A DNA stretch of 64,000 bases from NCBI GenBank assembly GCA_016791105.1, contig JAEUNM010000099.1, positions 36,191 through 100,190 on the forward strand. The letters run 5' to 3'. Source of the DNA: Rhodocyclaceae bacterium. GTDB taxonomy: Bacteria; Pseudomonadota; Gammaproteobacteria; Burkholderiales; Rhodocyclaceae. Below the pieces are notes generated by a model. That model saw nothing but the letters and a program-made list of their open reading frames with translations. It was not told where the DNA came from and made no database searches. The position numbers were made by a program, and so were the translations under genes. Positions 1 to 64,000 of the stretch are shown here, piece by piece (position 1 is the stretch's first letter; every line of letters starts with the position of its first letter).

Positions 1-92
1 GAAGCAGTGTAGCATCGGCAAAGCGCTTTCCCGGCGGGCAATAATCGTGCCGCGCTGGCCGGTGCGCAGCGCCTGCGTCGCGCGCCTGAGGC

Positions 93-1169
93 TCAGACCT
101 TGCGCGCGGCAGCCCGCGTCTGGCGCAACGCACCCAGAATGCGGCCGGCCACTTCGGTCAGCGGGGCGGTTTCGCACAGGGCACCGATCAGCGCGGCTTC
201 GCGCGGCATACCATACACCACGCAACTGGCTTCATCCTGGCCTATCGTCCAGGCGCCCGCACGCTTCAAGGCCAGCATGCCTTGCGCGCCGTCCTTGCCC
301 ATGCCGGTCAAAATGGCGGCCACGACATTGGTTCCTGCCGCCGTGACGGCAGAATTGAACAGCACGTCCACCGCCGGCCGATGACGATTCACCGGCTCCG
401 AGGCGGACAACTCGCAGGCATAGGCGCCGGGACCATTGCGCCGCACCGACAGATGCGAATGCCCCGGTGCCAGATAGGCCGTGCCGGCCTGCACGCGCTC
501 GCCGTGTTCGGCCTCCTTGACGCGCAGTGCGCATAGCCCGTCGAGCCGGCGCGCGAAACTGGAGGTAAACATTTCCGGCATGTGCTGCACGATAAGCACA
601 CCGGGCAGGTTGGCCGGCAGGCGCGACAGCACTTCCTTGATCGCTTCGGTGCCGCCGGTGGAGGCGCCGATCAGTATCAATTTGTCGTGGCCTACCCCGG
701 CCGGCAGCAAATCCTGACTTGCCGCCGGCTGGTTGGCGGCCGGCTGGGCGCGCGCGCGCAGGCGCGAACGGGCAGCGTAGGCGGCGCGCAATTTGTCGTG
801 TATTTCGTCGGCGTAGTGCTGCAACTGTTCGGCGGCCGATACCTTGGGTTTGGCGACGAAATCGACCGCGCCCAATTCCAGCGCCTGCAGGGTGGTTTCA
901 GACCCGCGCTCGGTAAGCGTGGAAATCATGATGACCGGCGTAGGACGCAGGCGCATCAGGCGCGAAAGAAATTCTATGCCGTCCATGCGCGGCATTTCGA
1001 CGTCCAGCGTAAGCACGTCTGGATTGAGCTGTTTGATCATTTCACGCGCCACGAGCGGGTCGGGCGCCGCGCCCACGACGTGAAAATCCGGCGAGCTTTC
1101 AATCACGCGTGACAACACCGCGCGCATTACCGCGGAATCGTCTACGACCAGAACCTTGATGACTGACAT
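93..1169 (-). CDS. cheB: Chemotaxis protein-glutamate methylesterase CheB (REC + methylesterase)
   Basis: ORF 93..1196. N-terminal receiver (VLVVDDS...DVEMPRMDG) and C-terminal esterase with a GASTGG serine motif. Start moved to the ATG at 1169 ([11 protein letters not shown]). Confidence 0.95.
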
Positions 1170-1293
1170 ATGTTTCCCTGTCGGGGTATCACCCAAATAT
1201 CAGCGCGGCCGTGCCGCCCCTGGCGGCAGCCACCGGGCCGGCCCGCCTTGCATGCACATGCCAACCAGGCCGGCTGAATAAACCAGCCGGCGT

Positions 1294-1920
1294 TCAACCG
1301 AATAGTTCCACATCGCCAGATACCTTGTCGCGTTTAAGTCTGGCTTCGTAATCGCGCTCGCGCCGCACGAGTGTGTCGTTGTGCACGCGCACGAGTTTTT
1401 TCACCAGCACCCGTCCGGTGGTTGGAAAGAAATAGACCTTGCGCGGATAGATATCCAGCAAATCCTGCGCGACGAGAGAAATGTTTTCCTTTTTCAGATA
1501 GTTCAGAACGAATTCCGAATTGCGCTCGCCGACGTAACTTTGCGACATCGACGCCAGCACGCGTGCCCCGCCAAACACTTTGGCCTCCAGATTGTTGCGG
1601 CGTGCGCCGATTTTCAGCAACTGATTGACCAGCATTTCCATTGCATAGACGCCGTAGCGGCCGGAACTGGACAACAGGTCGTCGGTATTGTCCGGCAGCA
1701 TGAAGTGGTTCATGCCGCCCACGCCGCGTTCGCGGTCGCGCAGGCAGGCCGCGACGCAGGAGCCCAGCACCGTCACGATCACCATATTGGTGGTCGTGAC
1801 ATAGAACTCACCCGGCAGAACTTTCGCCGCTTCAACCTGAAATGTGCGATCGAAATAGCGGTTTTCCGCCAGGTGTTCCAGGTAGCCAGGATCACTCGCC
1901 ACTTGCGTCAGTGCGGGCAT
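1294..1920 (-). CDS. cheD: Chemoreceptor glutamine deamidase CheD
   Basis: ORF 1294..1998. Conserved CheD core (LPGEFYVTT...VLGSCVAACL). Sits between cheR and cheB. Start taken at MPALTQ (1920), overlapping the cheR stop by 29 nt. Confidence 0.9.
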   Translation of the reverse strand: MPALTQVASDPGYLEHLAENRYFDRTFQVEAAKVLPGEFYVTTTNMVIVTVLGSCVAACLRDRERGVGGMNHFMLPDNTDDLLSSSGRYGVYAMEMLVNQLLKIGARRNNLEAKVFGGARVLASMSQSYVGERNSEFVLNYLKKENISLVAQDLLDIYPRKVYFFPTTGRVLVKKLVRVHNDTLVRRERDYEARLKRDKVSGDVELFG

Positions 1921-2794
1921 AGACGGTCTTCCCAAGTGGGCGGAACAGGTCGGCTGCGTGGGCGAAACTTTCCGAATGCCCCGCGTAGAGCCGGCCATCG
2001 CGCTTGAGCAGGGGCCGGAACCGCGTGAGAATTTTGTGCTGCGTCGGCTTGTCGAAATAAATCATCACATTGCGACAGAAAATGATGTCCAGCGGCGTCG
2101 TGATGTTCCAGTTCGAATCGAGCAGATTGATGCGCCGGAATTCGATCAGGCGGCGCAATTCCGGCCGCACCCGCACGCGCCCGGCCTGCGCCCCGGTGCC
2201 TTTCTGAAAGAAGCGCTGCAGCCGCTCGCGCGACAGGCGCTCGACACGCTCATCGCCGTACACCGCCTGCTCCGCCTGGGCCAGTACCGCGGTGTCCAGA
2301 TCGCTCGCCAGTATGCGCACCGGCGGGTCCAGGCGGCCCCAGGTTTCGCAGGCCGTGATGGCGATCGAGTAAGGTTCTTCGCCGGTCGAACTGGCGCAGC
2401 ACCACACCGTCACCGGCTGCATGCCGTTGCTTTTGATGTACTTGGCGAAACTGTCGAAATGGTGCGCTTCGCGGAAAAAGCTGGTCAGATTCGTGGTGAG
2501 CGAATTGACGAACGTTTCCCATTCTTCGGCGTCGTTGGCTTCCAGGCGCTTGATGTACTCGGTAAAGCTGCGATCGCCGCGTGCGCGCAACCGCCGCGCC
2601 AGACGGCTGTACACCATGTCGAATTTGACCGGCGCCAGCGCGATGCCGGCGTGATCGTAAATGAGCTTGCGTATGCGCTCGAAATCGTCGCGCGTGAAGG
2701 CGAATTCGCGCCTCCCGTCCGCCGCCCCGGCGTCGCGCGCGGCGGCGCCGGGGCTGGCCGCTTGCCGCGGCGCGGAAGCAGTGCGTGCGTTCAT
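1892..2794 (-). CDS. cheR: Chemotaxis protein methyltransferase CheR
   Basis: ORF 1892..2854. CheR N-terminal helical domain plus SAM-methyltransferase fold (VWCCASSTGEEPYSIA). ATG at 2794 (MNARTAS) lies just after the upstream MCP stop. Confidence 0.93.
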   Translation of the reverse strand: MNARTASAPRQAASPGAAARDAGAADGRREFAFTRDDFERIRKLIYDHAGIALAPVKFDMVYSRLARRLRARGDRSFTEYIKRLEANDAEEWETFVNSLTTNLTSFFREAHHFDSFAKYIKSNGMQPVTVWCCASSTGEEPYSIAITACETWGRLDPPVRILASDLDTAVLAQAEQAVYGDERVERLSRERLQRFFQKGTGAQAGRVRVRPELRRLIEFRRINLLDSNWNITTPLDIIFCRNVMIYFDKPTQHKILTRFRPLLKRDGRLYAGHSESFAHAADLFRPLGKTVYARTDASGE

Positions 2795-2795
2795 T

Positions 2796-5630
2796 TCAGA
2801 ACTCTTCCCATTCGTCGTCAGCGCTTGCTGGCGGCATGGCACGGCCGCCGCCAACCGCTACCGCCTTGGCGGGTGGTGCTTTGGGCGGCGCCGCGGCGGC
2901 GGCAGGCAGTTTTTTCACCACCGCCGAGCTCGCCGGCGCGCTGCCGAAACTGCCGTCGAGCTTGAATATGGCGACCGTTTGCGACAGTACGGTGGCCTGT
3001 TCTTCCAGGCTTTCCGCTGCCGCAGCGGCCTGTTCGACCAGCGCGGCGTTTTGCTGCGTCACTTCGTCCATCTGGCCAACCGCCTGCGTCACCTGCTCGA
3101 TGCCGCTCGCCTGCTCGCGTGAAGCGGCAGCGATGTCGGCCACCAGCGAGCCGACCTGGCGTGCGCTGGATACCATTTCGTCCATCGTGCCGCCCGCGGA
3201 CTGCACCAGTTTCGCGCCTTGTTCCACTCGCTCTACCGAATCCGCGATGAGCGTCTTGATTTCTTTCGCCGCCTGCGCGCTGCGCTGAGCAAGGCTGCGA
3301 ACCTCGCTCGCCACCACCGCGAAACCGCGTCCCTGCTCACCGGCGCGTGCCGCTTCCACCGCCGCATTGAGCGCCAGGATGTTGGTCTGGAAGGCAATCG
3401 AGTCGATCACGCCGATAATGTCGGCAATTTTTCGGCTGGATTCCTGTATCGAGCCCATGGTGCCGACGACTTGTTTGACCATGTCGCCGCCGCGCGTCGC
3501 CACGCTATTGCTGCTTTGTGCAAGCTCATTGGCAGAGCGCGCGTTCTCGGCGTTCTGCCGCACCGTCGCGTTGAGTTCTTCCATCGAACTGGCGGTTTCC
3601 TGCAGGCTGGATGCCTGTTCTTCCGTGCGCGCCGACAAATCGGTATTGCCGGCAGCGATTTCCTTGGCCGCGGTATTGATGGCTTCGGTGGATTCCTTGA
3701 TGCGCCCGACCACTTCGCGCAGGCGCTCGACGGTGGTGTTGGCGTCGCTCTTCAACTGGCCGAAGGTACCCGCATAGTCGGCTTCGATTTTTTCCGACAG
3801 CACGCCGCGCGCAATGGCGTTCAGTACGCGCCCCACATCCTGCAGCCCTTTCGACACCAGGTCGACCAGGCTGTTGATGCCTTCCGCCTGCGTGCGCATG
3901 AAGCCCTGCTTGTTCGCAAGTTCCAGACGGCGGGTGAAATCGCCCTGCACCGCGGCGCCCATCAGGCCCGACAATTCGTTTTCGATCGCAATTTCGGCGG
4001 TGCGGTCCAGCCACTCGACAACCGTACCGACACGCCGGCCGACATCGTCCACCACCGGCACCACGATCAGGCGGAAAGTATTGGGACCGACCTTGATTTC
4101 CGTCCGGTAAGGCGCTTTAAGACCCGCGATCAACGAACGCTGGTGCGCCGGATTTTTGTGGAACTGGTCGATGTTGGCACCGATGAGCTTATCCACCGAG
4201 AAGGTCGGAAGCACCTGCTTGAGCGCCGCTTCCTTGACAGAGAGCATTTCGACCAGCGATTCGTTGGTGTAGATGATGTTGCAGTCGGCGTCGGCCAGCA
4301 TCACGTTGGTCGAGCATTTGTCCAGGCCAGCCTTGACGCGGATGGCTTCTTCGGCGATGCGGCGCGACTCGGCAACGTCATAACCGACCTTGGTCTGCAT
4401 GGAGCGCGCGGCGTCGAGAATGGCCGCCAGCTCATCGCGGGCATAGTCGGTCAGGTTCTTGTCCATGCGCCCTTCGGCGATGGCATTGATGAAGTCCGAG
4501 CCTAGCCGTATCGGTTGCATCAGCCGGCGCACGATGTACACGGACAACAGCACCAGCATGAGCGCGCCTGCACCCAATACCGCCAGGGCGGAGCCGGATA
4601 GTCGCGCCTGCCGCGTCAGGGCGTCATTGCTGGCAATGCCGGCCTGTTTGAGCTTGAGATCGACAATGTCGCTCAGCTTGCCCGTAAGCGGGTCTATCGC
4701 GGGGTACATGTCTTTCGCGGCATACTCGCGCAGGCCGTCGCGATCGTGCGCCTCGAGCAGTTTGCGCATCTGCGCGACCGACGCATTGGCTGCCTGCATC
4801 AAATGCTGCGCTTCGTCGGCGACCTTGCGCTCCTCACCCTGCGGATCGCCGGCAATGTATTCGGCCCATTTGCTTGCGGTCGTTTTCTGCGCGCTTTCGA
4901 CATTGGCGATGGCGGCATCGAAACCAAGGGCGCCGTCGCGGGTTTTGTGCGCCGTATCGACGATGTTCACTGCATACATGTCGGAAACGACTTTCAGGCG
5001 TTCGAGCGGTGTTACCCCCTTCTGCGCCAGCGCCGCAACCTCGCTGGCGGCTTCGCTCATGCCGTATTGCCCTATGCCGGCCACCACGCCGGCCACGACG
5101 CCCAGAACGCCCAGCATGGCATACAACTGCCCGCGCAAGGTGTTCAGGCGCAGCATGCGCACGAGCTGGCCGGCACCGGCCTTGACCACTTTGCCGTCGC
5201 GGATTTCAAGGCCTTTCGCCTTGCCGTCGCGAAACAGGGCATAGGCGGCGTCAGCCGCCGCGACGGCGTCGCGCGCCGGGCGCGTACGTACCGACATGTA
5301 GCCGATGATGCGGCCGCCTTCGCGTATGGGTGCGGCATTGGCCACCACCCAATAATGGTCGCCGTTCTTGCAGCGGTTCTTTACCAGGCCGGTCCAGGGA
5401 CGGCCTTCCTTGAGCGAATTCCACAGATCCTCGAATGCTTCCTTGGGCATGTCGGGGTGGCGCACGATGTTGTGCGAAGTCCCGATCAGTTCCTTTTCGG
5501 TAAAACCGCTAATTTCGATGAAATCGCGATTGATGTAGGTTATTACGCCCTTCAGATCGGTTTTCGACACGATCGTCATACCGTCGCGCATCTCGACTTC
5601 GCGTTGTGTCACCGGCATGTTGAGTTTCAT
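2796..5630 (-). CDS. Methyl-accepting chemotaxis protein, PAS-TM-periplasmic-TM-HAMP-PAS-MA architecture, 944 aa
   Basis: N-terminal PAS ([32 protein letters not shown]...WTGLVKNR). Two hydrophobic segments. Highly conserved MCP hairpin tip ([40 protein letters not shown]). C-terminus is ...DDEWEEF. Confidence 0.95.
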
Positions 5631-5991
5631 CTATATACCCTTCGCAGTGAGGTTCTTTGCGTATTACGGCACGCGGCGGCGCGGCTGAAGGGGCGCGCGC
5701 ATGCCTTTCGGTTGGGCCGGACAGGCCTGCAACAGGCGGGGAAAAGTTTGTCCCATTGTGCTTACGCGTTGGGCACAGGTAACTGCGAGCGCGCAGCGCG
5801 CGCGCCGTCGGCCGCGCCCAGATGGGACCGCTGCCGGTCGGCAGGCCGGCCTAAGCAAGCGCGGGCGTGAGGCCGTGCCTCCGCCGCGCCAGGGTGGTGA
5901 CACCACATCAGGACCGAGCATGCAGGCAAACTTCATGTGCGGGCCCCGCACGGCTCATATTGCCGCGCGGGTTCGGCAAAACTGGCGGGCC

Positions 5992-6501
5992 TTAGTGTAC
6001 CGGCGCGTCCACCAGCGCCATGTCCGGCGAAAGCATCAGTTTTTCTATATCCACCACGATGAGCATGCGTTCGTCCAGCGTGCCCAGACCGACGATGTAG
6101 CGCGTATCGACCTGCGCGGCAAAATCCGGCGCCGGACGTACCTGCGAGGACGCCAGGGCGATCACGTCGGACACGCTATCGACCACCACCCCCACCACGC
6201 GCTTGCCCACATTCAGAATGATGGTGACGGTGAATGGCGTATATTCCACGCGCCCGACGCGGAACTTGATGCGCAGGTCCACCACCGGCACGATGATGCC
6301 GCGCAGGTTTATCACCCCCTTGATGAACTCGGGAGCATTGGCGATGGTCGTCACGGCGTCATAGCCGCGGATTTCCTGCACCTTCAGAATATCTATCGCA
6401 TATTCTTCGGCACCCAGGCGGAAGGTCAGGTATTCCTGGGCGTAGCCGCTGTCTTCGGGGCTTTCGCTGCGTGCGGCTTGAACTTCGAGAGCATGCTGCA
6501 T
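5992..6501 (-). CDS. cheW: Chemotaxis coupling protein CheW
   Basis: ORF 5992..6714. CheW fold motifs ([25 protein letters not shown]...[14 protein letters not shown]). ATG at 6501 is preceded by an AAGGAGAAA ribosome-binding site. The upstream ORF extension is Arg/Ala-rich noise. Confidence 0.93.
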
Positions 6502-6710
6502 GTGGTTTCTCCTTGAACCGGACCTTGGTACTAACGGCCTTTGTGCGGCGGGCTTGAGTCCGCGGCGGACGGATCCGCGCGACGAGCAATGCCCGGCAGC
6601 GCGCCGCAGCAGGCGCTGCCGAAGTGCTGTTTGGAAAGAAATTGCGAGCTGGCGGATGGATCTGCCGGCAGCCGCCGCACGGGCAGGCTGCCGGTGGCAA
6701 GGCGTGCAGA

Positions 6711-8969
6711 TCAAGCGGCCGCGAGCAGGCGCCGCGAACGGCCAACCAGGCCCAGCACGTCCAGGATCAGGCCGACACGGCCGTCGCCCATGATGGTGGC
6801 ACCGGCGATGCCGGGTACGCGCCTATAGTTGGCTTCCAGGCTTTTGATGACGACCTGATGCTGGCCCACCAGAGTATCCACGAATAGTCCGGCTTTAGTG
6901 CCGTCGGCTTCGAGCACGACCATGATGCCCTGTTCGAACTGTTCGCAGTGGCCAGGCACGTTGAATACTTCGTGCAGAGCCACCACGGGAAGATATTCAC
7001 CGCGCACCTGAATCAGGCGTTCCACGCCGGAAATGCTTTTCATCATGCTGCGCTTGGGCTGCAGCGATTCGACCACATAGTTGAGCGGAATGATGTAGGT
7101 TTCCTTGCCAACGGCCACCGACATGCCATCCAGAATCGCAAGCGTCAGTGGCAGGCGCACGGTCATGCGCGTACCTACGCCTGTAACGGATTCGATATCG
7201 ACGCGCCCGCCCAGCGCTGCGATATTCTTTTTCACCACGTCCATGCCGACGCCGCGGCCGGACACTTCGGTTACCTTTTCGGCAGTGGAAAATCCGGCTT
7301 CGAATATGAGCGCCCACACTTCGTGGTCGGCCATGCTGTCGGACACCGTCATGCCGCGCTCGCGCGCCTTGTCGAGGATTTTTTCGCGGCGCAGGCCGGC
7401 GCCGTCGTCGCCTACTTCGATCACGATATTCCCGCTCTGCTGGTAGGCCTTGAGCGTGATGGTGCCTTCCGCCGGCTTGCCTGCAGCCAGGCGCTCGGCC
7501 GGACTTTCGATGCCATGGTCCAGGCTGTTGCGCACCAGGTGCGTGAGCGGATCGGTAATGCGCTCGACCAGGCCTTTATCGAGTTCGGTGCCCTCGCCTA
7601 TGGTTACCAGGCGCACCTGCTTGTTGAGCTTTTGCGATAGATCGCGCACCACGCGCGGGAAGCGCGAGAACACCACGGATATCGGCAGCATGCGTATCGA
7701 CATGACCGATTCCTGCAGATCGCGGGTATTCCGTTCGAGCTGGGCAAGCCCGTTCATGAGGCGCTCGTTGATGGCCGGATCGAGTTTGGTCGCGGACTGC
7801 GCCAGCATGGCTTGCGTAATGACCAGTTCGCCGACCAGGTTGATCATCTGGTCCACCTTTTCCACGCTCACGCGGATCGAATTGTCGGCCGCGCCAGCCG
7901 GCTTGGCGGCAGGCCTGGCTTCGCGCGCGGCAGGTGTGGCCGGGGCTTCCTTGCGTGCTTCGGGCTGCGGTCCCGCGGCAGGCGCGGAGGGCTTGTCGGT
8001 CGCCTGCGCGACCACGGCCTCGGGCGCCGCCACGGGTTCGAAAAATCCATATCCGGCGTCGGCTACCGCTACCAGGGCCGGCTTGGGCACGTCCGGCAGC
8101 GGTTCGAAAAATCCATACGGCTCGGCTTTCGCGGCTTCCTGAGGGGCTGCCGGTACGGGCTCGGCCGGCGCAGCTTGCGCCTCTGTGTCAAACAGGCCGA
8201 ATACCGCGGCATCATCCTCGACGGTGGGCACAAAAAACCCGTATGCCCCGGCGATGTCGTCGTTGGGCAGGGGCTCAGCGAGCTGTAGTTCGGCGACCGC
8301 ACGTCCCGGCAGGGCGGCCGTGGCGATGCTGATACGTACACTGCCCGGCTCGGCGACGAAATCCAGCACTTCGGCGATGGCAGGCTGGCCGGCGCCGGTC
8401 TGCACCTTCAGGCGCCATACGCCGGAAGTGCTGCCTTGCGGACACTGCACGATTTCGACCTCGCCCAATGCGCCGATTTCGGCCAGCAGATTGTCGATTA
8501 CGTCGGAGGTGATCGCACGGCGGCTGTCGGTTTCAAAAAACACGTCGTAGGTGAAACGCGTGGCGACCGCTTCGACGACGTTGCCGGCGGCCAGCGCGCG
8601 CAGCTTTTCGCACACGGCCTCCTCGGCGGCACGATCGACCTCGCCTTCGCCCTTGTGAAACGCCAGCATTCCGCGCAGCACGTCGCCGGCTTCCAGGCTG
8701 GCATCGACCATGGGCGCGGTAAGCTGCAGTTCGCCTTTGCGCACGCGGTCGAGCAAGGTTTCGAGTTCGTGCGTCACGCGCGCCATGTCCTCGAATCCGA
8801 AGGTGCCGGAGCTACCCTTGATGGAGTGGGCGGCACGGAATATCGCATTCATTTGCTCGCCGTCGGACTGATCGAGCTGGGTATCGAGCAATAAGGCTTC
8901 CATGTTCGCCAGGTGTTCGGCGACTTCTTCGAAAAACACCTGGTAGAACTGGCTCATGTCTATGGACAC
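6711..8969 (-). CDS. cheA: Chemotaxis histidine kinase CheA (P1-P5), 752 aa
   Basis: Hpt motif [14 protein letters not shown], dimerisation and HATPase domains ([15 protein letters not shown]), and a C-terminal CheW-like P5 domain. Confidence 0.97.
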
Positions 8970-9011
8970 GCGGGCCTCCTTGGGTTCGTGGGTTGCGCGT
9001 ACGGCTGCGGC

Positions 9012-9377
9012 TCAGCCTATGACTTTTTTGACCACTTCGACCAGCTTGTTGGGGTCGAATGGTTTCACCAGCCAGCCGGTGGCGCCGGCGGTGCGCCCCT
9101 GCGCCTTCATGGCATCCGACGATTCCGTCGTAAGCATCAGAATCGGCGTGGTTTTGTATTGCGCCATTGCGCGCAAGCTTTTGATGAGCGTAAGCCCGTC
9201 CATGCGCGGCATGTTCTGGTCCGTCAGCACCAGATTGACGGATTTGGATTTGGCTTTTTCCAGCCCATCCTGTCCATCCACTGCCTCGATGACTTCATAC
9301 CCGGAGCTTTTCAGCGTGAACGACACCATCTGCCGTATGGACGCCGAATCGTCGATTGCAAGTACCGTTTTGGCCAT
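9012..9377 (-). CDS. cheY: Chemotaxis response regulator CheY
   Basis: Single REC domain (VLAIDDS...TDQNMPRMDG...KP). ATG at 9377 is preceded by GAGGA 8 nt upstream. The ORF-track start at 9404 is a TTG. Confidence 0.93.
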   Translation of the reverse strand: MAKTVLAIDDSASIRQMVSFTLKSSGYEVIEAVDGQDGLEKAKSKSVNLVLTDQNMPRMDGLTLIKSLRAMAQYKTTPILMLTTESSDAMKAQGRTAGATGWLVKPFDPNKLVEVVKKVIG

Positions 9378-9400
9378 GTCCGTAATCCTCAAATTTCCTA

Positions 9401-10603
9401 TCAAAACAGCTCTACTTCGCCCTGCGCGTAGTTTTGTTGCAGTACCGGCGCCCGCGCGGACTGGCGCGCCAGTTCTTCAAATAGTTGATTCAGCATGTCC
9501 ATGGCCTGGCCCGGCGGCTGTTCGCCGCGTGCCAGTGCGGGCATGAGCAGGCTCATCTGATCCATGATTTGCTGCACGACGCCGGCGCGTTCGGCGCCGT
9601 GAAACAATAGTTGCGTCACCATGTCCTGGAACTGCAAGGCGGTGACGGCATGCCCCACCTCGACATCGACACGTTCCGCCGAAACGGCGAGCCTTTTGAT
9701 CACTTCGGCGCGCGTGGAATTGATGCGGTCGATACGGCTGATGATTTCTTCGACGCGCGCGCGCGACTCGAGCGCAAAGGTCATGTCCTGGCTCGCCATG
9801 CGTGCGATGGCCTTTTCGGTCACCGCCACGGCGCTGTACATCTTGTCCATTAGTTGGAAAATCTGCTGCGAAAATTGCGTCGTGCGAGCCGACAGGTCGC
9901 GCACTTCGTCGGCCACCACGGCGAATCCGCGCCCAGCTTCGCCGGCCCGCGCAGCTTCGATCGCAGCGTTCAGCGCGAGCAGATTGGTTTGTTTGGAAAT
10001 GCCGCCGATTTCACCCAGAATGCCTCGCACCTGCTGCGTATAAGTGCTGATGCCGTCGGTCATTTCCACCAGTTCCATGCCCAGCTTGCTGTTCGCAATA
10101 ATGCTGTCCACAACTTTCTGCATGGTGTCCGACGTATCGGCGATGAATTTATCCAGCCGCACCACATCGTTGTCCTCATCGGTACTGGCGTCACCGGTGG
10201 TCACTTTGAGCGCGGTGGTGCGCTGTACCTCGGTTTCGCGCTGCACACCGTGAAAGCTGCTGGTCAGTTGACCGATCGCCTCGTTCAGCAAAGTTTGCAC
10301 GCGCCCGCTTTCTTCACGCAGGCGCGCGAGTTGCGCTGCCGCTTCGCGCGCGCTGCGCTCCACGAGCGGAGCCACGGTGGCAGCGGCGAACGCACTTGGC
10401 AGGGGTTGGGCATGGTCAGGGGTAATCGGGTCGGCTTGTAGCGGCCGCTGCCAGGCAGCCACCGCCCAGCCCGCGGCGCACAGCAGCAGAGCCGAAAGCG
10501 CCGTTCCCGCGCTGCCGGCGGGCAGCACGGCGTACAGGGCCACCGCGATTAGCAGCGTCCACGTTACCGCGACTCCGATCCTCACCATGTTGGGCCTTGC
10601 CAT
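9401..10603 (-). CDS. Short methyl-accepting chemotaxis protein (two TM segments, minimal loop, MA domain)
   Basis: MCP tip motif [38 protein letters not shown]. Two N-terminal hydrophobic helices. No recognisable periplasmic domain. Start is the ATG at 10603 or the TTG at 10627. Confidence 0.85.
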
Positions 10604-10681
10604 TGTCAATTCCGGTTTCTCGTTCAATTCCCTGATTCAACACTGCGTCGGGTGCCGCATTAACTGCCGACACGCCTATTG

Positions 10682-10710
10682 CTATCGGCAACAAGGCCAG
10701 CCGGCTTTAG
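10682..10710 (-). promoter_or_regulatory. Candidate sigma-28 (FliA) promoter for the short MCP-cheY-cheA unit
   Basis: Minus strand reads CTAAAGCCG-N11/12-GCCGATAG, against the enteric consensus TAAAGTTT-N11-GCCGATAA. The -35 element overlaps the motB stop codon. Confidence 0.5.
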
Positions 10711-11642
10711 CGGCCTTGCTCGCCGCCGGACAAAATGCGGCTATCCACCTGTTCGGCCGCGTCCACTTCCAGCTGTTTGCCGTCGGACAGCAATGCCTGT
10801 TCGGCGCGCTTGTTCAGCACGACGATGCTGATGCGGCGATTAGCCGGGTTGTACGGGTCGTCCTTGTCATACGGTATGGTCGAGGCGAGGCCGACCACGC
10901 GCAGTACCTTGGCGTCTGCCATGCCGCCCGCCACGAGTTCGCGCCGCGATGCATTGGCGCGCATGGAGGACAATTCCCAGTTGCCGAATCCGCGCTCGCC
11001 GCCCACAAAGGGCGTCGCATCCGTGTGGCCGGTCAGTGAAATGCGGTTTTCCACCTGATTCAGCACATAACCGATCTGGTGCAGGATGTCGCGCGTATAG
11101 GGCTTCAGGTCTGACGAGGCGGAATCGAACATGGGACGGTTTTTTTCGTCCACGATCTGGATGCGCAGGCCTTCCGAGGTCACATCCAGCAGCAACTGAT
11201 TGCGGAACGGGCGCAATTCCGGACTGGCCTCTATCATCGCCTCTATGCTGCTTTTCAGTTCGTTGAGGCGCACCCGCTCGCGCCGCTCGGCATCTTCACG
11301 CTGCCCGGTCAGATTGATGGATTTGCGCTTGGCTTCGATATCGCCGCCCTTCACCTGGCCGGCCGAGCGCGTCAAATCCTTGCCGCCGCCCTTGATGATG
11401 CTGGAGGAATCGCCGGAGCCCGTACCGCCGCCCATCGCCACTTTGAGCGGCGACTGAAAAAACTCTGCAATGCCTTGCAGATCGCCCTGCGCCGTCGAAC
11501 CAAGCAGCCACATGAGCAGGAAAAATGCCATCATCGCGGTCACGAAATCGGCATAGGCGATTTTCCACGCGCCACCATGATGGCCGCCGCCGCCTTTCTT
11601 GATTTTCTTGACTACGATAGGTTGCTGGGTGTCGTCGGCCAT
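10707..11642 (-). CDS. motB: Flagellar motor stator protein MotB
   Basis: N-terminal TM with a conserved Asp region (AWKIAYADFVTAMMAFFLLMWL) and a C-terminal OmpA-like peptidoglycan-binding domain (TGHTD...NWELSSMRANASRR). Confidence 0.95.
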   Translation of the reverse strand: MADDTQQPIVVKKIKKGGGGHHGGAWKIAYADFVTAMMAFFLLMWLLGSTAQGDLQGIAEFFQSPLKVAMGGGTGSGDSSSIIKGGGKDLTRSAGQVKGGDIEAKRKSINLTGQREDAERRERVRLNELKSSIEAMIEASPELRPFRNQLLLDVTSEGLRIQIVDEKNRPMFDSASSDLKPYTRDILHQIGYVLNQVENRISLTGHTDATPFVGGERGFGNWELSSMRANASRRELVAGGMADAKVLRVVGLASTIPYDKDDPYNPANRRISIVVLNKRAEQALLSDGKQLEVDAAEQVDSRILSGGEQGR

Positions 11643-11693
11643 GATGTGCGCGCAGAATTGCCGTTAGCCTTGCGTTCAGACCGCGTCAGCAAT

Positions 11694-12551
11694 TCACTTC
11701 TTGCGGTTCTTGATTTCTTCCTCGAGTTCCTTGAATCCCGGGCGGTCGGACGCAAACAGCACCTTGCGGCCGAATTCGACGGCAACCTGGGGTGCATAGC
11801 CATTCATGCTGGCAAGCAGTACGGCTTTCATGCTGAGATACATTTTGGTTTCTTCCTCGAGCTTGCCTTCGAGCACGGTGGCAAGCGGGCCGACGAAGCC
11901 GTACGAAAGCAGAATACCCAGGAAGGTGCCGACCAGCGCCGCGGCGATCAGTTTGCCCAGTTCGGCGGGCGGCAGGCCCACCGATTCCATCGTATGCACC
12001 ACGCCCATGACCGCCGCCACGATGCCGAATGCCGGCAACGAATCTGCCGCGCGTGCGACCGCGTGCGCCGGCGTATGGCCTTCCTGGTGGTGCGATTCGA
12101 TTTCGGCGTCCATCAGACTTTCGATTTCGAACGCATTGAGGTTGCCGCCCACCATCATGCGCAGGTAGTCACACAGAAATTCCATGGCATGGTGATCTGC
12201 CGCGAGCGTGGGATATTTGGAAAAAATCGGGCTCGCCTCGGGATTTTCGATGTCGCCCTCGATGGACATGAGGCCTTCCTTGCGCACCTTGGACAATATT
12301 TCATACAGCATCGCCAGCAGGTCGATATAGAGCGCCTTGGAAAATTTCGACCCCTTGAATACCGTCGGCAGGGCACCGAATGTCTGCTTGACCACCTTGG
12401 GGCTGTTGGCGACGAAAAATGCGCCCAGCGTGGCGCCGCCGATGGACAGAAGTTCCGTCGGCTGGATGAGGGAGTGCACATGCCCCCCGGCCAGCATGAA
12501 ACCGCCCAGGCAGGCACCGACGATCACTACATAACCGATGATGACGAACAT
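11694..12551 (-). CDS. motA: Flagellar motor stator protein MotA
   Basis: 285 aa, four TM segments, MotA/ExbB proton-channel signature. Immediately upstream of motB. Confidence 0.95.
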   Translation of the reverse strand: MFVIIGYVVIVGACLGGFMLAGGHVHSLIQPTELLSIGGATLGAFFVANSPKVVKQTFGALPTVFKGSKFSKALYIDLLAMLYEILSKVRKEGLMSIEGDIENPEASPIFSKYPTLAADHHAMEFLCDYLRMMVGGNLNAFEIESLMDAEIESHHQEGHTPAHAVARAADSLPAFGIVAAVMGVVHTMESVGLPPAELGKLIAAALVGTFLGILLSYGFVGPLATVLEGKLEEETKMYLSMKAVLLASMNGYAPQVAVEFGRKVLFASDRPGFKELEEEIKNRKK

Positions 12552-12586
12552 GCGGGGAGCCCATATCTGATTCGCTTGCGCCTGAA

Positions 12587-12613
12587 GTATCGACGCCTAC
12601 CGGTAAAACTTGA
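12587..12613 (-). promoter_or_regulatory. Candidate sigma-28 (FliA) promoter upstream of motA
   Basis: Minus strand reads TCAAGTTT-TACCGGTAGGC-GTCGATAC: -35 matches 7/8, spacer is 11, -10 matches 6/8 against TAAAGTTT-N11-GCCGATAA. It ends about 35 nt before the motA ATG. Confidence 0.65.
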
Positions 12614-12760
12614 GGCAAGCGAATCCCTCTGCGGCGCCTGCGGGCGGCGCAAGCTGCCCAGTGCGGAGCAAACGCATGCCGGCGCGGCCGCTGCCGGAGC
12701 GCGGCTGCTGTGCGGGCGCCGCCCACACTCATCGAGGTGCGTTAATCGTTGTGGCGGCAC

Positions 12761-12790
12761 AAAAAAAAAAGCCACTGCATAGGCAGTGGC
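12761..12790 (-). terminator. Rho-independent terminator downstream of flhC
   Basis: Minus strand reads GCCACTGC-CTAT-GCAGTGGC followed by T10. Located about 75 nt after the flhC stop. Confidence 0.85.
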
Positions 12791-12864
12791 TAAACTCACC
12801 TTGCTTTGCGCAAGGCGGGGGTCATCGTCGTCGTGGCCGGCCGCGGGCGGCCTGCCACGTGCAT

Positions 12865-13413
12865 TCAGTTAGGCGGCGCAGCGGATAGGGCTTCCTTGGC
12901 GCGCTTGGTTTTGCCGGCGCGCGCCGGCACGTTGCACAGCCCGCACACATAGTGCCGCACGGGGTCGTAAGCGTGCGCCACGTAGCGGCCGCCGCAGCGC
13001 GTGCAGCCTGCGAGCTGCAGCAAATTGGCATCGAAAAATCGCACCAGGGTCCATGCACGCGTCAGCGTGAGTACTTCCTCAAGGGCATTCGTCTCGACAT
13101 GCCCGCGGTACATGCGGAAGGCCTTGATGATCGCCTCCAGCTCGCTCAGTTCCGCGTTGCTGCGCAAAAACGTGTAGAAGGACATGAATAGCGAGGCATG
13201 TATATTCGGCTGCCAGCTCATGAACCAGTCGGTCGAGAACGGCAGCATGCCTTTCGGCGGCGACACGCCCTTCACCTCTTTATACAGTTTCAACAGGCGC
13301 TCGCGCGATACATTGGTTTCCGCTTCGAGCATTTGCAGCCGCGCGCCCAACTCGATCATTTCCACCGCAAGCTGGATTTCCCGCGCTTCGGTTACCACGC
13401 TCTTATTGCGCAT
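12865..13413 (-). CDS. flhC: Flagellar master regulator subunit FlhC
   Basis: 182 aa. Typical FlhC N-terminus (SVVTEAREIQLAVEMIELGARLQMLE) and a C-terminal Zn-cysteine cluster (CTRCGG...CGLC). Confidence 0.95.
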   Translation of the reverse strand: MRNKSVVTEAREIQLAVEMIELGARLQMLEAETNVSRERLLKLYKEVKGVSPPKGMLPFSTDWFMSWQPNIHASLFMSFYTFLRSNAELSELEAIIKAFRMYRGHVETNALEEVLTLTRAWTLVRFFDANLLQLAGCTRCGGRYVAHAYDPVRHYVCGLCNVPARAGKTKRAKEALSAAPPN

Positions 13414-13445
13414 TTGGCTGCCCCTGTCCCTTGATCGCGCGTCGC

Positions 13446-13763
13446 TCAGGCCAGCGTCTCGAGCGGCTTGGACGCAGCGATGATGGTGGCATGGAGGCGG
13501 CCGACGCCATTGCCGGTTTCGTGGTTGGACAACAGGCCAACCAACACGCGGTCATCGAAGCGGAAGCGCGCCAGCAGCAGGTCTGCACCCGCCATGCGGA
13601 GCAACTGGCTGGGGGTGAGATTTTCGATCAGCTCGGCGATTTCGACGCTTACGCCCAGGCGGAACATCGCCGCGGCGCGGTCTTCGCGCAGCATGTGCTG
13701 GGCAAGCATGAGGTAGGACAGATTCAGTTCCTTGATCTCGTTCTGCATGTCTGTGCTGGCCAT
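13446..13763 (-). CDS. flhD: Flagellar master regulator subunit FlhD
   Basis: 105 aa. FlhD signature (IKELNLSYLMLAQHML...FRLGVS). Directly upstream of flhC. Confidence 0.93.
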   Translation of the reverse strand: MASTDMQNEIKELNLSYLMLAQHMLREDRAAAMFRLGVSVEIAELIENLTPSQLLRMAGADLLLARFRFDDRVLVGLLSNHETGNGVGRLHATIIAASKPLETLA

Positions 13764-13976
13764 GATGCTCTCCGTTTCGGTTCGCGGCAGCCAAATCCGG
13801 CTGCGTCATGGTTGTATTCTGGGCGAAGCGACGAAAGTCCGAAATCAGGCGAACTCGGTAAATGATGTAGTCAAGGCCACCCAGGAAAATGTAGGAATAA
13901 TTCCTACATGCGGGATCGGGCGCAATTCAAATGGTATACGGCGCGCCGGCCACGGACTTTAGGGGGAACCGGGTAA

Positions 13977-15923
13977 TCAGGCCGGTTTTTTTTGCACGCA
14001 CTCGACGCGGTTGCGGCCGCGCTGCTTGGCCAGATACACGGCCTGGTCGGCACGCTTGATGAGTGCGTCGAAATCCGCCATGTCGGGTTCGCGCACCGCC
14101 ACGCCGACGCTGATGCTGCCCTTCAACTGCAACATGCCGGCCATGATGGGCATGGTTTCGACGCCGCGCCGTACGCGCTCGCCGCAGGCCAGCGCCTGGT
14201 CCAGCGCGGTGTCGGGACATATCACGAGAAATTCGTCGCCGCCGGTGCGGCATACCACGTCCTGCGCGCGCAAGCCGCGCTTGAGTGCCTGCGCGGCCTG
14301 ACGCAGCACGGCATCGCCCACGTCGTGTCCGTAGGTGTCGTTGATCTGCTTGAAGCCATCCAGGTCTATCATCATGCAGCACAGTGGCCGCAAACTGCGC
14401 GTGGTGGCGGCCCATTCCTGGCCGATGCGGTCCATCGCGTAGCGGCGGTTGGGGAAGCCGGTCAGCGCGTCGGTGAGCGCGACTTCCTGCAGGCGCCGGT
14501 TGGTGACGGCAAGTTCAGCCGCGAAATGGCGAATTTCTTCGCGATCGCGTTCGATTTCCTGCTGCATGCGGATTACCCGCTGGCCGGCACGTATGCGCGC
14601 GGCAAGGACGCGCGGCTTGAACGGTTTGGCGATGAAATCGTCCACCCCGCTTTCAAACGCTTCGACCAAGCGGTCGTCATCTTCCAGGCTGGTCAGGATG
14701 ATGATGTAAATGCTGCGGCCGACCCGCGTTTCGCGCAGCGCGCGGGTAAGTTCTATGCCGTCCATGGCCGGCATGAGCCAATCGATGATCATGAGTTGGG
14801 GCTGTAATTCGAGCGCGCTTTCCAGACCAGCACGCCCGTCCGCCGCAAGCTGCACCTCGTGGCCGGCTTTTTCCAGAATCGCCTTCAGCGTGGCGCGCAG
14901 GGTGGGGTCGTCATCCACGACCACGATGCGCAGCGGGTTGCGATCGCCCGGCCCGAGGGCAATATCCGCCACGGCTGGCACCTGTTCGGCGGCAAGCTGG
15001 GCGCGCTGCACGAGGCTGTCGAAAGCCGGCATGCTGGGTGCGCGCAGGGCCAGCATTTTTGACCATTCGTTCCAGTCCGCTACTACTTTGTCGGCGATGC
15101 TCGCCAATGCATCGCGCTCTATGCCCAGGCGCCCGCCCAATTCGAGCGCACGCTGCATCAGTGTGTCGCGCTGTGGCTCGCTACCCATGCAGATGGCGGC
15201 AAACTGGCGCGCCAGGGCCAGCGACAGGGTAAGCTGAAACTGCCGCGTGCCTTCGGGGAAGCCTGCGCGCTCGGGTACTTCGTGGTGCAGTACCGAATCG
15301 GTGAATACGCGCGGAATGCCCCAGTCGCCCAGCATGGCGGCCGACAGTTCCGGGCTGGTCACGCCGAAGCGGCGCCGCTCCAGAGCGGCGCGTTCCTGGC
15401 TGGGGTCCGCCCGATAATCGCGCAAGGCGCGCGAATATTCATCCGGATAGAGGGTTGCCAGCGCCAGTTCGCCTATGCGCGCGAGCAGTCCGACGCAAAA
15501 TGTTTCTTCCACGCCGGCGGCACGCACGCGCACTGCCAGCGCCTGCATGGCGATCGCGCAAACGATGGATCCGGACCAGTGCGCGTCGTATTCGAATTCT
15601 GCACATTTGCCCTGGCCGTAGTGCGTGAGCAGCGAAAACCCGAGCGCCAGATTGCGCACTGCCGGCACGCCCAGCACGATGAGCGCATCCTGCACGGACG
15701 CCACCGGACGCCGGCTGTGCTGCACCAGTCCATTCGCGGAGCGGATCAGTCGCGCGACGAAAGCAGGATCGGATTTGATCACGCGCGCCAGTTCGCCCGT
15801 AGAGATGTCTTCGCGCTGCGTCAGGCGGATGATGGCCAGGGCAACCCCTTTCGGGGACGGTAACTCGCCCGTAGCTTTGAGCTGCTCGAACTTGCTGATA
15901 TCGATCGGACTCATGACCGGCAT
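13977..15923 (-). CDS. HDOD-REC-GGDEF diguanylate cyclase
   Basis: HDOD region (ELPSPKGVALAIIRL...SDPAFVARLIRSANG), receiver (VVVDDDP...IIDWLMPAMDG), GGDEF domain with an intact GGDEF motif and RAQD five residues upstream (I-site). Start set at MPVMSPID (15923). ORF track gives 15983. Confidence 0.92.
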   Translation of the reverse strand: MPVMSPIDISKFEQLKATGELPSPKGVALAIIRLTQREDISTGELARVIKSDPAFVARLIRSANGLVQHSRRPVASVQDALIVLGVPAVRNLALGFSLLTHYGQGKCAEFEYDAHWSGSIVCAIAMQALAVRVRAAGVEETFCVGLLARIGELALATLYPDEYSRALRDYRADPSQERAALERRRFGVTSPELSAAMLGDWGIPRVFTDSVLHHEVPERAGFPEGTRQFQLTLSLALARQFAAICMGSEPQRDTLMQRALELGGRLGIERDALASIADKVVADWNEWSKMLALRAPSMPAFDSLVQRAQLAAEQVPAVADIALGPGDRNPLRIVVVDDDPTLRATLKAILEKAGHEVQLAADGRAGLESALELQPQLMIIDWLMPAMDGIELTRALRETRVGRSIYIIILTSLEDDDRLVEAFESGVDDFIAKPFKPRVLAARIRAGQRVIRMQQEIERDREEIRHFAAELAVTNRRLQEVALTDALTGFPNRRYAMDRIGQEWAATTRSLRPLCCMMIDLDGFKQINDTYGHDVGDAVLRQAAQALKRGLRAQDVVCRTGGDEFLVICPDTALDQALACGERVRRGVETMPIMAGMLQLKGSISVGVAVREPDMADFDALIKRADQAVYLAKQRGRNRVECVQKKPA

Positions 15924-16189
15924 TGCGATTCTTTCTCGTCGGGTGCCTGACCACCTCTCGCGGTCCAGGGCGTGCATTTCCACTTATCGGCGCAGTTGCT
16001 TCAAGCTTTAGCGCAGCGGCAAACCGTCACCATCAGGCATATGGTAACGCCACACTTGTGCTTGCGGGCAGGTATGGCACAGCTTGCCAGATTGTTTTGC
16101 GTGCGGTGGCCACGAAAGTCGCGCCGGCGGCGCGCGGTACAATGCCGTCATCGGCAGTTTCCGGCCGCTCGGGCAGCGGCAGCTTGATC

Positions 16190-16765
16190 ATGAATTTTTG
16201 CAGCAACTGCGGCCACCCGGTCAATCTTAAGGTTCCCGCGGGCGACACTTTGCCGCGCCACGTGTGCGGCAACTGCGGCAGCATCCACTACCAAAATCCG
16301 AAAATTATCGTCGGCGCCCTGGCCGAGTGGGATGACCGCGTGCTCATGTGCCGGCGCGCCATCGAGCCGCGCTACGGGCTGTGGACCTTGCCCGCCGGCT
16401 TCATGGAGTGCGGCGAGGACAGCCTACAGGGCGCGCTGCGCGAAACGCTCGAAGAAGCCGGCGCGCGCATCGAAATTCAGGGTCTATACAGCATTATCAA
16501 CATTACCTACGTCGATCAGATTTATCTGATTTACCGCGCACGCCTGCTCGACCTGGATTTTTGCGCCGGCGAGGAATCGCTGGAAGTGCGTCTGATGCAG
16601 GAATCCGAGGTGCCCTGGGGGGAATTGGCTTTTCGCAGCATCGATCTGACCTTGCGCGCCTACTTTCGCGACCGCCCGACGCGCCGCTTCGATCTGTTCG
16701 AAGCCACGCTGGATCGCCGCCACAGCGCCGCGCGGCTGATTACCCCACCCGCCGCGACAGATTGA
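16190..16765 (+). CDS. Nudix hydrolase with N-terminal zinc ribbon
   Basis: CSNCG...CGNCG zinc ribbon, then the Nudix box GFMECGEDSLQGALRETLEEAGA (Gx5Ex7REUxEExGU). ATG at 16190. The upstream part of ORF 15923..16765 is noise. Confidence 0.85.
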   Translation: MNFCSNCGHPVNLKVPAGDTLPRHVCGNCGSIHYQNPKIIVGALAEWDDRVLMCRRAIEPRYGLWTLPAGFMECGEDSLQGALRETLEEAGARIEIQGLYSIINITYVDQIYLIYRARLLDLDFCAGEESLEVRLMQESEVPWGELAFRSIDLTLRAYFRDRPTRRFDLFEATLDRRHSAARLITPPAATD

Positions 16766-16780
16766 GCGCGTTCGCCCGGC

Positions 16781-19312
16781 TCAGCCGCCGAGCGAAAACG
16801 TGAATTCCGCGCCCTTGCCGAGTTGTCCTTCGGCGCTTACCCGGCCGCCGTGCAGGCGCACGATGCGCTGTACGATGGCGAGGCCGATGCCGGTGCCTTC
16901 GTAGTCCTTTGAATTGTGCAGGCGCTGAAATGGCCCGAACATGCGCCCGGCGTAGGCCATGTCGAAGCCGGCACCGTTATCACGCACGTGGAAGTACCGC
17001 ACCCCTTCGCGCTCGTCCGAACTGAAGTGAATTTCCGCGTTTTCGCATTGCCGCGTGAATTTCCATGCATTGCGCAACAGGTTGTCGAGCAGGACGCGTA
17101 CCAGGCCGGGGTCGGCATCCACCCACATATCCGATTGCACCGTCCACACCACTTTGCGGTCCGGCTCGGCGGCGCGCAATTCCTGCAAAATTTCTTCGGC
17201 CTGCGCGCTCAGGCTGACCAGGGCGGTGCGCACTTCTTTGCGTGAAACGCGCGACAACTCAAGCAGATCGTCGATCAATTCGCCCATGCGCTGGCTGTTG
17301 CGGCGTATGCGCTGCAGGTAGTCCTTGCCCGCGTCGTCCAGTATGTCGTGATAATCCTCGATCAACACGCGCGAAAAACCATCCAGCGCGCGCAGGGGCG
17401 TGCGCAGGTCGTGCGATACCGAATAGCTGAATGCTTCGAGTTCGCTGTTGGCGGCTTCGAGCTGGGCCGTACGCCCGCGCACGCGCGATTCGAGTTCACT
17501 GTTGAGGCGCTGGATTTCTTCCATCTGTTTGCGCCGTATGCGCTCCGACTGCTTAAGGTGGGTAATGTCGCGCCCGATCACAACCAGTCCGGTCACCTGG
17601 CCGGCGGCATTGCGCAGCGGCGCCTTGAGCAGGTCGAAGCTGCGCCGCAGGCCGTCCGACAAGGTAAGTACCTGTTCGATATGCTGCTGGCGCCCCCCCT
17701 GCAGCACTTCGCGGTCGGAATCCTGTCCCTCTATCACCAGTTCGTTGAGTTGCGGTGCCACTAGCAGCAATTCGTCCGGGCTGCGCCCGCGCCAGTCCGA
17801 TTCGCGCAGCGAAAATGCCGTCATGATGGCCTGATTGGCCACCAGCCACTCGCCGCTGCGGTTTTTCATGACCACCCAGTCGGGCGAGGCGTCGAGCAAG
17901 GCACGCAATTCGAACTGGCTGCGCTGCACCTCGTCCTGGGCGCGCATTTGCTCGCTGGCATCCTGCGCCAGGCCACGGTAGCCGGCAAACTGGCCGCCGG
18001 CATCGAATACCGGCGCCCCCGCCACGCGCAGGTAACGCCATTGTTCCGGCCCCTCGCGAAAACGCAGCATGAAATCCCGGAACGGTTCATGCGCTTCCAG
18101 CGTGCGCTGCATGCTTTCCCAGCCGGCGCTGAGCGCTTCGCGGCCCGGCAATTCCCATGGGTGCAGCCCATAAACTTCGGCATCTTCGACACGATTCGGG
18201 GCCGCCTGGCGCAGATCGGCGTAATGCGTGAAGCGTAAATTCGCGTCCAGGTTCCAATATACGTCGCAGGATGCGTGCACCAGGGTACGAAAATGCTGCT
18301 CGCTGGCGAGGAGGCGCGCCTGTTCGAACTGGTTTTCCGAGTTATTGCCATGCACCAGCAGCACCAGCGCGGCTGCCACCATGACGAACAGGTGAAGATT
18401 GAACAGCACTTCGGGCGCCACCGCCGCCGAATCGAGGCCATGACCGACGGCCGTGACGACCAGCGCCGACACCGCGAACGCCAGCGCCGCGATCTGGGCC
18501 GCCATGCCGGTCAAGCGGATAGCGCCCCACACGAGCAATGGAACGAGCAGCAGGTGCAACTGGTAATCGCCGGCTTGCGACCAGAACGGCCCGAAGCTCA
18601 CGCTGGCGACGGCGGCGCCAACCAGTGCCAGCGCCGCCACCGCGCCGGGAGCCAGGTTGGCGGCGGCACGCCGATCCCACATGCCGCGGCAGAACAGAGG
18701 AGTCACCAGCATGACGGCCGACGCGTTGCCTATCCACCAGCCCGGCAAGGCATCACGCGCCTGTGACATGTCCTGTCCGCTTGCCAGATCCAGGGCAAAA
18801 TTTGCCAGCGCCGCCAAGCCTGCCGCGAGGCCACCGCCCAGGGTGACGAGCAGAACCGCACCGCGCATGCTCAAGCAAAATCCGCCATTGGCCAAACTTG
18901 GCCGCATGAGCGGCGCAGCAACGAGGGCAGGCAGGATGGCGGTGGCAAACGTTGCCAGGATGGCGGCCGGGGTCAGCGCTCCGAAAGGGGCCACTGCAAG
19001 CGCGCTGCCCAGCAACACTCCGGGCAGAACCCGCATGCCGTAGCGGCCCAAAGCCCCGAGGTTCAAGCCCAGCAGCGGCCACGCCACACCGGCCGGCACG
19101 GCTGAAGCGAAAAATCTGCCGAAGGCCAAGCAGGCGAAAATCAGGACGGCGAGGGTGAGGTTTTCGCGCAATGCAGCCGCGAGGCCACTCGGCCGGCCTG
19201 GCGTGCCGGCACCATGCGGGGCGACGCCAGACTCACCCGCGCTCACGGCCTGCCACTTGGAAGCGCCATTTTGAAATCCCGCTTTGCCGAGCGAATGCCG
19301 CAGGCAGGCCAT
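16781..19312 (-). CDS. Membrane sensor histidine kinase (multi-TM MASE1-like N-terminus, PAS domains, HisKA, HATPase)
   Basis: About 300 aa of hydrophobic helices, PAS-like repeats, H-box SHDLRTPLRAL, and N/G boxes (DNGAGF, GTGIGLAIV). Exact start is uncertain. Confidence 0.88.
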   Translation of the reverse strand: MACLRHSLGKAGFQNGASKWQAVSAGESGVAPHGAGTPGRPSGLAAALRENLTLAVLIFACLAFGRFFASAVPAGVAWPLLGLNLGALGRYGMRVLPGVLLGSALAVAPFGALTPAAILATFATAILPALVAAPLMRPSLANGGFCLSMRGAVLLVTLGGGLAAGLAALANFALDLASGQDMSQARDALPGWWIGNASAVMLVTPLFCRGMWDRRAAANLAPGAVAALALVGAAVASVSFGPFWSQAGDYQLHLLLVPLLVWGAIRLTGMAAQIAALAFAVSALVVTAVGHGLDSAAVAPEVLFNLHLFVMVAAALVLLVHGNNSENQFEQARLLASEQHFRTLVHASCDVYWNLDANLRFTHYADLRQAAPNRVEDAEVYGLHPWELPGREALSAGWESMQRTLEAHEPFRDFMLRFREGPEQWRYLRVAGAPVFDAGGQFAGYRGLAQDASEQMRAQDEVQRSQFELRALLDASPDWVVMKNRSGEWLVANQAIMTAFSLRESDWRGRSPDELLLVAPQLNELVIEGQDSDREVLQGGRQQHIEQVLTLSDGLRRSFDLLKAPLRNAAGQVTGLVVIGRDITHLKQSERIRRKQMEEIQRLNSELESRVRGRTAQLEAANSELEAFSYSVSHDLRTPLRALDGFSRVLIEDYHDILDDAGKDYLQRIRRNSQRMGELIDDLLELSRVSRKEVRTALVSLSAQAEEILQELRAAEPDRKVVWTVQSDMWVDADPGLVRVLLDNLLRNAWKFTRQCENAEIHFSSDEREGVRYFHVRDNGAGFDMAYAGRMFGPFQRLHNSKDYEGTGIGLAIVQRIVRLHGGRVSAEGQLGKGAEFTFSLGG

Positions 19313-19466
19313 TCCGACGGCTTCCCGGCAGAATGCACTTGTTTGCGCGCGATGCAGTCAAGGGCCGCATGATCCTCAGGGCGGTGGCGGGCGGATACCG
19401 AAATTCCAGCTTGTTCCGGCCATGATGATGCCACATCTCCCCCCAGCCGGCGTTGCCGTCAATGCA

Positions 19467-20117
19467 TCATTCATCGGCCCGCACGTCTATGCTCACATCG
19501 ACGGCAAAGGCACGTCCGCGCAATGACACTGGCAAGACAACGCGATCGACCGCGCGCGCAACCAGGGCGCGCGCACTGCTGTCGGTGGCGGCGTGGCCGC
19601 TGGACTGGCGCACGGTGATCGCGCGCGCGAGGCCGCGCGCGTCGTGCTCGACGCGCAGGTCCACCGTCGCGCCAGCGGCGAGGGCAAGTTCATCATGGTG
19701 CGGGCGCAATTCATGGGCCGCCAAGGCGAGTGCCCAGCGATAGCGTCGCAGGGAGTCGGCGTCCGGTGCCGCTTCGGTACCGGCAGCGGGCGGAACTTCC
19801 GTCCCGGGTCCCGGCCTGCCCGGCGAGGCCGCGACAGCTTCGGCCGGAATGGACCGAAACTTTGCCGGCGCACCCGGACTATCCCGCTCGCGCCGCGGAG
19901 AAAATGCAACTGCAGCCGGCGGCTGCGCAGGCGACTCCACCCCCTGTGGTACAGCAATCTGCACCTGCAATGCAGCCATATGCACACCCGACACTGGCGC
20001 CACCTGGCGTGCAACCAGCGCCGGCCAAAGGAGTCCCAGGTGCAGGAGGGCGGAAAACAGCAGCGCCAGGACGAGACCACCAACGCGCCGACGGGCCGGT
20101 TGCAATTTGATTGCCAT
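19467..20117 (-). CDS. TonB-like membrane protein (N-terminal anchor, Pro/Ala-rich spacer, small C-terminal domain)
   Basis: Start taken at MAIKLQPARRRVGGLVLALLFSALLH (TM). Pro-rich middle region. Family assignment rests on architecture only. Confidence 0.5.
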   Translation of the reverse strand: MAIKLQPARRRVGGLVLALLFSALLHLGLLWPALVARQVAPVSGVHMAALQVQIAVPQGVESPAQPPAAVAFSPRRERDSPGAPAKFRSIPAEAVAASPGRPGPGTEVPPAAGTEAAPDADSLRRYRWALALAAHELRPHHDELALAAGATVDLRVEHDARGLARAITVRQSSGHAATDSSARALVARAVDRVVLPVSLRGRAFAVDVSIDVRADE

Positions 20118-20215
20118 TGGTTTAAGTTGCCGTGGGCGCGCCGTGGGCACATCGGCGTTGCAAGATTTTTCACCAGTATCGATTTTAGGCTGGCGCGCAA
20201 GCCAGGACGACGAAA

Positions 20216-20788
20216 ATGCCACTTATCCTCACCCTGGACATGCACGGCGTCCCGCACCGCTGGGTGAGCTGGCAGCACGCCTGTTTTTATTACGCCAAAG
20301 ACCTGGTGGCGTGGACCGCGGGTAATTCGGAATTCGTGATCCGCGGCGGCATCAACCGCCTTACCGGCGTGCGCTCTACGCTATGCACCAATAGCATCAT
20401 CGCGATCAAAGGCCGCGCGCTGGGTGCGCGCGGCGTGGCGGTGGTTCCACCACTCAATAATCACGAACTGTTTCATCGTGACCGCTACATCTGCGCCTAC
20501 TGCGGCGGAGATTTCGGCTTCGGGCGTCTGACGCGCGACCACATCGTGCCGCTTTCGCGCGGCGGCCGCGACGTCTGGATGAATGTGGTGACGGCCTGCC
20601 GCACCTGCAACCAGCGCAAGGGCGCGCGCCAGCCCGAACAGGCCGGCATGGAACTGCTCTATGCGCCCTATGTGCCGAACAAGGCGGAATACCTCATCCT
20701 GAGCAATCGCAGCATTCTGGCCGACCAGATGGATTTTTTGGCGCGCCATGTGCATGCCCATAGCCGCTGGAAGGCCGTACCGGCTTAG
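20216..20788 (+). CDS. HNH endonuclease family protein
   Basis: CAYCGG...RDHIVPLSRGG...NVVTACRTCNQRKG matches the HNH/McrA-type nuclease motif with paired Cys. Confidence 0.8.
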   Translation: MPLILTLDMHGVPHRWVSWQHACFYYAKDLVAWTAGNSEFVIRGGINRLTGVRSTLCTNSIIAIKGRALGARGVAVVPPLNNHELFHRDRYICAYCGGDFGFGRLTRDHIVPLSRGGRDVWMNVVTACRTCNQRKGARQPEQAGMELLYAPYVPNKAEYLILSNRSILADQMDFLARHVHAHSRWKAVPA

Positions 20789-22146
20789 TCGCTCGCCTCG
20801 CGCACCCGGCCGGGCGGCGCCGCGATGCTCCAATCCGGCAGCAGTCCGGGCTGGGCCGGGCCGGCAGACCACGTATCGGCACAGCCGACACCCGGCACCC
20901 ACACCAGTTCGCCGTCGCAATACATGAGCGGCATGACGGAACGCAGCGGCGGCGCGACGCCGTGTTCCTGACACAGTTGTTTGAGTGCGCGCAGATGGCC
21001 GCCGATGCGCAATTTTTCGCCGCCGGCGCGGCGGCGAAATTCCACCTGGGCGCGGTCCAGCCGTTCGCCCAGCAGACCAGCGCCCCAAGCCGGCCGCAGC
21101 GCGATTGTCGTTCCGCCCCAGTCGATTTCGGGTTCGCGGCGCCAAGCCACGCAGGCCGGCACATCGTTCGGGAGCGGCGCGCACAGTAGCAGGCCGCGGT
21201 AGCGAAATACGAGCTTGCCGGCGGTGTGCCACGCCATGGTACGTGCCTCGGCAGCCGACTCGAGCTGGCGCAGCCATTCAGCCAGGCGCTGGGAGGTGGG
21301 GGGCGCCACACCATGCTCCGCGAGCCATACGCGCAGGCAATTGCGCGCGCGCGAAGCAGGTAACAAACTGATTGCAGCCACGTCCAGGCCCCCTTCGCGC
21401 TCGCAGGCGCGCAGGTCGGACAGGCCGATTTGCTGCAGCAATTCGTCCGCTTCGGCAAATCGTGCCGCGGCGCGCACCAAAGTGGTTACCGCGGCAGGCC
21501 AGCGCTTTTCGATGCAGGGCAGAATTTCGTGGCGCAAAGCGCTGCGCGCGTAGCGCGGGTTGACGTTGGCCTCGTCCTCTATCCAGTCCATGCCGCGCTC
21601 ACGTGCATAGGCCACGAGCGCAGCACGGCGCAGGCCCAGCAAAGGCCGCAACAGCCGCAGGCCGTCGCCGCACAAGGGCCGCTCCGCCGGCATCGCGGCG
21701 GCGCCTTTCACGCCGGCTCCGCGCAGGAGGTTGTGCAGCAGTGTTTCAGCCTGATCATCGGCGTGGTGGGCGAGCAGCAAATAGTCCGCACCGCATTGTG
21801 AAAAAGCGCCGTAGCGCGCATGCCGCGCGGCCGCCTCGACGCCCTCGCCCTGCTCGACCACCGTCACGCGCGTAATCTGTAGCGGCACCTCCAGGCGTTC
21901 GCACAGAGCCTGACAGTGTTTCGCCCATGCGTCGGCATTTGGGCTCAGGCCGTGGTGAACGTGCAAGGCACTCAGATGGAAACCAAGTTCGGGCTGCAGG
22001 CGTGCCGCGCAATCCAGCAGAACGCTGGAATCGACCCCGCCGCTCAGTCCCACGCACACGCGCTGGCGCGCGCCGGCACGCGCCGCAAGTACGGCGCGCA
22101 CCGCAGCCAGCACATCAGGAAACCGGCTGTTCCTTGTAACGGCCAT
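20785..22146 (-). CDS. tilS: tRNA(Ile)-lysidine synthase TilS
   Basis: PP-loop motif [12 protein letters not shown]. Conserved accA-tilS synteny. Start taken at MAVTRNS (22146), overlapping the accA 3-prime end by about 32 nt. Confidence 0.9.
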
Positions 22147-23083
22147 ATTCCATGAGCCGCTCGATGCGCTTTTCCACAAGTTCGGCGGGAGACAGCTCGG
22201 ATACCTGGCGCAGGGCTTCCTGCAGCGCCCGCTTGAGCGACATGGCCACGCCGCGCACATCGCGGTGCGCACCACCCAGGGGCTCATTGACCACCCGGTC
22301 GATCAGCCCGAGCGACTTCAGACGGGCGGCGGTAATGCCCAGAATTTCCGCCGCATCGCCGGCCTTTTCAGCGCTTTTCCAGAGGATGGAGGCGCAACCT
22401 TCGGGCGAAATCACTGAATAGGTGGCGTACTGCAACATGAGCACCGTATCTCCCACGGCAATCGCGAGTGCGCCGCCCGAGCCACCTTCGCCGATGATGG
22501 TGCATAGGATGGGCACCTTCAGTTCAGCCATTTCGAACAGGTTGCGGCCGATCGCTTCGGACTGGCCGCGCTCTTCCGCATCCACGCCGGGATAGGCACC
22601 CGGCGTATCGACGAAAGTAAAGATCGGGAGACCAAATTTTTCCGCCAGTCGCATCAGGCGCAATGCCTTGCGATAGCCTTCCGGCCGCGGCATGCCGAAA
22701 TTGCGGAATATTTTCTCTTTGGTATCGCGGCCTTTTTGATGCCCGATCACCATGCACGACTGGCCATTGAAGCGGGCCATACCGCCGACGATGGCGTGAT
22801 CGTCGGCAAATGCGCGGTCACCATGCAGTTCTACGAAATCGGTAAATATCTGCTGGCAGTAATCGAGCGTATAGGGACGCTGCCCATGCCGCGCCACCTG
22901 AGCAATCTGCCAGGGCGAGAGCTTGGCGTACAACTCTTTGGTGAGGGCTTGGCTTTTTGTTTCCAGCCGCCCTATTTCGTCCGAAATATCGACGGCGGAA
23001 TCATCCTGTACGAACCGCAGCTCTTCGATTTTTGCTTCGAGCTCGGCGATAGGCTGCTCAAAATCCAGGAAGGTTGTTTTCAT
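22115..23083 (-). CDS. accA: Acetyl-CoA carboxylase carboxyltransferase alpha subunit
   Basis: [23 protein letters not shown]... is a typical AccA N-terminus, followed by the full crotonase-like domain. ATG at 23083. Confidence 0.96.
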
Positions 23084-23264
23084 GGCCATACGCTGCGGGA
23101 AAGGCGGAATTCTAGCTTTAACCCGGCCGCGCGGGAACAATGCGCGCGGCCCTGAATGCTGCGGACTTCGTGCGCGAAGCAAAGTAGCGTGCCCCTACCG
23201 CAACAGGGCGGCGGCGCGGCAAGCAAGGCAGGCGTAAAAACTGAGCGCCCGTCGGCAAACGGGC

Positions 23265-23726
23265 TTACTTGATGCGCGTAAGACGCGGCCGCGGACCACC
23301 CGGAGTGGGCGGACCCTCGCTATCCGTGGGCGCCGCGGCCGGCACCAGCTTGGCCTGCAGGGCTGCGTCTTCGGAGGCCGCGGATTCGCGCGCGGCACTG
23401 GTGGCGGCCGTCGGCTTGACGTCGAATGCCATGCCGTTACCCGTTTCGCGCGCGTAGATCGCTTCTACGTTTTCGACCGGGATGAACAGCCTTTGCGCCA
23501 CACCACCAAAACGCGCCGCACAGGAAATGGCGTTATTGTCGATCAGCAACTGTTCCACGGCATCAGGGCCGATGTTCAGAATGATCTGACCGTCACGCAC
23601 ATACTGGCGCGGCACGCCGGTACGGTCATCGACCATTACCGCAACATAAGGCGTATAGCCCTGGTCCACGCACCATTCGTACAGCGCGCGCAGCAGGTAA
23701 GGCTTGGTCGAGACGTTGTTGCTCAT
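23265..23726 (-). CDS. sspB: ClpXP adaptor / stringent starvation protein B
   Basis: N-terminus KPYLLRALYEWCVDQGYTPYV is the SspB signature. Disordered C-terminal tail. Downstream of sspA. Confidence 0.9.
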   Translation of the reverse strand: MSNNVSTKPYLLRALYEWCVDQGYTPYVAVMVDDRTGVPRQYVRDGQIILNIGPDAVEQLLIDNNAISCAARFGGVAQRLFIPVENVEAIYARETGNGMAFDVKPTAATSAARESAASEDAALQAKLVPAAAPTDSEGPPTPGGPRPRLTRIK

Positions 23727-23772
23727 GAGTTTGCGGCAATGCCGGACGATCGAAAACGCCCGCTCGAAACAC

Positions 23773-24369
23773 CTACCGTCGCATGACTTTTTCGGCCGGG
23801 GTCAAGGCATCGATGAAGCCTTGCCGGCTGAAAATACGTTCGGCGTATTTCATCAGTGATGCCGCGTTTTTGCCGAGATCGATGCCGTAATGGTCCAGAC
23901 GCCATAGCAGCGGCGCGACGGCCACATCGAGCATGGAAAATTCTTCGCCCAGCATGAACTTCTGCTTGGTGAATATGGGCGAAAACTCGAGCAGACGGTC
24001 ACGTATCTGCTGACGCGCCTTTTCCGCGGCTTTGTTGCCCTTTTCCAGCGCTTCGACGTGCGCGAACAGTTCCTGCTCGAAGGTATGCAGAAGCTGGCGA
24101 GCCCGCGCGCGCATGATGGGATCAGGCGGCATGAGTTGCGGATGCGGGAAGCGCTCGTCTATGTACTCGTTGATGATGTTCGATTCGTACAGCACCAGGT
24201 CGCGGTCCACCAGCACCGGCACACGGTTGTATGGATTGATGACCGCGATGTCTTCCGGCTTGTTGTACAGATCGACGTCTATCACCTGAAAATCCATGCC
24301 TTTTTCGTATAGCACGATGCGGCATCGGTGCGAGAACGGATCCGTTGTTCCGGAATAGAGGTTCATCAT
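23773..24369 (-). CDS. sspA: Stringent starvation protein A (GST-like)
   Basis: GST fold (MNLYSGTTDPFSHRCRIVLYEKGMDF). Conserved petABC-sspAB synteny. ATG at 24369. Confidence 0.92.
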   Translation of the reverse strand: MMNLYSGTTDPFSHRCRIVLYEKGMDFQVIDVDLYNKPEDIAVINPYNRVPVLVDRDLVLYESNIINEYIDERFPHPQLMPPDPIMRARARQLLHTFEQELFAHVEALEKGNKAAEKARQQIRDRLLEFSPIFTKQKFMLGEEFSMLDVAVAPLLWRLDHYGIDLGKNAASLMKYAERIFSRQGFIDALTPAEKVMRR

Positions 24370-24478
24370 GGTGTGCGCGCCCCAGGAGTACTCGGCATCG
24401 CGTACCACGCGACGCACGCGCGACGAAGAATCTTCGCGATGGCCGAGTACTTGCATGTTCCTGCTCCGTGATGTTGGG

Positions 24479-25234
24479 TTAATGAATGTCTTTCCAGTAG
24501 GCGCGCTTGAGAAGGTAGGACAGCACGCCTATGCCGATGAGGACGATTACGACGACGATACCGAGCGACTTGCGTTTTTCAGCGATCGGCTCCCCCATAT
24601 ATACCAGGAAAGCGACCAAATCGCCAACCATTGCGTCGTAATCCTGAGCACTTAGCTTGCCCGGCTTGGCCAGTTGCAGAGATTTGTGCTCGGCGCCTTC
24701 ACCATGCCCACCCGCCGCCTTCTCGACATGGAGTACCTGATCGCCCTGCAGTTCCCACAGCACGTGCGGCATGCCGACATTGGGGAATACCAGGTTGTTC
24801 CAGCCGGTCGGGCGCGTGCTGTCGCGGTAGAAAGTGCGCAGATAGGTATAGAGCCAGTCCGCACCGCTGCCGTGTTCGGACGAGCGCGCCCGCGCGATCA
24901 CGGTCAGATCGGGCGGCGCGGCACCGAACCAGTTGCGCGCGTCCGCGCTGGATACCGAAACGCGCATCAGTTCGCCCACCTTTTCTGCCGCGAACATCAG
25001 GTTTTCCTTGATCTGTTCGTCGGTCAGGCCGATGTCCTTGAGGCGGTTGTAGCGCATGTAGGACGCCGAGTGGCAGTTGAGGCAGTAGTTCACGAAAACT
25101 TTGGCGCCGCGCTGCAGGGCCAGGGTATCGGTAAACTTCTCCTTGGGTGCCTGATCCAGGTGGACCGCCTCGCTCGCCAGTGCGACGAGCGGGGCAAACA
25201 ACAGCGCAGTCAGAAATTTCTTTAGCGTTTTCAT
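24479..25234 (-). CDS. petC: Cytochrome c1 of the bc1 complex
   Basis: Signal peptide, heme motif CLNCHS, C-terminal TM anchor. Confidence 0.93.
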   Translation of the reverse strand: MKTLKKFLTALLFAPLVALASEAVHLDQAPKEKFTDTLALQRGAKVFVNYCLNCHSASYMRYNRLKDIGLTDEQIKENLMFAAEKVGELMRVSVSSADARNWFGAAPPDLTVIARARSSEHGSGADWLYTYLRTFYRDSTRPTGWNNLVFPNVGMPHVLWELQGDQVLHVEKAAGGHGEGAEHKSLQLAKPGKLSAQDYDAMVGDLVAFLVYMGEPIAEKRKSLGIVVVIVLIGIGVLSYLLKRAYWKDIH

Positions 25235-25248
25235 TGTTCTAGCTCCGC

Positions 25249-26532
25249 TTAGTGCCAGGTCACGCGATCGGGTTCCGGCTTGTAGCGATCCATCTTGGTG
25301 TAGATGGGCATGAGCAGGAAAAATCCGAAATAGATCAGGGTACAGATCTGCGACACGATTTCACCCGTGGGAGACGGGGGCTGCGTGCCGAGATAGCCGA
25401 GGATCAGGAAGGCGATCACGAAAATCACCAGAGCCGACTTGTACACCGGACCGCGGTAGCGAATCGATTTGACCGGGGCTTTGTCCAACCAGGGCAGCGC
25501 GAAAAATATCATCACCGCCAGGCCCATGAATATCACGCCCCACAGCTTCGCGTCGATATAGAAGAAGTTGATGGTATTCGCACGCAGCACCGAGTAGAAC
25601 GGCGTGAAGTACCACACCGGCGCGATGTGCGGCGGCGTCTGCATCGGGTTGGCCGGGAAGAAGTTGTTGAACTCCAGGAAGTAGCCACCGAATTCAGGCG
25701 CGAAAAACACCACGCTGGTGAAGAACACCAGAAACACCACCACTCCCACGATGTCCTTCACCGTGTAATAGGGGTGGAACGGGATGCCGTCGAGCGGAAT
25801 GCCGGTTTTCGGATCCTTTTTCTTCTTGATTTCGACGCCATCCGGATTGTTCGATCCGACTTCGTGCAGCGCCAGCAGGTGGGCCACGACCAGACCGATG
25901 AGCACCAGCGGAACCGCGATCACGTGGAACGAGAAGAATCGGTTCAGGGTTGCATCCGACACGACGTAATCGCCACGGATCCAGACCGACAGGTCGTTAC
26001 CGATGAGCGGAATGGCCGAGAACAGATTCACGATCACCTGGGCGCCCCAGTACGACATTTGGCCCCAGGGCAGCAGATAGCCCATGAAAGCTTCCGCCAT
26101 CAGGCACAGGAAGATGGCAACGCCGAAAATCCAGATCAGTTCGCGCGGTTTGCGGTACGAGCCGTACAGCAGGCCACGGAACATGTGCAGATAGACCACC
26201 ACAAAAAATGCCGAGGCGCCGGTGGAATGCATGTAGCGGATGAGCCAGCCCCAGGGCACGTCGCGCATGATGTACTCGACGCTGGCAAAGGCGACCGGTA
26301 CGCCGGACGCATTGAGCGACGCGTCGGGCTTGAAATGCATGACGAGGAAAATGCCGCTGACGATCTGGATCACCAGCACCATTAGTGCCAGCGAGCCGAA
26401 GAAGTACCAGAAATTGAAGTTCTTGGGCGCGTAGTATTCGGACAGGTGCGCCTTGTAGTTCGCGGTGAGCGGGAAGCGAGCGTCGATCCAGCCCAGCAGA
26501 CCCGTGGTTTCGACCACTTTTTCCGAAGCCAT
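25249..26532 (-). CDS. petB: Cytochrome b of the bc1 complex
   Basis: 427 aa polytopic protein with a canonical cytochrome b N-terminus (LLGWIDARFPL...NFNFWYFFGSLA). Confidence 0.97.
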   Translation of the reverse strand: MASEKVVETTGLLGWIDARFPLTANYKAHLSEYYAPKNFNFWYFFGSLALMVLVIQIVSGIFLVMHFKPDASLNASGVPVAFASVEYIMRDVPWGWLIRYMHSTGASAFFVVVYLHMFRGLLYGSYRKPRELIWIFGVAIFLCLMAEAFMGYLLPWGQMSYWGAQVIVNLFSAIPLIGNDLSVWIRGDYVVSDATLNRFFSFHVIAVPLVLIGLVVAHLLALHEVGSNNPDGVEIKKKKDPKTGIPLDGIPFHPYYTVKDIVGVVVFLVFFTSVVFFAPEFGGYFLEFNNFFPANPMQTPPHIAPVWYFTPFYSVLRANTINFFYIDAKLWGVIFMGLAVMIFFALPWLDKAPVKSIRYRGPVYKSALVIFVIAFLILGYLGTQPPSPTGEIVSQICTLIYFGFFLLMPIYTKMDRYKPEPDRVTWH

Positions 26533-26535
26533 CGA

Positions 26536-27144
26536 TCAACCCTCCTTCTTGTCCTGGCCGACCAGAATGCGCGTGTCGGTCAGATAGGTGTAGGGCGGCA
26601 CCGGAAGATTGTCCGGGGCCGGTTTGTTCTTGAACACGCGCCCGGCGAGGTCGAAGGTCGACCCGTGACAGGGACAGAGGAAACCGCCCGCCCAGTCATC
26701 CGGCAGGTTGGGCTGCGGACCGGGCGTGAAGCGCGCCGTCGGCGAGCAGCCCAGGTGCGTGCAGATACCCACTGCCACGAGATATTCCGGGTGCTCCTTG
26801 CGGCTGCGCAGTTCGTTGCGCGCGTATTCCGGAGTGTCCTCGGGCTTGCGCTCGGATTTCGGATCGGCGACCTGCGCGTCGGTCTTTTTCAGCGAATCCA
26901 TCTGTTCCTGCGTGCGACGCACGATCCAGACGGGTTTGCCGCGCCACTCGACCGTCATCATCTGGCCCGGTTCGAGCTTGCTAATGTCCGCCTCGACCGG
27001 CGCACCGGCGGCTTTCGCACGCTCGGACGGAGTAAGGCTGGTGAGGAAGGGTACGAGCGTCGCCGCGCCCGCCACGCCGCCGGCGCAAGCCGTCGCGATG
27101 AGCAGGCCGCGCCTGCTGTTATCCACATCATCATGAGTGCTCAT
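26536..27144 (-). CDS. petA: Rieske iron-sulfur subunit of the bc1 complex
   Basis: Tat-like leader (SRRGLLIATA) and Rieske boxes CTHLGC and CPCHGS. ATG at 27144. Confidence 0.95.
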   Translation of the reverse strand: MSTHDDVDNSRRGLLIATACAGGVAGAATLVPFLTSLTPSERAKAAGAPVEADISKLEPGQMMTVEWRGKPVWIVRRTQEQMDSLKKTDAQVADPKSERKPEDTPEYARNELRSRKEHPEYLVAVGICTHLGCSPTARFTPGPQPNLPDDWAGGFLCPCHGSTFDLAGRVFKNKPAPDNLPVPPYTYLTDTRILVGQDKKEG

Positions 27145-27241
27145 GGCAAACCCTGAGTTCTGGTTGAAGGTGAAAAACCTTTGAATTATAGCCAATACAT
27201 CCGCACGATTACGGTCTGTGCGGATTTTCCAACACTTGAGG

Positions 27242-28456
27242 CTAAATAGTCCCCGCGGCGCGCAGGCTTGCGATTTCCACAGCCTTGTAGCCAAGCGACA
27301 GCAAAACGGCCTCGGTATGCTCCCCCAAACCTGGCCCTATCCATTCCGTCGCCCCCGGGGTCGCACTCAGTTTGGGCACGATGCCGGGCATGCGGAAACT
27401 ACGGCCGTCGGGCAGTTTTGCTTCCTGCAACATGGCGCGCGCCAGATACTGCGGGTCGGCAAACATGTCCGCGACGGAATAAACCCGGCTTGCAGGTACA
27501 CCCGCTGCGGCAAGCTGGGCGAGCACATCCGCCTCGTCACGCGCGCCGGCCCATTTATCGAGAACGCCGTAAATTTCGTCACGGCGGGCATCGCGCCCGG
27601 CATTGTCCGCTAGCGCAGGATCGGTTGCAAGGTCGGCGCGGTCCACAGCCCGCATCAGGCGTTGGAAAATCGCGTCACCGTTACCACCTATGATTACGTG
27701 CTTGCCGTCGCGCGTGGTATGGGTATTGGATGGCGTTATGCCCGGCATGATGTTGCCGGTGCGTTCGCGCACGAAGCCGAACACGTCGAATTCCGGCACC
27801 AGACTTTCCATCATGGCAAACACGGCTTCATAGAGCGCAACATCGACTATTTGCCCCTGCCCGCGCCGCGCGCCGCCCGTCGCATCGCGGTGGCGCAGGG
27901 CGATGAGGGCACCCAGCGCGCCCCACAGGGCGGCAATCGAATCGCCTATGGATATGCCGGTCTTGACCGGCGGCCGATCGGCGAAGCCGGTCACGAAGCG
28001 TAATCCGCCCATGGATTCGCCTATGGCACCGAAACCCGGCTTTTCCGCCATGGGCCCGGTCTGACCGAAGCCCGACAGGCGGACCATGACGAGCGCCGGG
28101 TTGTCGGCGCTGAGCCGGTCCCAACCACAGCCAAGCTTTTCCAGCACGCCGGGGCGAAAATTTTCGATCACCACATCGGCATCGGCAGCCAGGCGGCGCA
28201 GGATCGCGCGGCCCTCCTCGTGCTTCAGATTGATCGTGACAGATTTTTTGTTTCGAGCCTGCACGTACCACCAGAGCGAGGTGCCTTCGTACACTTTGCG
28301 CCATTTGCGCAGCGGATCGCCGCCGTCCGGCGCCTCGACCTTGATTACCTCGGCACCGAATTCGGCCAGGATGCGCGCGCAAAACGGGCCGGCGATGAGC
28401 GTGCCCAGCTCCAGAACCTTGAGGCCGGCAAGCGCTTTAGGGGTTGCGGTGGTCAT
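27242..28456 (-). CDS. Family III CoA-transferase (CaiB/BaiF-like)
   Basis: 404 aa. N-terminal LAGLKVLELGTLIAGPFCARILAEFGAEVIKVE is typical of class III CoA-transferases. Confidence 0.85.
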   Translation of the reverse strand: MTTATPKALAGLKVLELGTLIAGPFCARILAEFGAEVIKVEAPDGGDPLRKWRKVYEGTSLWWYVQARNKKSVTINLKHEEGRAILRRLAADADVVIENFRPGVLEKLGCGWDRLSADNPALVMVRLSGFGQTGPMAEKPGFGAIGESMGGLRFVTGFADRPPVKTGISIGDSIAALWGALGALIALRHRDATGGARRGQGQIVDVALYEAVFAMMESLVPEFDVFGFVRERTGNIMPGITPSNTHTTRDGKHVIIGGNGDAIFQRLMRAVDRADLATDPALADNAGRDARRDEIYGVLDKWAGARDEADVLAQLAAAGVPASRVYSVADMFADPQYLARAMLQEAKLPDGRSFRMPGIVPKLSATPGATEWIGPGLGEHTEAVLLSLGYKAVEIASLRAAGTI

Positions 28457-28484
28457 TTAGCGGCGCAGGAACTCAGTCGATTGT

Positions 28485-28955
28485 TTAGCCGGCGAACCAA
28501 CGTCCCACCGTCGCCACGCCGATATTGGCGCCACCCAGGGCGAGATTGAGGCCGACAAGTTTGCGAATCTGCGCCAGTGCCGCCCCACCTGCCGGCCAGT
28601 CCTGTGCCGCGACGGCGCGCTTGAGGCGCGCGTAGGGTGCAAAGAACACGTGCATGAATATGAGCATCATGACGACGCCAACGCCCATCATGAGGTGCCA
28701 GTGGCGCGGCGCAGCCGCAAAGCCGACGCTGAACAGGCGCGTAAAACCGCTTGCCAGCAAGAGCGCCACGGCGGCCCAGACGAAAGGGAAAAAGCGCTCG
28801 AACACGCCCGCCCAGAGCGCCAGACGTAGAGGTGGCGGCAACTGTGTGGCAGCTACCGGACGCAGGCATACGTATGCGAAAAACATGCCGCCCACCCACA
28901 CCGCCACGCTCGCGACGTGCAGGAATAACCACAGCGCTTGCATATCCATATTCAT
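28485..28955 (-). CDS. Small integral membrane protein (CopD-like, four TM segments)
   Basis: 156 aa with four hydrophobic helices. Family assignment is tentative. Confidence 0.5.
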   Translation of the reverse strand: MNMDMQALWLFLHVASVAVWVGGMFFAYVCLRPVAATQLPPPLRLALWAGVFERFFPFVWAAVALLLASGFTRLFSVGFAAAPRHWHLMMGVGVVMMLIFMHVFFAPYARLKRAVAAQDWPAGGAALAQIRKLVGLNLALGGANIGVATVGRWFAG

Positions 28956-29002
28956 TTTTCAGATATTTGCGACAGCCAGATCAAGGGCGGGGCCGCATAC
29001 CT

Positions 29003-29599
29003 TCAAAGCGGTCGTCTTTCCACCAGTGCCTGCCCTATGGTTCCTGCGTCGGTATATTCCAGTTCCGCGCCCACCGGCAGTCCGCGCGCAATGCGGCTAA
29101 CTTTGAGCCCGCGTGCGCGCAGCACTTCGGCGAGGTAATGCGCGGTCGCCTCACCTTCGTTGGTGAAGTTGGTCGCCAGAATCACTTCCTGCACCTCGCC
29201 GCCGCTGGCGCGGACAATCAGCCGCTCGATCTGCAGTTCGCGTGGCCCCACGCCGCCCAGCGGTTCGATGCGCCCCATCAGGCAGTAATACAGTCCGTTG
29301 TACAACTGCGACTGTTCCATCATGTTGAGGTCGGCCGGCGTTTCGACCACGCACAGCAAACTCGCGTCGCGTCGCGGCGCCGCGCAGCGCGCGCAAATTT
29401 CGCTTTCGGCGAACGCATTGCAGCGCGTGCAATGGCGCAGATTTTGCAGCGCCGCCAGCAATGCCCGGCTCAAGCGCTGCGCACCGTCGCGCTCATGCTG
29501 CAACAGGTGGTATGCCATGCGCTGCGCGGATTTCGGCCCGACGCCGGGCAAACAGCGCAATGCCGCAATCAATTCATCGAGACTATTGGGTACGCTCAC
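29003..29599 (-). CDS. recR: Recombination protein RecR
   Basis: HhH motif ([17 protein letters not shown]), C4 zinc finger (CTRC...CARC) and Toprim domain. Confidence 0.96.
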
Positions 29600-29628
29600 G
29601 CTTGCGGCTCGGCGCCACGGCGCATCGA

Positions 29629-29952
29629 TCAGAACAGTTTCATGCCGGGCGGCAGCGGCAGGCCGGCGGTAACCGCGGACATTTTTTCCTGCACCGTGGT
29701 TTCGACGCGTCGCACGGCGTCGTTGAGCGCGGCGGCGATCAGGTCTTCCAGCATTTCGCGATCATCCATGACGGACGGATCGATATTCACGCGCCGCACG
29801 TCATGCTTGCAGGTCATGGTCACCTTCACCATGCCGGCGCCGGACTGGCCTTCGACCTCGATCTGGCCAAGCTCGTCCTGCACGCGCTTCATGTTTTCCT
29901 GCATTTGCTGGGCTTGTTTCATCAGATTGCCCAGGGCGCCCTTGTTCATCAT
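29629..29952 (-). CDS. ybaB: Nucleoid-associated protein YbaB/EbfC
   Basis: 107 aa ([28 protein letters not shown]...). Conserved dnaX-ybaB-recR order. Real start at 29952, not the ORF-track 30249. Confidence 0.93.
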
Positions 29953-29962
29953 TTGCGTTGCC

Positions 29963-31681
29963 TCACAGTGGTTTGACCGACCCTTCGTGCAAAGTCGCGT
30001 CGAGTTGATCTTGCAGCGCCAGCACGAATTCGTCCTGGCGCATATCGGCGATCGCGCGGTCGCGGCGCCGCAGTTGTTCGGCGGACAGCTTTTGTGCCAC
30101 GGTGGGCGCGCTGGTCGCACCGAACTCGAATTGCAGCCGCACCGGCCGGCCGAAATACGCGGACAAGGCGGCGGCCAATTTTTCTTCCGCCGCGCCGGCC
30201 GCCAGATGTTTGTGCTCCGCCGCCAGGCGCAGCCGGCAGCCGTCCGCACCCATCGCCAGCAATTCGCTGTGGCGGGCCAACTGCAGCGCCATGGCGCCGA
30301 GCTTGAGCCCGCTCAGTATATTTTCCCAGTTCTGTCCGGGCGACGCCACGCTACTAGCTGCGGCCGCGTCCGCCATATCGGCCGGCTCTGGCACGGCAAC
30401 GGGTGCCACCGGCGTGGCCACCTCGATGTCGGCAAATTGGGCCGCCACGGGTTCGGGCGGCAATGTCACCACCGGTTCGACAGCCGGCGCAGTGCTTGCC
30501 GGCGGCGGCAGCGGAACCGCCAAAGTCGGCGGCGCCGGCGCCTGCAAGGCGGCGGAGCGTGGCGCAGGCGCAGGGCGCGGCTGCGCGCCAGGAAGCGCGG
30601 CGCTTTCCGGACGGAACGCGAACAGCCGCAGCAAGGCCATGCTGAACCCGGTGCGCTCGTCCGGCGCGTAGGCCAGATCGGCAGCACCCTGCGTGGCAAT
30701 CTGGTAAGCGAGCTGGATGTACTCGGCATCCATGGCGGCGGCGTAGGGTGCAAGTTGCTGCCGCTCTTCCGCGTCCAGGGCGTCGGGTGCGATTTGCGCC
30801 AGCGCCACGCGATGCAGCAGCACGCCCAGGTCACGCAGCGCGGCATCGAAACTGGCCGCGCGCGCATCCATGGCATCGGCTTCGGCCAGCAAGCGCGCGC
30901 CATCCTGCGCGATCAGCGCATCCAGGATGGCAATGAGATGTTCGTCGCCTATGGTGCCCAGCATCACGCGCACGCCTTCGTCACGCACTTCGCCGGCGCC
31001 GTGGGCGATGGCCTGGTCCAGCAGAGACAAGGCGTCGCGCATGCTGCCTTCGGCGGCTTTGGCGATGTGGCGCAGCGCTGCCGGGTCGAAAGATACTGCT
31101 TCGGCTTCCAGGATGCGTCCGAGGTGTTGCACGATGTGCGGTGCCGGCATCTTTTTAAGATTGAACTGCAGGCAGCGCGACAACACCGTAACGGGAATTT
31201 TTTGCGGGTCCGTGGTGGCCAATATGAACTTGATGTGCTCGGGCGGTTCTTCCAGCGTTTTGAGCATGGCGTTGAAGGCCGAGGTGGACAACATGTGCAC
31301 CTCGTCGATCACATACACCTTGTAGCGCCCGCGCGTCGGCGCGTAATTGGCGTTTTCGAGCAACAGGCGCATTTCGTCGACGCGCGTATTGGTCGCCGCG
31401 TCCACCTCGATCAGATCGACGAAGCGCCCGGCATCGATTTCGCGGCAGGACGAACACTGTCCGCACGGCGTGGGCGATACCGCAACTTCACAATTGAGCG
31501 ATTTGGCAAGAATGCGCGCCAGCGTGGTTTTGCCCACGCCACGGGTGCCGGTAAAAAGATAGGCATGGTGCAGGCGCCCGGTTTCCAGCGCGTGCGTGAG
31601 TGCCCGCACCACATGTTCCTGCCCGACGAGGGTGGAAAATGTGCGCGGACGCCACTTGCGCGCGAGCACCTGATAAGTCAT
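29963..31681 (-). CDS. dnaX: DNA polymerase III subunit gamma/tau
   Basis: [24 protein letters not shown], Walker [10 protein letters not shown], and a Pro/Ala-rich linker. ATG at 31681. Confidence 0.96.
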
Positions 31682-31779
31682 GGAGGCGGATTCTAGCAAA
31701 CGTGGGAAAACCGCCGTGCCCCGCCAAAACCAACCCGGTGACCAGGGCGAGCGACGCAAAGGGCAATGCAAAGTGGAAG

Positions 31780-31880
31780 GTGGCGAGCCTGACCCCCGGC
31801 ACTCGCAGTTAGCGGCTGTGGCTGCTTCCTTCCGGACCTGACCAGGTTGACCACGCTACGATGCGGGGAGACCCGCCGCT
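31780..31880 (-). ncRNA. ffs: Signal recognition particle RNA (4.5S-type)
   Basis: Minus strand contains ACCUGGUCAGGUCCGGAAGGAAGCAGCCACAG, which matches the conserved SRP domain IV sequence of E. coli 4.5S RNA. Flanking 5-prime and 3-prime arms are complementary. Sits upstream of dnaX, a common synteny. Ends are approximate. Confidence 0.85.
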
Positions 31881-31972
31881 GGTGATTGTACTACAGCCCG
31901 GCTGACGGGCCGTATCGATCGCGCTGTGCCGTGACGGACGCCGAATTCCGGTTGCCTCGCGCGAGACAGCGG

Positions 31973-32260
31973 CTACCCGCCACCCCTCTGAAAATAAGCG
32001 TCGAAGCGGGCATGAAAAGCCGCAGCAGCCGCGTCATCCATGCTGATCAATTCGATTTTGACCTGCAGCCGTGCAAGCCGCAGCAGGCCGATGGACAAAT
32101 CCGGCAAATCGGCCAGCGCGATGCGCCAGCGCCCATCGGCCGCCACACAGGCGTCGGAGCCCGCCTGCACGAAGGGGCTGTCCACGGCCGCCTGCAGGCG
32201 GCGCCAGAAATCGCCGCGCTCGATCGACATGTCGAGCACGCGCAGATGTCCCTCAGCCAC
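31973..32260 (-). CDS. Small conserved hypothetical protein, last gene of the AOR operon (aorE-like position)
   Basis: 95 aa ORF whose start overlaps the MoaD-like stop by 8 nt. No recognisable motif. Confidence 0.45.
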   Translation of the reverse strand: MAEGHLRVLDMSIERGDFWRRLQAAVDSPFVQAGSDACVAADGRWRIALADLPDLSIGLLRLARLQVKIELISMDDAAAAAFHARFDAYFQRGGG

Positions 32261-32507
32261 CCGCGATGGGCGGCCAGATCGCCAGCACGTCCCCTTCCAC
32301 CAAAGTTTTCGACGCGCGTTCGCCCGGCGGAACGAAAACGCCGTTCACCAGCACGAGGTGGCACAGTTTCTGCGGCAGCCTATGCGCCTCGATCAATGCC
32401 GCCGGCGTAACCCCGTCAGTCACGCTCAGTGCAAGCGAATTCGTGGATCGCGCCGAATCGGGCAGATAGTCGGCCAGGGTGGCGTATAGCTTGAGCGTTA
32501 CGTTCAT
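32253..32507 (-). CDS. aorD: MoaD/ThiS-family ubiquitin-like sulfur carrier
   Basis: 84 aa beta-grasp-type protein ending in the diagnostic ...PPIAGG C-terminus. Confidence 0.8.
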   Translation of the reverse strand: MNVTLKLYATLADYLPDSARSTNSLALSVTDGVTPAALIEAHRLPQKLCHLVLVNGVFVPPGERASKTLVEGDVLAIWPPIAGG

Positions 32508-32525
32508 TGCCTGTCCGACATCCGT

Positions 32526-33791
32526 TCAAACCCCGACGACCGGGATGGTCGATGCGTCCTGGGCGCAGGCCAGGTAGGCTTCCATGACGCGCAGCGGATC
32601 TTTCAACAGTTTGTCCTTCCAGGGACCCAAATGCGTACGCGTCTGGATCATCCCGCGCAAAACGCCGACGTGATTGGTGAGGCCTATGCTGGTGGCCCCG
32701 ATCAGCACGTCGCCGCGAAACTGCAAACTCAAATAGCGCCCGGCCGCGTCATCCACCATTTCAACGGATTGGCCGTCTTCCGCGCCCCACCATTGGCCAA
32801 ACGAAGAAGAAATCATCCCCATTGCGTCGAGCACGTTGAGCGCCAGCGTGCCCTGGCTGGTGGCATGGCCGCCCGCCATATTTGCCGCCGCCACGCGCGC
32901 CTGATCGGCGGCATTGGGCTGAATCGCATTGACGAGCCGCTCGCCGGTCGAAAAATCGATGGCTTCGGCGACGTCGCCGGCCGCATAAACCCCGGGCACG
33001 TTGGTCGCGCAACATTCATCCACATACACGCCGCGGCCCAATTCTATGCCGCTGCCGGCCAGAAACGCCACATTCGGCTTGACGCCGGCCGCCGCGATGA
33101 TGAGGTCGCAGATAATTTCCTGCCCACCCGCAAGGCGCGCCACCAGTGCGCCGCCGGCCTCGCGTATCGATTCGACACGCGCATCGGTGTGCACCTCGAC
33201 GCCTTTTTTCTCCACCCAGCGGCGGATCATGTTGCCCGCCACCTGCGTCATCATGCGCGGCACCATGCGGTCGCCCATTTCGACGATGGTGAGCTTCACC
33301 TTGCGCCGCGTGAGCGCCTCCATGATGATGCAGCCGATAAATCCTGCACCAATTTGCAGAACCCGCGCGCCGGGCTTGGCGCGTTCGGCGATGTGGCGCG
33401 CGTCTTCCAGCGTCCAGCAACTATGCACGCCGGGCAGATCGACGCCGGGAACCGGCAGCCGCACCGGCACCGAACCGGTTGCGATCAGGAGCTTGTCGTA
33501 AGCCAGCGTTTGCCCGTCATCCAGAGTGACCTGCTTCGCCGCCGTATCGACCGCGCTGGCCTGGCCGCGCACTTCGCGTATACCCAGACTTGCAAAATGA
33601 TCGGGCGATTTGCGCAGATAGGTTCCACGCTCGTCGATGTTGCCGACCAGAAGGTAGGGAATGGCCATGCGCGAATACGACGGTTCCGGCTCATTGCCCA
33701 GCATCGTGATGTCGTCCTGCGGGCGCAATTTGCGCAGGGCTTCGGCCGCCACAACGCCGGCCGGACCATTGCCCAGTATGAGGTGTTTCAT
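32526..33791 (-). CDS. aorC: FAD/NAD(P)-dependent pyridine nucleotide-disulfide oxidoreductase (AOR electron-transfer subunit, AorC-like)
   Basis: Two Rossmann motifs (ILGNGPAGVVAAE and VLQIGAGFIGCIIMEA). 421 aa. Between aorB and the MoaD-like gene. Confidence 0.85.
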   Translation of the reverse strand: MKHLILGNGPAGVVAAEALRKLRPQDDITMLGNEPEPSYSRMAIPYLLVGNIDERGTYLRKSPDHFASLGIREVRGQASAVDTAAKQVTLDDGQTLAYDKLLIATGSVPVRLPVPGVDLPGVHSCWTLEDARHIAERAKPGARVLQIGAGFIGCIIMEALTRRKVKLTIVEMGDRMVPRMMTQVAGNMIRRWVEKKGVEVHTDARVESIREAGGALVARLAGGQEIICDLIIAAAGVKPNVAFLAGSGIELGRGVYVDECCATNVPGVYAAGDVAEAIDFSTGERLVNAIQPNAADQARVAAANMAGGHATSQGTLALNVLDAMGMISSSFGQWWGAEDGQSVEMVDDAAGRYLSLQFRGDVLIGATSIGLTNHVGVLRGMIQTRTHLGPWKDKLLKDPLRVMEAYLACAQDASTIPVVGV

Positions 33792-33910
33792 GATCGCCTC
33801 GGAAAAGTCATCAGCTACACAAGAAACGGGGGCACGAACAGCATCCGTGCCCCCTTTTCCCGGCCGCCGCCTGCCGGCTCACACCCGCAGGCCGCACGAC
33901 CGCTACGCCC

Positions 33911-35758
33911 TCAAAGCCCCAGACGCGTAAGCGTTTCCGGCGTCGGACGTCCTTCCGTATCCCAGCCGCGCAGCTCGTAATATTCGGGTAGCATTTTGTC
34001 CAGCCCGCTCACGAGCCCCTTGGCCGGGCCGACCTTGGCCGGCTCGGTCAGCAAGCGCGGCGGCAAGGTGTCGTCCTTGGCCGTAAAGCCGGCGGCGTTG
34101 TTGAACTGGCGCTCCAGATTCCAGATGCGCTCGCCCATTTCGTTGAGCTTTTCGAGCGACCAGTCGCCCTCGCAAGCAGCCTGGACCTGCGGCTGCACGT
34201 CTGCCACGCCCCAGGCGAAGGAAGTGAACACACACAGGCCGGACGAATCGAATACCGCGGTGGCATCCTGGAATGCCTTCACGAGCGCCGGCTTGCCGTC
34301 GGTGGTGAGCGGATCGGTCTTGACGGGAATGCCCAGCACTTCCGACGCCACCGTGTAGGAGCGCAGGTGGCAGGCACCGCGGTTGGAGGTTGCATAGGTA
34401 AGCCCCATGCCCTGTATGCCGCGCGAATCGTAAGCCGGGAATTCCTGCCCCTTCACCGTCATGGACAGTTCGGGATGGCCGTATTTCGCACACATGCGCG
34501 CCGAGCCCATGCCGATGTCTTTGCCGAAACCCTCCCCGCGCGCGGTCATTTCGGTGAGCAGCGCAAGCGCTTTGGCCGAGCCGAAGGGCGCTTCAATGCC
34601 AAGTTGCTCTTTCGTCAGCACCCCCATTTCGTACAGTTCCATGACCGCACCGATGGTTGCGCCAAATGAAATCGGATCCATGCCGTCTTCATTGCAGAGC
34701 AAGTTCGCGTACTGCAAGGCTTCCAGATCGTCCACGCCATTCGCGCTGCCGAGCGCCCAGGCCGCCTCGTATTCCAGCCCACCCGACGCGCCCCAGTATT
34801 TCGGGCTATTGACCACAGAGAAGTGGTTCTGATCAATCTTGGAAATACGTCCGCAGGCGATGGTGCAACCAAAACAGGCCTGGTTGTTTACCAACTGCGC
34901 CTTGCCATCGGTCGGGCGCTTCTCGCGCATGGCCTCGGCGGAAATTTTGCGCGCCCCTTCGAACTGCACATCGCGGTGGTTGCGCGTGGGCATGGCGCCG
35001 ATTTCGTTGATCACGTTCATGAGCACCTGCGTACCGTAGGTCGGCAGGCCGGCGCCCGTGACGGCATTTTCCTTGAGAATTTTTTTCTTCTCGAAGGTCA
35101 CTTTCATGAATTCCTTGGGATTGGCGATATTGCCAACGCCCTTGGTGCCGCGTACCGCAATCGCCTTGAGGTTCTTGGACCCCATCACCGCGCCCACGCC
35201 GGAGCGGCCGGCGGCACGATGCAGGTCATTCACGATGCAGGCATAGAGCACGCCGTTTTCGCCGGCACGGCCGATCGAGGACACGCGCACCAGCGGATCC
35301 TGGTGCTGCTTCTTGACGGTTTCTTCGGTTTCCCAAACGGTCTTGCCCCACAGGTGCGAGGCGTCGCGCAGTTCCACCTTGTCGTCTTCGATCCAGAGAT
35401 ACACCGGCCGCGGTGACTTGCCTTCCAGAATGATCATGTCCCAACCGGCCATTTTCAGCTCGGCGCCAAAATACCCGCCCGAATTGGAACAGGCGATGGC
35501 GCCGGTGAGCGGCCCTTTGGTCACCACGGAATAGCGCCCGCCGGTCGACGCCATGGTTCCGGTGAGCGGCCCGGTGGTAAAAATGAGCTTGTTGTCGGGC
35601 GACAGTGGATCGACTTTTGGATCCACCTCACTGACGAAATATTTGGTGGCCAGACCACGCTGGCCGAGGTACTGCTGCGCCCACTCCATATTGAGCGGTT
35701 CGACCGCGACCGAACCGGACGTAAGATTGATGCGCAGGAATTTACGCGTCCATGCCAT
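33911..35758 (-). CDS. aorB: Tungsten-type aldehyde:ferredoxin oxidoreductase catalytic subunit
   Basis: AOR-family N-terminus (WTRKFLRINLTSGSVAVEPL...YLGQRGLATKY) and a 4Fe-4S ligand cluster CFGCTIAC. ATG at 35758. Confidence 0.92.
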   Translation of the reverse strand: MAWTRKFLRINLTSGSVAVEPLNMEWAQQYLGQRGLATKYFVSEVDPKVDPLSPDNKLIFTTGPLTGTMASTGGRYSVVTKGPLTGAIACSNSGGYFGAELKMAGWDMIILEGKSPRPVYLWIEDDKVELRDASHLWGKTVWETEETVKKQHQDPLVRVSSIGRAGENGVLYACIVNDLHRAAGRSGVGAVMGSKNLKAIAVRGTKGVGNIANPKEFMKVTFEKKKILKENAVTGAGLPTYGTQVLMNVINEIGAMPTRNHRDVQFEGARKISAEAMREKRPTDGKAQLVNNQACFGCTIACGRISKIDQNHFSVVNSPKYWGASGGLEYEAAWALGSANGVDDLEALQYANLLCNEDGMDPISFGATIGAVMELYEMGVLTKEQLGIEAPFGSAKALALLTEMTARGEGFGKDIGMGSARMCAKYGHPELSMTVKGQEFPAYDSRGIQGMGLTYATSNRGACHLRSYTVASEVLGIPVKTDPLTTDGKPALVKAFQDATAVFDSSGLCVFTSFAWGVADVQPQVQAACEGDWSLEKLNEMGERIWNLERQFNNAAGFTAKDDTLPPRLLTEPAKVGPAKGLVSGLDKMLPEYYELRGWDTEGRPTPETLTRLGL

Positions 35759-35775
35759 GAGTGTGTCCTCCGTGC

Positions 35776-36246
35776 TCAGGCCGCAGCCGTGTCGGTTTTT
35801 TCGGCCCACTGGCGCATGCGGTCCAAGCCGGTCCAGTTGGCGTCTATGAAGGTGATTGCACCGGTCGGGCAAGCTTCAGCACAGGCAGGCTCTCCGAAAC
35901 AGAGGTCGCATTTCTGTACCTTGCCGATATCCGCCACATAATTGATGGTGCCGAACGGACAGGCGACAGTGCACACCTTGCAGCCGACACAAACGTCCTC
36001 CAACACCACCTTGGCGCCGGTGTTCTTGTCCAGCTTGATCGCCTCGACCGGGCAGGCGTGCATGCACCAGGCTTCGTCACACTGCGTGCAGGTATAGGGA
36101 ACCTTGCGCCCGGTATGGTGGAATTCGAAAACCTTGATGCGCGACTTCGAATTATTGAACACGCCGTAATTTTCGAACGAGCACGCCATTTCGCACTGCA
36201 GGCAATGCGTGCACTTGTTCGGATCGATGTGCAGCGATTTTTGCAT
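35776..36246 (-). CDS. aorA: Poly-ferredoxin-like subunit with four 4Fe-4S motifs (AorA-like)
   Basis: Four Cys clusters (CTHCLQCEMAC, CTQCDEAWCMHACP, CVGCKVCTVACP, CDLCFGEPACAEACP). Confidence 0.88.
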   Translation of the reverse strand: MQKSLHIDPNKCTHCLQCEMACSFENYGVFNNSKSRIKVFEFHHTGRKVPYTCTQCDEAWCMHACPVEAIKLDKNTGAKVVLEDVCVGCKVCTVACPFGTINYVADIGKVQKCDLCFGEPACAEACPTGAITFIDANWTGLDRMRQWAEKTDTAAA

Positions 36247-36317
36247 CGTCCTCTCTCCTTTTGTTCGTGAAAGTTCAGGCCTGGTTCAAGCTTGCCAAGC
36301 CCGGTAGATCAATAGGT

Positions 36318-36333
36318 AGCAAATCCCACGCCA
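36318..36333 (-). promoter_or_regulatory. Candidate sigma-54 promoter of the aor operon
   Basis: Minus strand reads TGGCGTGGGATTTGCT, with GG-N10-GC spacing and a TTGC -12 element. About 70 nt upstream of the aorA ATG. Confidence 0.6.
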
Positions 36334-36571
36334 CCTGCCGAACCGCTTGTCTTTGCAAATATGCAGCCCAAATCTGTTAGAAAATGGGACACCTGTTGCA
36401 CAATTTGCCGTACCACATCCCCAATGAATTCTAGCGAACCGCGGCGTTAGCGGCAGCACGGCGGGAAAAAGTTTACCGGCACGCGAGATCAAACCCGTTG
36501 CGCTTGTCCGGCCGCTGCCCGAAATCGCCCAGCGCGCCCTCCCCGCCGCAGACGCGCAACGCAAAACCGGC

Positions 36572-37396
36572 TCAGAGCGGCTTCAGCCTGCGCACGCCGT
36601 GTCGCGCGAACACTTCGTCCAGTCTGCCTTCCTTGTCGAGTTCGTTCATGGCTTCCTGGACTCGCCGCGCCAGCGCCTCGTTGCCGGCTTTGGCCGCAAT
36701 GCCCAGCACCCAACCGGCCGGCGGCAGGGCCGGCAGCGGCGGTATCAGGCGGTCAAAACCGCGTGTGCCCTGCATCATTGCCTCGACCTGACTGTTCAAA
36801 GCCAGCACGGCGCTGATACGGTCCTCCTTGAGTTCCCGGAATGCCTCGCCGATATTGTGGAAATGGCGCACGTTGCGCGCCAGTTTGCCGCCCTCGAAGC
36901 CAAGCAGCGCAATCGACCCGATGGAGGCATCTTCGACGCCTATCGTGGCATGTTCGAACACGCTCATGGTTTCCACCTTGGGCAGTTTTTCGCGGCTATG
37001 TACGAGCATCATCTGCTCGCGATAATAGGGCGCAAAAATGAGCACCTTGTCGTTGCGGTCCATGAAGTGCCTATCCACCGGCACATGCATCATGATGTCG
37101 GCGGGTCCGTAACCGAGGTAGTGCCCCTTCCACACCATGTTGCGCAGATCGTCCTCCATTTTTTCGTCGGCATCGAAAGGCAGCAAGGCGAGCCGCAAGC
37201 CCAGGCGCTCTGCGATCAGGCGCGCGATGTCGACATCTATGCCCTTGCCGTCGTCGTTGAATGGCGCAAATTCCTTATACACGGCGACACTGAGCGTGCC
37301 CGGCGCGCGTAATTGATCCAGGCCGGAATCCGCCCACGCCGGTAAGCCGAACGCAGCAAGCCACAACAGGGTCAGAAATTTCAGAACCGATTTCAA
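36572..37396 (-). CDS. Periplasmic substrate-binding protein of the quinoprotein-dehydrogenase-associated type
   Basis: Family-3 binding-protein fold downstream of the cytochrome c550-like gene. Start taken at the TTG at 37396, preceded by AGGAGA, which gives the signal peptide MKSVLKFLTLLWLAAFGLPAWA. Confidence 0.75.
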   Translation of the reverse strand: MKSVLKFLTLLWLAAFGLPAWADSGLDQLRAPGTLSVAVYKEFAPFNDDGKGIDVDIARLIAERLGLRLALLPFDADEKMEDDLRNMVWKGHYLGYGPADIMMHVPVDRHFMDRNDKVLIFAPYYREQMMLVHSREKLPKVETMSVFEHATIGVEDASIGSIALLGFEGGKLARNVRHFHNIGEAFRELKEDRISAVLALNSQVEAMMQGTRGFDRLIPPLPALPPAGWVLGIAAKAGNEALARRVQEAMNELDKEGRLDEVFARHGVRRLKPL

Positions 37397-37431
37397 AAGC
37401 TGTCTCCTGGTATTTTTGTCTGCACAAAATG

Positions 37432-37455
37432 CCAGCGGGGCCGCAGCCCCGCTGG
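37432..37455 (-). other. Intercistronic perfect 10-bp GC hairpin between the cytochrome c and binding-protein genes
   Basis: CCAGCGGGGC-cgca-GCCCCGCTGG. On the minus strand it is followed by CATTTTGTG. Possible attenuator or mRNA stabiliser. Confidence 0.5.
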
Positions 37456-37480
37456 CAATGGCACGCCGCAACGGCAAATC

Positions 37481-37909
37481 CTACTGCAGGCTGCTGCGCC
37501 GGCTTTCCAGGTAGGATTTGATGGCCCAGATGGCTTCCTGGTTCAAAACCCCTTCGAAGGGCGGCATGTAGGTCACGCCATTACGAATTTTCCCCCGCCG
37601 CACACTGTCACGAAAATACACATCCGTGTCCGGATCCAGATCGAGTTTGCGCAAATCTGGAGCAATTCCGCCACTGACCGCTTCCAGGCCGTGACAACGC
37701 GCGCAGTTCTGATTGAATGCCGACGACCCGATCTGGATCGCTTTCTTGTTGTCCCGATACGGGTTCACACCCAGCCAGTCCGCGCCGAGCTGTTTCAGTT
37801 CATGCGTATCGACGACCTGCGGTGTCACGTCGCCATGCGCGTGCGCGACCGTTGCAATACCCATTGCCGCGACCACACCAATTAGTTTTCCGATGGCTGC
37901 AACCTTCAT
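37481..37909 (-). CDS. Monoheme cytochrome c550-like (PedF/ExaB-type)
   Basis: Signal peptide, single heme site CARCHG. Size and sequence resemble the electron acceptors of PQQ alcohol dehydrogenases. Confidence 0.85.
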   Translation of the reverse strand: MKVAAIGKLIGVVAAMGIATVAHAHGDVTPQVVDTHELKQLGADWLGVNPYRDNKKAIQIGSSAFNQNCARCHGLEAVSGGIAPDLRKLDLDPDTDVYFRDSVRRGKIRNGVTYMPPFEGVLNQEAIWAIKSYLESRRSSLQ

Positions 37910-37953
37910 GTTTTGACTCCTCCAGAGGTAAAAAAATCAGGACAGGCTGCTTA

Positions 37954-37969
37954 CGCAAATCCCGTGCCC
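37954..37969 (-). promoter_or_regulatory. Candidate sigma-54 promoter of the cytochrome c550 / binding-protein operon
   Basis: Minus strand reads GGGCACGGGATTTGCG, matching 14 of 16 positions of TGGCACGNNNNTTGCW with correct GG-N10-GC spacing. About 45 nt upstream of the ATG. Confidence 0.7.
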
Positions 37970-38168
37970 GGTCGCCCTCCATCGCGCCGGCCAGCTGCGC
38001 GATCGCCGTGATTAAACCGGGTCAAATGCGGCCGTGATCAGACGCTTTGGGCCGGATTGACTTTCCGCAAAATTTCGGGAATTCGGCCATACTCCGTCTT
38101 GCCACGCTGGCCAGAACAGGCGCCGCTCGGCGCCCGCGTAATATGCACCGCATTGGCAGTTCCCGCAG

Positions 38169-38203
38169 AAAAAAAAAGCGGCTGACACCGGGGTGCCAGC
38201 CGC
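38169..38203 (-). terminator. Strong rho-independent terminator with no obvious upstream gene
   Basis: Minus strand reads GCGGCTGGCACC-CC-GGTGTCAGCCGC followed by T9. Confidence 0.8.
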
Positions 38204-38555
38204 AAGCAAAACACGAGGAGAAACACTAAGGGGGAAACACAAAATCGGCCTGCCCAGCCCCACCCCAAGCTGGACAAGCCCGCCGGAGCAAGAATCAACC
38301 GATCAGGCCAAATTCCCCGGTCAAATCGACTAAACTCCAAACATCTGCTGCGCCACATTGCAACATTCGGCTATCTGTTAAGCAGCAAGCCGGCTGCAAA
38401 TCGCCGCTGAGCACCGCATGCCGGCACACTTTGCAGCGCGTGCGCGGCACAGCGCCAAGCCAATTCAATCCACTGTGGCGCTTTGGCGTGGAACACGCCG
38501 GTACAAGCAGATTTGACAGTTAGGTAGCCTCTGTCGCCGCGTTCGGAACTATCCA

Positions 38556-38571
38556 GGCAAGCCGCGTACCA
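38556..38571 (-). promoter_or_regulatory. Candidate third sigma-54 promoter, driving a unit with no ORF
   Basis: Minus strand reads CTGGTACGCGGCTTGCC (TGGTAC-N5-TTGC, GG-N10-GC). Points toward the terminator at 38169..38203. Confidence 0.5.
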
Positions 38572-38753
38572 GCCTGAAAAACCGCTCAAAACGGCACGCC
38601 CGAAGCCCGTTTCAGCCTCGGCTGCGGCAAATTGCCACACTTCTTGGCAACACTTGCCACAACCTGTAGCACATGCTACGGTTGCCCGGCTCACGAGAAG
38701 GGCGGGCATGCACTGCACCGTCACCATGGGTGCTCACTCTGGAGGAAAAGTCG

Positions 38754-40808
38754 ATGAGCCCGCGGATTCCGCAAATCAATCAGGCACAGCACGCCCATAC
38801 TGCGGTCCGCTCGGATGGCACGATTCCTGCAGGAAGCCTCGACGCCATGATCGAGAACTCCTGGAAACGTTGCCAAGCTTTGGGCTTGACCGAAGACTGC
38901 CGGCCCGGCTTCGACCCCCTGCCGCGCAGCCGCATGCAGGACGCGATAGAGGCCAACCATGCGCTGATCGCTCATGCGCGGCCGGTCATGGAAACCCTGT
39001 ACAGCCAGATCGTCGACACCCAGAGCATGCTGGTACTTACCGATGCAAATGGGCTCATCCTGCATTCCCTCGGCGACGACGACTTCCTGCAACGGGCCGA
39101 CAAGGTTGCGCTCAAGCCGGGCGTCGTGTGGACCGAAGAGGCGATGGGTACCAACGCCATCGGTACCGCCATCGCAGAAGATTCGCCGGCCCTGGTGCAC
39201 GGGCCGGAACACTATCTTGCAGTCAATCAGTTTCTGACCTGCTCGGCCATCCCGATTACCGATCCGCACGGCAAACTCGCCGGGGTGCTAGACCTGTCCG
39301 GCGACTGGCGCGGCTACCACCGCCACACCATGGCGCTGGTACGCATGTCCGGCCTGCTGATCGAAAACCACATGTTCGGCAGCGCATTTGCCAACGCCGC
39401 CGTACTGACGTTCCACAGTTGCCCTGAATTCATCGGCACGCTGTGCGAGGGCATGATCGCTTTCCGGCCCGATGGCACGGTGTTGTCCGCCAACAAGAGC
39501 GGTCTGTTTCAGCTTGGGCTGGGCCTCAACGGTTTGCGCAGCCATACCTTTTTTTCGCTGTTCTCACAGCCTGTCAGTACGGTATTCGACCACGTGCGCT
39601 GCCGCGGCAGCGACTTGATGCAATTGACCTTGCCGACCGGCATCAAGGTTTATGCCCGCGCGCGCATTGCCGCAAGCAGCACCGGCAGCCCCGCGCACCT
39701 CATCGTGCCGGGGCAGGAATTGCAGCGCAGCGCCGGTTTTGCCGGGCCGTCCGTCGCGGCACGCCCCGCTCCCGCACCCACGGCGACGCCCGGTGCAAAC
39801 GGCACCTCGCATGGCAAGTGCGGCTCGCTCGACGCGCTCAAAACCGGCGACCCGCAAATCGACGCCGCCCTGCACAAGGTACACAAGGTGCTGGGGCGTG
39901 ACATATCGGTACTTGTCCAGGGCGAAACCGGCACCGGCAAAGAACTTGTCGCGCGTGCGATCCACCATGATTCGCCGCGCCGCAACGGGCCTTTCGTGGC
40001 CGTCAATTGCGCGTCGATCCCGGAAACCCTCATCGAATCGGAACTGTTCGGTTACGAGGAAGGGGCATTCACGGGGGCACGCCGCAAGGGCTCGGTGGGC
40101 AAAATCATGCTGGCCAACAGCGGCACGCTGTTTCTGGACGAAATTGGCGACATGCCGCTCAATCTGCAGGCACGTCTGTTGCGCGTGCTACAGGAGCGCG
40201 TGGTGACGCCCCTGGGCAGTTCGAAAACTTTCCCGGTCGATGTCGCCATCATTTGCGCCACGCACCGGCGGCTCAAGGATTTGATCGCGCGCGGCCTGTT
40301 TCGCGAGGATTTGTACTACCGCTTGAACGGACTATCCATCACGCTTCCGCCACTGCGCATGCGGCAGGACTTGCATGCCGTCGTGCAACGCATTTTGCGC
40401 GACGAACTCAAGGTGGGCGATGAACTGGACGTGTCGCAGGAAGTGCTGCGGTTGTTTTGCCAACACCCCTGGCCGGGCAATATGCGGCAACTTGTCAACG
40501 TGCTGCGCACCGCCGTCGTGATGGCGGATGGCGAAGCCGAAATTTGTCGCGAGCACCTGCCCGACGACTTTCTCGAAGACATGGAAGCGCCTGGCACTGC
40601 GGTCCCTGTCGCAGCAGTAGCCATTACGCCGCCGCCAACGGCCGGCGTAGTCCCGCTGCAAGACGGCAAGCTCGAAGACATCGAACTGAACGCCATTCAG
40701 TCCATGCTGGATCAGACCGGCGGCAACGTGTCGGCGACCGCCCGCCGCCTCGGCATCAGCCGCAACACGATTTACCGCAAATTGCGCCAACTGAGCGGCG
40801 GCGCCTGA
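38754..40808 (+). CDS. Sigma-54-dependent transcriptional activator, AcoR-like (sensory N-domain, AAA+, Fis-type HTH)
   Basis: Walker A GETGTGKE, sigma-54 contact loop EEGAFTGA, C-terminal HTH ([18 protein letters not shown]). AcoR-type N-terminus ([13 protein letters not shown]). ATG at 38754 follows GGAGGA. Confidence 0.92.
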
Positions 40809-40840
40809 GTCCGCGTGCCGCGGCAGTGGCCTGAACGGCA

Positions 40841-41764
40841 TCAGCGATCAAACAATTCCTGCTCCGCTTCACGCCAGCGCTTCTGCACATTGAGGCCGTG
40901 CTCGGGAAGGTATTCAGCCCAGTCGCGATAGTCGGGGAAAGCCAGACGTTGCGGCGCGCTGGCGGCATCATTGCCGGTCTGGACGTCAGCGCCCACCGAG
41001 CGCTCCAATTGTTCGAAATAACCCCGTATGGCGGCGATCAAGCCGGCATCGCCGGCTGGGCCGTGCCCGGGTAGCACGTGCGCCGGTGCGAGATCGGCAA
41101 GTTCGGCGAGGACGGCGGCCCAATCCGCAAGTTGGGCATCGCGCATTTGCGGAATTTGCCGGTTATTGACCAGTCCGCCGGCAAGCAGAACCCCTCGCGC
41201 CGCATCGTACAGGGCGATATTGCCGGGCAAATGTCCGCCTTCGAAGCGCAGCACGGTCAGTGTCACGCCCGCCAATTCAACCGTCGCGCGTGCCGACTGG
41301 ATAGTCTGGCGCGGCAGCACGATGCGCGTGCCGCGAATTTCGTCCTCGCCTATGGCAGCACGCAAATTGCGCCGGCAGCGCGGGCAATAGCGGCGCATGC
41401 GCGCCGCCGTGATGTCGGAGGCGAAAAAAACCACGCCCGGCTTCACGAACACCGATGCGGCGAGCACATTTTCCGGATGCGCGTGGGTCGCGACCACTGC
41501 CACGACCGGTCGCCCGATCTGCGCCCGGATCAACTGCCGAACACGCAGCCCATCCTTGTAAGTGGGACCAGGATCAACCATGACCAGGCCCTGCGCCCCC
41601 TCCAGGACCACGCTATTGGCCACGCGACCACAGTTGCCGCGCGCCGGTGCCTCCTGCGCCCCAGGTACCAGCCATACGCCCGGCACGATCGCCTGTAGCG
41701 ACAGGGGAGGACAGGCAAAGGCGGACGCACCCAGGGCAATCAACCCAAGCACAGCCGCACGCAT
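40841..41764 (-). CDS. Periplasmic metallo-beta-lactamase-fold hydrolase (quinoprotein relay system-like)
   Basis: Signal peptide (MRAAVLGLIALGASAFA) and MBL motif region (VVATHAHPEN). Start at 41764. This family is typically encoded in PQQ-ADH clusters. Confidence 0.75.
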   Translation of the reverse strand: MRAAVLGLIALGASAFACPPLSLQAIVPGVWLVPGAQEAPARGNCGRVANSVVLEGAQGLVMVDPGPTYKDGLRVRQLIRAQIGRPVVAVVATHAHPENVLAASVFVKPGVVFFASDITAARMRRYCPRCRRNLRAAIGEDEIRGTRIVLPRQTIQSARATVELAGVTLTVLRFEGGHLPGNIALYDAARGVLLAGGLVNNRQIPQMRDAQLADWAAVLAELADLAPAHVLPGHGPAGDAGLIAAIRGYFEQLERSVGADVQTGNDAASAPQRLAFPDYRDWAEYLPEHGLNVQKRWREAEQELFDR

Positions 41765-42113
41765 CAAGCACGCCGCCGAACCGAAACGGCTCCGAGCGCC
41801 AACTTCGGCACGCCCGCTCAATTCACATGCCCCCGCTCAATGCTCGCCGCAATTGCCGGCACAGCGCGTATGGACGCCATCACCGGGCCACACTCGCACG
41901 GCATGGCGGAAACGATAGTCGCGAACCAGGGCATACCGCGGCGCGATCCGAATAAAAGCCTGGCGCCACCAGCCGTGGCAATTTGCAATACCGGGCAGTC
42001 CGCAGCCCGCCCCGTCCAGTACAATCCCGGGTTGAAGGCGAGCATGCAAACAAACTGAAAATCGCCAGCCGCGCCCTGCTTTGCGATTCGATTTCGATAG
42101 TTGTGCCTCCCAC

Positions 42114-42896
42114 ATGCGACTCGCCCTGAAATTACTGCTGTTGTTGTTCCCCGTGCTGGCCTGTGCGGAACCGACCGTACTCGAACGCATTCAGGCCACC
42201 CACCTGCTCAAGGTGTGCGTGTGGCCGGAATATTACGGAATATCCTTCCGCAATCCGCGCACGAACACGCTGGCCGGCATAGACATCGACATGGCGGGCG
42301 AACTTGCAAAAAGCCTCGATGTGAAACTGGAATTCGTCGATAGTTCGTTCGCACGGCTGATCGAGGACGTGACCACCGCACGCTGCGACATCGCCATGTT
42401 CGCCATCGGGGTGACCCCGGCGCGCACTCAGTTTCTGCGATTTACGCACCCCTATCTGCAGAGCGATATTTACGCAATCACCTCGCGCAGCAACCGGCGC
42501 ATCAAGTCCTGGGCAGACATAGACCAGCCCGGCGCAGTGGTCGCGGTCGCCGCGGGCACACTGCACGAAAGTGTGATGCGCGAAAAACTCACGCACGCCA
42601 TATTGCGCGTCATGAATACGCCCTACGCGCGTGAACTGGAAGTCCAGTCCGGCCGCGCCGACGTATTCATGACGGATTTTCCCTACAGCCGCCGCATGCT
42701 CGAAACCACCGACTGGGCGCGCCTGGTCAGTCCTCCGGGCGTATACCACCTGACCCCCTATGCCTATGCAGTCAAGCCCGGCGACGACGCCTGGTTCGAG
42801 CGCGTCGAGCGCTTTCTTGCCGAAGTGAAAAGCGACGGACGTCTGCTGGCAAGCGCGCGCAGGCACAAGCTAGAGCGTATTCTGGTCGCGGAATAG
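42114..42896 (+). CDS. Periplasmic family-3 solute-binding protein
   Basis: Signal peptide MRLALKLLLLLFPVLACA. Amino-acid-type binding-protein fold (GIDIDMAGELAK...). Confidence 0.8.
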   Translation: MRLALKLLLLLFPVLACAEPTVLERIQATHLLKVCVWPEYYGISFRNPRTNTLAGIDIDMAGELAKSLDVKLEFVDSSFARLIEDVTTARCDIAMFAIGVTPARTQFLRFTHPYLQSDIYAITSRSNRRIKSWADIDQPGAVVAVAAGTLHESVMREKLTHAILRVMNTPYARELEVQSGRADVFMTDFPYSRRMLETTDWARLVSPPGVYHLTPYAYAVKPGDDAWFERVERFLAEVKSDGRLLASARRHKLERILVAE

Positions 42897-42903
42897 CGCG
42901 CCC

Positions 42904-45087
42904 ATGCCCGCCCTACACAAGTCCAAGCCAAGTAGGGTGCTGGTCGCGCTGTTGCTGTTGTTCAGTCTGGGTACACTGGTCACCACCGTCACCACCATGT
43001 GGCGGCTCAAATTCGAGGTGATCGCACACCAGCTCAACCAGGCGTCCGTACAGGCACAGGCCTTCGACGACGCACTGGTGCAGCCCCTCACGCTCATCGA
43101 TCTGAGCGGCCACGACATCGACGATGACCTCGACCGCGACAATCCCGAGCGGCTCGCCACAAAGCTCGCACAGGTTCTTCAGCACGCGCCCTTCGTGCGT
43201 TCTCTTTCACTCGCGACGCCGGACGGCCGCATATTCGCAAGTTCCAACGCGGCGAACATCGATCACATGCTCGACCTGCAGAGCCCGCAACCGGAAGCAT
43301 CGGCCGCAAGCGACGGATTGCGAATCGGCATGCCCTGGCAGGGCCGCGATTTCGCTGAGGGCCGCCCCACCAGTCCCGAACAGCCGGCCGCAGCGGACCA
43401 ATCCGGCTTCGTCCCGGTGCTGCGCAAGCTCCCCACCCGCCGCGCCCCCGTCATCCTGGCTGCCGCGCTCAATCCGGACTATTTCATCAACCTTTACGCG
43501 CGCCAGATATCACCTGTGCAGGGCCGTGTCGACGTCGTGCGACTTGACAACGTGCTGCTATTCAGCACGCGCGATGATTTTGCGCCGGGTAGCCGCTACG
43601 ACGCCACGCTGGTGGCCAGTGGCGAACACGCGCAGGAATCGGGCACTCGGACCGGCGACGGCAAGGATGGCGTTCCAGTTTTGACCGCCTATCGCGTATC
43701 GCGCAACTTTCCCCTCGTGACCGTGGTGCATATCAACCAGAATTTCGCGCTCGCCAAATGGCTGGCCGAAACGCGGACGGTTGCCAGCGTCGTGACGGTC
43801 GGTTTGACCTTACTGTCCGTGCTTGCCGCAATTTTGTTGCGACGCCTGCGCCGCAGCGAGCGCATCGAAGCCGATACCGAGGCGCAAACGCGGCTCGCCG
43901 CGCAGGTATTCGAGTCGGCCGGAGAAGGCATCCTGATCACCGACGCGCGCTCAGTCGTGCTGCGCATCAATTCCGCATTCGCCAACATGAGCGGATTCAG
44001 CACGCAGGACTTGGTCGGAAAAAAAACCAGCGTACTCAGTTCCGGCCGGCACGATGAAGCGTTTTACGCGGCGATGTGGAAATGCATCAAGGCGCAAGGT
44101 ATCTGGCGCGGCGAAATCGTCAACCGCCGCAAGGACGGCAAGCTGCAAACCGAGTGGCTCACCATTTCCGCCGTGCGCGACGAATTGGGCCGAGTCAGTC
44201 ACTATGTAGGCATTTACGCGGACATATCCGAACGCCGCCGCGTGGAAGAAGAACTGCGCGAACACCGCGACCATCTGCGCGAACTGGTCGATGCGCGCAC
44301 GGCGGAACTGCTCACTGCCAAAGATACCGCGGAAGCCGCCAATCGTGCCAAATCGGAATTCCTTTCCAATATGTCGCACGAGTTGCGCACGCCCATGCAT
44401 GCGATCCTTGCCTTTGCTCAACTGGGGTCGCACAAATCCAGCCTGGATACTTCGGGCGCTGGCAAATTGCGTACTTATTTCGCCAATATCGAACAGGCCG
44501 GCCGGCGTCTGATGGGGCTGCTGGACGATTTGCTGGACCTGTCGAAACTCGAAGCCGGGCGCATGCAGCTGGACATCAAATTTCACCCGCTGCGCCCCCT
44601 GGTGCAGGAAGTTTCTGCCGAACTGGCCATGCTCATAGACGAGCGCAAACAGACCTTGACGCTTACCGCCGAGGACGATGCCGCCGGCGCTTACTTCGAC
44701 CGCGCCCGCACCGCACAGGTATTGCGCAATCTGCTCGGCAATGCGTGCAAGTTCGCGCCCAAAGCCAGCAGCATCGAAATTCGCTATGGCCAGATCGAAG
44801 CCGGCATGGTGTACGTATCCATCAAGGACGTCGGCCCTGGTATTGCACCGGAAGATATCGAACGCATTTTCGAAAAGTTCGAACAGGGCACCGCGACCAA
44901 AGCATTTGGCAAAGGGTCCGGCCTGGGCCTGGCGATTTGCCGCGAAATCGTGCTTGGGCAAGGCGGCCAAATTTGGGCTGGCAACAACCCCGAAGGCGGG
45001 GCACACTTTACTTTCACCCTGCATGCGAATAACCCCTCCCAGGCGCAATTGAGCGCCACGAACGAAAGCCGCCAGCCCACCGCTTGA
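42904..45087 (+). CDS. Sensor histidine kinase with a large periplasmic domain, PAS, HisKA and HATPase (no receiver)
   Basis: Two TM segments flank about 270 periplasmic residues. PAS (GILITDARSVVLRINSAFANMSGF), H-box SHELRTPMHAI, G-boxes. Confidence 0.9.
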   Translation: MPALHKSKPSRVLVALLLLFSLGTLVTTVTTMWRLKFEVIAHQLNQASVQAQAFDDALVQPLTLIDLSGHDIDDDLDRDNPERLATKLAQVLQHAPFVRSLSLATPDGRIFASSNAANIDHMLDLQSPQPEASAASDGLRIGMPWQGRDFAEGRPTSPEQPAAADQSGFVPVLRKLPTRRAPVILAAALNPDYFINLYARQISPVQGRVDVVRLDNVLLFSTRDDFAPGSRYDATLVASGEHAQESGTRTGDGKDGVPVLTAYRVSRNFPLVTVVHINQNFALAKWLAETRTVASVVTVGLTLLSVLAAILLRRLRRSERIEADTEAQTRLAAQVFESAGEGILITDARSVVLRINSAFANMSGFSTQDLVGKKTSVLSSGRHDEAFYAAMWKCIKAQGIWRGEIVNRRKDGKLQTEWLTISAVRDELGRVSHYVGIYADISERRRVEEELREHRDHLRELVDARTAELLTAKDTAEAANRAKSEFLSNMSHELRTPMHAILAFAQLGSHKSSLDTSGAGKLRTYFANIEQAGRRLMGLLDDLLDLSKLEAGRMQLDIKFHPLRPLVQEVSAELAMLIDERKQTLTLTAEDDAAGAYFDRARTAQVLRNLLGNACKFAPKASSIEIRYGQIEAGMVYVSIKDVGPGIAPEDIERIFEKFEQGTATKAFGKGSGLGLAICREIVLGQGGQIWAGNNPEGGAHFTFTLHANNPSQAQLSATNESRQPTA

Positions 45088-45149
45088 ATCCGGTTAGAAT
45101 TGCGCGTCCGTCACTGGAACGACGCAATTAATCATAAGAGCACACAGCG

Positions 45150-47246
45150 ATGCCTTACCGTATCAAAGCCCCTGGAATTCAACTAATGGCACCGCTTGCG
45201 CTGGCCTTATCATGCACCCACGGACTATCCGCCCGGGCCGCCGAAACCCTGCCCGCCGTAGTCGTGACCGGTACGCGCATCGAACAATCCAGTTTCGATC
45301 TGCCCATGGCCATCGATACCGTGTCGGCCGACAGCCTGCACGCGCAGAAACTCGAAACCAATATTTCCGAATCGCTGGCGCGAGTACCCGGCGTCGCCGT
45401 CGGCAGCCGTGAAACTTACGCCCAGGAACAGCAACTCACACTGCGGGGTTTCGGTTCGCGCTCACAATTCGGCGTGCGCGGCATACGCCTGCTGGCGGAC
45501 GGCATTCCCGCCAGTACGCCGGACGGCCAGGGCGGCAGCGGATTATTCGACCTGTCTTCGGCCGCGCGCATCGAAGTGCTGCGCGGGCCATTTTCAGCGC
45601 TATATGGCAATCATTCCGGCGGCGTGGTCCAGGTATTTACCGAAGACGGCCCGGCACAGCCGACGCTGAGCGGGTCCGTCATGGCGGGTTCATGGGGCAC
45701 GCTGCGCGAAGCGCTCAAGTTCGGCGGCACGGCAGGTTCCGTCAATTACATCGGCAGCTTGTCGAATGTCGAAACCGATGGCTACCGCGACCACTCGGCT
45801 GCCACCAAACAGCAGGCCAACGTAAAAATGCGCGTTGCGCTGACGGATTCGACCAGCATTACCCTGGTCGGCAACTATCTGAACCAGCCGACCAATCAGG
45901 ATCCCTTGGGACTGACCGCCGATCAGGTGCGCCAAAACCGCCGCCAGGCGATCGCCACGACCGGCACTTTCGATACGCGCCGTTCGTTACGCAACGAACA
46001 GGGCGGCGCGGTGCTGGATACCAGACTATCGGCACAGGACAGCATACGCGCAACCGTATATCTGGGCACTCGCAGCAACCAACAGTTTTTGCCTATAGGT
46101 GGCTTGGGCACCGGTGTCAGCGCATTCGATCGCGACTATTGGGGGGCCGGACTGCGCTGGACGCATCGTCAAGGCGCGCTCACTACCAGCCTGGGCGCGG
46201 AATACGATCGTGCGGTGGAAGACCGGCGCGGCTTTCGCAATAACAGCGGCGTACAGGGTTTGCTCACCCGCGACGAAACCAATACTGTCGATCAGAGCGG
46301 CATCTATGCCCAGGCGGAATGGGCGTTCGCTCCAGCGTGGAGCCTGTCCGGCGGACTGCGCTACACGCGTTTGAGGGTCGATTCGCGCGACCACTTCATC
46401 GTCCCCGGTAGCAACCCGGACGACTCCGGCAGCACCAGTTTCTCGGCCTGGACGCCGGCCGCCGGCCTGCTGTGGAAGCTCGACCCGGCCGTGAACCTTT
46501 ACGCAAACGTCGGGCGCAGCTTTGAAACGCCGACACTGATCGAACTGGCCTATCGCCCGGATGGCACGAACGGGCTCAATCTCGGACTGCAGCCATCAAC
46601 CAGCACACATTTTGAAATTGGCGCAAAAACCATCCTGGCGTCGGACATTCAGCTCACGGCTGCCTTATTCGAAATCCGCACGCACAAAGAAATCGTGGTG
46701 TTCAGCAACGCGAACGGGCGCACCACCTACCAGAATGCCGGCGACACGCGCCGGCGCGGCCTCGAAGTGGCACTGGACGCGCCCCTGCCGGGCGGCTTCG
46801 CGGCCTATTTGTCGGGCACCTGGCTTGAAGCCAAATTTCGCGATGCCTACCTTACCTGCGCCAGCGTGGGTTGTACCGTTCCTACCGTAACTGTCAATGC
46901 CGGCAACCGCATTCCCGGCGTACCAAACTTCACGGTATACGGAGAACTGAACTGGAAGCACGCCGCGAGCGGATTTTCCGCAGGCGTCGAGGCGCGCTGG
47001 GTCGGGCCGGTCAATGTCGATGACCGCAATAGCGCAACCGCCGGCCAATACACCGTAGCCAACCTGCGCGCCGGCTTCGAACAGCGCGGCAGCGCCTGGA
47101 CGCTGGCGGAATTTATCCGCATCGACAACCTGTTCGACAAGGAATACATCGGCGCGGTGTATGTGAATGATGCCAGCTCGCGCTTTTACGCGCCCGCACC
47201 GGAACGCACGTTTCTGCTCGGCCTGAGCGCCCAATATCGCTTCTGA
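45150..47246 (+). CDS. TonB-dependent outer-membrane receptor
   Basis: Signal peptide, TonB box-like LPAVVVTGTR, plug and 22-strand barrel length, terminal aromatic ...YRF. Confidence 0.93.
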   Translation: MPYRIKAPGIQLMAPLALALSCTHGLSARAAETLPAVVVTGTRIEQSSFDLPMAIDTVSADSLHAQKLETNISESLARVPGVAVGSRETYAQEQQLTLRGFGSRSQFGVRGIRLLADGIPASTPDGQGGSGLFDLSSAARIEVLRGPFSALYGNHSGGVVQVFTEDGPAQPTLSGSVMAGSWGTLREALKFGGTAGSVNYIGSLSNVETDGYRDHSAATKQQANVKMRVALTDSTSITLVGNYLNQPTNQDPLGLTADQVRQNRRQAIATTGTFDTRRSLRNEQGGAVLDTRLSAQDSIRATVYLGTRSNQQFLPIGGLGTGVSAFDRDYWGAGLRWTHRQGALTTSLGAEYDRAVEDRRGFRNNSGVQGLLTRDETNTVDQSGIYAQAEWAFAPAWSLSGGLRYTRLRVDSRDHFIVPGSNPDDSGSTSFSAWTPAAGLLWKLDPAVNLYANVGRSFETPTLIELAYRPDGTNGLNLGLQPSTSTHFEIGAKTILASDIQLTAALFEIRTHKEIVVFSNANGRTTYQNAGDTRRRGLEVALDAPLPGGFAAYLSGTWLEAKFRDAYLTCASVGCTVPTVTVNAGNRIPGVPNFTVYGELNWKHAASGFSAGVEARWVGPVNVDDRNSATAGQYTVANLRAGFEQRGSAWTLAEFIRIDNLFDKEYIGAVYVNDASSRFYAPAPERTFLLGLSAQYRF

Positions 47247-47249
47247 AGG

Positions 47250-47610
47250 GGGTGGGAAGACCGCCTGTAAGCCGGGTTCTGTCGTGAGCAGCCATTCATC
47301 TGGGCGCGCCGTTACCGGCGCGCTCTAGCAGCCTACCCGGAAGCAGCGCGAGCCACGCTATCGCTTCCCTATTTGGCCTTGCCCCGGATGGGGGTTACCG
47401 TGCCGTGCGTGTTGCCACGTCCGCGGTGGGCTCTTACCCCACCATTTCACCCTTGCCTGTGCCTTTGCAGGCCATCGGCGGTGTACTTTCTGTTGCCCTG
47501 TCCGTCGCCTCGCGGCGCCCGGCCGTTAGCCGGCATCCCGCTCTGTGGGGCCCGGACTTTCCTCGACGCGGAACAAGCCGCGCCGCGGCTGCCCGGCGGT
47601 CTTCCCGCTG
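47250..47610 (-). ncRNA. rnpB: RNase P RNA, bacterial type A
   Basis: Minus strand carries GAGGAAAGUCCGGGC (P4 5-prime strand) and CACGACAGAACCCGGCUUA (P4 3-prime strand, identical to E. coli M1 RNA). P1 pairs GGGAAGACCGCC with GGCGGUCUUCCC. Confidence 0.92.
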
Positions 47611-47669
47611 GCGATTCTACCCGCGTCGGCCTACAACGAGCTTAGGAACCCGCACGCGAGGAGACCAAA

Positions 47670-48179
47670 ATGAAACGCCTGTATTTTCTGCTGCCCAATC
47701 TGGATAGCGCCCGCCGCGTCGAACGCGACCTGCTGCTGGACCATGTGGAAAACCGCCATCTGCATTTTCTGGCGCGCCGCGGCACCGACCTCGGCCAACT
47801 GCACGAAGCGTCTTTCGCGCAGAAAAGCGATGTCGTGCGCGGGGCCGAAATCGGCCTGCCGCTGGGCGCGCTGTGCGGCGCGCTGATCGGCGTGTGGATG
47901 TATCTTTCGCCGCCCGACGGCATAGACATCAATCTGGTCGCGGTATTGCTCGGCGCCGTGGGCGGCGGCCTGTTCGGCACGTGGATTGCCAGCCTGATCG
48001 GCATATCCATGCCCAATTCGCGCCTGAAAAAATATGCCGCCGCAATCGAAGCAGGCGCCGTATTATTGATGGTGGATGTGCCGCGCTCGCGCGTGCAGGA
48101 AGTTCTGCAAATCGTCAATGCGCGTCACCCGGAAGTGGTGGATCACGGCATAGAGCCCATCATGCCGGCATTCCCGTAA
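47670..48179 (+). CDS. Hypothetical membrane protein (Gly-zipper TM pair, DUF1269-like)
   Basis: 169 aa. Central glycine-rich hydrophobic segments (GLPLGALCGALIGVW, LLGAVGGGLFGTWIASLIG). Confidence 0.5.
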   Translation: MKRLYFLLPNLDSARRVERDLLLDHVENRHLHFLARRGTDLGQLHEASFAQKSDVVRGAEIGLPLGALCGALIGVWMYLSPPDGIDINLVAVLLGAVGGGLFGTWIASLIGISMPNSRLKKYAAAIEAGAVLLMVDVPRSRVQEVLQIVNARHPEVVDHGIEPIMPAFP

Positions 48180-48209
48180 GCGCGGCCAGCCGGCCGCGGC
48201 GCCGGGCTA

Positions 48210-48971
48210 TCAGGTGCGCGGCGGCCGGAACTGCCGCGTGTCGAGAAAATAGTCGCGCGTGTTCGCGCCCATGCCGGGCAGGCCCAGCAGCGGCAGCGGC
48301 GCCAACGCGCGCGGCGTGCATAAAAAGTCTTCGCCAGCGAGTTTGGCCGCAAGCCACGTGTCGCAATAATTACGCAATTCGCCAGGATTGCACGCAAGCA
48401 CGGCGGGCTCGATTTCCACATACAGCGCGCGCCCGCACAAGCCGAAAAACGGCGCGCGCAGCTTGTCCAGCAAGGCGTGGCCGAACACCACGCAGCGCAG
48501 TTCGGTTGTCATGCGTGCGCGCCTGTCCCAGAACGCCTCGACCCAACGTCTTTGTTGCAGCAGTTGCGCCAGTTCGGCATCGGCGCACAGCACCAGCACG
48601 CCATCTTCGTCGAACTGCGCGGCGGCGTCGCGCAGCGCACCGCGCGCTGTGCCCGGTCCGCGGTCGTGGCGCAAATGGCGTGCCGTAAGTTCCGCTTTCG
48701 CGCGTGGAAAAGCCAGCCAGATCAGCGCGTGGAATGCGTCATGCCAGCTATCCGCGCGCGTGTGGACAACACCCGCCTGCGCGATACGCGCTTCGTAGGG
48801 AGCGGGATCAACCTCGGAACAAAATCGGATCGGCAGGCCGGACGGCCCGCGCGGGCGGCCCAGGCGTTCGGCCGCGGCGTCGAATTGCTCCACCGCGGGG
48901 GGCGCGCCCGGCGGCAATTGCGCGGCCAGATCACGCAGGTGGTCGTACAGGAACAGCGCCGGCAAATCCAC
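48210..48971 (-). CDS. Conserved hypothetical protein (possibly DUF3025 family)
   Basis: 253 aa ORF with normal composition. Its position next to pyrC is commonly seen. No catalytic motif recognised. Confidence 0.5.
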   Translation of the reverse strand: MDLPALFLYDHLRDLAAQLPPGAPPAVEQFDAAAERLGRPRGPSGLPIRFCSEVDPAPYEARIAQAGVVHTRADSWHDAFHALIWLAFPRAKAELTARHLRHDRGPGTARGALRDAAAQFDEDGVLVLCADAELAQLLQQRRWVEAFWDRRARMTTELRCVVFGHALLDKLRAPFFGLCGRALYVEIEPAVLACNPGELRNYCDTWLAAKLAGEDFLCTPRALAPLPLLGLPGMGANTRDYFLDTRQFRPPRT

Positions 48972-48977
48972 GCCGCG

Positions 48978-49391
48978 CTATTCCGCGGCAGATTTGGCGA
49001 CGAAACGCAGCTTGCCGTCCTTGCGCGCGAAACTGCCCAGCGGCGCCGGCACTTCCGCTTGCGCCGGCGCTGCTTTGAGGCTGCAGTCAGCCGTACTGAC
49101 TGCGTACCAGTTATTGCCCTGATTCACCCAAAAACTGTTTTCCTGCGCACCCGGATAAACCACCACCACGCCGCTTTTGAGCGGCACCGGCTTGAGCGGA
49201 TAGCGGCGCTGGCAATCCGGCATGCGCGCGACCACCAGCGCGGTGTCGTAAGTGCTGCTCCAGGGGAAATTCTTGTCGCGCAAAACGGTGAGCGCATGGT
49301 CGCGCCGGTCGATCATGTAGGACGCACTATCGCTTTCGCAGGCGCACAGCACCAGGGCGGCTGCCAGCAACAGAAATACTCTCGCCGCCAT
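48978..49391 (-). CDS. Putative lipoprotein
   Basis: [20 protein letters not shown] lipobox. The ATG at 49391 abuts the pyrC stop. The upstream part of ORF 48978..49730 is noise. Confidence 0.55.
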   Translation of the reverse strand: MAARVFLLLAAALVLCACESDSASYMIDRRDHALTVLRDKNFPWSSTYDTALVVARMPDCQRRYPLKPVPLKSGVVVVYPGAQENSFWVNQGNNWYAVSTADCSLKAAPAQAEVPAPLGSFARKDGKLRFVAKSAAE

Positions 49392-50434
49392 CACGAACCC
49401 GGCGCCAGTTTCCAGTCCAGCGTGCCGCCCGCGAACAGGGGCACCAGCGGATCGCCGTCCAGATAGGGCAAATGCGGCGGCACGCTGTGCGGCTCGCGCG
49501 CCAGCGTAATGGTATCGGTGTTGCGCGGCAGCCCGTACCAGTCCGGGCCATTGAAACTGGCGAAAGCCTCCAGCAAATCGAGCGCCCCGGCAGCATCGAA
49601 AGCCTGCGCGTACAACTCTATGCCGGCATAGGCGGTATAACAGCCGGCGCAGCCGCAGGCCGCCTCTTTGGTGCTTTGCGCATGCGGCGCCGAATCCGTG
49701 CCGAGAAAAAATTTTGGCGACCCGGAACACACCGCATCCACCAGCGCGAGGCGGTGACGCTCGCGCTTCAATACCGGCAGGCAGTAGTGGTGCGGCCGTA
49801 TGCCGCCCTGAAACAACGCATTGCGGTTCAGCAGCAAATGATGCGCGGTAATCGTGGCGGCCACGTTGGCAGCACTGCCGGTCACGAACGCCGCTGCCTG
49901 TTCCGTCGTGATGTGTTCGAGGACGACTCGTAAATCCGGATGGCGGATAAGCGTGGGCTCGAGTACGCGTTCGATAAAAACCGCTTCGCGGTCAAATATA
50001 TCCACATCAACATCGGTAACCTCCCCGTGAACCAGAAGCGGCATGCCTAGCGCGGACATGCGCCCCAACACCTCGTCGCAACGCTCGAGGTCCGTCACGC
50101 CGGACGCCGAATTGGTCGTCGCGCCGGCCGGGTAGAGCTTCACCGCATGCACGAAGCCGCTATCCCGCGCGCGCTCGATTTCGTCCGGCGCCGTAGCGTC
50201 AGTCAGATACAACGTCATGAGCGGTTCGAACTTGAATTCCGCCGGCGTCGCCGCGACGATGCGCGCGCGGTAGGCGGCGGCATCCGCCACCGTCACGACC
50301 GGCGGTTTCAGATTGGGCATCACGATGGCGCGGGCAAAGCGCCGCGCGGTGGCCGGCAACACGGCCGCCAGGGCGGCGCCGTCGCGCAGATGCAGATGCC
50401 AGTCGTCAGGACGGGTAATGGTGAGCGTTTCCAT
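49391..50434 (-). CDS. pyrC: Dihydroorotase (class II homodimeric type)
   Basis: [19 protein letters not shown] metal-binding motif and full amidohydrolase fold. ATG at 50434. Confidence 0.95.
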
Positions 50435-50444
50435 GGCTTCGGAT

Positions 50445-51323
50445 TCAGTCTTCGGATTGTTGCGCGGCTTGCGCCAGCGCATGTTCGTAGAGAGCGTTGC
50501 GCGGCGCGCCAGTCAGTTCGGCCGCCAGTTTAACCGCCTGTTTGAGCGGCAAATCGGCCAGCAGCACGCCTAGTGTACGTGTCGCATGGGCATCCAGGGC
50601 AGCCCCGGCCCGCCGCGGCGGCGCCGACACCGCCAACACGAATTCCCCGCGCTGGCGCATGGCGTCTGCGGCCAGCCACTGCGGCGCCTGAGCAAGCGGC
50701 AGGCGCACGATCTGCTCGAATGTTTTCGACAGTTCGCGCGCAATCAGCAATTCGCGCTCGGGCTCCAGCAGGCTGGCCAGATCGGCCACACACTCGGCGA
50801 TGCGGTGTGGCGCTTCGTAAAACACCAGGGCGGCATCGATGTCGCGCAGGCTTTCGATTTGCCCGCGTCGCGCCTGCCCGCGCGCCGGCAAAAAACCGGC
50901 GAACAAAAAGCGTGCGTCCAGCAGACCGCCGGCGGAAAGTGCCGCCACCGCCGCGCAAGGCCCGGGCAGCGGTACCACCGGCAGACCCGCTTCCTGAAGG
51001 CTGCGCACCACGCGCGCACCGGGGTCGCTCCAGCCCGGCGTGCCGGCATCGGTAATGAGCGCCACGACTTTGCCTTCGGCCACCGCCTGCACGAGGCGCG
51101 CGGAGGCGGCGCGCTCGTTGTGCTCATGCACGGCGATGCACTGCGCGGCGATGCCGTAGTGCTGCAACAGGCGCGCGCTGTGCCGCGTATCTTCGCAGGC
51201 GACCAGTTCCGCCGCCCGCAGCACGTCGAGCGCGCGCAGCGTCAGATCGCCCAGATTGCCGATGGGCGTCGCGACCACATACAGCGCCGCGCCGGGCGCG
51301 CGACCGGAAAAATGTTCGGACAT
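50445..51323 (-). CDS. rsmI: 16S rRNA (cytidine1402-2'-O)-methyltransferase RsmI
   Basis: Tetrapyrrole-methylase fold ([19 protein letters not shown]...EDTRHS). Divergent from yraN, as in many proteobacteria. Confidence 0.92.
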
Positions 51324-51448
51324 GCTGCAATCCTGGGACCAGCGGCCAGCATAACACCACCCCGGCTGCCTCGCGGCGCTACAATCCGCGCCATCCGGTG
51401 GTGATATTTTGCCTCTGTGGCAGCCCCGGCACGCGAGGACGGTGCGTT

Positions 51449-51802
51449 ATGGCAAAGCACAACGACGACGGCCGTGCAGCCGAAAATCTGGCGGCACAAC
51501 ACCTGACGCGGCAGGGCCTGGTGGTGGTCGAGCGCAACTGGCGCGCGCGTGGCGGCGAACTCGATCTGGTATGCCGCGACGGCGCCACCCTGGTTTTCGT
51601 GGAAGTGCGCCTGCGCGCCAACGCCGCATACGGCGGCGCCCTGGAAAGCATAGGCGCCACCAAGCGCCGCCGCCTGATCAGCGCGGCCGAACAATACTTG
51701 ACGCAATACCCCGCGCACCAATGCCGCTTCGACGTCGTGCTGCTGGATGGCGTAGAAGGCCGCCGCATCGAATGGATACGCGATGCGTTCGATGCCGACT
51801 GA
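51449..51802 (+). CDS. yraN: YraN-family (UPF0102) endonuclease-like protein
   Basis: GRAAENLAAQHLTRQGL...RNWRARGGELDLV...VFVEVR motif. ATG at 51449. Confidence 0.88.
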   Translation: MAKHNDDGRAAENLAAQHLTRQGLVVVERNWRARGGELDLVCRDGATLVFVEVRLRANAAYGGALESIGATKRRRLISAAEQYLTQYPAHQCRFDVVLLDGVEGRRIEWIRDAFDAD

Positions 51803-52199
51803 AGCCAGCGCCGGCACCCTGGCGCGCCGCGCCTGCGCCCTGCTGCTATGCCTGTTGTGGCTTGCCACGCCGGGCGCAGCCCTGGCGCAGAACCTGCGCA
51901 TGCTGGTGCAAAGTTCGCCGCTGGCGGGGTTTCAGTTTCATGCCGGCCCCCAGCTGTGGAACGAACTGAAGCCGGGTGACGCATTGAAACTGGTGCGTGA
52001 GCCCGACAATGCACACGACCCCAATGCCGTGCGCGTCGAATGGCGCGGCCGCAAGCTGGGCTATTTACCGCGCAGGGAAAATGCCATCGTGGCAGAACAG
52101 ATGGATCGCGGCGCCCGCGTCGAGGCGCGCATCGCGCGTCTGACCGAAACAGCCGATCCCTGGCAGCGCCTGCTCATAGACGTGATGCTCGTACTCTAA
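51783..52199 (+). CDS. HIRAN-domain protein with predicted signal peptide
   Basis: HIRAN core (GFQFHAG...GDALKLVREPDNAHDPNAVRVEW.GRKLGYLPR) preceded by the hydrophobic leader ACALLLCLLWLATPGAALA. Confidence 0.75.
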   Translation: MRSMPTEASAGTLARRACALLLCLLWLATPGAALAQNLRMLVQSSPLAGFQFHAGPQLWNELKPGDALKLVREPDNAHDPNAVRVEWRGRKLGYLPRRENAIVAEQMDRGARVEARIARLTETADPWQRLLIDVMLVL

Positions 52200-52269
52200 A
52201 CCATACCCCCCGAATCTCGCCAGAATTGGCGACATCGCCCGAGTTGGCATGAAGCAACCATAAACTTCT

Positions 52270-52297
52270 TTGCACGGTCGATTTTTGCGCATATCAT
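52270..52297 (+). promoter_or_regulatory. Candidate sigma-70 promoter of the pilus-like operon
   Basis: TTGCAC-N16-TATCAT, located 28 nt upstream of the secretin GTG start. Confidence 0.4.
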
Positions 52298-52324
52298 GCA
52301 AGAATTGCGTAAGAATGACCAAAA

Positions 52325-54205
52325 GTGCGCGCAACTCCACAACCCACGGTACCTAACGCACACGGCTCAGCGATTTCAATTGCTGCGCTCTTGCTCGTTT
52401 TGCTGGCCGGTTGTGCCGGCACCACGCTGCGACCGGGTACCGACAACCATATTTCACGCGATAGGGCACAAGCACGGCCCATTGCATCGATTCCGCCACC
52501 TGTACGCCACAGTTACCACCTGCCACCGCCACTTCCGGCGCCAGAAGTGGAAACTTATAGCGTGGTCGTCAATCGCGTTCCAGTACATGAATTATTGTTT
52601 TCCATCGCACGCGACGCGCGTCTCAACGTAGACATACACCCAGGCATACGCGGCACCGTCACGCTCAATGCGCTCGACCAAAGCTTGCCGCAATTGCTCA
52701 CGCGCATCGCGCGTCAGGCCGACGTGCGCTTCGAACTGGAGGCGGACGTGCTCACCGTCATGCCGGACAGTCCGCTGCTGCGCCACTACCGCATCGATTA
52801 CGTAAACATGACGCGCGACACGACCGGCACGCTATCGGTGACTACCCAGGTGGCAAATACGGGCGCATCCATGGGCACGGCGGCGGCGGGCAATAATTCG
52901 ATTACCCGCATCGAAAACCGCGTGCAGAGCCGCTTCTGGGAAACCCTGGTGCAGAACGTAAAAGACATCCTGCACGAAACCGACAAGATACTGCCCGAAG
53001 GTTCGAGCGAAACCACGGTAGAAAAAAACGATACGCAAAGTACCACCGGTACCGGGGCTGCCCCTGCGCCGACAGCACCGGCACCGGCCACCCGCAGTCG
53101 CAGCCGCAGTGCCGGCGGCGCGCCAGCGGCCGCGGCCGCTACGCTCGCCACCAGCCCCAACCCGGCCAGCCTGCAGAACCAGGCGACGACCGTGGTGCGC
53201 ACCACCACTTACCGGGAGGCGGCCTCAGTCATCGCGCACCCCGAATCGGGCGTGCTATCCGTGCGCGCCACCGCGCGCCAGCACGAAAAGATCGCCGAAT
53301 TCATAGACCGCGTCATGGATGCGGCCGGGCGCCAAGTGCTGATCGAAGCCACGGTGCTGGAAGTTCAACTTGCCAACAACTACCAGCAGGGCATAGATTG
53401 GTCCAGGCTGCGCCTGGATGGCACCGGTTTCCGCCTCAGCCAGCGCGCCGTGGGGAGCATTTCGGCACCGCCCGCCAGCCTGTTCGAACTGGGTTATACC
53501 AACGCCGATTCGCGCGTCGGCAATCTGAGCGCGACGGTGCGGCTGCTCGAATCTTTCGGCAACGTAAAAGTATTGTCCAGCCCCAAACTTTCGGTCATGA
53601 ACAACCAGACCGCGGTACTGAAGGTGGTGGATAACGCGGTTTATTTCACGATACAGAGCAACACCAACCAGAACCAAGCGACCACCACCACCACGTTCAC
53701 AACCAATCTTTATTCCGTCCCGGTCGGTTTCGTCATGACCGTCACGCCGCAGGTGAGCGACAGCCGCGCCGTGGTGCTGAACCTGCGCCCCAGCGTATCG
53801 CGCATCATCGGTACGGTGGCCGACCCCAACCCGGAATTGAAACGTGCTGGCGTCACCAGCGAAATTCCCGTCATACGCACGCGCGAAATGGATTCCGTGC
53901 TGCGCGTCGAAGACGGCAATATCGCCGTCATGGGCGGTTTGATGGAAGACGTGCTGGACCAGCGCGACGACACGGTACCGCTGCTGTCGCGCCTGCCCCT
54001 GGTGGGCGGGGTGTTCGCCAACCGCAACGACACCGTGCGCAAAACCGAACTGGTGGTGTTTCTGCGGCCTACCGTGATTCGCCACGCATCGCTGCAGGGC
54101 GACTACGGTCATCTAACCGAAAAAGTGCCCGGCCAGGATTTTTTCCTCCACGACCCCGCGCCGGCACGCCCGCTCGGACTGGAAAGCGAACATGCGCGGC
54201 ACTGA
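52325..54205 (+). CDS. Secretin lipoprotein (MshL/GspD/PilQ family)
   Basis: Lipobox LLAGC, N-domains and C-terminal secretin domain (VKVLSSPKLSVMNNQTAVLKVVDN...IPVIRTREMDS). GTG start. Confidence 0.9.
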   Translation: MRATPQPTVPNAHGSAISIAALLLVLLAGCAGTTLRPGTDNHISRDRAQARPIASIPPPVRHSYHLPPPLPAPEVETYSVVVNRVPVHELLFSIARDARLNVDIHPGIRGTVTLNALDQSLPQLLTRIARQADVRFELEADVLTVMPDSPLLRHYRIDYVNMTRDTTGTLSVTTQVANTGASMGTAAAGNNSITRIENRVQSRFWETLVQNVKDILHETDKILPEGSSETTVEKNDTQSTTGTGAAPAPTAPAPATRSRSRSAGGAPAAAAATLATSPNPASLQNQATTVVRTTTYREAASVIAHPESGVLSVRATARQHEKIAEFIDRVMDAAGRQVLIEATVLEVQLANNYQQGIDWSRLRLDGTGFRLSQRAVGSISAPPASLFELGYTNADSRVGNLSATVRLLESFGNVKVLSSPKLSVMNNQTAVLKVVDNAVYFTIQSNTNQNQATTTTTFTTNLYSVPVGFVMTVTPQVSDSRAVVLNLRPSVSRIIGTVADPNPELKRAGVTSEIPVIRTREMDSVLRVEDGNIAVMGGLMEDVLDQRDDTVPLLSRLPLVGGVFANRNDTVRKTELVVFLRPTVIRHASLQGDYGHLTEKVPGQDFFLHDPAPARPLGLESEHARH

Positions 54206-54950
54206 CGCTATTCGCTGCGCGGGTACCCTGGCGTGTTGGCTCGCGGCCTGCTTGGCCGGCGCCACGGCCAGTGCCCAGGCGGCCGGAGCCGGCGCTGCGT
54301 CCCCACCTGATGCGGCCGAACCGCCTGCGGCGGACGCCGGCCCGCGCCTGCGCAAGGAGCGCCGCCTGCTGCCGGCCGACCCCGATCTGTTGCGCGCCTG
54401 GCGTGCCTATGGCGAGGGCGAGCACGCGGCCGCCCGCTCGGCCTACCTGGCGGCGCTGGCACATGACGCGGGCAATGTGCAAGCCTGGAACGGCCTTGCG
54501 CTGCTCGCGCTACAGGGCGGAAACCACGCCGCCGCGCTGGAATGCTATCGCCGCGCCGCCGCTGCCGATCCCAAAAACCCCGCGGCGCTGGCCGGGTTGG
54601 CGCTGCTCGAAGCACGGCCGGCGGCCGATGCGGCACTCCGCCTCAAACAACTATTGGCGGAACAGCCGCGCGCCGCCGCCCTGCACTTCGCACTGGGCAA
54701 TATTTACGCCGACCAAGCCCAATGGGGCGAGGCAGAGCGCGCCTATTTTGCGGCGCTCGATCTGGAAGGCGACAACCCGGACTATCTGTTCAACCTCGCC
54801 GTCAGTCTCGATCACCTGCGCCAGCCACACGCCGCACTGCGGCACTATCGCGCCGCGCTGGTGGCGGCAGGCGGCAAACCGACCGCCTTTGCGCCGGCTG
54901 ACGCCGAACGCCGCATCGCAGAACTATCGGCCTTGGTAGATAGGCCATGA
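54192..54950 (+). CDS. TPR-repeat protein (MshN-like position)
   Basis: Signal peptide, then several TPR-like repeats (AWNGLALLALQGGNHAAALECYRRAAAADPKN...). Start overlaps the secretin stop. Confidence 0.75.
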   Translation: MRGTDAIRCAGTLACWLAACLAGATASAQAAGAGAASPPDAAEPPAADAGPRLRKERRLLPADPDLLRAWRAYGEGEHAAARSAYLAALAHDAGNVQAWNGLALLALQGGNHAAALECYRRAAAADPKNPAALAGLALLEARPAADAALRLKQLLAEQPRAAALHFALGNIYADQAQWGEAERAYFAALDLEGDNPDYLFNLAVSLDHLRQPHAALRHYRAALVAAGGKPTAFAPADAERRIAELSALVDRP

Positions 54951-56671
54951 AACCCGCCGCCTTGCCGCTGGGCCAGCAATTGATCGCGCGCGGGCTGGTG
55001 AGCGAAGACCAGTTGCGCATCGCCCTGATGGAGCAGGATCGCAGCAAACTGCCGCTCGGCAAACTGCTGGTGAGGCTGGGGTTCGTATCCGAAGCGGCGC
55101 TGCGCGATGCGCTGGGTGAAGTTCAGGGCCACCGCACCGTCGATCTTGCCCACACCCTGGCCGACCACGAAGCATTGGCCTTGGTGCCGCAGGACTTGGC
55201 GCGCCGGCACCGCCTGCTGGCACTGTCCTGGCAGCCGGAGGCGCGCCGCATCACGGTTGCCATGGCCGACAGCAACGATTTGCTCGCCATGGACCAATTG
55301 CGCGCCCGGCTGCCGGCTGGCACACAGGTGGAGGCGCTGATTGCCGGCGAATCCGACATCGCCCGCGCCATCGATCGCTACTATGGCTTCGATCTGTCGC
55401 TGGACGGCATCCTCACCGAAATCGAAACCGGCCGCGCCGATCCACGCCTGGCGGCTGCCGCAGCCACTGAATACAGCCAGCCCGTGGTGCGCCTGGTGGA
55501 TGCCCTGCTGTCCGATGCAGTCAAGCGCGGCGCGTCCGACCTGCATTTCGAACCGGAAGAAAGTTTTTTGCGCATACGCCTGCGCATAGACGGCATCCTG
55601 CATCAGGTGCGCGCGCTGCATCAATCTTACTGGCCGGCCATGGCGGTGCGCGTGAAGGTAATGGCGGGCCTCAACATCGCCGAGACGCGCGCACCCCAGG
55701 ACGGCCGCATCACGCTCAACACTAACGGCAGACTGATCGATTACCGCGTATCGGTACAGCCCACGCTGCACGGCGAAAATATCGTGCTGCGCATACTGGA
55801 CCGCGAGCGCGGCATTCTGAAGCTGGATGGCCTGGGCCTGGCGGATGCCCAGCTCGACACGCTCAAACTGATGCTGGCACGCCCGTCCGGCATCATCCTG
55901 GTGACCGGCCCCACCGGCAGCGGCAAAACCACCACGCTTTATTCGGTCTTATCCGCCATCAGTTCCGAATCCATCAACGTGATGACGCTGGAAGATCCGG
56001 TCGAATACCCGCTGCCGCTGATCCGCCAGACCTCCGTGGCCGACGCGGTCAAGCTCGATTTCGCCAACGGCATACGCTCCATCATGCGGCAGGATCCGGA
56101 CGTCATCCTGGTCGGCGAAATACGCGACGCGGATACCGCGCAAATGGCTTTCCGCGCAGCCATGACGGGCCATCAGGTGTTTTCCACCCTGCACACCAAT
56201 TCGGCGCTGGGTGCCATTCCACGCCTGCTGGACCTCGGCATATTGCCCGACATCCTGGCCGGCAACGTGGTCGGCGTGATTGGCCAGCGCCTGCTGCGCC
56301 GCCTGTGCGTCGAGTGCCGCCAGCCGCACGCCCCGGACGCGGCCGAGTTGCAACTATTGGGCTGGCGCGAAGACCGTCCGGCACCGGCCTTATTTCGCGC
56401 CAAAGGCTGCACGCATTGCGCGCATCAGGGCTATCGCGGGCGCCTCGCCATCATGGAAATCATGCGGCTGGACGCCGATATCGACGACCTCATCGCGCGC
56501 CGCGCGCTGCCGCGCGAATTGCGTGCCGCGGCACGCGCCAAAGGGTTCCGCAGCCTGGCCGACGACGGTCTGCGGCGCGTGCTGGACGGCTCCACCTCGC
56601 TGGCGGAATTGAGCCGCGTGGTGGACCTCACCGATCGCATGCCGGCAGCCAGTGCCGACTGGGCCGCCTGA
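54947..56671 (+). CDS. GspE/PilB/MshE-family secretion ATPase with MshEN-type N-terminal domain
   Basis: Walker A GPTGSGKTTT, Asp and His boxes, tetracysteine CVEC...CTHC. N-terminal tandem LGxxLIxxGLV motifs. ATGA overlap with the upstream gene. Confidence 0.95.
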   Translation: MKPAALPLGQQLIARGLVSEDQLRIALMEQDRSKLPLGKLLVRLGFVSEAALRDALGEVQGHRTVDLAHTLADHEALALVPQDLARRHRLLALSWQPEARRITVAMADSNDLLAMDQLRARLPAGTQVEALIAGESDIARAIDRYYGFDLSLDGILTEIETGRADPRLAAAAATEYSQPVVRLVDALLSDAVKRGASDLHFEPEESFLRIRLRIDGILHQVRALHQSYWPAMAVRVKVMAGLNIAETRAPQDGRITLNTNGRLIDYRVSVQPTLHGENIVLRILDRERGILKLDGLGLADAQLDTLKLMLARPSGIILVTGPTGSGKTTTLYSVLSAISSESINVMTLEDPVEYPLPLIRQTSVADAVKLDFANGIRSIMRQDPDVILVGEIRDADTAQMAFRAAMTGHQVFSTLHTNSALGAIPRLLDLGILPDILAGNVVGVIGQRLLRRLCVECRQPHAPDAAELQLLGWREDRPAPALFRAKGCTHCAHQGYRGRLAIMEIMRLDADIDDLIARRALPRELRAAARAKGFRSLADDGLRRVLDGSTSLAELSRVVDLTDRMPAASADWAA

Positions 56672-57887
56672 GTCCGCCGCCGTGGCCTTGCATCGCTACA
56701 AAGCCGTCAATGCCGAGGGGCGCGTGGTGCATGGCCAGATCGAGGCGGCCAATGTCGTGGACCTCGAATTGCGTCTGTCCCACATGGGGCTGGATTTCGT
56801 ATCCGGCGCGCCGGCACGCCGTGCATTGCAATTGCGCCGCCGCCGCGGCGTGCCGCGGCGCGAATTGATCGCATTCTGTTTCCACCTCGAACAGTTGCAG
56901 AAAGTCGGCATAGGCATGCTGGAAGCGCTGGCCGATCTGCGCGAGTCCACCGAACACGAGGGCATGCGCAGTGTGATCGGTGCGGTGCATGAAAGCATAC
57001 AGGGCGGGCGCACCCTGTCGCAGGCGCTGGACGAACACCCGCGTGTATTCAGTCGCGTGTTTTGCGCACTGGTGCGCGCGGGCGAAACCAGCGGCACGCT
57101 GCCGCAGGTGTTGCGCGAACTCACCGACGCACTCAAATGGGAGGACGAACTTGCCGCGCACACGCGCTCGCTGGTCGCTTATCCCGCCTTCGCGGGCGTG
57201 GTGCTATTGGGCGTGGCGGGCGTGCTCATATTTGTCGTGGTGCCCGAATTGGCGCACTTTCTGCGTGCCATGGGGGGCGATCTGCCCTGGCAGACGCGCG
57301 CCCTGATCGGCATCGCCGATATCCTGCGCGCGCTGTGGCCGCTGCTGGTGCTGCTGCCCGTCGTCGCCACGCTTGGTTTGCGCATCGCCTATGAGTACAG
57401 CGGCGCCGTGCGTTATCGCAGCGACCGGCTCAAACTCCAATTGCCTTTAGTCGGCCCGGTGCTGCATAAAATCATCCTGGCCCGGCTCACATCGGTGTTC
57501 GCCATGATGTACGCCGCCGGCATTGCGGTGACCGAAATCGTGCGCCAGTCCGAAGAGGCGGCCGGCAATGCCGTGATGCGCGACGCGCTGCGCCGTGCCG
57601 GCACGCTCATCAACGAAGGCCAGAACCTCAGCCTGGCATTCCAGGCGGCCGGCCTGTTTCCGCCGCTGGTACAGCGCATGCTCAAAGTGGGCGAAGCCAC
57701 CGGCGCGCTGGATAACGCGCTGGCCAACGCAGCCTATTTCTATCACCGCGACGTGCGCGAATCCATCACGCGCGCGCAGGCGGTGATCGAACCTTTACTG
57801 ACCGTACTGCTGGGCCTGTTGCTGCTCACGGTGGCCATGTCGGTGCTGGGGCCGGTGTTCGACATGCTGGGCAAATTGCGCATCTGA
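56652..57887 (+). CDS. GspF/PilC/MshG-family inner-membrane platform protein
   Basis: Duplicated T2SSF domain and three TM segments. Start is the GTG at 56652 or the GTG at 56682 (VALHRYKAVNAEGR). Confidence 0.92.
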   Translation: MPTGPPESAAVALHRYKAVNAEGRVVHGQIEAANVVDLELRLSHMGLDFVSGAPARRALQLRRRRGVPRRELIAFCFHLEQLQKVGIGMLEALADLRESTEHEGMRSVIGAVHESIQGGRTLSQALDEHPRVFSRVFCALVRAGETSGTLPQVLRELTDALKWEDELAAHTRSLVAYPAFAGVVLLGVAGVLIFVVVPELAHFLRAMGGDLPWQTRALIGIADILRALWPLLVLLPVVATLGLRIAYEYSGAVRYRSDRLKLQLPLVGPVLHKIILARLTSVFAMMYAAGIAVTEIVRQSEEAAGNAVMRDALRRAGTLINEGQNLSLAFQAAGLFPPLVQRMLKVGEATGALDNALANAAYFYHRDVRESITRAQAVIEPLLTVLLGLLLLTVAMSVLGPVFDMLGKLRI

Positions 57888-57891
57888 TGCC

Positions 57892-59394
57892 ATGGCAGAC
57901 CGGCGCCTGCTCTATCTGTTCGACCACGGCCTTGTTGCCTATCGACGCGCGGACGGAGGCCTGCTGGCGGATGCGGAATTTGCCGGCGATGAAGCAGGTC
58001 AGGCGCAATTTTCGGCCTACGTGGCGGGGCAGCGCAGCGCGGTATTCAGTGTCCTGGCCGATGTGGGCGAAGAAGCCTATCACTACGAAAAAGTGCCCTT
58101 TGTGCGCGGTGCCGACCGCAAGGCCTTATTTGCGCGCAAACTGGCGCAATTCGTGTATGGCTCGCCCTATAGCCTCGTCATATCGCATGGGCGCGAAAAA
58201 ACCGGCCGCCGCGACGAGCGCGTGGTATTCACGGGACTGGCGCGGCCCGGCCAATTCGAACATTGGCTCACGGCCATCGTGCAAAACGAAGCACCGCTGG
58301 CCGAATTACACAGTCTGGCACTGGTCAGCACGGCCTTGCTCAAACGCTTGAAGCGCAAGGACGAGCGCCTGCTGCTCATCAGCCGCACCCGCGCCGGACT
58401 GCGCCAAAGTTATTTCGAACAAGGCGTGCTGCGCCTCTCGCGCCTGACGCCCGCCGCCTTGCTGGCCGGCCTGCCGGATGCCGACGCGGCGCTGCAGGAA
58501 GCGCGCCGCCTGCACCATTACCTGGCCGGACAGCGCGCGTTCGCGCGCGACAGCGTGCTGCCGGTTCTATTCCTGCTCAGCGGCCCCGACGTGACAGACT
58601 TGCAAGGCGCGCTCGCGGACGAACCAAATCTAAGTGCCGTGCCGCTGGATCTGGCGCAGGCAGCCAGCGCCTGCGGTGTGCAGCCCGTGCCGCAGGATGG
58701 ACTAAGCGAAACCCTGTTTCTGCACTTGATGCAGACACACCCGCCGGCGCGTCAGTTGGCGGCGCCGGCATTGCGGCGCTTCGATGCACTGCGCCGCGCG
58801 CGCCGCAACCTGCCGCTGGCTGCCGCAGCCGCCTGTGCCTGCGCTTGCACCGCCGCCGCGGGGCTGCTCTGGCAAAGCAGCCAATTGAACGACCAAAGCG
58901 CCATATTGCGCGGCCAGGCGCAAACCGTTGCGGCACAGATCAGGTCCATCGAAGCTTCACTACCGCAACCACCCTATGCGCCGGAAACGTTGGCCCGAGC
59001 CGTGGCCGGGTTGCAAACGCTGGAGCGCGGCAACTTTGCCCCGCGCGTGTTGCTACTACCCCTGTCGCGCAGCCTGGATCGCTTTCCGGACATCGACTTG
59101 CACAGTATGGAGTGGTCGCTGCAACCGCCGCGCCCGGCCTCACCGGCCGCCCCTGCGCAGAGCGCGCTGGCCAGCCTGAGCGTGCAGGCCGAACTTGCAT
59201 CCGGCAGCGCGCAGGATATGCGCGAGGGCCTCGACCGCGTGGCGGCATTCGTGGACGATTTGCGCACCCAGCGCGTGGAAGTCGTGGTGCTGCGCCAGCC
59301 TTTCGACCTCGATGCCGGCTTTGCGCTGCGCGCCGCGGCGGACACCCAGGCGCCGGCGCGCTTTGCCCTGCGTCTGACGACAGACCATCCATGA
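57892..59394 (+). CDS. Hypothetical 500-aa assembly protein (PilM/PilN-fusion or MshI-like by architecture)
   Basis: Cytoplasmic N-domain, one central TM (LPLAAAAACACACTAAAGLLW), periplasmic C-domain. Assignment rests on position and topology only. Confidence 0.55.
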   Translation: MADRRLLYLFDHGLVAYRRADGGLLADAEFAGDEAGQAQFSAYVAGQRSAVFSVLADVGEEAYHYEKVPFVRGADRKALFARKLAQFVYGSPYSLVISHGREKTGRRDERVVFTGLARPGQFEHWLTAIVQNEAPLAELHSLALVSTALLKRLKRKDERLLLISRTRAGLRQSYFEQGVLRLSRLTPAALLAGLPDADAALQEARRLHHYLAGQRAFARDSVLPVLFLLSGPDVTDLQGALADEPNLSAVPLDLAQAASACGVQPVPQDGLSETLFLHLMQTHPPARQLAAPALRRFDALRRARRNLPLAAAAACACACTAAAGLLWQSSQLNDQSAILRGQAQTVAAQIRSIEASLPQPPYAPETLARAVAGLQTLERGNFAPRVLLLPLSRSLDRFPDIDLHSMEWSLQPPRPASPAAPAQSALASLSVQAELASGSAQDMREGLDRVAAFVDDLRTQRVEVVVLRQPFDLDAGFALRAAADTQAPARFALRLTTDHP

Positions 59395-59969
59395 AACTTG
59401 CCGTCGAATGGCGCCACCTGCGCGCGAGCTTGCTGTCCGCCGCGGCTTTGCTACTGGCCGGCGCTGCGGCGCTGGGCTACGCCTGGCACACCAGAACAGC
59501 CGCCCGCGCGCAATTGCAGCAGGCGCAAAACGCCCTCGTCGCGGCGCGCCAGTCGCTCACGCGCACAGAGGACGAAGCGCAACTGCTCAAGCAGCGCATC
59601 ACGCAATTTCAGGCGCTTGAAGCGCGCCATCTGGTCGGACCGGAACGGCGCGTGGAGTGGGTGGAATTGTTGCGCACCGTGGCCGCCGCCCGCCACCTCG
59701 ATGAGCTGCAATTCGAACTGGGCCCGCCCCGCCCCATCGATGCGGAGTGGGTAAATCCGGACGCCGGCCAGTTGCAGGTCACCGTGAGCAGCATGCGGCT
59801 CGATTTCCCGCTCGACCACGAAATGCTCATGTTCGACCTGCTGCAGGAACTTGCCGCGCGCGCGCCGGCGCTGCTGCGCACGAAAAGTTGTCAGTTGCGC
59901 CGCGATGCCGACGGCCTGCGCGGCGACTGCCGCGTCGACTGGATAAGCTGGCAGGAACGCCATGGCTAA
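59391..59969 (+). CDS. Hypothetical bitopic coiled-coil protein (PilO/MshJ-like)
   Basis: 192 aa with N-terminal TM, then a coiled-coil (AQLQQAQNALVAARQSLTRTEDEAQLLKQRI). ATGA overlap with the upstream stop. Corresponds to the 3-prime part of ORF 58263..59969. Confidence 0.5.
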   Translation: MKLAVEWRHLRASLLSAAALLLAGAAALGYAWHTRTAARAQLQQAQNALVAARQSLTRTEDEAQLLKQRITQFQALEARHLVGPERRVEWVELLRTVAAARHLDELQFELGPPRPIDAEWVNPDAGQLQVTVSSMRLDFPLDHEMLMFDLLQELAARAPALLRTKSCQLRRDADGLRGDCRVDWISWQERHG

Positions 59970-60336
59970 GCGCCACCACCACGCCGCCGCCGCGGCGGTG
60001 CTTTTCCTGCTGTGTGCAAACGCCGGCGGCGAAGAAATCGGCCGCCTGTTCTACACGCCGGCCGAGCGTGCGGAGCGCGACGAATTGCGCCTGCATCCAC
60101 GCCCGCAGCCGGAGGCGGAATCACCGCCGCCGGTAATCAATGGCGTGGTACGCCGCGCTGCCGCGCAGGACACGGTCTGGCTGGACGGTGTTCCACTGGA
60201 CCGCGCCGCGGCACATTTGCGCGGCATCGTGCTCGGGCGGAACCACGACCAGGTGTTGCTACGGCGCGGCGCCAGGCTCATCGAACTGCCGGTGGGCAGC
60301 GCGCCTGCCGCGCCGCTTGCCAAATCCGATGACTAA
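59962..60336 (+). CDS. Small secreted hypothetical protein (MshK-like position)
   Basis: 124 aa with a signal peptide (AAAAVLFLLCANAGG). 8-nt overlaps on both sides. Confidence 0.4.
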   Translation: MAKRHHHAAAAAVLFLLCANAGGEEIGRLFYTPAERAERDELRLHPRPQPEAESPPPVINGVVRRAAAQDTVWLDGVPLDRAAAHLRGIVLGRNHDQVLLRRGARLIELPVGSAPAAPLAKSDD

Positions 60337-61480
60337 GTTGCCGCCTAAGCCGCCTCCGCAGCGCCAGCGCGGCGCCGCCTTGTTGCTGGCGTTCGCTTTG
60401 GTATTCACGCTGGGCTTGGTGATGTTCGTGTCCAGGCTGCCGCGCCGCACGCCAGATATTGCGACCAGCGCGAAACTGCTCGCCGTCGCGCGCGAAGCCC
60501 TGGTGGCACGCGCGGCGGCAGAGGACAACAGCCCCGGCAGTTTGCCCTGCCCGGATATCGACGGCGACGGCGATGCAGATTTCCAGGCCGGCGGCGCCAA
60601 TCCTTGCCGCGGCGCGCTCGGCACGGTGGCCTACGTCGGTCATTTGCCCTGGAAAACGCTGGGCATACCGCCGCCGCGCGACCCGGCCGGCAATTGCGTC
60701 TGGTACATCCTGGCCGCCCCCTTCCGCAACACCATACGCACCAGCTGGCGCGGCGGCGCAAGCTACCCGGCGCTCAACCCGGCCACGCCGGCCCCGCTGC
60801 GGCTACACCTGGCCGATGGCGTCGAAGTGGAAGCCGTGGCCCTGCTCGCCGCGCCGGGGCCGCCCCAGCCGGGCCAGGCACGCGGCGGAAATGGCTGTGA
60901 TGGTACGGACCCAGCCGCTTACCTGGATAGCGACGCGGCGAGCGGGGCGTCCAATGCCAACGGCGCGCCGGACGGGCTGACCTTCTGGCAATCCGGCACT
61001 CGGCCGGGCATAAACGACGAAATGTTGGCCATCACCCGCGCCGACCTGTTCCGCATCGTAAACCGTCGGGTCCTCAATGAAATCGCCGGCAATGCCGCCG
61101 CCGGCTTTGGCCTCGCCGGCTATTACCGCAGCCACGGCTACTATCCCTATGCCGCGGCGGCGTCTAACGGCAACCCCTCGCCGCTGCAACTGGGCCCTTC
61201 GGCCCTGCCCTACAACGTGCTGGCCTGGCGCCCGCATGGGGCGCAGGAGGCGGTCGAGCCCGCGCTCTGGCTCAGCCGCAACGGCTGGCTGGACCTCGCG
61301 CGCTACCAGCTCGCGAGCGGCTACGCACCGGGCAGCGCCTATCCGCAAGATTGTTCCACCTGCATCGCCAGCGGCACCGGTAGCGCCCAGGCGCTGCTGC
61401 AACTGCCGCTCGACTCGGCTGTGTCGACGCTGGCCCTGTGCGTCCCCAACCCTGCACTGGCGAGTTGCGGCAGACCATGA
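60329..61480 (+). CDS. Hypothetical GspK/PilX-like minor filament component with DxDxDG loop
   Basis: N-terminus QRQRGAALLLAFALVFTLGLVMF resembles GspK/PilX-type anchors. Contains LPCPDIDGDGDADF. Corresponds to the 3-prime part of ORF 60140..61480. Confidence 0.5.
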   Translation: MTKLPPKPPPQRQRGAALLLAFALVFTLGLVMFVSRLPRRTPDIATSAKLLAVAREALVARAAAEDNSPGSLPCPDIDGDGDADFQAGGANPCRGALGTVAYVGHLPWKTLGIPPPRDPAGNCVWYILAAPFRNTIRTSWRGGASYPALNPATPAPLRLHLADGVEVEAVALLAAPGPPQPGQARGGNGCDGTDPAAYLDSDAASGASNANGAPDGLTFWQSGTRPGINDEMLAITRADLFRIVNRRVLNEIAGNAAAGFGLAGYYRSHGYYPYAAAASNGNPSPLQLGPSALPYNVLAWRPHGAQEAVEPALWLSRNGWLDLARYQLASGYAPGSAYPQDCSTCIASGTGSAQALLQLPLDSAVSTLALCVPNPALASCGRP

Positions 61481-62208
61481 AGCGCATGCCTCACAGTGCC
61501 CGGCGCAGTTGCGGCTTCACGCTGGTGGAAGCCGCCATCGTTCTGGTGCTGGTCGGCCTGTTGATCGGCGGACTGGCCATTCCCCTGTCCGCGCGCCTCG
61601 AACAACGGCAATACGAACAGACGCGGCAAACCCTGGCCGACATACGCGAAGCTCTGCTCGGTTTCGCCGCGGCGCGCGGCTACCTGCCCTGCCCGGCAAA
61701 AAGCGCCAGCGACGCTGAAGAAGACCGCGCGCCGGGCGGCGCCTGCAACCGCCAGTCCGGCCTGCTGCCCTGGCGCACGCTGGGTACCGCAGACGCCGAC
61801 GACTGGGGCCGGCAGTTCCATTACCGCGTGTCGGCGGCGTTTTCCGATGCGGCCAACCGTCCCACGCTATTCACGCACGCCGACCTGCACGTACGCGCGC
61901 GCGACGGCGCCGGCGCGGCGCAGGAACTGGCGAGCCCGGACGGCCTGCCGCCCGTGGTGGTGCTGTCGCACGGTCCGAACGGCCACTGGGCGACCGGCAA
62001 GAATGGCGTGGCACAAGCCGAAGGCCCGGCCACCAGCGTGGACGAGCGGCAGAACGCCAATCCCGGCAGTGACGACCGCATCGTGTACGCGCGCCCACCC
62101 TCGCGCAATGACGACGCCGCCCGCGGCGGCGCATTCGACGACGAAGTGCTGTGGATTTCGCCTTACGTGCTGTTGGCGCGTCTCATTCAGGGCGGACGCC
62201 TGCCATGA
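61477..62208 (+). CDS. Prepilin-type minor pilin (243 aa)
   Basis: Leader MKRMPHSARRSCG followed by FTLVEAAIVLVLVGLLIGG (class III signal, Glu+5). ATGA overlap with the upstream stop. Confidence 0.8.
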   Translation: MKRMPHSARRSCGFTLVEAAIVLVLVGLLIGGLAIPLSARLEQRQYEQTRQTLADIREALLGFAAARGYLPCPAKSASDAEEDRAPGGACNRQSGLLPWRTLGTADADDWGRQFHYRVSAAFSDAANRPTLFTHADLHVRARDGAGAAQELASPDGLPPVVVLSHGPNGHWATGKNGVAQAEGPATSVDERQNANPGSDDRIVYARPPSRNDDAARGGAFDDEVLWISPYVLLARLIQGGRLP

Positions 62209-62323
62209 GCCGGCCCGCCCGCCCACCGCCCTGACGCAGCAGGACACCTTCGCCCGTCCGCACACGCGGCCCAACGCCATGCGCCCGAATGACTGTCTCC
62301 GAATTCCCTCAGGAGTACCCAAA

Positions 62324-63013
62324 ATGAATCGACAAAAAGGTTTCACCCTGGTTGAAATTGCCATCGTGCTGGTTGTGATCGGCCTCTTGATTGCCGGCGT
62401 ATTGAAAGGCCAGGAGCTTATCCATAGCGCCAAAGCCAAGAACATGGCTACGGAACTGAAAAGCATTGCCGCAATGGTTTATTCCTATCAGGACAAGTAC
62501 AAGGCACTGCCCGGCGACCAGAACCAGACCATGTTGAACGATGCCTTCGGTGCGCCCGGTGGTACCCCCGTCGCCACCGCGTGTAGCGGCACGAGCGGCT
62601 GCACGCCGGGCAACGGACGCATAGACGGCGACTGGAATGCCACCGCGAATAGTGAAACTTACGTGTTGTGGCAACACCTGCGGCTGGCCGGCATAGCCAC
62701 CGGCAACAGCACCCAGGGTGCAGCAAACTACCCGGCGCGCAATGCCGATAGCGGCTTGCTCGGAATAGAAGGCGGCATCAGTGCGACCGGCACGGCGGCG
62801 CCGTTCATCGCCGGCATGAACGGCCGCTTTTTCGTGTGTTCCGATGCCGTGCTGGGCCGTTATGTGCGCCAGATCGATCTGACCCTGGATGACGGCGACA
62901 GCGCCAACGGCAGCGTGCGCGCCGTGCCCAGCGGTAGCGCGCGCGGCAGCGCCGCGACTGCCACTGCCAACCTGGAGGACGGGCAGCCTTACACGGTCTG
63001 TGCGGCGTTTTGA
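62324..63013 (+). CDS. Prepilin-type major pilin candidate (229 aa)
   Basis: MNRQKG|FTLVEIAIVLVVIGLLIAG, preceded by AGGAG. Four Cys, including a C-terminal pair (FVCS...TVCAAF). Own 115-nt upstream spacer. Confidence 0.88.
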   Translation: MNRQKGFTLVEIAIVLVVIGLLIAGVLKGQELIHSAKAKNMATELKSIAAMVYSYQDKYKALPGDQNQTMLNDAFGAPGGTPVATACSGTSGCTPGNGRIDGDWNATANSETYVLWQHLRLAGIATGNSTQGAANYPARNADSGLLGIEGGISATGTAAPFIAGMNGRFFVCSDAVLGRYVRQIDLTLDDGDSANGSVRAVPSGSARGSAATATANLEDGQPYTVCAAF

Positions 63014-63016
63014 GTT

Positions 63017-63049
63017 GCGTTACAGGGCCGCGCTGCGGCCCTGTAACGC
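63017..63049 (+). terminator. Perfect 15-bp hairpin immediately after the major pilin stop
   Basis: GCGTTACAGGGCCGC-gct-GCGGCCCTGTAACGC. No T-tract follows, so it is either a terminator or an RNA-stability element. Confidence 0.55.
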
Positions 63050-63291
63050 ATCGTGAAGTCCAGTCCGCAATGGCGCCCGGCGCTAAGGTTTAGCCCTTCT
63101 CCCCTTCGGCGCAGACGTCGGCACGCATTTGCTTCAAGTGCGGGTCCGAACTTCCGAGCAGAGTCGCAGGAACCATCACTTCCCCGCACCCATGCCCCAC
63201 TGGCCCGGCAGGGAGCGAATCTTGTTCAGACTCGCGCACGAGCCTTCCGCAGGTTCGCGTATCATGCTCGCCGCGCTCCCTTTCCGCCGTC

Positions 63292-63639
63292 ATGCGACGC
63301 CAAACCCGCCAACTTGTATTAATCGTTTTCTGCGCCCTGAGCTTGATCTTGGCGCAGAACGCGGGGTTTGCGCATTGGCTGCAGCACGCTGGGCAAACCG
63401 TCGGGCCTGCAGGTGTGGCCGGCCCGCCTGGGTCGTCCGGCGAGCACCGCGACGGGCTGCCCGGCGCGTGCCCGCAGTGCGTCGCCATTGCCGGTTTTGC
63501 GGCCGCCCCACCGCCGCAGATTGTCGCGCTGCCGGTTCCACACGGTGACGCCCTGCGCAGCGCAGCGCCGGCCTTCACTTTCATTCCTGCATCGTCGGCG
63601 CCGCCCTACGCGGCGCGCGCACCGCCCGTCCGTCTCTGA
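63292..63639 (+). CDS. DUF2946-like small secreted or membrane protein
   Basis: 115 aa. N-terminal hydrophobic helix, His pair (AHWLQH) and CPQC motif. Family call is tentative. Confidence 0.45.
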   Translation: MRRQTRQLVLIVFCALSLILAQNAGFAHWLQHAGQTVGPAGVAGPPGSSGEHRDGLPGACPQCVAIAGFAAAPPPQIVALPVPHGDALRSAAPAFTFIPASSAPPYAARAPPVRL

Positions 63640-63702
63640 AGCGATTCGTTCCGCCGCCGCATGCCTGCGGCGGACGGCCATGTTGCGACTTCGGAGAGTA
63701 CA

Positions 63703-64000
63703 TTGAAAACCATCAGCCACATCATGCCGGCGCTTGCACTCGCGCTGCCGGCAGCCGCCTGCGCCGCGGATGACGCCGAACTGCGCGCCCTGCGCGAAGA
63801 AATGGCGCGCATACGGGCAAGTTTCGAACAGCGCATCGACATGCTGGAACGCAAGCTCGCCCAGGCCGAAGCGCAGGCGGGCAGCGCGGGTACCCCCGAC
63901 GCTCCGCCGCAAGCCAGCACCGCCGTGCCAAACCCGTCGGCCACCAGCAACGCCTTCAATCCGGACGTATCACTGATCTTGTCGGCCAGCTACGGCGCGA
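63703..64000 (+). CDS. Outer-membrane protein with N-terminal coiled-coil (partial, runs off the window)
   Basis: Frame 1 is open to the window end. TTG at 63703 follows GGAGAG (or ATG at 63724). Signal peptide ...ALALALPAAACA, coiled-coil ELRALREEMARIRASFEQRIDMLERKLAQAE, then NAFNPDVSLILSASYG. Confidence 0.45.
   Translation, partial: MKTISHIMPALALALPAAACAADDAELRALREEMARIRASFEQRIDMLERKLAQAEAQAGSAGTPDAPPQASTAVPNPSATSNAFNPDVSLILSASYGA

Follow-up and report, generated by a model that had tools for sequence, protein, structure and literature searches.

A candidate sigma-54-dependent regulatory RNA between pedF and a divergent AcoR/MimR-type activator gene in a Rhodocyclaceae bacterium

To our knowledge, sigma-54-dependent small RNAs (sRNAs) are few, namely Qrr, GlmY, CrcZ/CrcY, NrsZ and Pxr, and each has revealed post-transcriptional shaping of the output of an enhancer-binding activator. 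CrcZ and CrcY of Pseudomonas (~400 nt) depend on CbrB and sigma-54 and titrate Hfq/Crc via repeated A-rich CA motifs, CrcZ acting in catabolic regulation; GlmY depends on GlrR and sigma-54 and titrates RapZ by mimicking GlmZ. Both CrcZ/CrcY and GlmY are encoded beside the gene of their enhancer-binding activator, and qrr1 adjoins luxO, the two being divergently transcribed. The alphaproteobacterial CCUCCUCCC-motif sRNA families, which are not known to be sigma-54 dependent, carry a CU-rich anti-Shine-Dalgarno motif, frequently in multiple copies, in the loops of hairpins. An arrangement of a G-run hairpin, an unpaired CU-rich stretch and a terminator with a U-tail is typical of base-pairing sRNAs of the Hfq type. 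[quoted passage not shown] The Qrr RNAs are Hfq-type sRNAs with a terminator hairpin and U-tail that act by pairing over ribosome-binding sites (PMC2632942; PMC11407668).

The locus considered here lies in a window of 64,000 nt (the whole stretch of DNA that was analysed), in which pedF, encoding cytochrome c-550, and a divergent gene for an AcoR/MimR-type sigma-54 activator are separated by a gene-free gap of 844 bp from the pedF ATG (37909) to the activator ATG (38754). The activator is intact, with Sigma54_activat, GAF and HTH_8 domains, Walker A GETGTGKE and GAFTGA, and its sensing part is of the effector-sensing GAF/MimR_N type. We estimate at roughly 0.55 the probability that the gap contains an independent gene for a non-coding regulatory RNA, which would belong to the pedF/aldehyde-oxidoreductase regulon and be switched on by the neighbouring activator. 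The features on which this reading is built are as follows.

38625–38659, no strand assigned: enhancer-like (UAS) palindromes, TGGCAA-GTG-TTGCCA at 38659–38645 and TGGCAA-T-TTGCCG at 38637–38625
38557–38571, minus strand: sigma-54-type promoter P1, TGGTAC-GCGGC-TTGC, with -24 GG and -12 GC in GG-N10-GC spacing
38169–38545, minus strand: predicted primary transcript of ~377 nt, its start set by rule 12 nt downstream of the -12 GC
38292–38545, minus strand: variable 5'/middle part, unconserved in sequence and length
38295–38366, minus strand: 23-codon ATG open reading frame (ORF), judged to be no gene; it lies in the unalignable part, lacks a Shine-Dalgarno sequence and has no counterpart in the related loci L110, L083 and L084
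38169–38291, minus strand: conserved 3' domain, the last ~110 nt, with hairpin 1, a CU-rich stretch and the terminator
38247–38280, minus strand: hairpin 1, GGCUUGUCCAGCUU-GGGGUG-GGGCUGGGCAGGCC; an equivalent hairpin is predicted in all four lineages that carry the unit
38258–38266, minus strand: invariant GGGGUGGGG, in the loop and 3' arm of hairpin 1; unchanging columns in alignments A1, A2 and A3
38215–38225, minus strand: invariant CU-rich UGUUUCUCCUC, anti-Shine-Dalgarno-like, a candidate seed predicted to be single-stranded; present in all four lineages
38169–38203, minus strand: intrinsic terminator, a stem-loop at 38203–38178 followed by U9 at 38177–38169
37955–37969, minus strand: second sigma-54-like promoter P2, GGGCACGGGATTTGC, 46 nt before the pedF ATG and outside the RNA

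The upstream end of the unit is defined by P1 (TGGTACGCGGCTTGC at 38571–38557; minus-strand context cTGGTACGCGGCTTGCc). Its counterparts are TGGTACGCAGTTTGC in L110, TGGTATGAGCCTTGC in L083 and TGGTACGGCGCTTGC in L084, with identical spacing and invariant -24/-12 bases in all four lineages, so that TGGTA[C/T]-N5-[C/T]TTGC is retained around a variable 5-nt spacer; identity between the window and L110 was 90%. The two palindromes, which precede the predicted transcription start by ~105 and ~85 bp, are presumed to be binding sites of the divergently encoded activator. The palindrome block was 75% identical between the window and L110 and 91% between L083 and L084, and the flanking spacers only 25%–45%. 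Promoter spacing, upstream enhancer-like sites and an adjacent gene for an AAA+ protein with GAFTGA occur together, as at sigma-54 promoters. At the downstream end, the terminator stem GCGGCTGGCACC-CC-GGTGTCAGCCGC comprises 11 pairs, eight of them G-C, with a 4-nt loop and T9, that is, a GC-rich stem-loop directly before a U-tract. It was 100% paired in all four lineages, with U-tracts of 7–9 and one compensatory change (G-C to A-U in L110) in addition to two G-C/G-U changes. No gene lies upstream on the minus strand that the terminator at 38203–38169 could serve, and an ARAGORN scan found no tRNA or tmRNA.

Taken by itself, the P1 motif is not significant, since the exact pattern TGGYAC-N5-TTGC was found once in 64 kb against 0.39 expected and at least one match arose in 35 of 100 shuffles; a generic terminator scan was not enriched (5 found vs. 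2.0 ± 1.4 expected). What takes the promoter and terminator pair beyond chance is its position, some 85–105 bp downstream of the palindromes and beside the sigma-54 activator gene, and its conservation in four lineages. A preliminary description of this DNA had reported a sigma-54-type promoter at 38556–38571, a strong terminator with T9 at 38169–38203, an 840-bp gene-free gap between the cytochrome c550 operon and the divergent activator gene and two further sigma-54 promoters nearby. These elements were all recovered: the 17-mer of the promoter actually occupies 38572–38556 (a slip of one base), the 11-bp GC-rich hairpin and its T9 were confirmed, the gap agrees with our measurement, and the additional same-strand motifs are GGGCACGGGATTTGC at 37969–37955 and TGGCGTGGGATTTGC at 36333–36319, the latter ahead of aorA.

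The four carrier lineages (the window, L110/L109, L083 and L084) are all metagenome assemblies of uncultured bacteria and form one clade on the activator tree. Palindromes, P1 and terminator have the same order and orientation in all of them, and the equivalent predicted units measure 498 nt in L110, 338 nt in L083 and 377 nt in L084. A search with nhmmer and the covariance model R1, the latter run over 67 loci and the window, recovered the 3' domain in these four lineages only (97–137 bits); weaker R1 matches were set aside as ordinary terminators (e.g., window 12750–12824) or as one uncertain Methyloversatilis match. The unit is single-copy in the window. Scanning a genome collection with the activator protein gave 80 loci (best 55% identical), among which nhmmer and blastn found no intergenic similarity, and a plasmid collection gave no match to the RNA unit. 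The 20 matches of a metagenome scan for TGGGGTGGGG-N20-50-TGTTTCTCCTC had neither terminator nor genomic context and were judged to be chance. In Rfam 15, window positions 37000–40000 had no relevant match at E up to 10, the Qrr family included; the sole match in the interval was a 23-nt SAM_alpha fragment (15.4 bits vs. a gathering score of 36), and L110, L083 and L084 had no matches at E up to 1.

Six related lineages share the flanking genes across a shorter gap (227–366 bp) and lack the RNA unit. In these short-gap relatives (Aromatoleum bremense L113, L085, L087, L114–L119), the same divergent activator gene and pedF are separated by similar palindromes and then a sigma-54 promoter that reads straight into pedF; the terminator, the G-run/CU-run domain and the room for an RNA are all absent. 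Of the searches proposed in the preliminary description, the one against Rfam gave no match, and the comparative one showed conservation in four lineages and absence from six that share the flanks, so that the unit is restricted to one small clade.

The distribution is also what might be expected if the unit had no RNA function at all and were a by-product of insertion or promoter duplication with an inert transcript: it occurs in one clade only, resembles an insertion when set against the short-gap relatives and was not found elsewhere. The conserved blocks would then be protein-binding sites at the DNA level, or part of an insulating terminator that shields pedF from enhancer-driven transcription. 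The invariant blocks are indeed conserved as sequence, beyond structure alone, and in L083 and L084 a further GG-N10-GC/TTGC motif immediately upstream of hairpin 1 suggests promoter-like debris. We nevertheless regard this explanation as decidedly unlikely. While the neutral parts can no longer be aligned, P1, the G-run, the CU-run, the stem and the U-tract have kept their order and spacing; the compensatory change in the terminator and the maintained pairing of hairpin 1 with differing stems point to constraints at the RNA level; and a pure insulator would not need an invariant unpaired 11-mer.

Conservation within the predicted transcript was uneven. Neutral intergenic DNA of the four carrier lineages no longer aligns, and the stretch of 250–390 nt from the promoter to the 3' domain was unalignable between lineages, the 5'/middle part showing 22%–39% identity with large indels in all pairwise comparisons. 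A conserved structure in this part was rejected on inconsistent folding z-scores (-5.6 in the window; -2.4, -1.1 and -1.5 in the relatives). The 3' domain was 74%–77% identical in close pairs and 54%–56% identical between deep lineages, and the invariant 11-nt and 9-nt blocks persist even though the activators are only 68%–70% identical. The unit of ~375 nt envisaged in the preliminary description was borne out at both ends as sequence elements, but its conservation is limited to the last ~110 nt, the first ~250 nt being unconserved. An sRNA with about two-thirds of its transcript unconserved is out of the ordinary, and only an assumed processing or spacer role accounts for it here.

The 3' domain is presumably the functional core of the RNA. 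Hairpin 1 has predicted free energies of -26.3, -29.6, -13.8 and -19.5 kcal/mol in the four lineages, with differing stem sequences, and both sides had changed in 5 of its 12 pairs. Its trailing GAUUUUGUGU, which would have made it a second terminator, was unconserved and present in the window only, and an internal sigma-54 promoter before hairpin 1 that would yield an sRNA of ~100 nt was rejected, being found in L083 and L084 with GG-N9-GC in the window and no TTGC in L110. For the window and L110, the minimum free energy (MFE) fold and the centroid alike left the CU-rich UGUUUCUCCUC unpaired; in L083 and L084, it entered a weak local hairpin (CUCCUCAGGAG) in the MFE fold and was unpaired in the centroid. 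Paired cells amounted to 84.5% overall vs. 32%–50% in slid controls, and the covariation score of 0.389 (shuffled mean 0.219) was reached by none of 500 shuffles, although these statistics are weak because the four carriers amount to two deep branches with two members each, and the structure tested was taken from the fold of the window itself. The RNA showed no repeated motif, its conserved part being a single CU-rich stretch beside the terminator. In silico, the unit combines a promoter, a terminator, non-coding character, an invariant seed candidate and a 3' hairpin with a U-tail, the layout of an Hfq-type sRNA.

The preliminary description had left the choice between an sRNA and a small-peptide gene, and had noted only weak ORFs between promoter and terminator. 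The two that it named do exist, the 23-codon ORF (38366–38295) and one of 106 aa (38038–38358) that crosses the terminator and has no Pfam match; a 57-aa ORF starting from TTG is also present. For no ORF in the interval is there a conserved equivalent in L110, L083 or L084, so that a micropeptide is very improbable indeed. Peptide similarity between lineages was confined to the nucleotide-conserved 3' domain, where two forward frames and one reverse frame showed it at the same time, and this conserved part contains 1-nt indels. A PqqA-like peptide was rejected for the 23-codon ORF, which is unconserved and lacks E-X3-Y, which we take to be the motif expected of such a peptide. A decayed PQQ alcohol dehydrogenase was likewise rejected as the source of the variable part, tblastn having found nothing in the interval or in the whole window. 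Of the two options, only the activator-dependent sRNA was favoured, by the conserved promoter, palindromes and terminator.

The position of the unit raises a further alternative, a cis-acting leader or attenuator, in which P1 would be the promoter of the pedF-aor operon, the ~375-nt RNA its 5' leader, and the 3' domain with the terminator would decide read-through into pedF via a protein, a ligand or an alternative fold. The unit is co-oriented with pedF, with just ~260 nt between its end and that gene, and the short-gap lineages, in which a single sigma-54 promoter after similar palindromes drives pedF directly, imply that P1 occupies the ancestral position of the pedF promoter relative to the enhancer. 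The surroundings of P2 yielded no convincing second enhancer, and the G-run of hairpin 1 could pair alternatively with a downstream CCACCCC, hinting at a switch. Yet pedF has its own sigma-54-like promoter 46–76 nt before it. This is a strong motif in three carriers, namely the window, L110 (95% identity to P2) and L083 (CGGCACGAGTGTTGC in the corresponding position), and a weaker one in L084 (AGGTATAGGGTTTGC, as read from the alignment). Lying between the terminator and pedF, P2 argues that the RNA is transcribed separately from pedF. In every carrier lineage, the terminator is strong and its stem completely paired, no conserved competitor of its 5' arm was seen in alignments read by eye, and the stretch of 190–290 nt between terminator and pedF is unconserved across the carriers. 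Nor did Rfam return any riboswitch, leader or other cis-regulatory match at E up to 10, Moco/Tuco included. With P2 intervening and a competing fold not seen, the hallmarks of a riboswitch or attenuation leader were lacking, and we consider this alternative unlikely.

For the preferred reading of a stand-alone regulatory RNA, the following course of events can be proposed. The AcoR/MimR-type activator would bind the palindromes at 38659–38625 and, in the presence of its effector, open the sigma-54 promoter at 38571–38557; transcription would start near 38545 and stop at the terminator at 38203–38169, giving a primary RNA of ~375 nt. The working part would be the 3' ~110 nt, with the G-run of hairpin 1, the unpaired UGUUUCUCCUC and the terminator hairpin with its U-tail, possibly freed from the variable 5' part by processing. 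The CU-rich stretch could then pair with ribosome-binding sites of the GGAGGAG type and block translation. The best local candidate target would be the translation start of the activator itself, which would create negative feedback in the manner of LuxO and Qrr.

The ribosome-binding site of the activator gene is complementary to the invariant core at 10 of 10 positions in L110 (GAGGAGAAAC), at 10 including one G-U in L083 (GAGGAGAAGC) and at 9 in L084 (GAGGAGAAGG). Compared with the start regions of neighbouring genes, it offered the best target in each of these lineages (-15.4, -16.8 and -13.0 kcal/mol, respectively, vs. -1 to -11.4 kcal/mol for the others). In the window, the site matches poorly (GGAGGAAAAG, -8.9 kcal/mol) and is no better than those of pedF, aorA or an unrelated ORF. 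The sRNA may thus repress the ribosome-binding site of its own activator, a prediction that fits three of the four lineages and the window weakly. Target prediction of this kind is weak because any CU-rich stretch matches strong Shine-Dalgarno sequences. GAGGAGAAACA, the complement of UGUUUCUCCUC, had no other close match in the window, and a window-wide duplex-energy scan gave no clear outlier at any gene start; ORF 47670, the best start-site match, was rejected as its pairing bases are not conserved in L083 and L084.

A more far-reaching proposal, which we hold to be possible though doubtful, is that a feedback circuit resembling Qrr, yet unconnected with quorum sensing, originated by recent insertion. 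A catabolic, effector-sensing activator would drive a dedicated sRNA whose invariant anti-Shine-Dalgarno 3' domain represses translation of the activator and perhaps also of pedF/aor. Through the insertion, the sRNA gene would have taken over the enhancer and promoter that ancestrally served pedF, and pedF would now depend on a second promoter ~600 bp away from the enhancer. The regulon concerned in such a circuit is that of pedF and the tungsten aldehyde-oxidoreductase.

If a regulatory RNA is indeed made, it would add a post-transcriptional layer to alcohol/aldehyde oxidation in Rhodocyclaceae, which has so far been described at the transcriptional level only. Having four lineages with the unit and six without it, all sharing the same flanks, also provides a clean natural experiment on the birth of an sRNA beside an existing enhancer, and, should the insertion and capture be correct, that birth by promoter capture would be datable. 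Practical value is limited, with carriers that are uncultured and a family that is rare in the collections searched.

Among described systems, the candidate is best read, from its sequence features, as a new RNA family of an already known kind, the sigma-54-dependent sRNA. It differs from CrcZ/CrcY and GlmY in having no repeated motif and no Rfam match to either family; it resembles both as a sigma-54-dependent RNA beside its activator gene, and CrcZ also in its similar length and association with catabolic regulation. With the CCUCCUCCC-motif families it shares an unpaired C/U-rich stretch, complementary to ribosome-binding sites of the GGAGG type, as its likely seed, whereas the candidate has one linear copy between hairpin and terminator and no Rfam match to those families. 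The differences from Qrr are considerable: there is no sequence or Rfam similarity; LuxO is a phosphorylated response regulator, whereas the present activator is of the GAF/MimR_N effector-sensing type; Qrr RNAs are ~100 nt long, whereas the predicted primary RNA has 338–498 nt with its conserved part at the 3' end; the setting is alcohol/aldehyde oxidation instead of quorum sensing; and, unlike in the Qrr–luxO model, strong feedback pairing is predicted for just three of the four carrier lineages. The likeness to the Vibrio Qrr/LuxO system lies in the sigma-54 promoter, the enhancer-binding activator, the terminator with its U-tail and the candidate feedback pairing, and the divergent arrangement of sRNA and activator genes at qrr1–luxO is the same as that at the candidate locus.

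The gap between pedF and the divergent activator gene contained the promoter, terminator and weak ORFs listed in the preliminary description, whose promoter coordinates were one base off; two further sigma-54-like motifs placed nearby were likewise present. The features, with the RNA elements on the minus strand, are as follows.

40841–41821: "quinoprotein relay system" metallohydrolase gene
38754: ATG of the divergent sigma-54 activator (684 aa; MimR_N/GAF sensing domains, Walker A and GAFTGA motifs, HTH_8), bounding the 844-bp gap
38659–38645: palindrome 1, TGGCAA-GTG-TTGCCA, read from the sequence
38637–38625: palindrome 2, TGGCAA-T-TTGCCG, read from the sequence
38571–38557, minus: P1, sigma-54-type motif TGGTAC-GCGGC-TTGC
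38203–38178, minus: intrinsic terminator stem-loop, 11 pairs, 8/11 G-C
38177–38169, minus: T9 tract directly after the stem-loop
37969–37955, minus: P2, sigma-54-like motif GGGCACGGGATTTGC, 46 nt before pedF
37481–37909, minus: pedF, cytochrome c-550 (TIGR04494, 207 bits vs. cut-off 122), ATG at 37909
36572–37477, minus: PedG-like solute-binding protein (SBP) gene, after pedF
36319–36333, minus: third sigma-54-type motif, 68–86 nt before aorA across four lineages
32526–36246, minus: aldehyde ferredoxin oxidoreductase (AOR) cluster of three genes (Fe-S subunit, AOR, FAD subunit)

In the window, P1 and the terminator were separated by ~340 nt without a credible gene, and the terminator and P2 by ~200 nt. 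Because no minus-strand gene lay upstream of the terminator, it would stop only transcripts begun inside the gap. A perfect palindrome in the terminator–P2 spacer (GGCGCC-GAGC-GGCGCC, 38114–38133) was not kept in relatives. Taken alone, the P1/terminator pair is not beyond chance: the exact pattern TGGYAC-N5-TTGC was expected 0.39 times per window and matched at least once in 35 of 100 shuffles, and a generic terminator scan of the window revealed no enrichment. The case for the putative RNA rests on comparison with relatives.

Within the genome collection, the best activator identity was 55%, and no locus showed intergenic similarity to the gap. Closer relatives were drawn from a large protein collection, and their contigs were retrieved. 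Four lineages had a long activator–pedF gap (808–980 bp): the window; a Rhodocyclaceae metagenome-assembled genome (L110/L109; activator 87% and PedF 88% identical to the window's); L083, identical to L082; and L084, the same contig as L111, with a near-identical contig (L112) from another sample. In a neighbour-joining tree of activators, these formed one clade of two deep pairs, with 68–70% identity between pairs. The same arrangement with short gaps (227–366 bp) was found in six lineages (L085, L087/L088, Aromatoleum bremense L113, L114–L116, L117 and L118/L119), in which a lone sigma-54 promoter led into pedF and nothing of the RNA unit was present. The unit was single-copy and had no match among plasmids, and a metagenome scan with its two invariant blocks yielded chance matches only.

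Conservation among the four long gaps was confined to islands. The enhancer palindromes were 75% identical between the window and L110 and 91% between L083 and L084. P1 was 90% identical in the former pair, and TGGTA[C/T]-N5-[C/T]TTGC was invariant in all four lineages, with differing spacer bases. The predicted transcripts (377, 498, 338 and 377 nt in the window, L110, L083 and L084) were in effect unalignable over their first 250–390 nt (22–39% pairwise, large indels); the last ~120 nt, the 3' domain, showed 74–77% identity within and 54–56% between pairs, and the terminator-to-P2 spacer 21–42% pairwise. Within the 3' domain, GGGGTGGGG (window 38266–38258), TGTTTCTCCTC (38225–38215) and the terminator stem and T-tract were invariant or nearly so. 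The comparative search proposed earlier for 38169–38571 recovered the promoter and 3' domain in four lineages; the interior had diverged, and the unit was absent from six relatives sharing the flanks. The island pattern is as would be expected from purifying selection on a promoter and a 3'-located functional RNA element.

Pairing in the terminator was complete in each of the four lineages. At the base of its stem, L110 had A-U where the other three had G-C, a compensatory change, and two further pairs switched between G-C and G-U. Hairpin 1 (window 38280–38247) also formed in all four from differing stem sequences (dG −26.3, −29.6, −13.8 and −19.5 kcal/mol), and the G-run always fell in the loop and 3' arm. 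For the named structure, 84.5% of cells were paired (32–50% in slid controls), six pairs were altered on both sides and the covariation score was 0.389 (shuffled mean 0.219; reached by 0/500 shuffles), counts that we take as support only, because they derive from four sequences in two related pairs, with the L083/L084 hairpin one register off and the structure taken from the window's own fold. RNAalifold favoured a different fold, with the G-run paired to a CCACCCC further downstream. The CU-rich 11-mer, the seed candidate, was left unpaired when the window and L110 RNAs were folded and was only weakly hidden in L083/L084, and the 5'/middle part had no consistent structure (z-scores −5.6, −2.4, −1.1 and −1.5). 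A DNA-level or relic origin of the conserved blocks would fit their narrow distribution but is improbable, as it does not account for the retained pairing and the compensatory change.

L083 and L084 carried an extra GG-N10-GC/TTGC motif (AGGCCCGGAACTTGCA, AGGCGCGATTCTTGCG) about 12–20 nt before hairpin 1 (L083 5193–6000, minus strand, position 424; L084 3584–4475, minus strand, position 461; window equivalent ~38303–38288), which could drive a short, ~100-nt RNA form; the site reads GG-N9-GC in the window, and TTGC is lost in L110. In Methyloversatilis sp. (locus L007, 6062–6147, minus strand), a covariance model of the 3' domain gave a weak match (19.9 bits, rough E 0.006; GGGGTGGTG...TGTTCTCTTC...terminator). 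The match sits at the extreme end of a ~260-nt 3' UTR, that of a PQQ alcohol dehydrogenase gene converging on the activator gene; it could be a distant relative or just a terminator.

The suggestion of a micropeptide was rejected. No ORF in the interval was conserved across the four lineages, peptide similarities were limited to the nucleotide-conserved 3' domain, where they involved several frames and both strands at once and 1-nt indels occurred, and the proposed 23-codon ORF fell in the unalignable part. The Rfam check also suggested there returned no relevant family in Rfam 15 at E up to 10 for the window or up to 1 for the relatives, and no tRNA or tmRNA was found. The position of P1, where the short-gap relatives have their single pedF promoter, together with the proximity and shared orientation of pedF, would suit a leader or attenuator of that gene; we consider this unlikely, since pedF is separated from the terminator by P2, termination is predicted to be strong, with a stem paired in every lineage, and neither a competing fold (by visual inspection of the alignments) nor a riboswitch match was found. 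The ancestral pedF enhancer and promoter were apparently captured by an inserted RNA–terminator module.

The cluster contains accessory genes of PQQ alcohol dehydrogenases (PedF, the PedG-like binding protein and the metallohydrolase), and tblastn found no PQQ dehydrogenase gene in the 64 kb; a tungsten-type AOR operon follows pedF–SBP in its place. A PQQ alcohol dehydrogenase remnant as the origin of the unit was rejected, tblastn giving no match. Comparison of the regions upstream of aorA (window, L109 3388–3572, L083 3490–3825, L084 1972–2195) showed that its sigma-54-type promoter was kept in each of the four lineages with the RNA unit (TGGCGTGGGATTTGC, TGGCGTGGGAATTGC, TGGCGCACCGATTGC, TGGCGTGCCGCTTGC). 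A block common to the window (36395–36440) and L109, ~75 nt upstream of this promoter, contains CGGCAAATTG; as this sequence is complementary to one half (CAATTTGCCG) of the second palindrome adjoining P1, the same activator may serve both promoters. The start of the aorA 5' UTR (36287–36312) and the 5' flank and arm of hairpin 1 (38266–38291) share a 26-nt direct similarity (77%), and a GGCUUG...CAGGCC stem is possible in both segments; the resemblance could have arisen by chance or be left over from a promoter/5' UTR duplication. Downstream of the binding-protein gene, some relatives have a 316–319-aa ORF that matches nothing in Pfam (L109 2437–3387, there preceding aorA; L087 3242–4201), where the window has a 325-bp non-coding gap (36247–36571).

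The seed is complementary to an extended Shine-Dalgarno sequence, GAGGAGAAACA. Matches at the activator start region were 10/10 in L110 (GAGGAGAAAC, predicted duplex −15.4 kcal/mol), 10 including one G-U in L083 (GAGGAGAAGC, −16.8 kcal/mol) and 9 in L084 (GAGGAGAAGG, −13.0 kcal/mol), in each case the best target among neighbouring genes (others −1 to −11.4 kcal/mol). The match was poor in the window (GGAGGAAAAG, −8.9 kcal/mol), where pedF, aorA and an unrelated ORF made targets at least as good. Among short-gap lineages, L085 and L087 had GGAGAC-type start regions with lower scores against the L083 seed, and Aromatoleum L113 (GGAGGAGGAGAC) reached −12.6 kcal/mol. Qrr sRNAs exert negative feedback on luxO (PMC2632942). 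Given strong pairing in three lineages and the undistinguished window site, similar feedback on the activator would be attractive but is weakly supported.

These comparisons are most economically read as a non-coding RNA gene that stands on its own, depends on the activator and has the 3' domain as its functional core. This core would consist of the hairpin, the CU-rich seed in unpaired form, and the terminator with its U-tail, in the layout of Hfq-type base-pairing sRNAs, and the variable 5' part would serve as a spacer or be cut away by processing. Two features are somewhat unusual: a long predicted primary transcript conserved at its 3' part only, and the putative enhancer/promoter capture. 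Judged by the lack of an Rfam match and of homologues outside four uncultured lineages, the candidate RNA family is new. Its kind is already known, namely regulatory RNAs that depend on sigma-54 and whose genes adjoin that of the enhancer-binding activator: Qrr/LuxO is a documented case, and CrcZ/CbrB and GlmY/GlrR are further examples.

Follow-up and report, generated by a model that had tools for sequence, protein, structure and literature searches.

A rearranged MSHA-related type IV filament operon in a Rhodocyclaceae bacterium is a compact copy of a system common in Rhodocyclales

The MSHA pilus of Vibrio cholerae, Aeromonas and Shewanella, encoded by mshHIJKLMNEGF together with mshBACDOPQ, is the closest named relative of the operon described here, as an earlier note on this DNA had held when it pointed out a gene order unlike mshIJKLMNEG. 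The TXSScan MSH model requires MshM, every MSH locus was found to be without a prepilin peptidase, and MshN and TadD have been linked (Denise et al. 2019, PMC6668835). For Betaproteobacteria, MSH-like clusters with a changed layout have been mentioned in passing (Emerson et al. 2013, PMC3770913): in Sideroxydans ES-1 and Gallionella ES-2, both iron oxidisers, the MSH-homologous clusters are described, with no data displayed, as significantly rearranged relative to those of Vibrio and Pseudoalteromonas, and they may resemble the present operon.

The window, a stretch of 64,000 nucleotides, contains ten intact plus-strand open reading frames at 52325-63013, encoding in 5′ to 3′ order a lipoprotein secretin, a TPR protein, an ATPase, a platform protein, four accessory proteins (g5 to g8) and two prepilins (g9 and g10) (Table 1). 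Frames, coordinates and strand agree with the ten-gene type IV filament operon reported in the earlier note, and Pfam and NCBIfam profile searches have now been run. The junctions, in order, measure -14, -4, -20, +4, -4, -8, -8, -4 and +115 nt; the ATGA overlaps proposed at 54947, 59391 and 61477 are exact and the 115-nt spacer ahead of g10 is present. The claim that the first nine genes are all joined by overlaps holds for most of them, but the platform gene and g5 are separated by a 4-nt gap; moreover, the -14 and -20 overlaps hinge on start codons, that of the platform gene being uncertain, and the call in the related locus L004 starts the platform after the ATPase stop. Sigma70-like sites in the region numbered 2, against 2.2 expected by chance. 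At the 3′ end, a hairpin of -36.7 kcal/mol (z -5.9; 0/200 shuffles fold equally well) probably serves as operon end or transcript stabiliser.

Table 1 Features of the operon and its flanks (positions within the window)
Feature	Position	Strand	Description
Sigma70-like promoter match	52269..52297	+	TTTGCA-17-TATCAT; 28 nt upstream of secretin start; weak, position-based guess
Secretin, MshL type, lipoprotein, 626 aa	52325..54205	+	PF00263 E 3.5e-39; TIGR02519
TPR protein, exported, 252 aa	54192..54950	+	TPR_1/2/16/17 E ~1e-13; signal peptide
Assembly ATPase, 574 aa	54947..56671	+	T2SSE E 3.8e-123; MshEN PF05157 E 1.8e-16
Platform, GspF/PilC/MshG family, inner membrane, 411 aa	56652..57887	+	T2SSF E 1.5e-44, two matched stretches
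g5, predicted bitopic PilM-PilN-type fusion (MshI/GspL-like), 500 aa	57892..59394	+	By predicted fold
g6, bitopic, 192 aa	59391..59969	+	TM segment 10-32, helical stretch, C-terminal domain
g7, secreted periplasmic, 124 aa	59962..60336	+	Signal peptide; PilP/MshK position
g8, pilin-like without Glu5, 383 aa	60329..61480	+	Leader ...QRQRG↓AALLL; conserved motifs
g9, prepilin, 243 aa	61477..62208	+	Cleavage site SCG↓FTLVE; N_methyl E 2.2e-5
Spacer, 115 nt	62209..62323	+	Strong Shine-Dalgarno AGGAG 8 nt before g10 start
g10, prepilin, 229 aa	62324..63013	+	Cleavage site QKG↓FTLVE; N_methyl E 4.3e-8; TIGR02532
GC-rich hairpin, perfect 16 bp	63016..63050	+	Directly 3′ of g10 stop; without U tract

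The secretin carries a lipobox (LLAG↓C, residues 27-30) and scored 254.0 bits against the NCBIfam MshL model TIGR02519, a borderline pass over the cut-off of 250.2, compared with 161 for GspD and 109 for PilQ; on the same model, six secretins of its clade reached 247-268 bits, most of the clade passing and coming close to the 279 bits of a true Aeromonas MshL. The TPR protein, which has a possible lipobox (LAAC), occupies the MshN position directly after the secretin, matches Aeromonas MshN weakly (27% identity, E 0.029) and is probably a secretin assembly factor. In the ATPase, the Walker A motif (GPTGSGKT), Asp box, His box and CxxC...CxxC tetracysteine motif are all intact. Its N-terminus matches the V. 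cholerae MshEN structure 5HTL (E 1.4e-15), passes the NF053729 c-di-GMP motif model (57.7 bits, cut-off 38) and contains tandem relaxed 24-residue motifs (Wang et al. 2016), the last residue of the second deviating. Judged from these sequence matches, the MshEN domain probably renders assembly responsive to c-di-GMP; the predicted binding is not assured, because Pro replaces Arg at the start of both motifs and Val closes the second. Since PilB and PilF possess this domain too, it is necessary for MshE but not specific to it. The NCBIfam pattern of the ATPase (GspE 523, PilB 507) is the same as that of a true MshE (PilB 526, GspE 524), and its identity is 39-41% to GspE and XcpR and 38% to MshE. 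By identity, the closest sampled relative of the platform protein was Aeromonas MshG at 29.9%, about level with GspF.

For g5, the AlphaFold model (pLDDT 85.6) comprises a cytoplasmic actin-like domain, a TM segment at 307-327, a coiled helix and a periplasmic alpha/beta domain, and Foldseek matched it to PilM (5eou, E 1.9e-12) and cyto-EpsL (1yf5, E 1.2e-7). Searches of Pfam and NCBIfam returned no match, and hhalign gave a weak match to an Aeromonas MshI-like reading frame (E 3e-4); the g5 profile showed no similarity to the Comamonas GspL-like protein. The predicted fold suggests a PilM-PilN-type fusion, and the family, with ~3,000 representatives of 50%-identity clusters, is therefore common rather than rare. 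The label 'PilO-like' previously given to g6 fits its position and topology, with a helical stretch after a single N-terminal TM segment, but gains no backing from Pfam, which returned no family, or from hhalign, which was negative against MshJ and GspM; its C-terminal domain holds a Cys pair conserved in a 40-sequence alignment. In g7, which likewise matched no Pfam family, the signal peptide is followed by a conserved LGRLF(F/Y)TPxxRA motif found in 51 loci.

The earlier designation of g8 as GspK/PilX-like gained no support: its AlphaFold model (pLDDT 72.5) matched no PDB fold, GspK included (best E 7.4), and blastp instead revealed a paralogue of the first prepilin, g9, over ~130 N-terminal residues (E 2e-6). 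No Pfam family matched g8, which is probably a tip or priming subunit. Both prepilins possess the G↓FTLVE cleavage sites that had been read in them, together with N_methyl matches; g9 is a minor pilin. Two Cys pairs are present in g10, one of them C-terminal (FVC...TVC), and its 229 residues together with this C-terminal pair are pilin-like, not pseudopilin-like; it is the probable major pilin.

Comparison with MSHA, whose reference order was checked in Aeromonas (L085) and Legionella (L086), revealed a shared lipoprotein MshL-type secretin, a shared L-N-E-G run in which the secretin is followed by the TPR protein, the MshEN-bearing ATPase and then the platform, and a single locus without prepilin peptidase or retraction ATPase. 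Most relatives of the window copy also share an MshM homologue adjoining the secretin, and g5 shares the PilM-type fold along with its weak profile match to the MshI-like protein. In contrast to MSHA, where the alignment genes precede the secretin, g5-g6-g7 lie 3′ of the platform gene, and MshM in the relatives stands before the secretin, not after it. The window has neither MshH nor MshF, and in place of the B/A/C/D/O/P/Q pilin set there are just two prepilins plus g8. The similarity of these prepilins to Aeromonas Msh pilins is confined to the N-terminal leader and helix, and g6, g7 and g8 showed no detectable similarity to MshJ, MshK, MshQ or the MSHA minor pilins. Loci of relatives further contain genes for a class III cyclase and for a pair of sigma54 regulators resembling PilS/PilR. 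The core proteins share only 30-39% identity with their Aeromonas counterparts and fall into clades of their own: in neighbour-joining trees (200 bootstraps) with two gammaproteobacterial MSH references only, Aeromonas and Legionella, the ATPase, platform and secretin each formed their own clade with bootstraps of 99-100% and 98%, and did not join these references with support. In the ATPase tree, the Rhodocyclales clade and the MshE pair each received 100% with no supported sister relation, and the placement of the platform clade was likewise without support.

This gene order is shared by ~80 fetched loci, almost all of them from Rhodocyclales, with cultured Methyloversatilis universalis among the sources. 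In 53 of the 57 relatives with enough upstream DNA, the secretin is immediately preceded by an MshM homologue that has 43-45% identity to the Aeromonas protein, so that their order reads M-L-N-E-G-g5-g6-g7; MshM is missing from the window copy, L004, L001, L022 and L047. In most relatives a histidine kinase, a class III nucleotide cyclase and a sigma54 response regulator are encoded as well; none of these, nor MshM, is left in the window copy and a few relatives, L004 among them. At the position of the 115-nt spacer, relatives hold the cyclase gene, often the histidine kinase gene, and a sigma54-type promoter (in L037, TGGCATCCATATTGCT, 54 nt upstream of the pilin gene); the window spacer has no sigma54-like site, and its sequence is not conserved with L004. 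Set against most relatives, the window copy has lost MshM, both sigma54 regulators and the class III cyclase, and its g8 has lost a long adhesin-like extension. All ten genes, 70-92% identical to those of L004 at a dS of 0.5-0.9, are under purifying selection (dN/dS 0.09-0.46), the ATPase and g10 showing the lowest value (0.086). Since GC3 is 0.73-0.82 in each of the ten genes, dN/dS lies in this range and the order is kept in ~80 loci, the arrangement is not due to chance.

These comparisons bear on what the earlier note regarded as distinguishing marks. By tblastn, no homologue of a prepilin peptidase, PilT or MshM was detected across the whole 64-kb window, in agreement with that note, and no A24 peptidase was found in the window or in the relatives' fetched flanks. 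The absence of a peptidase, however, is what MSH systems normally show (Denise et al. 2019, PMC6668835), and that of MshM does not define a subfamily: with MshM present in 53 of the 57 relatives and lost here, the window copy is therefore a reduced variant, not a new subfamily. Of the suggested distinct subfamily, what stands is that in our trees the core proteins fall outside the sampled MshE, MshG and MshL; the window copy itself is a reduced member of a common Rhodocyclales system.

We consider it probable that the ten genes specify a compact but working type IV pilus assembly machine, one belonging to an MSHA-related lineage common in Rhodocyclales. Its product is most likely a surface pilus with an adhesive role in attachment, flocs or biofilm. 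From the gene content, domain families, g5 fold, synteny and purifying selection shown above, we infer contacts, filament, adhesive role and control as follows. The pilin-like g8 and the prepilins g9 and g10 would be inserted in the inner membrane, with G↓FTLVE cleaved by a prepilin peptidase whose gene lies at another place in the genome. A hexameric ATPase would dock on the platform and the cytoplasmic actin-like domain of g5, its MshEN domain probably tuning assembly to c-di-GMP, while g5, g6 and periplasmic g7 may form an alignment complex joining the inner membrane to the outer-membrane channel, the lipoprotein secretin that the TPR protein probably helps to assemble. The filament would be primed by g8 and g9, which would sit at its tip, and g10 would polymerise into the shaft.

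Type II secretion systems (GspC-M, including the non-canonical Skermanella and Comamonas plasmid loci) share with the operon a secretin, a tetracysteine GspE-family ATPase at the 39-41% identity given above, a GspF-family platform and, in GspK, a pilin-like protein without Glu5. The succession of g5 and g6 resembles GspL-GspM (a fused bitopic protein, then a small one), and the predicted g5 fold conforms to the GspL architecture of actin-like domain, TM segment and periplasmic domain, which is not unique to these systems. Furthermore, the top NCBIfam models for ATPase, platform and pilins were GspE, GspF and GspG, and the ATPase has its best plasmid-borne relatives in loci that are T2SS-like, as in Skermanella (42.8% identity). 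Even so, we regard it as unlikely that g10 builds a short periplasmic pseudopilus pushing folded proteins through the secretin, with no long surface pilus. All Gsp equivalogs scored far below their cut-offs (GspD 161/351, GspE 523/630, GspF 274/424, GspG 27/89), the secretin fits MshL better than GspD, and the window lacks GspC, GspN and a GspH-I-J set, profile searches with g6, g7 and g8 giving no match to GspC or GspH-I-J-K. The large, Cys-paired g10 differs from the ~140-aa GspG, the g8 model lacks a GspK fold match, g5 is unlike the Comamonas GspL-like protein in profile, and the relatives have MshM, a TPR protein resembling MshN and adhesin-like repeats in a g8 of 1200 aa. The type IVa pilus (PilABCD, PilMNOPQ, PilT) shares an ATPase N-terminal domain matching PilB and PilF, a PilM-like predicted fold in g5 and a PilM/N/O/P-like gene series, and the sigma54-type promoter of the relatives' major pilin gene, with histidine kinase and NtrC-type regulator, recalls pilA and PilS/PilR. 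It differs in that the present system occupies a single locus with PilM and PilN apparently fused, that PilB, PilQ and PilC models scored far under cut-offs (PilB 507/676, PilQ 109/284), and that the window has no PilT/PilU, nearby PilD or FimU-PilVWXE-PilY1 set. A DNA-uptake (competence) pilus, or another retractile type IV pilus that is no adhesin, is very improbable: a type IV filament with secretin and assembly ATPase would be common to both, core genes alone do not reveal function, and MSHA pili can themselves retract via PilT encoded elsewhere, but no ComEA, ComEC, DprA or PilT gene lies in the 64-kb window, HofQ and ComGA models scored far under cut-offs, and the long g8 repeats of relatives are more suggestive of surface binding.

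That the operon is a decaying remnant building no working machine appears distinctly unlikely. The losses of MshM, response regulator, histidine kinase and cyclase would accord with decay, as would the missing sigma54-type promoter ahead of the pilin gene and the shortening, in both the window copy and L004, of the TPR protein (252 aa versus 419 aa in L037) and of g8 (383 aa versus a 1200-aa L037 form with C-terminal repeats). Ten intact frames in two lineages at that synonymous distance, however, with selection strongest on the ATPase and major pilin, ATPase catalytic motifs intact and tight gene overlaps kept, argue for function, and three further loci likewise do without MshM. It is conceivable, if doubtful, that the Rhodocyclales systems, with the window copy as the minimal case, form a separate filament lineage beside MSH, its parts a relocated alignment module (PilM-PilN fusion, g6 and g7), a giant g8 tip family and the cyclase. 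In that event, g6 and g7 would be families with no detectable relatives, g8 would represent a new tip-protein family of up to 1200 aa without a PDB match, and the membrane-bound class III cyclase of most members would tie the assembly of the pilus, or its contact with surfaces, to cAMP/cGMP signalling beside c-di-GMP.

Collectively, the system is a rearranged and uncharacterised variant of a known machine type, common in Rhodocyclales, and not a new machine; no current idea on how such machines work is overturned. The type IV filament field gains an MSH-like branch with many members and a rearranged layout, in which three families of accessory proteins go unrecognised by current profile libraries. 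The window copy reveals that MshM, the cyclase, the regulators and the extension of the adhesin type can be lost while the rest stays under purifying selection. Rhodocyclales such as Accumulibacter, Propionivibrio, Sulfuritalea, Methyloversatilis and their relatives are dominant in activated sludge and in many groundwater communities, where cell attachment is needed for floc and granule formation. A widespread pilus that, by its sequence, is probably c-di-GMP-responsive is a plausible attachment factor in these bacteria, and one that is testable in cultured carriers such as Methyloversatilis universalis.

The operon was recovered as ten intact open reading frames at 52325-63013, all on the + strand, exactly where the earlier note had placed them, and GC3 lay at 0.73-0.82 in each of the ten genes. 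The junctions measured, in order, -14, -4, -20, +4, -4, -8, -8, -4 and +115 nt, the two longest overlaps (-14 and -20) hinging on which start codon is chosen. Given these values, the three ATGA overlaps are real; the note had also joined all of the first nine genes by start/stop overlaps, and this failed between the platform gene and the gene for the 500-aa protein (g5), where a 4-nt gap was found. Profile searches confirmed the proposed secretin, TPR protein, T2SSE, T2SSF and the two N_methyl-type prepilins, both with G|FTLVE cleavage sites, and assigned g5 to g8, the products of the four genes from the platform gene to the first prepilin gene, to no Pfam or NCBIfam family. Directly 3′ of the major pilin stop lies a perfect 16-bp GC-rich hairpin (window 63016-63050; -36.7 kcal/mol, z -5.9), which has no U tract and is therefore not a canonical intrinsic terminator. 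Searching the whole 64-kb window by tblastn with reference proteins detected no A24 prepilin peptidase, PilT or MshM, bearing out the remark that no MshM-like ATPase, prepilin peptidase or retraction ATPase lies in or next to the operon. Housekeeping genes flank the operon on both sides (upstream rsmI and genes for an amidohydrolase, a DUF3025 protein and a HIRAN protein, downstream a DUF2946 gene); the DUF2946 protein and the signal-peptide protein encoded downstream appear unrelated to the pilus. Farther upstream, at 5-13 kb (window 38673-47246), are genes for a GAF-domain sigma54 activator, a metallo-beta-lactamase-fold protein, a solute-binding protein, a Cache/PAS histidine kinase and a TonB-dependent receptor, and we found no tie between these genes and the pilus operon.

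Features of the full-size locus L037 and of the DNA downstream of the window operon
Feature	Position	Strand	Remarks
NtrC-type sigma54 response regulator	L037:905-2365	+	full-size locus
MshM-like ATPase, 484 aa	L037:2387-3841	+	full-size locus
Long g8	L037:13278-16880		~1200 aa in many relatives
Class III cyclase	L037:17622-18995		~six predicted TM segments; inside pilus operon, directly 3′ of g9
Histidine kinase	L037:19015-20829	-	divergent from major pilin gene
Sigma54-type promoter TGGCATCCATATTGCT	L037:20824-20839		54 nt 5′ of major pilin gene
Small DUF2946 protein	window 63292-63639		downstream of operon; E 5e-4, below Pfam cut-off
Signal-peptide protein, start only	window 63734-64000		downstream; runs past window end

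The secretin (PF00263, E 3.5e-39) carries a lipobox and scored 254 bits against the MshL equivalog (cut-off 250.2), compared with 161 for GspD and 109 for PilQ; on the MshL model, six members of the clade of Rhodocyclales relatives scored 247-268 and a true Aeromonas MshL 279. The ATPase is a T2SSE protein with an MshEN domain and intact catalytic motifs and tetracysteine, and its NCBIfam score pattern was the same as that of a true MshE. Its first 150 residues matched the sequence of the V. cholerae MshEN crystal structure (5HTL, E 1.4e-15), and it also conforms to the relaxed form of the tandem 24-residue motif of MshEN (Wang et al. 2016, PMC5013675) except for the Pro opening both motifs and the Val closing the second, a position held by Ser, Asn or Thr in most clade members. 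Binding of c-di-GMP by the ATPase is plausible.

To place the core proteins, we built NJ trees with bipartition bootstraps, using as references the canonical MSHA loci from Aeromonas caviae and from Legionella adelaidensis (order I-J-K-L-M-N-E-G), T2SS and T2SS-like loci, together with several PilB loci. The window ATPase shares 38% identity with MshE, 39-41% with GspE, XcpR and T2SS-like ATPases and 33-37% with PilB and HofB. In the ATPase tree, the Rhodocyclales clade and the two MshE sequences were each recovered at 100%, with deeper groupings unsupported; the platform tree gave the same picture with a clade of its own, and the secretin tree, with three groups, gave no information on sisterhood. 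The suggestion of a subfamily distinct from MSHA held insofar as the ATPase and platform clades are separate from the two MSHA references. A further locus, L088 on the Ca. Manganitrophus plasmid CP114559.1, served as a tree reference only; its type IV pilus-like cluster contains two adjacent GspE-family ATPases, a PilT, a 'PilM' of 553 aa, a hypothetical protein of 1613 aa and a pair of very large prepilins with 398 and 501 aa.

The AlphaFold model of g5 was confident (pLDDT 85.6), and its N-terminal domain matched PilM (5eou, E 1.9e-12) and the EpsL cytoplasmic domain (E 1.2e-7). Because this domain is followed by a TM segment (307-327), a long helix and, at the C-terminus, an alpha/beta domain, g5 is predicted to be a PilM-PilN-type fusion. 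The g5 profile gave a weak hhalign match to the MshI-like protein of Aeromonas (E 3e-4) and no alignment with a Comamonas GspL-like protein. In g6 a single TM segment lies near the N-terminus and part of the protein is helical; hhalign of its family against MshJ and GspM was negative, which is not strong evidence that homology is absent, as each reference was an alignment of two sequences; g7 has a signal peptide and the highly conserved motif LGRLFFTPERRA. Pfam scans of the g6 (40 members) and g7 (38 members) families returned noise only. The leader of g8 ends in QRQRG|AALLL, Glu5 is absent, and the first ~130 residues are paralogous to the minor pilin g9 (E 2e-6). This 383-aa protein had been called GspK/PilX-like; we dropped that identity because its AlphaFold model (pLDDT 72.5) had no fold match in the PDB. 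The protein is instead pilin-like and belongs to a new family.

We found g5 to be 100% identical to KF778_19725 and g8 to JNM98_14075, both hypothetical proteins of Rhodocyclaceae MAGs. These come from two different MAG assemblies, on contigs of ~104 kb each, so that at least two assemblies of the same population exist. Scanning genomes with a 6-sequence g5 alignment yielded 153 species-level matches, and the best 80 of the 153 were nearly all Rhodocyclales, among them Methyloversatilis universalis FAM5 and EHg5, Sulfuritalea, Propionivibrio, Accumulibacter and the complete genome of Ca. Desulfobacillus denitrificans. An exhaustive HMMER search for g5 recovered 3,067 representatives of 50%-identity clusters at E <= 1e-3 (1,474 at E <= 1e-30), and no further relatives emerged when proteins were searched by word index with the g5 profile; the family is widespread in public data, without annotation. 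When the ten window proteins were compared with all loci by tblastn, the order secretin-TPR-ATPase-platform-g5-g6-g7-g8-pilin was kept wherever the contig was long enough.

Full-size loci carry additional genes. An MshM homologue (43-45% identity to Aeromonas MshM; AAA_22, E ~1e-70) lies directly 5′ of the secretin gene in 53 of the 57 relatives with enough upstream DNA, and is itself preceded by an NtrC-type sigma54 response regulator gene in 52 of those loci; the L037 homologue has a TM segment and is extended at its C-terminus. After g9, 51 of 63 relatives encode a membrane-bound class III adenylate/guanylate cyclase (PF00211, E 1.6e-56), whose place in the window is taken by the 115-nt spacer 62209-62323, where a search for a sigma54 promoter found none. 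An opposite-strand histidine kinase gene lies between the cyclase and major pilin genes in 32 of 55 relatives, and the arrangement of regulator, kinase and sigma54-type promoter in L037 resembles PilS/PilR control of pilA. A 565-aa + strand ORF in the L037 cyclase-pilin interval, considered as a conserved unknown protein, was rejected on its composition, the real gene being the opposite-strand kinase. In L037, the TPR protein has 419 aa and g8 has 1200 aa; many relatives have a g8 of about this size, with several C-terminal repeats (motif like 'VRVAT..NIDL......IDG..L..GDRVLVK.Q....NGIY.W'), which matches nothing in Pfam and may be a tip adhesin domain belonging to a family not yet described. 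Between g6 and g7 of this locus, which belongs to Ca. Desulfobacillus denitrificans, two small ORFs of 82 and 50 aa that overlap each other (L037:12316-12682) look like a toxin-antitoxin-type cassette inserted into the operon.

The window and its close relative L004 (70-92% identical) are without MshM, the sigma54 regulator, the cyclase, the histidine kinase, the sigma54 promoter, the long g8 and the 419-aa TPR protein; the window operon is a reduced variant, a trimmed member of the Rhodocyclales branch. Such an operon might be read as a decaying remnant, but this is less likely, since dN/dS between the window and L004 was 0.09-0.46 in every gene, with the minimum in the ATPase and the major pilin, indicating that the reduced operon is maintained by selection. 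As for function, a T2SS-like role in secretion and a pilus for DNA uptake are both less likely than assembly of an adhesive surface pilus, the most likely function, and this pilus is probably responsive to c-di-GMP.

MSH systems are defined by the mandatory genes mshA, E, G, L and M, are encoded at one locus that lacks a prepilin peptidase gene, and include an MshN related to TadD (Denise et al. 2019, PMC6668835); significantly rearranged MSH-like clusters were remarked upon, without data, in betaproteobacterial iron oxidisers (Emerson et al. 2013, PMC3770913). We found no paper on such a pilus system in Rhodocyclales. The gene set described here points to an MSHA-related pilus machine, because it combines a lipoprotein secretin of the MshL type, a TPR protein encoded where MshN would be, an MshEN ATPase followed by a platform gene and a single peptidase-free locus, with MshM in most relatives (not in the window). 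Unlike MSHA, however, the alignment module is relocated, g6, g7 and g8 are unrecognisable, pilins are few, the core proteins fall in separate clades, and relatives encode the cyclase and a PilS/PilR-like regulator pair; these differences appear to mark the Rhodocyclales systems as a distinct, uncharacterised branch. It is uncommon for an operon of this kind to contain a nucleotide cyclase gene, and its presence suggests that the pilus is connected with cAMP or cGMP signalling.
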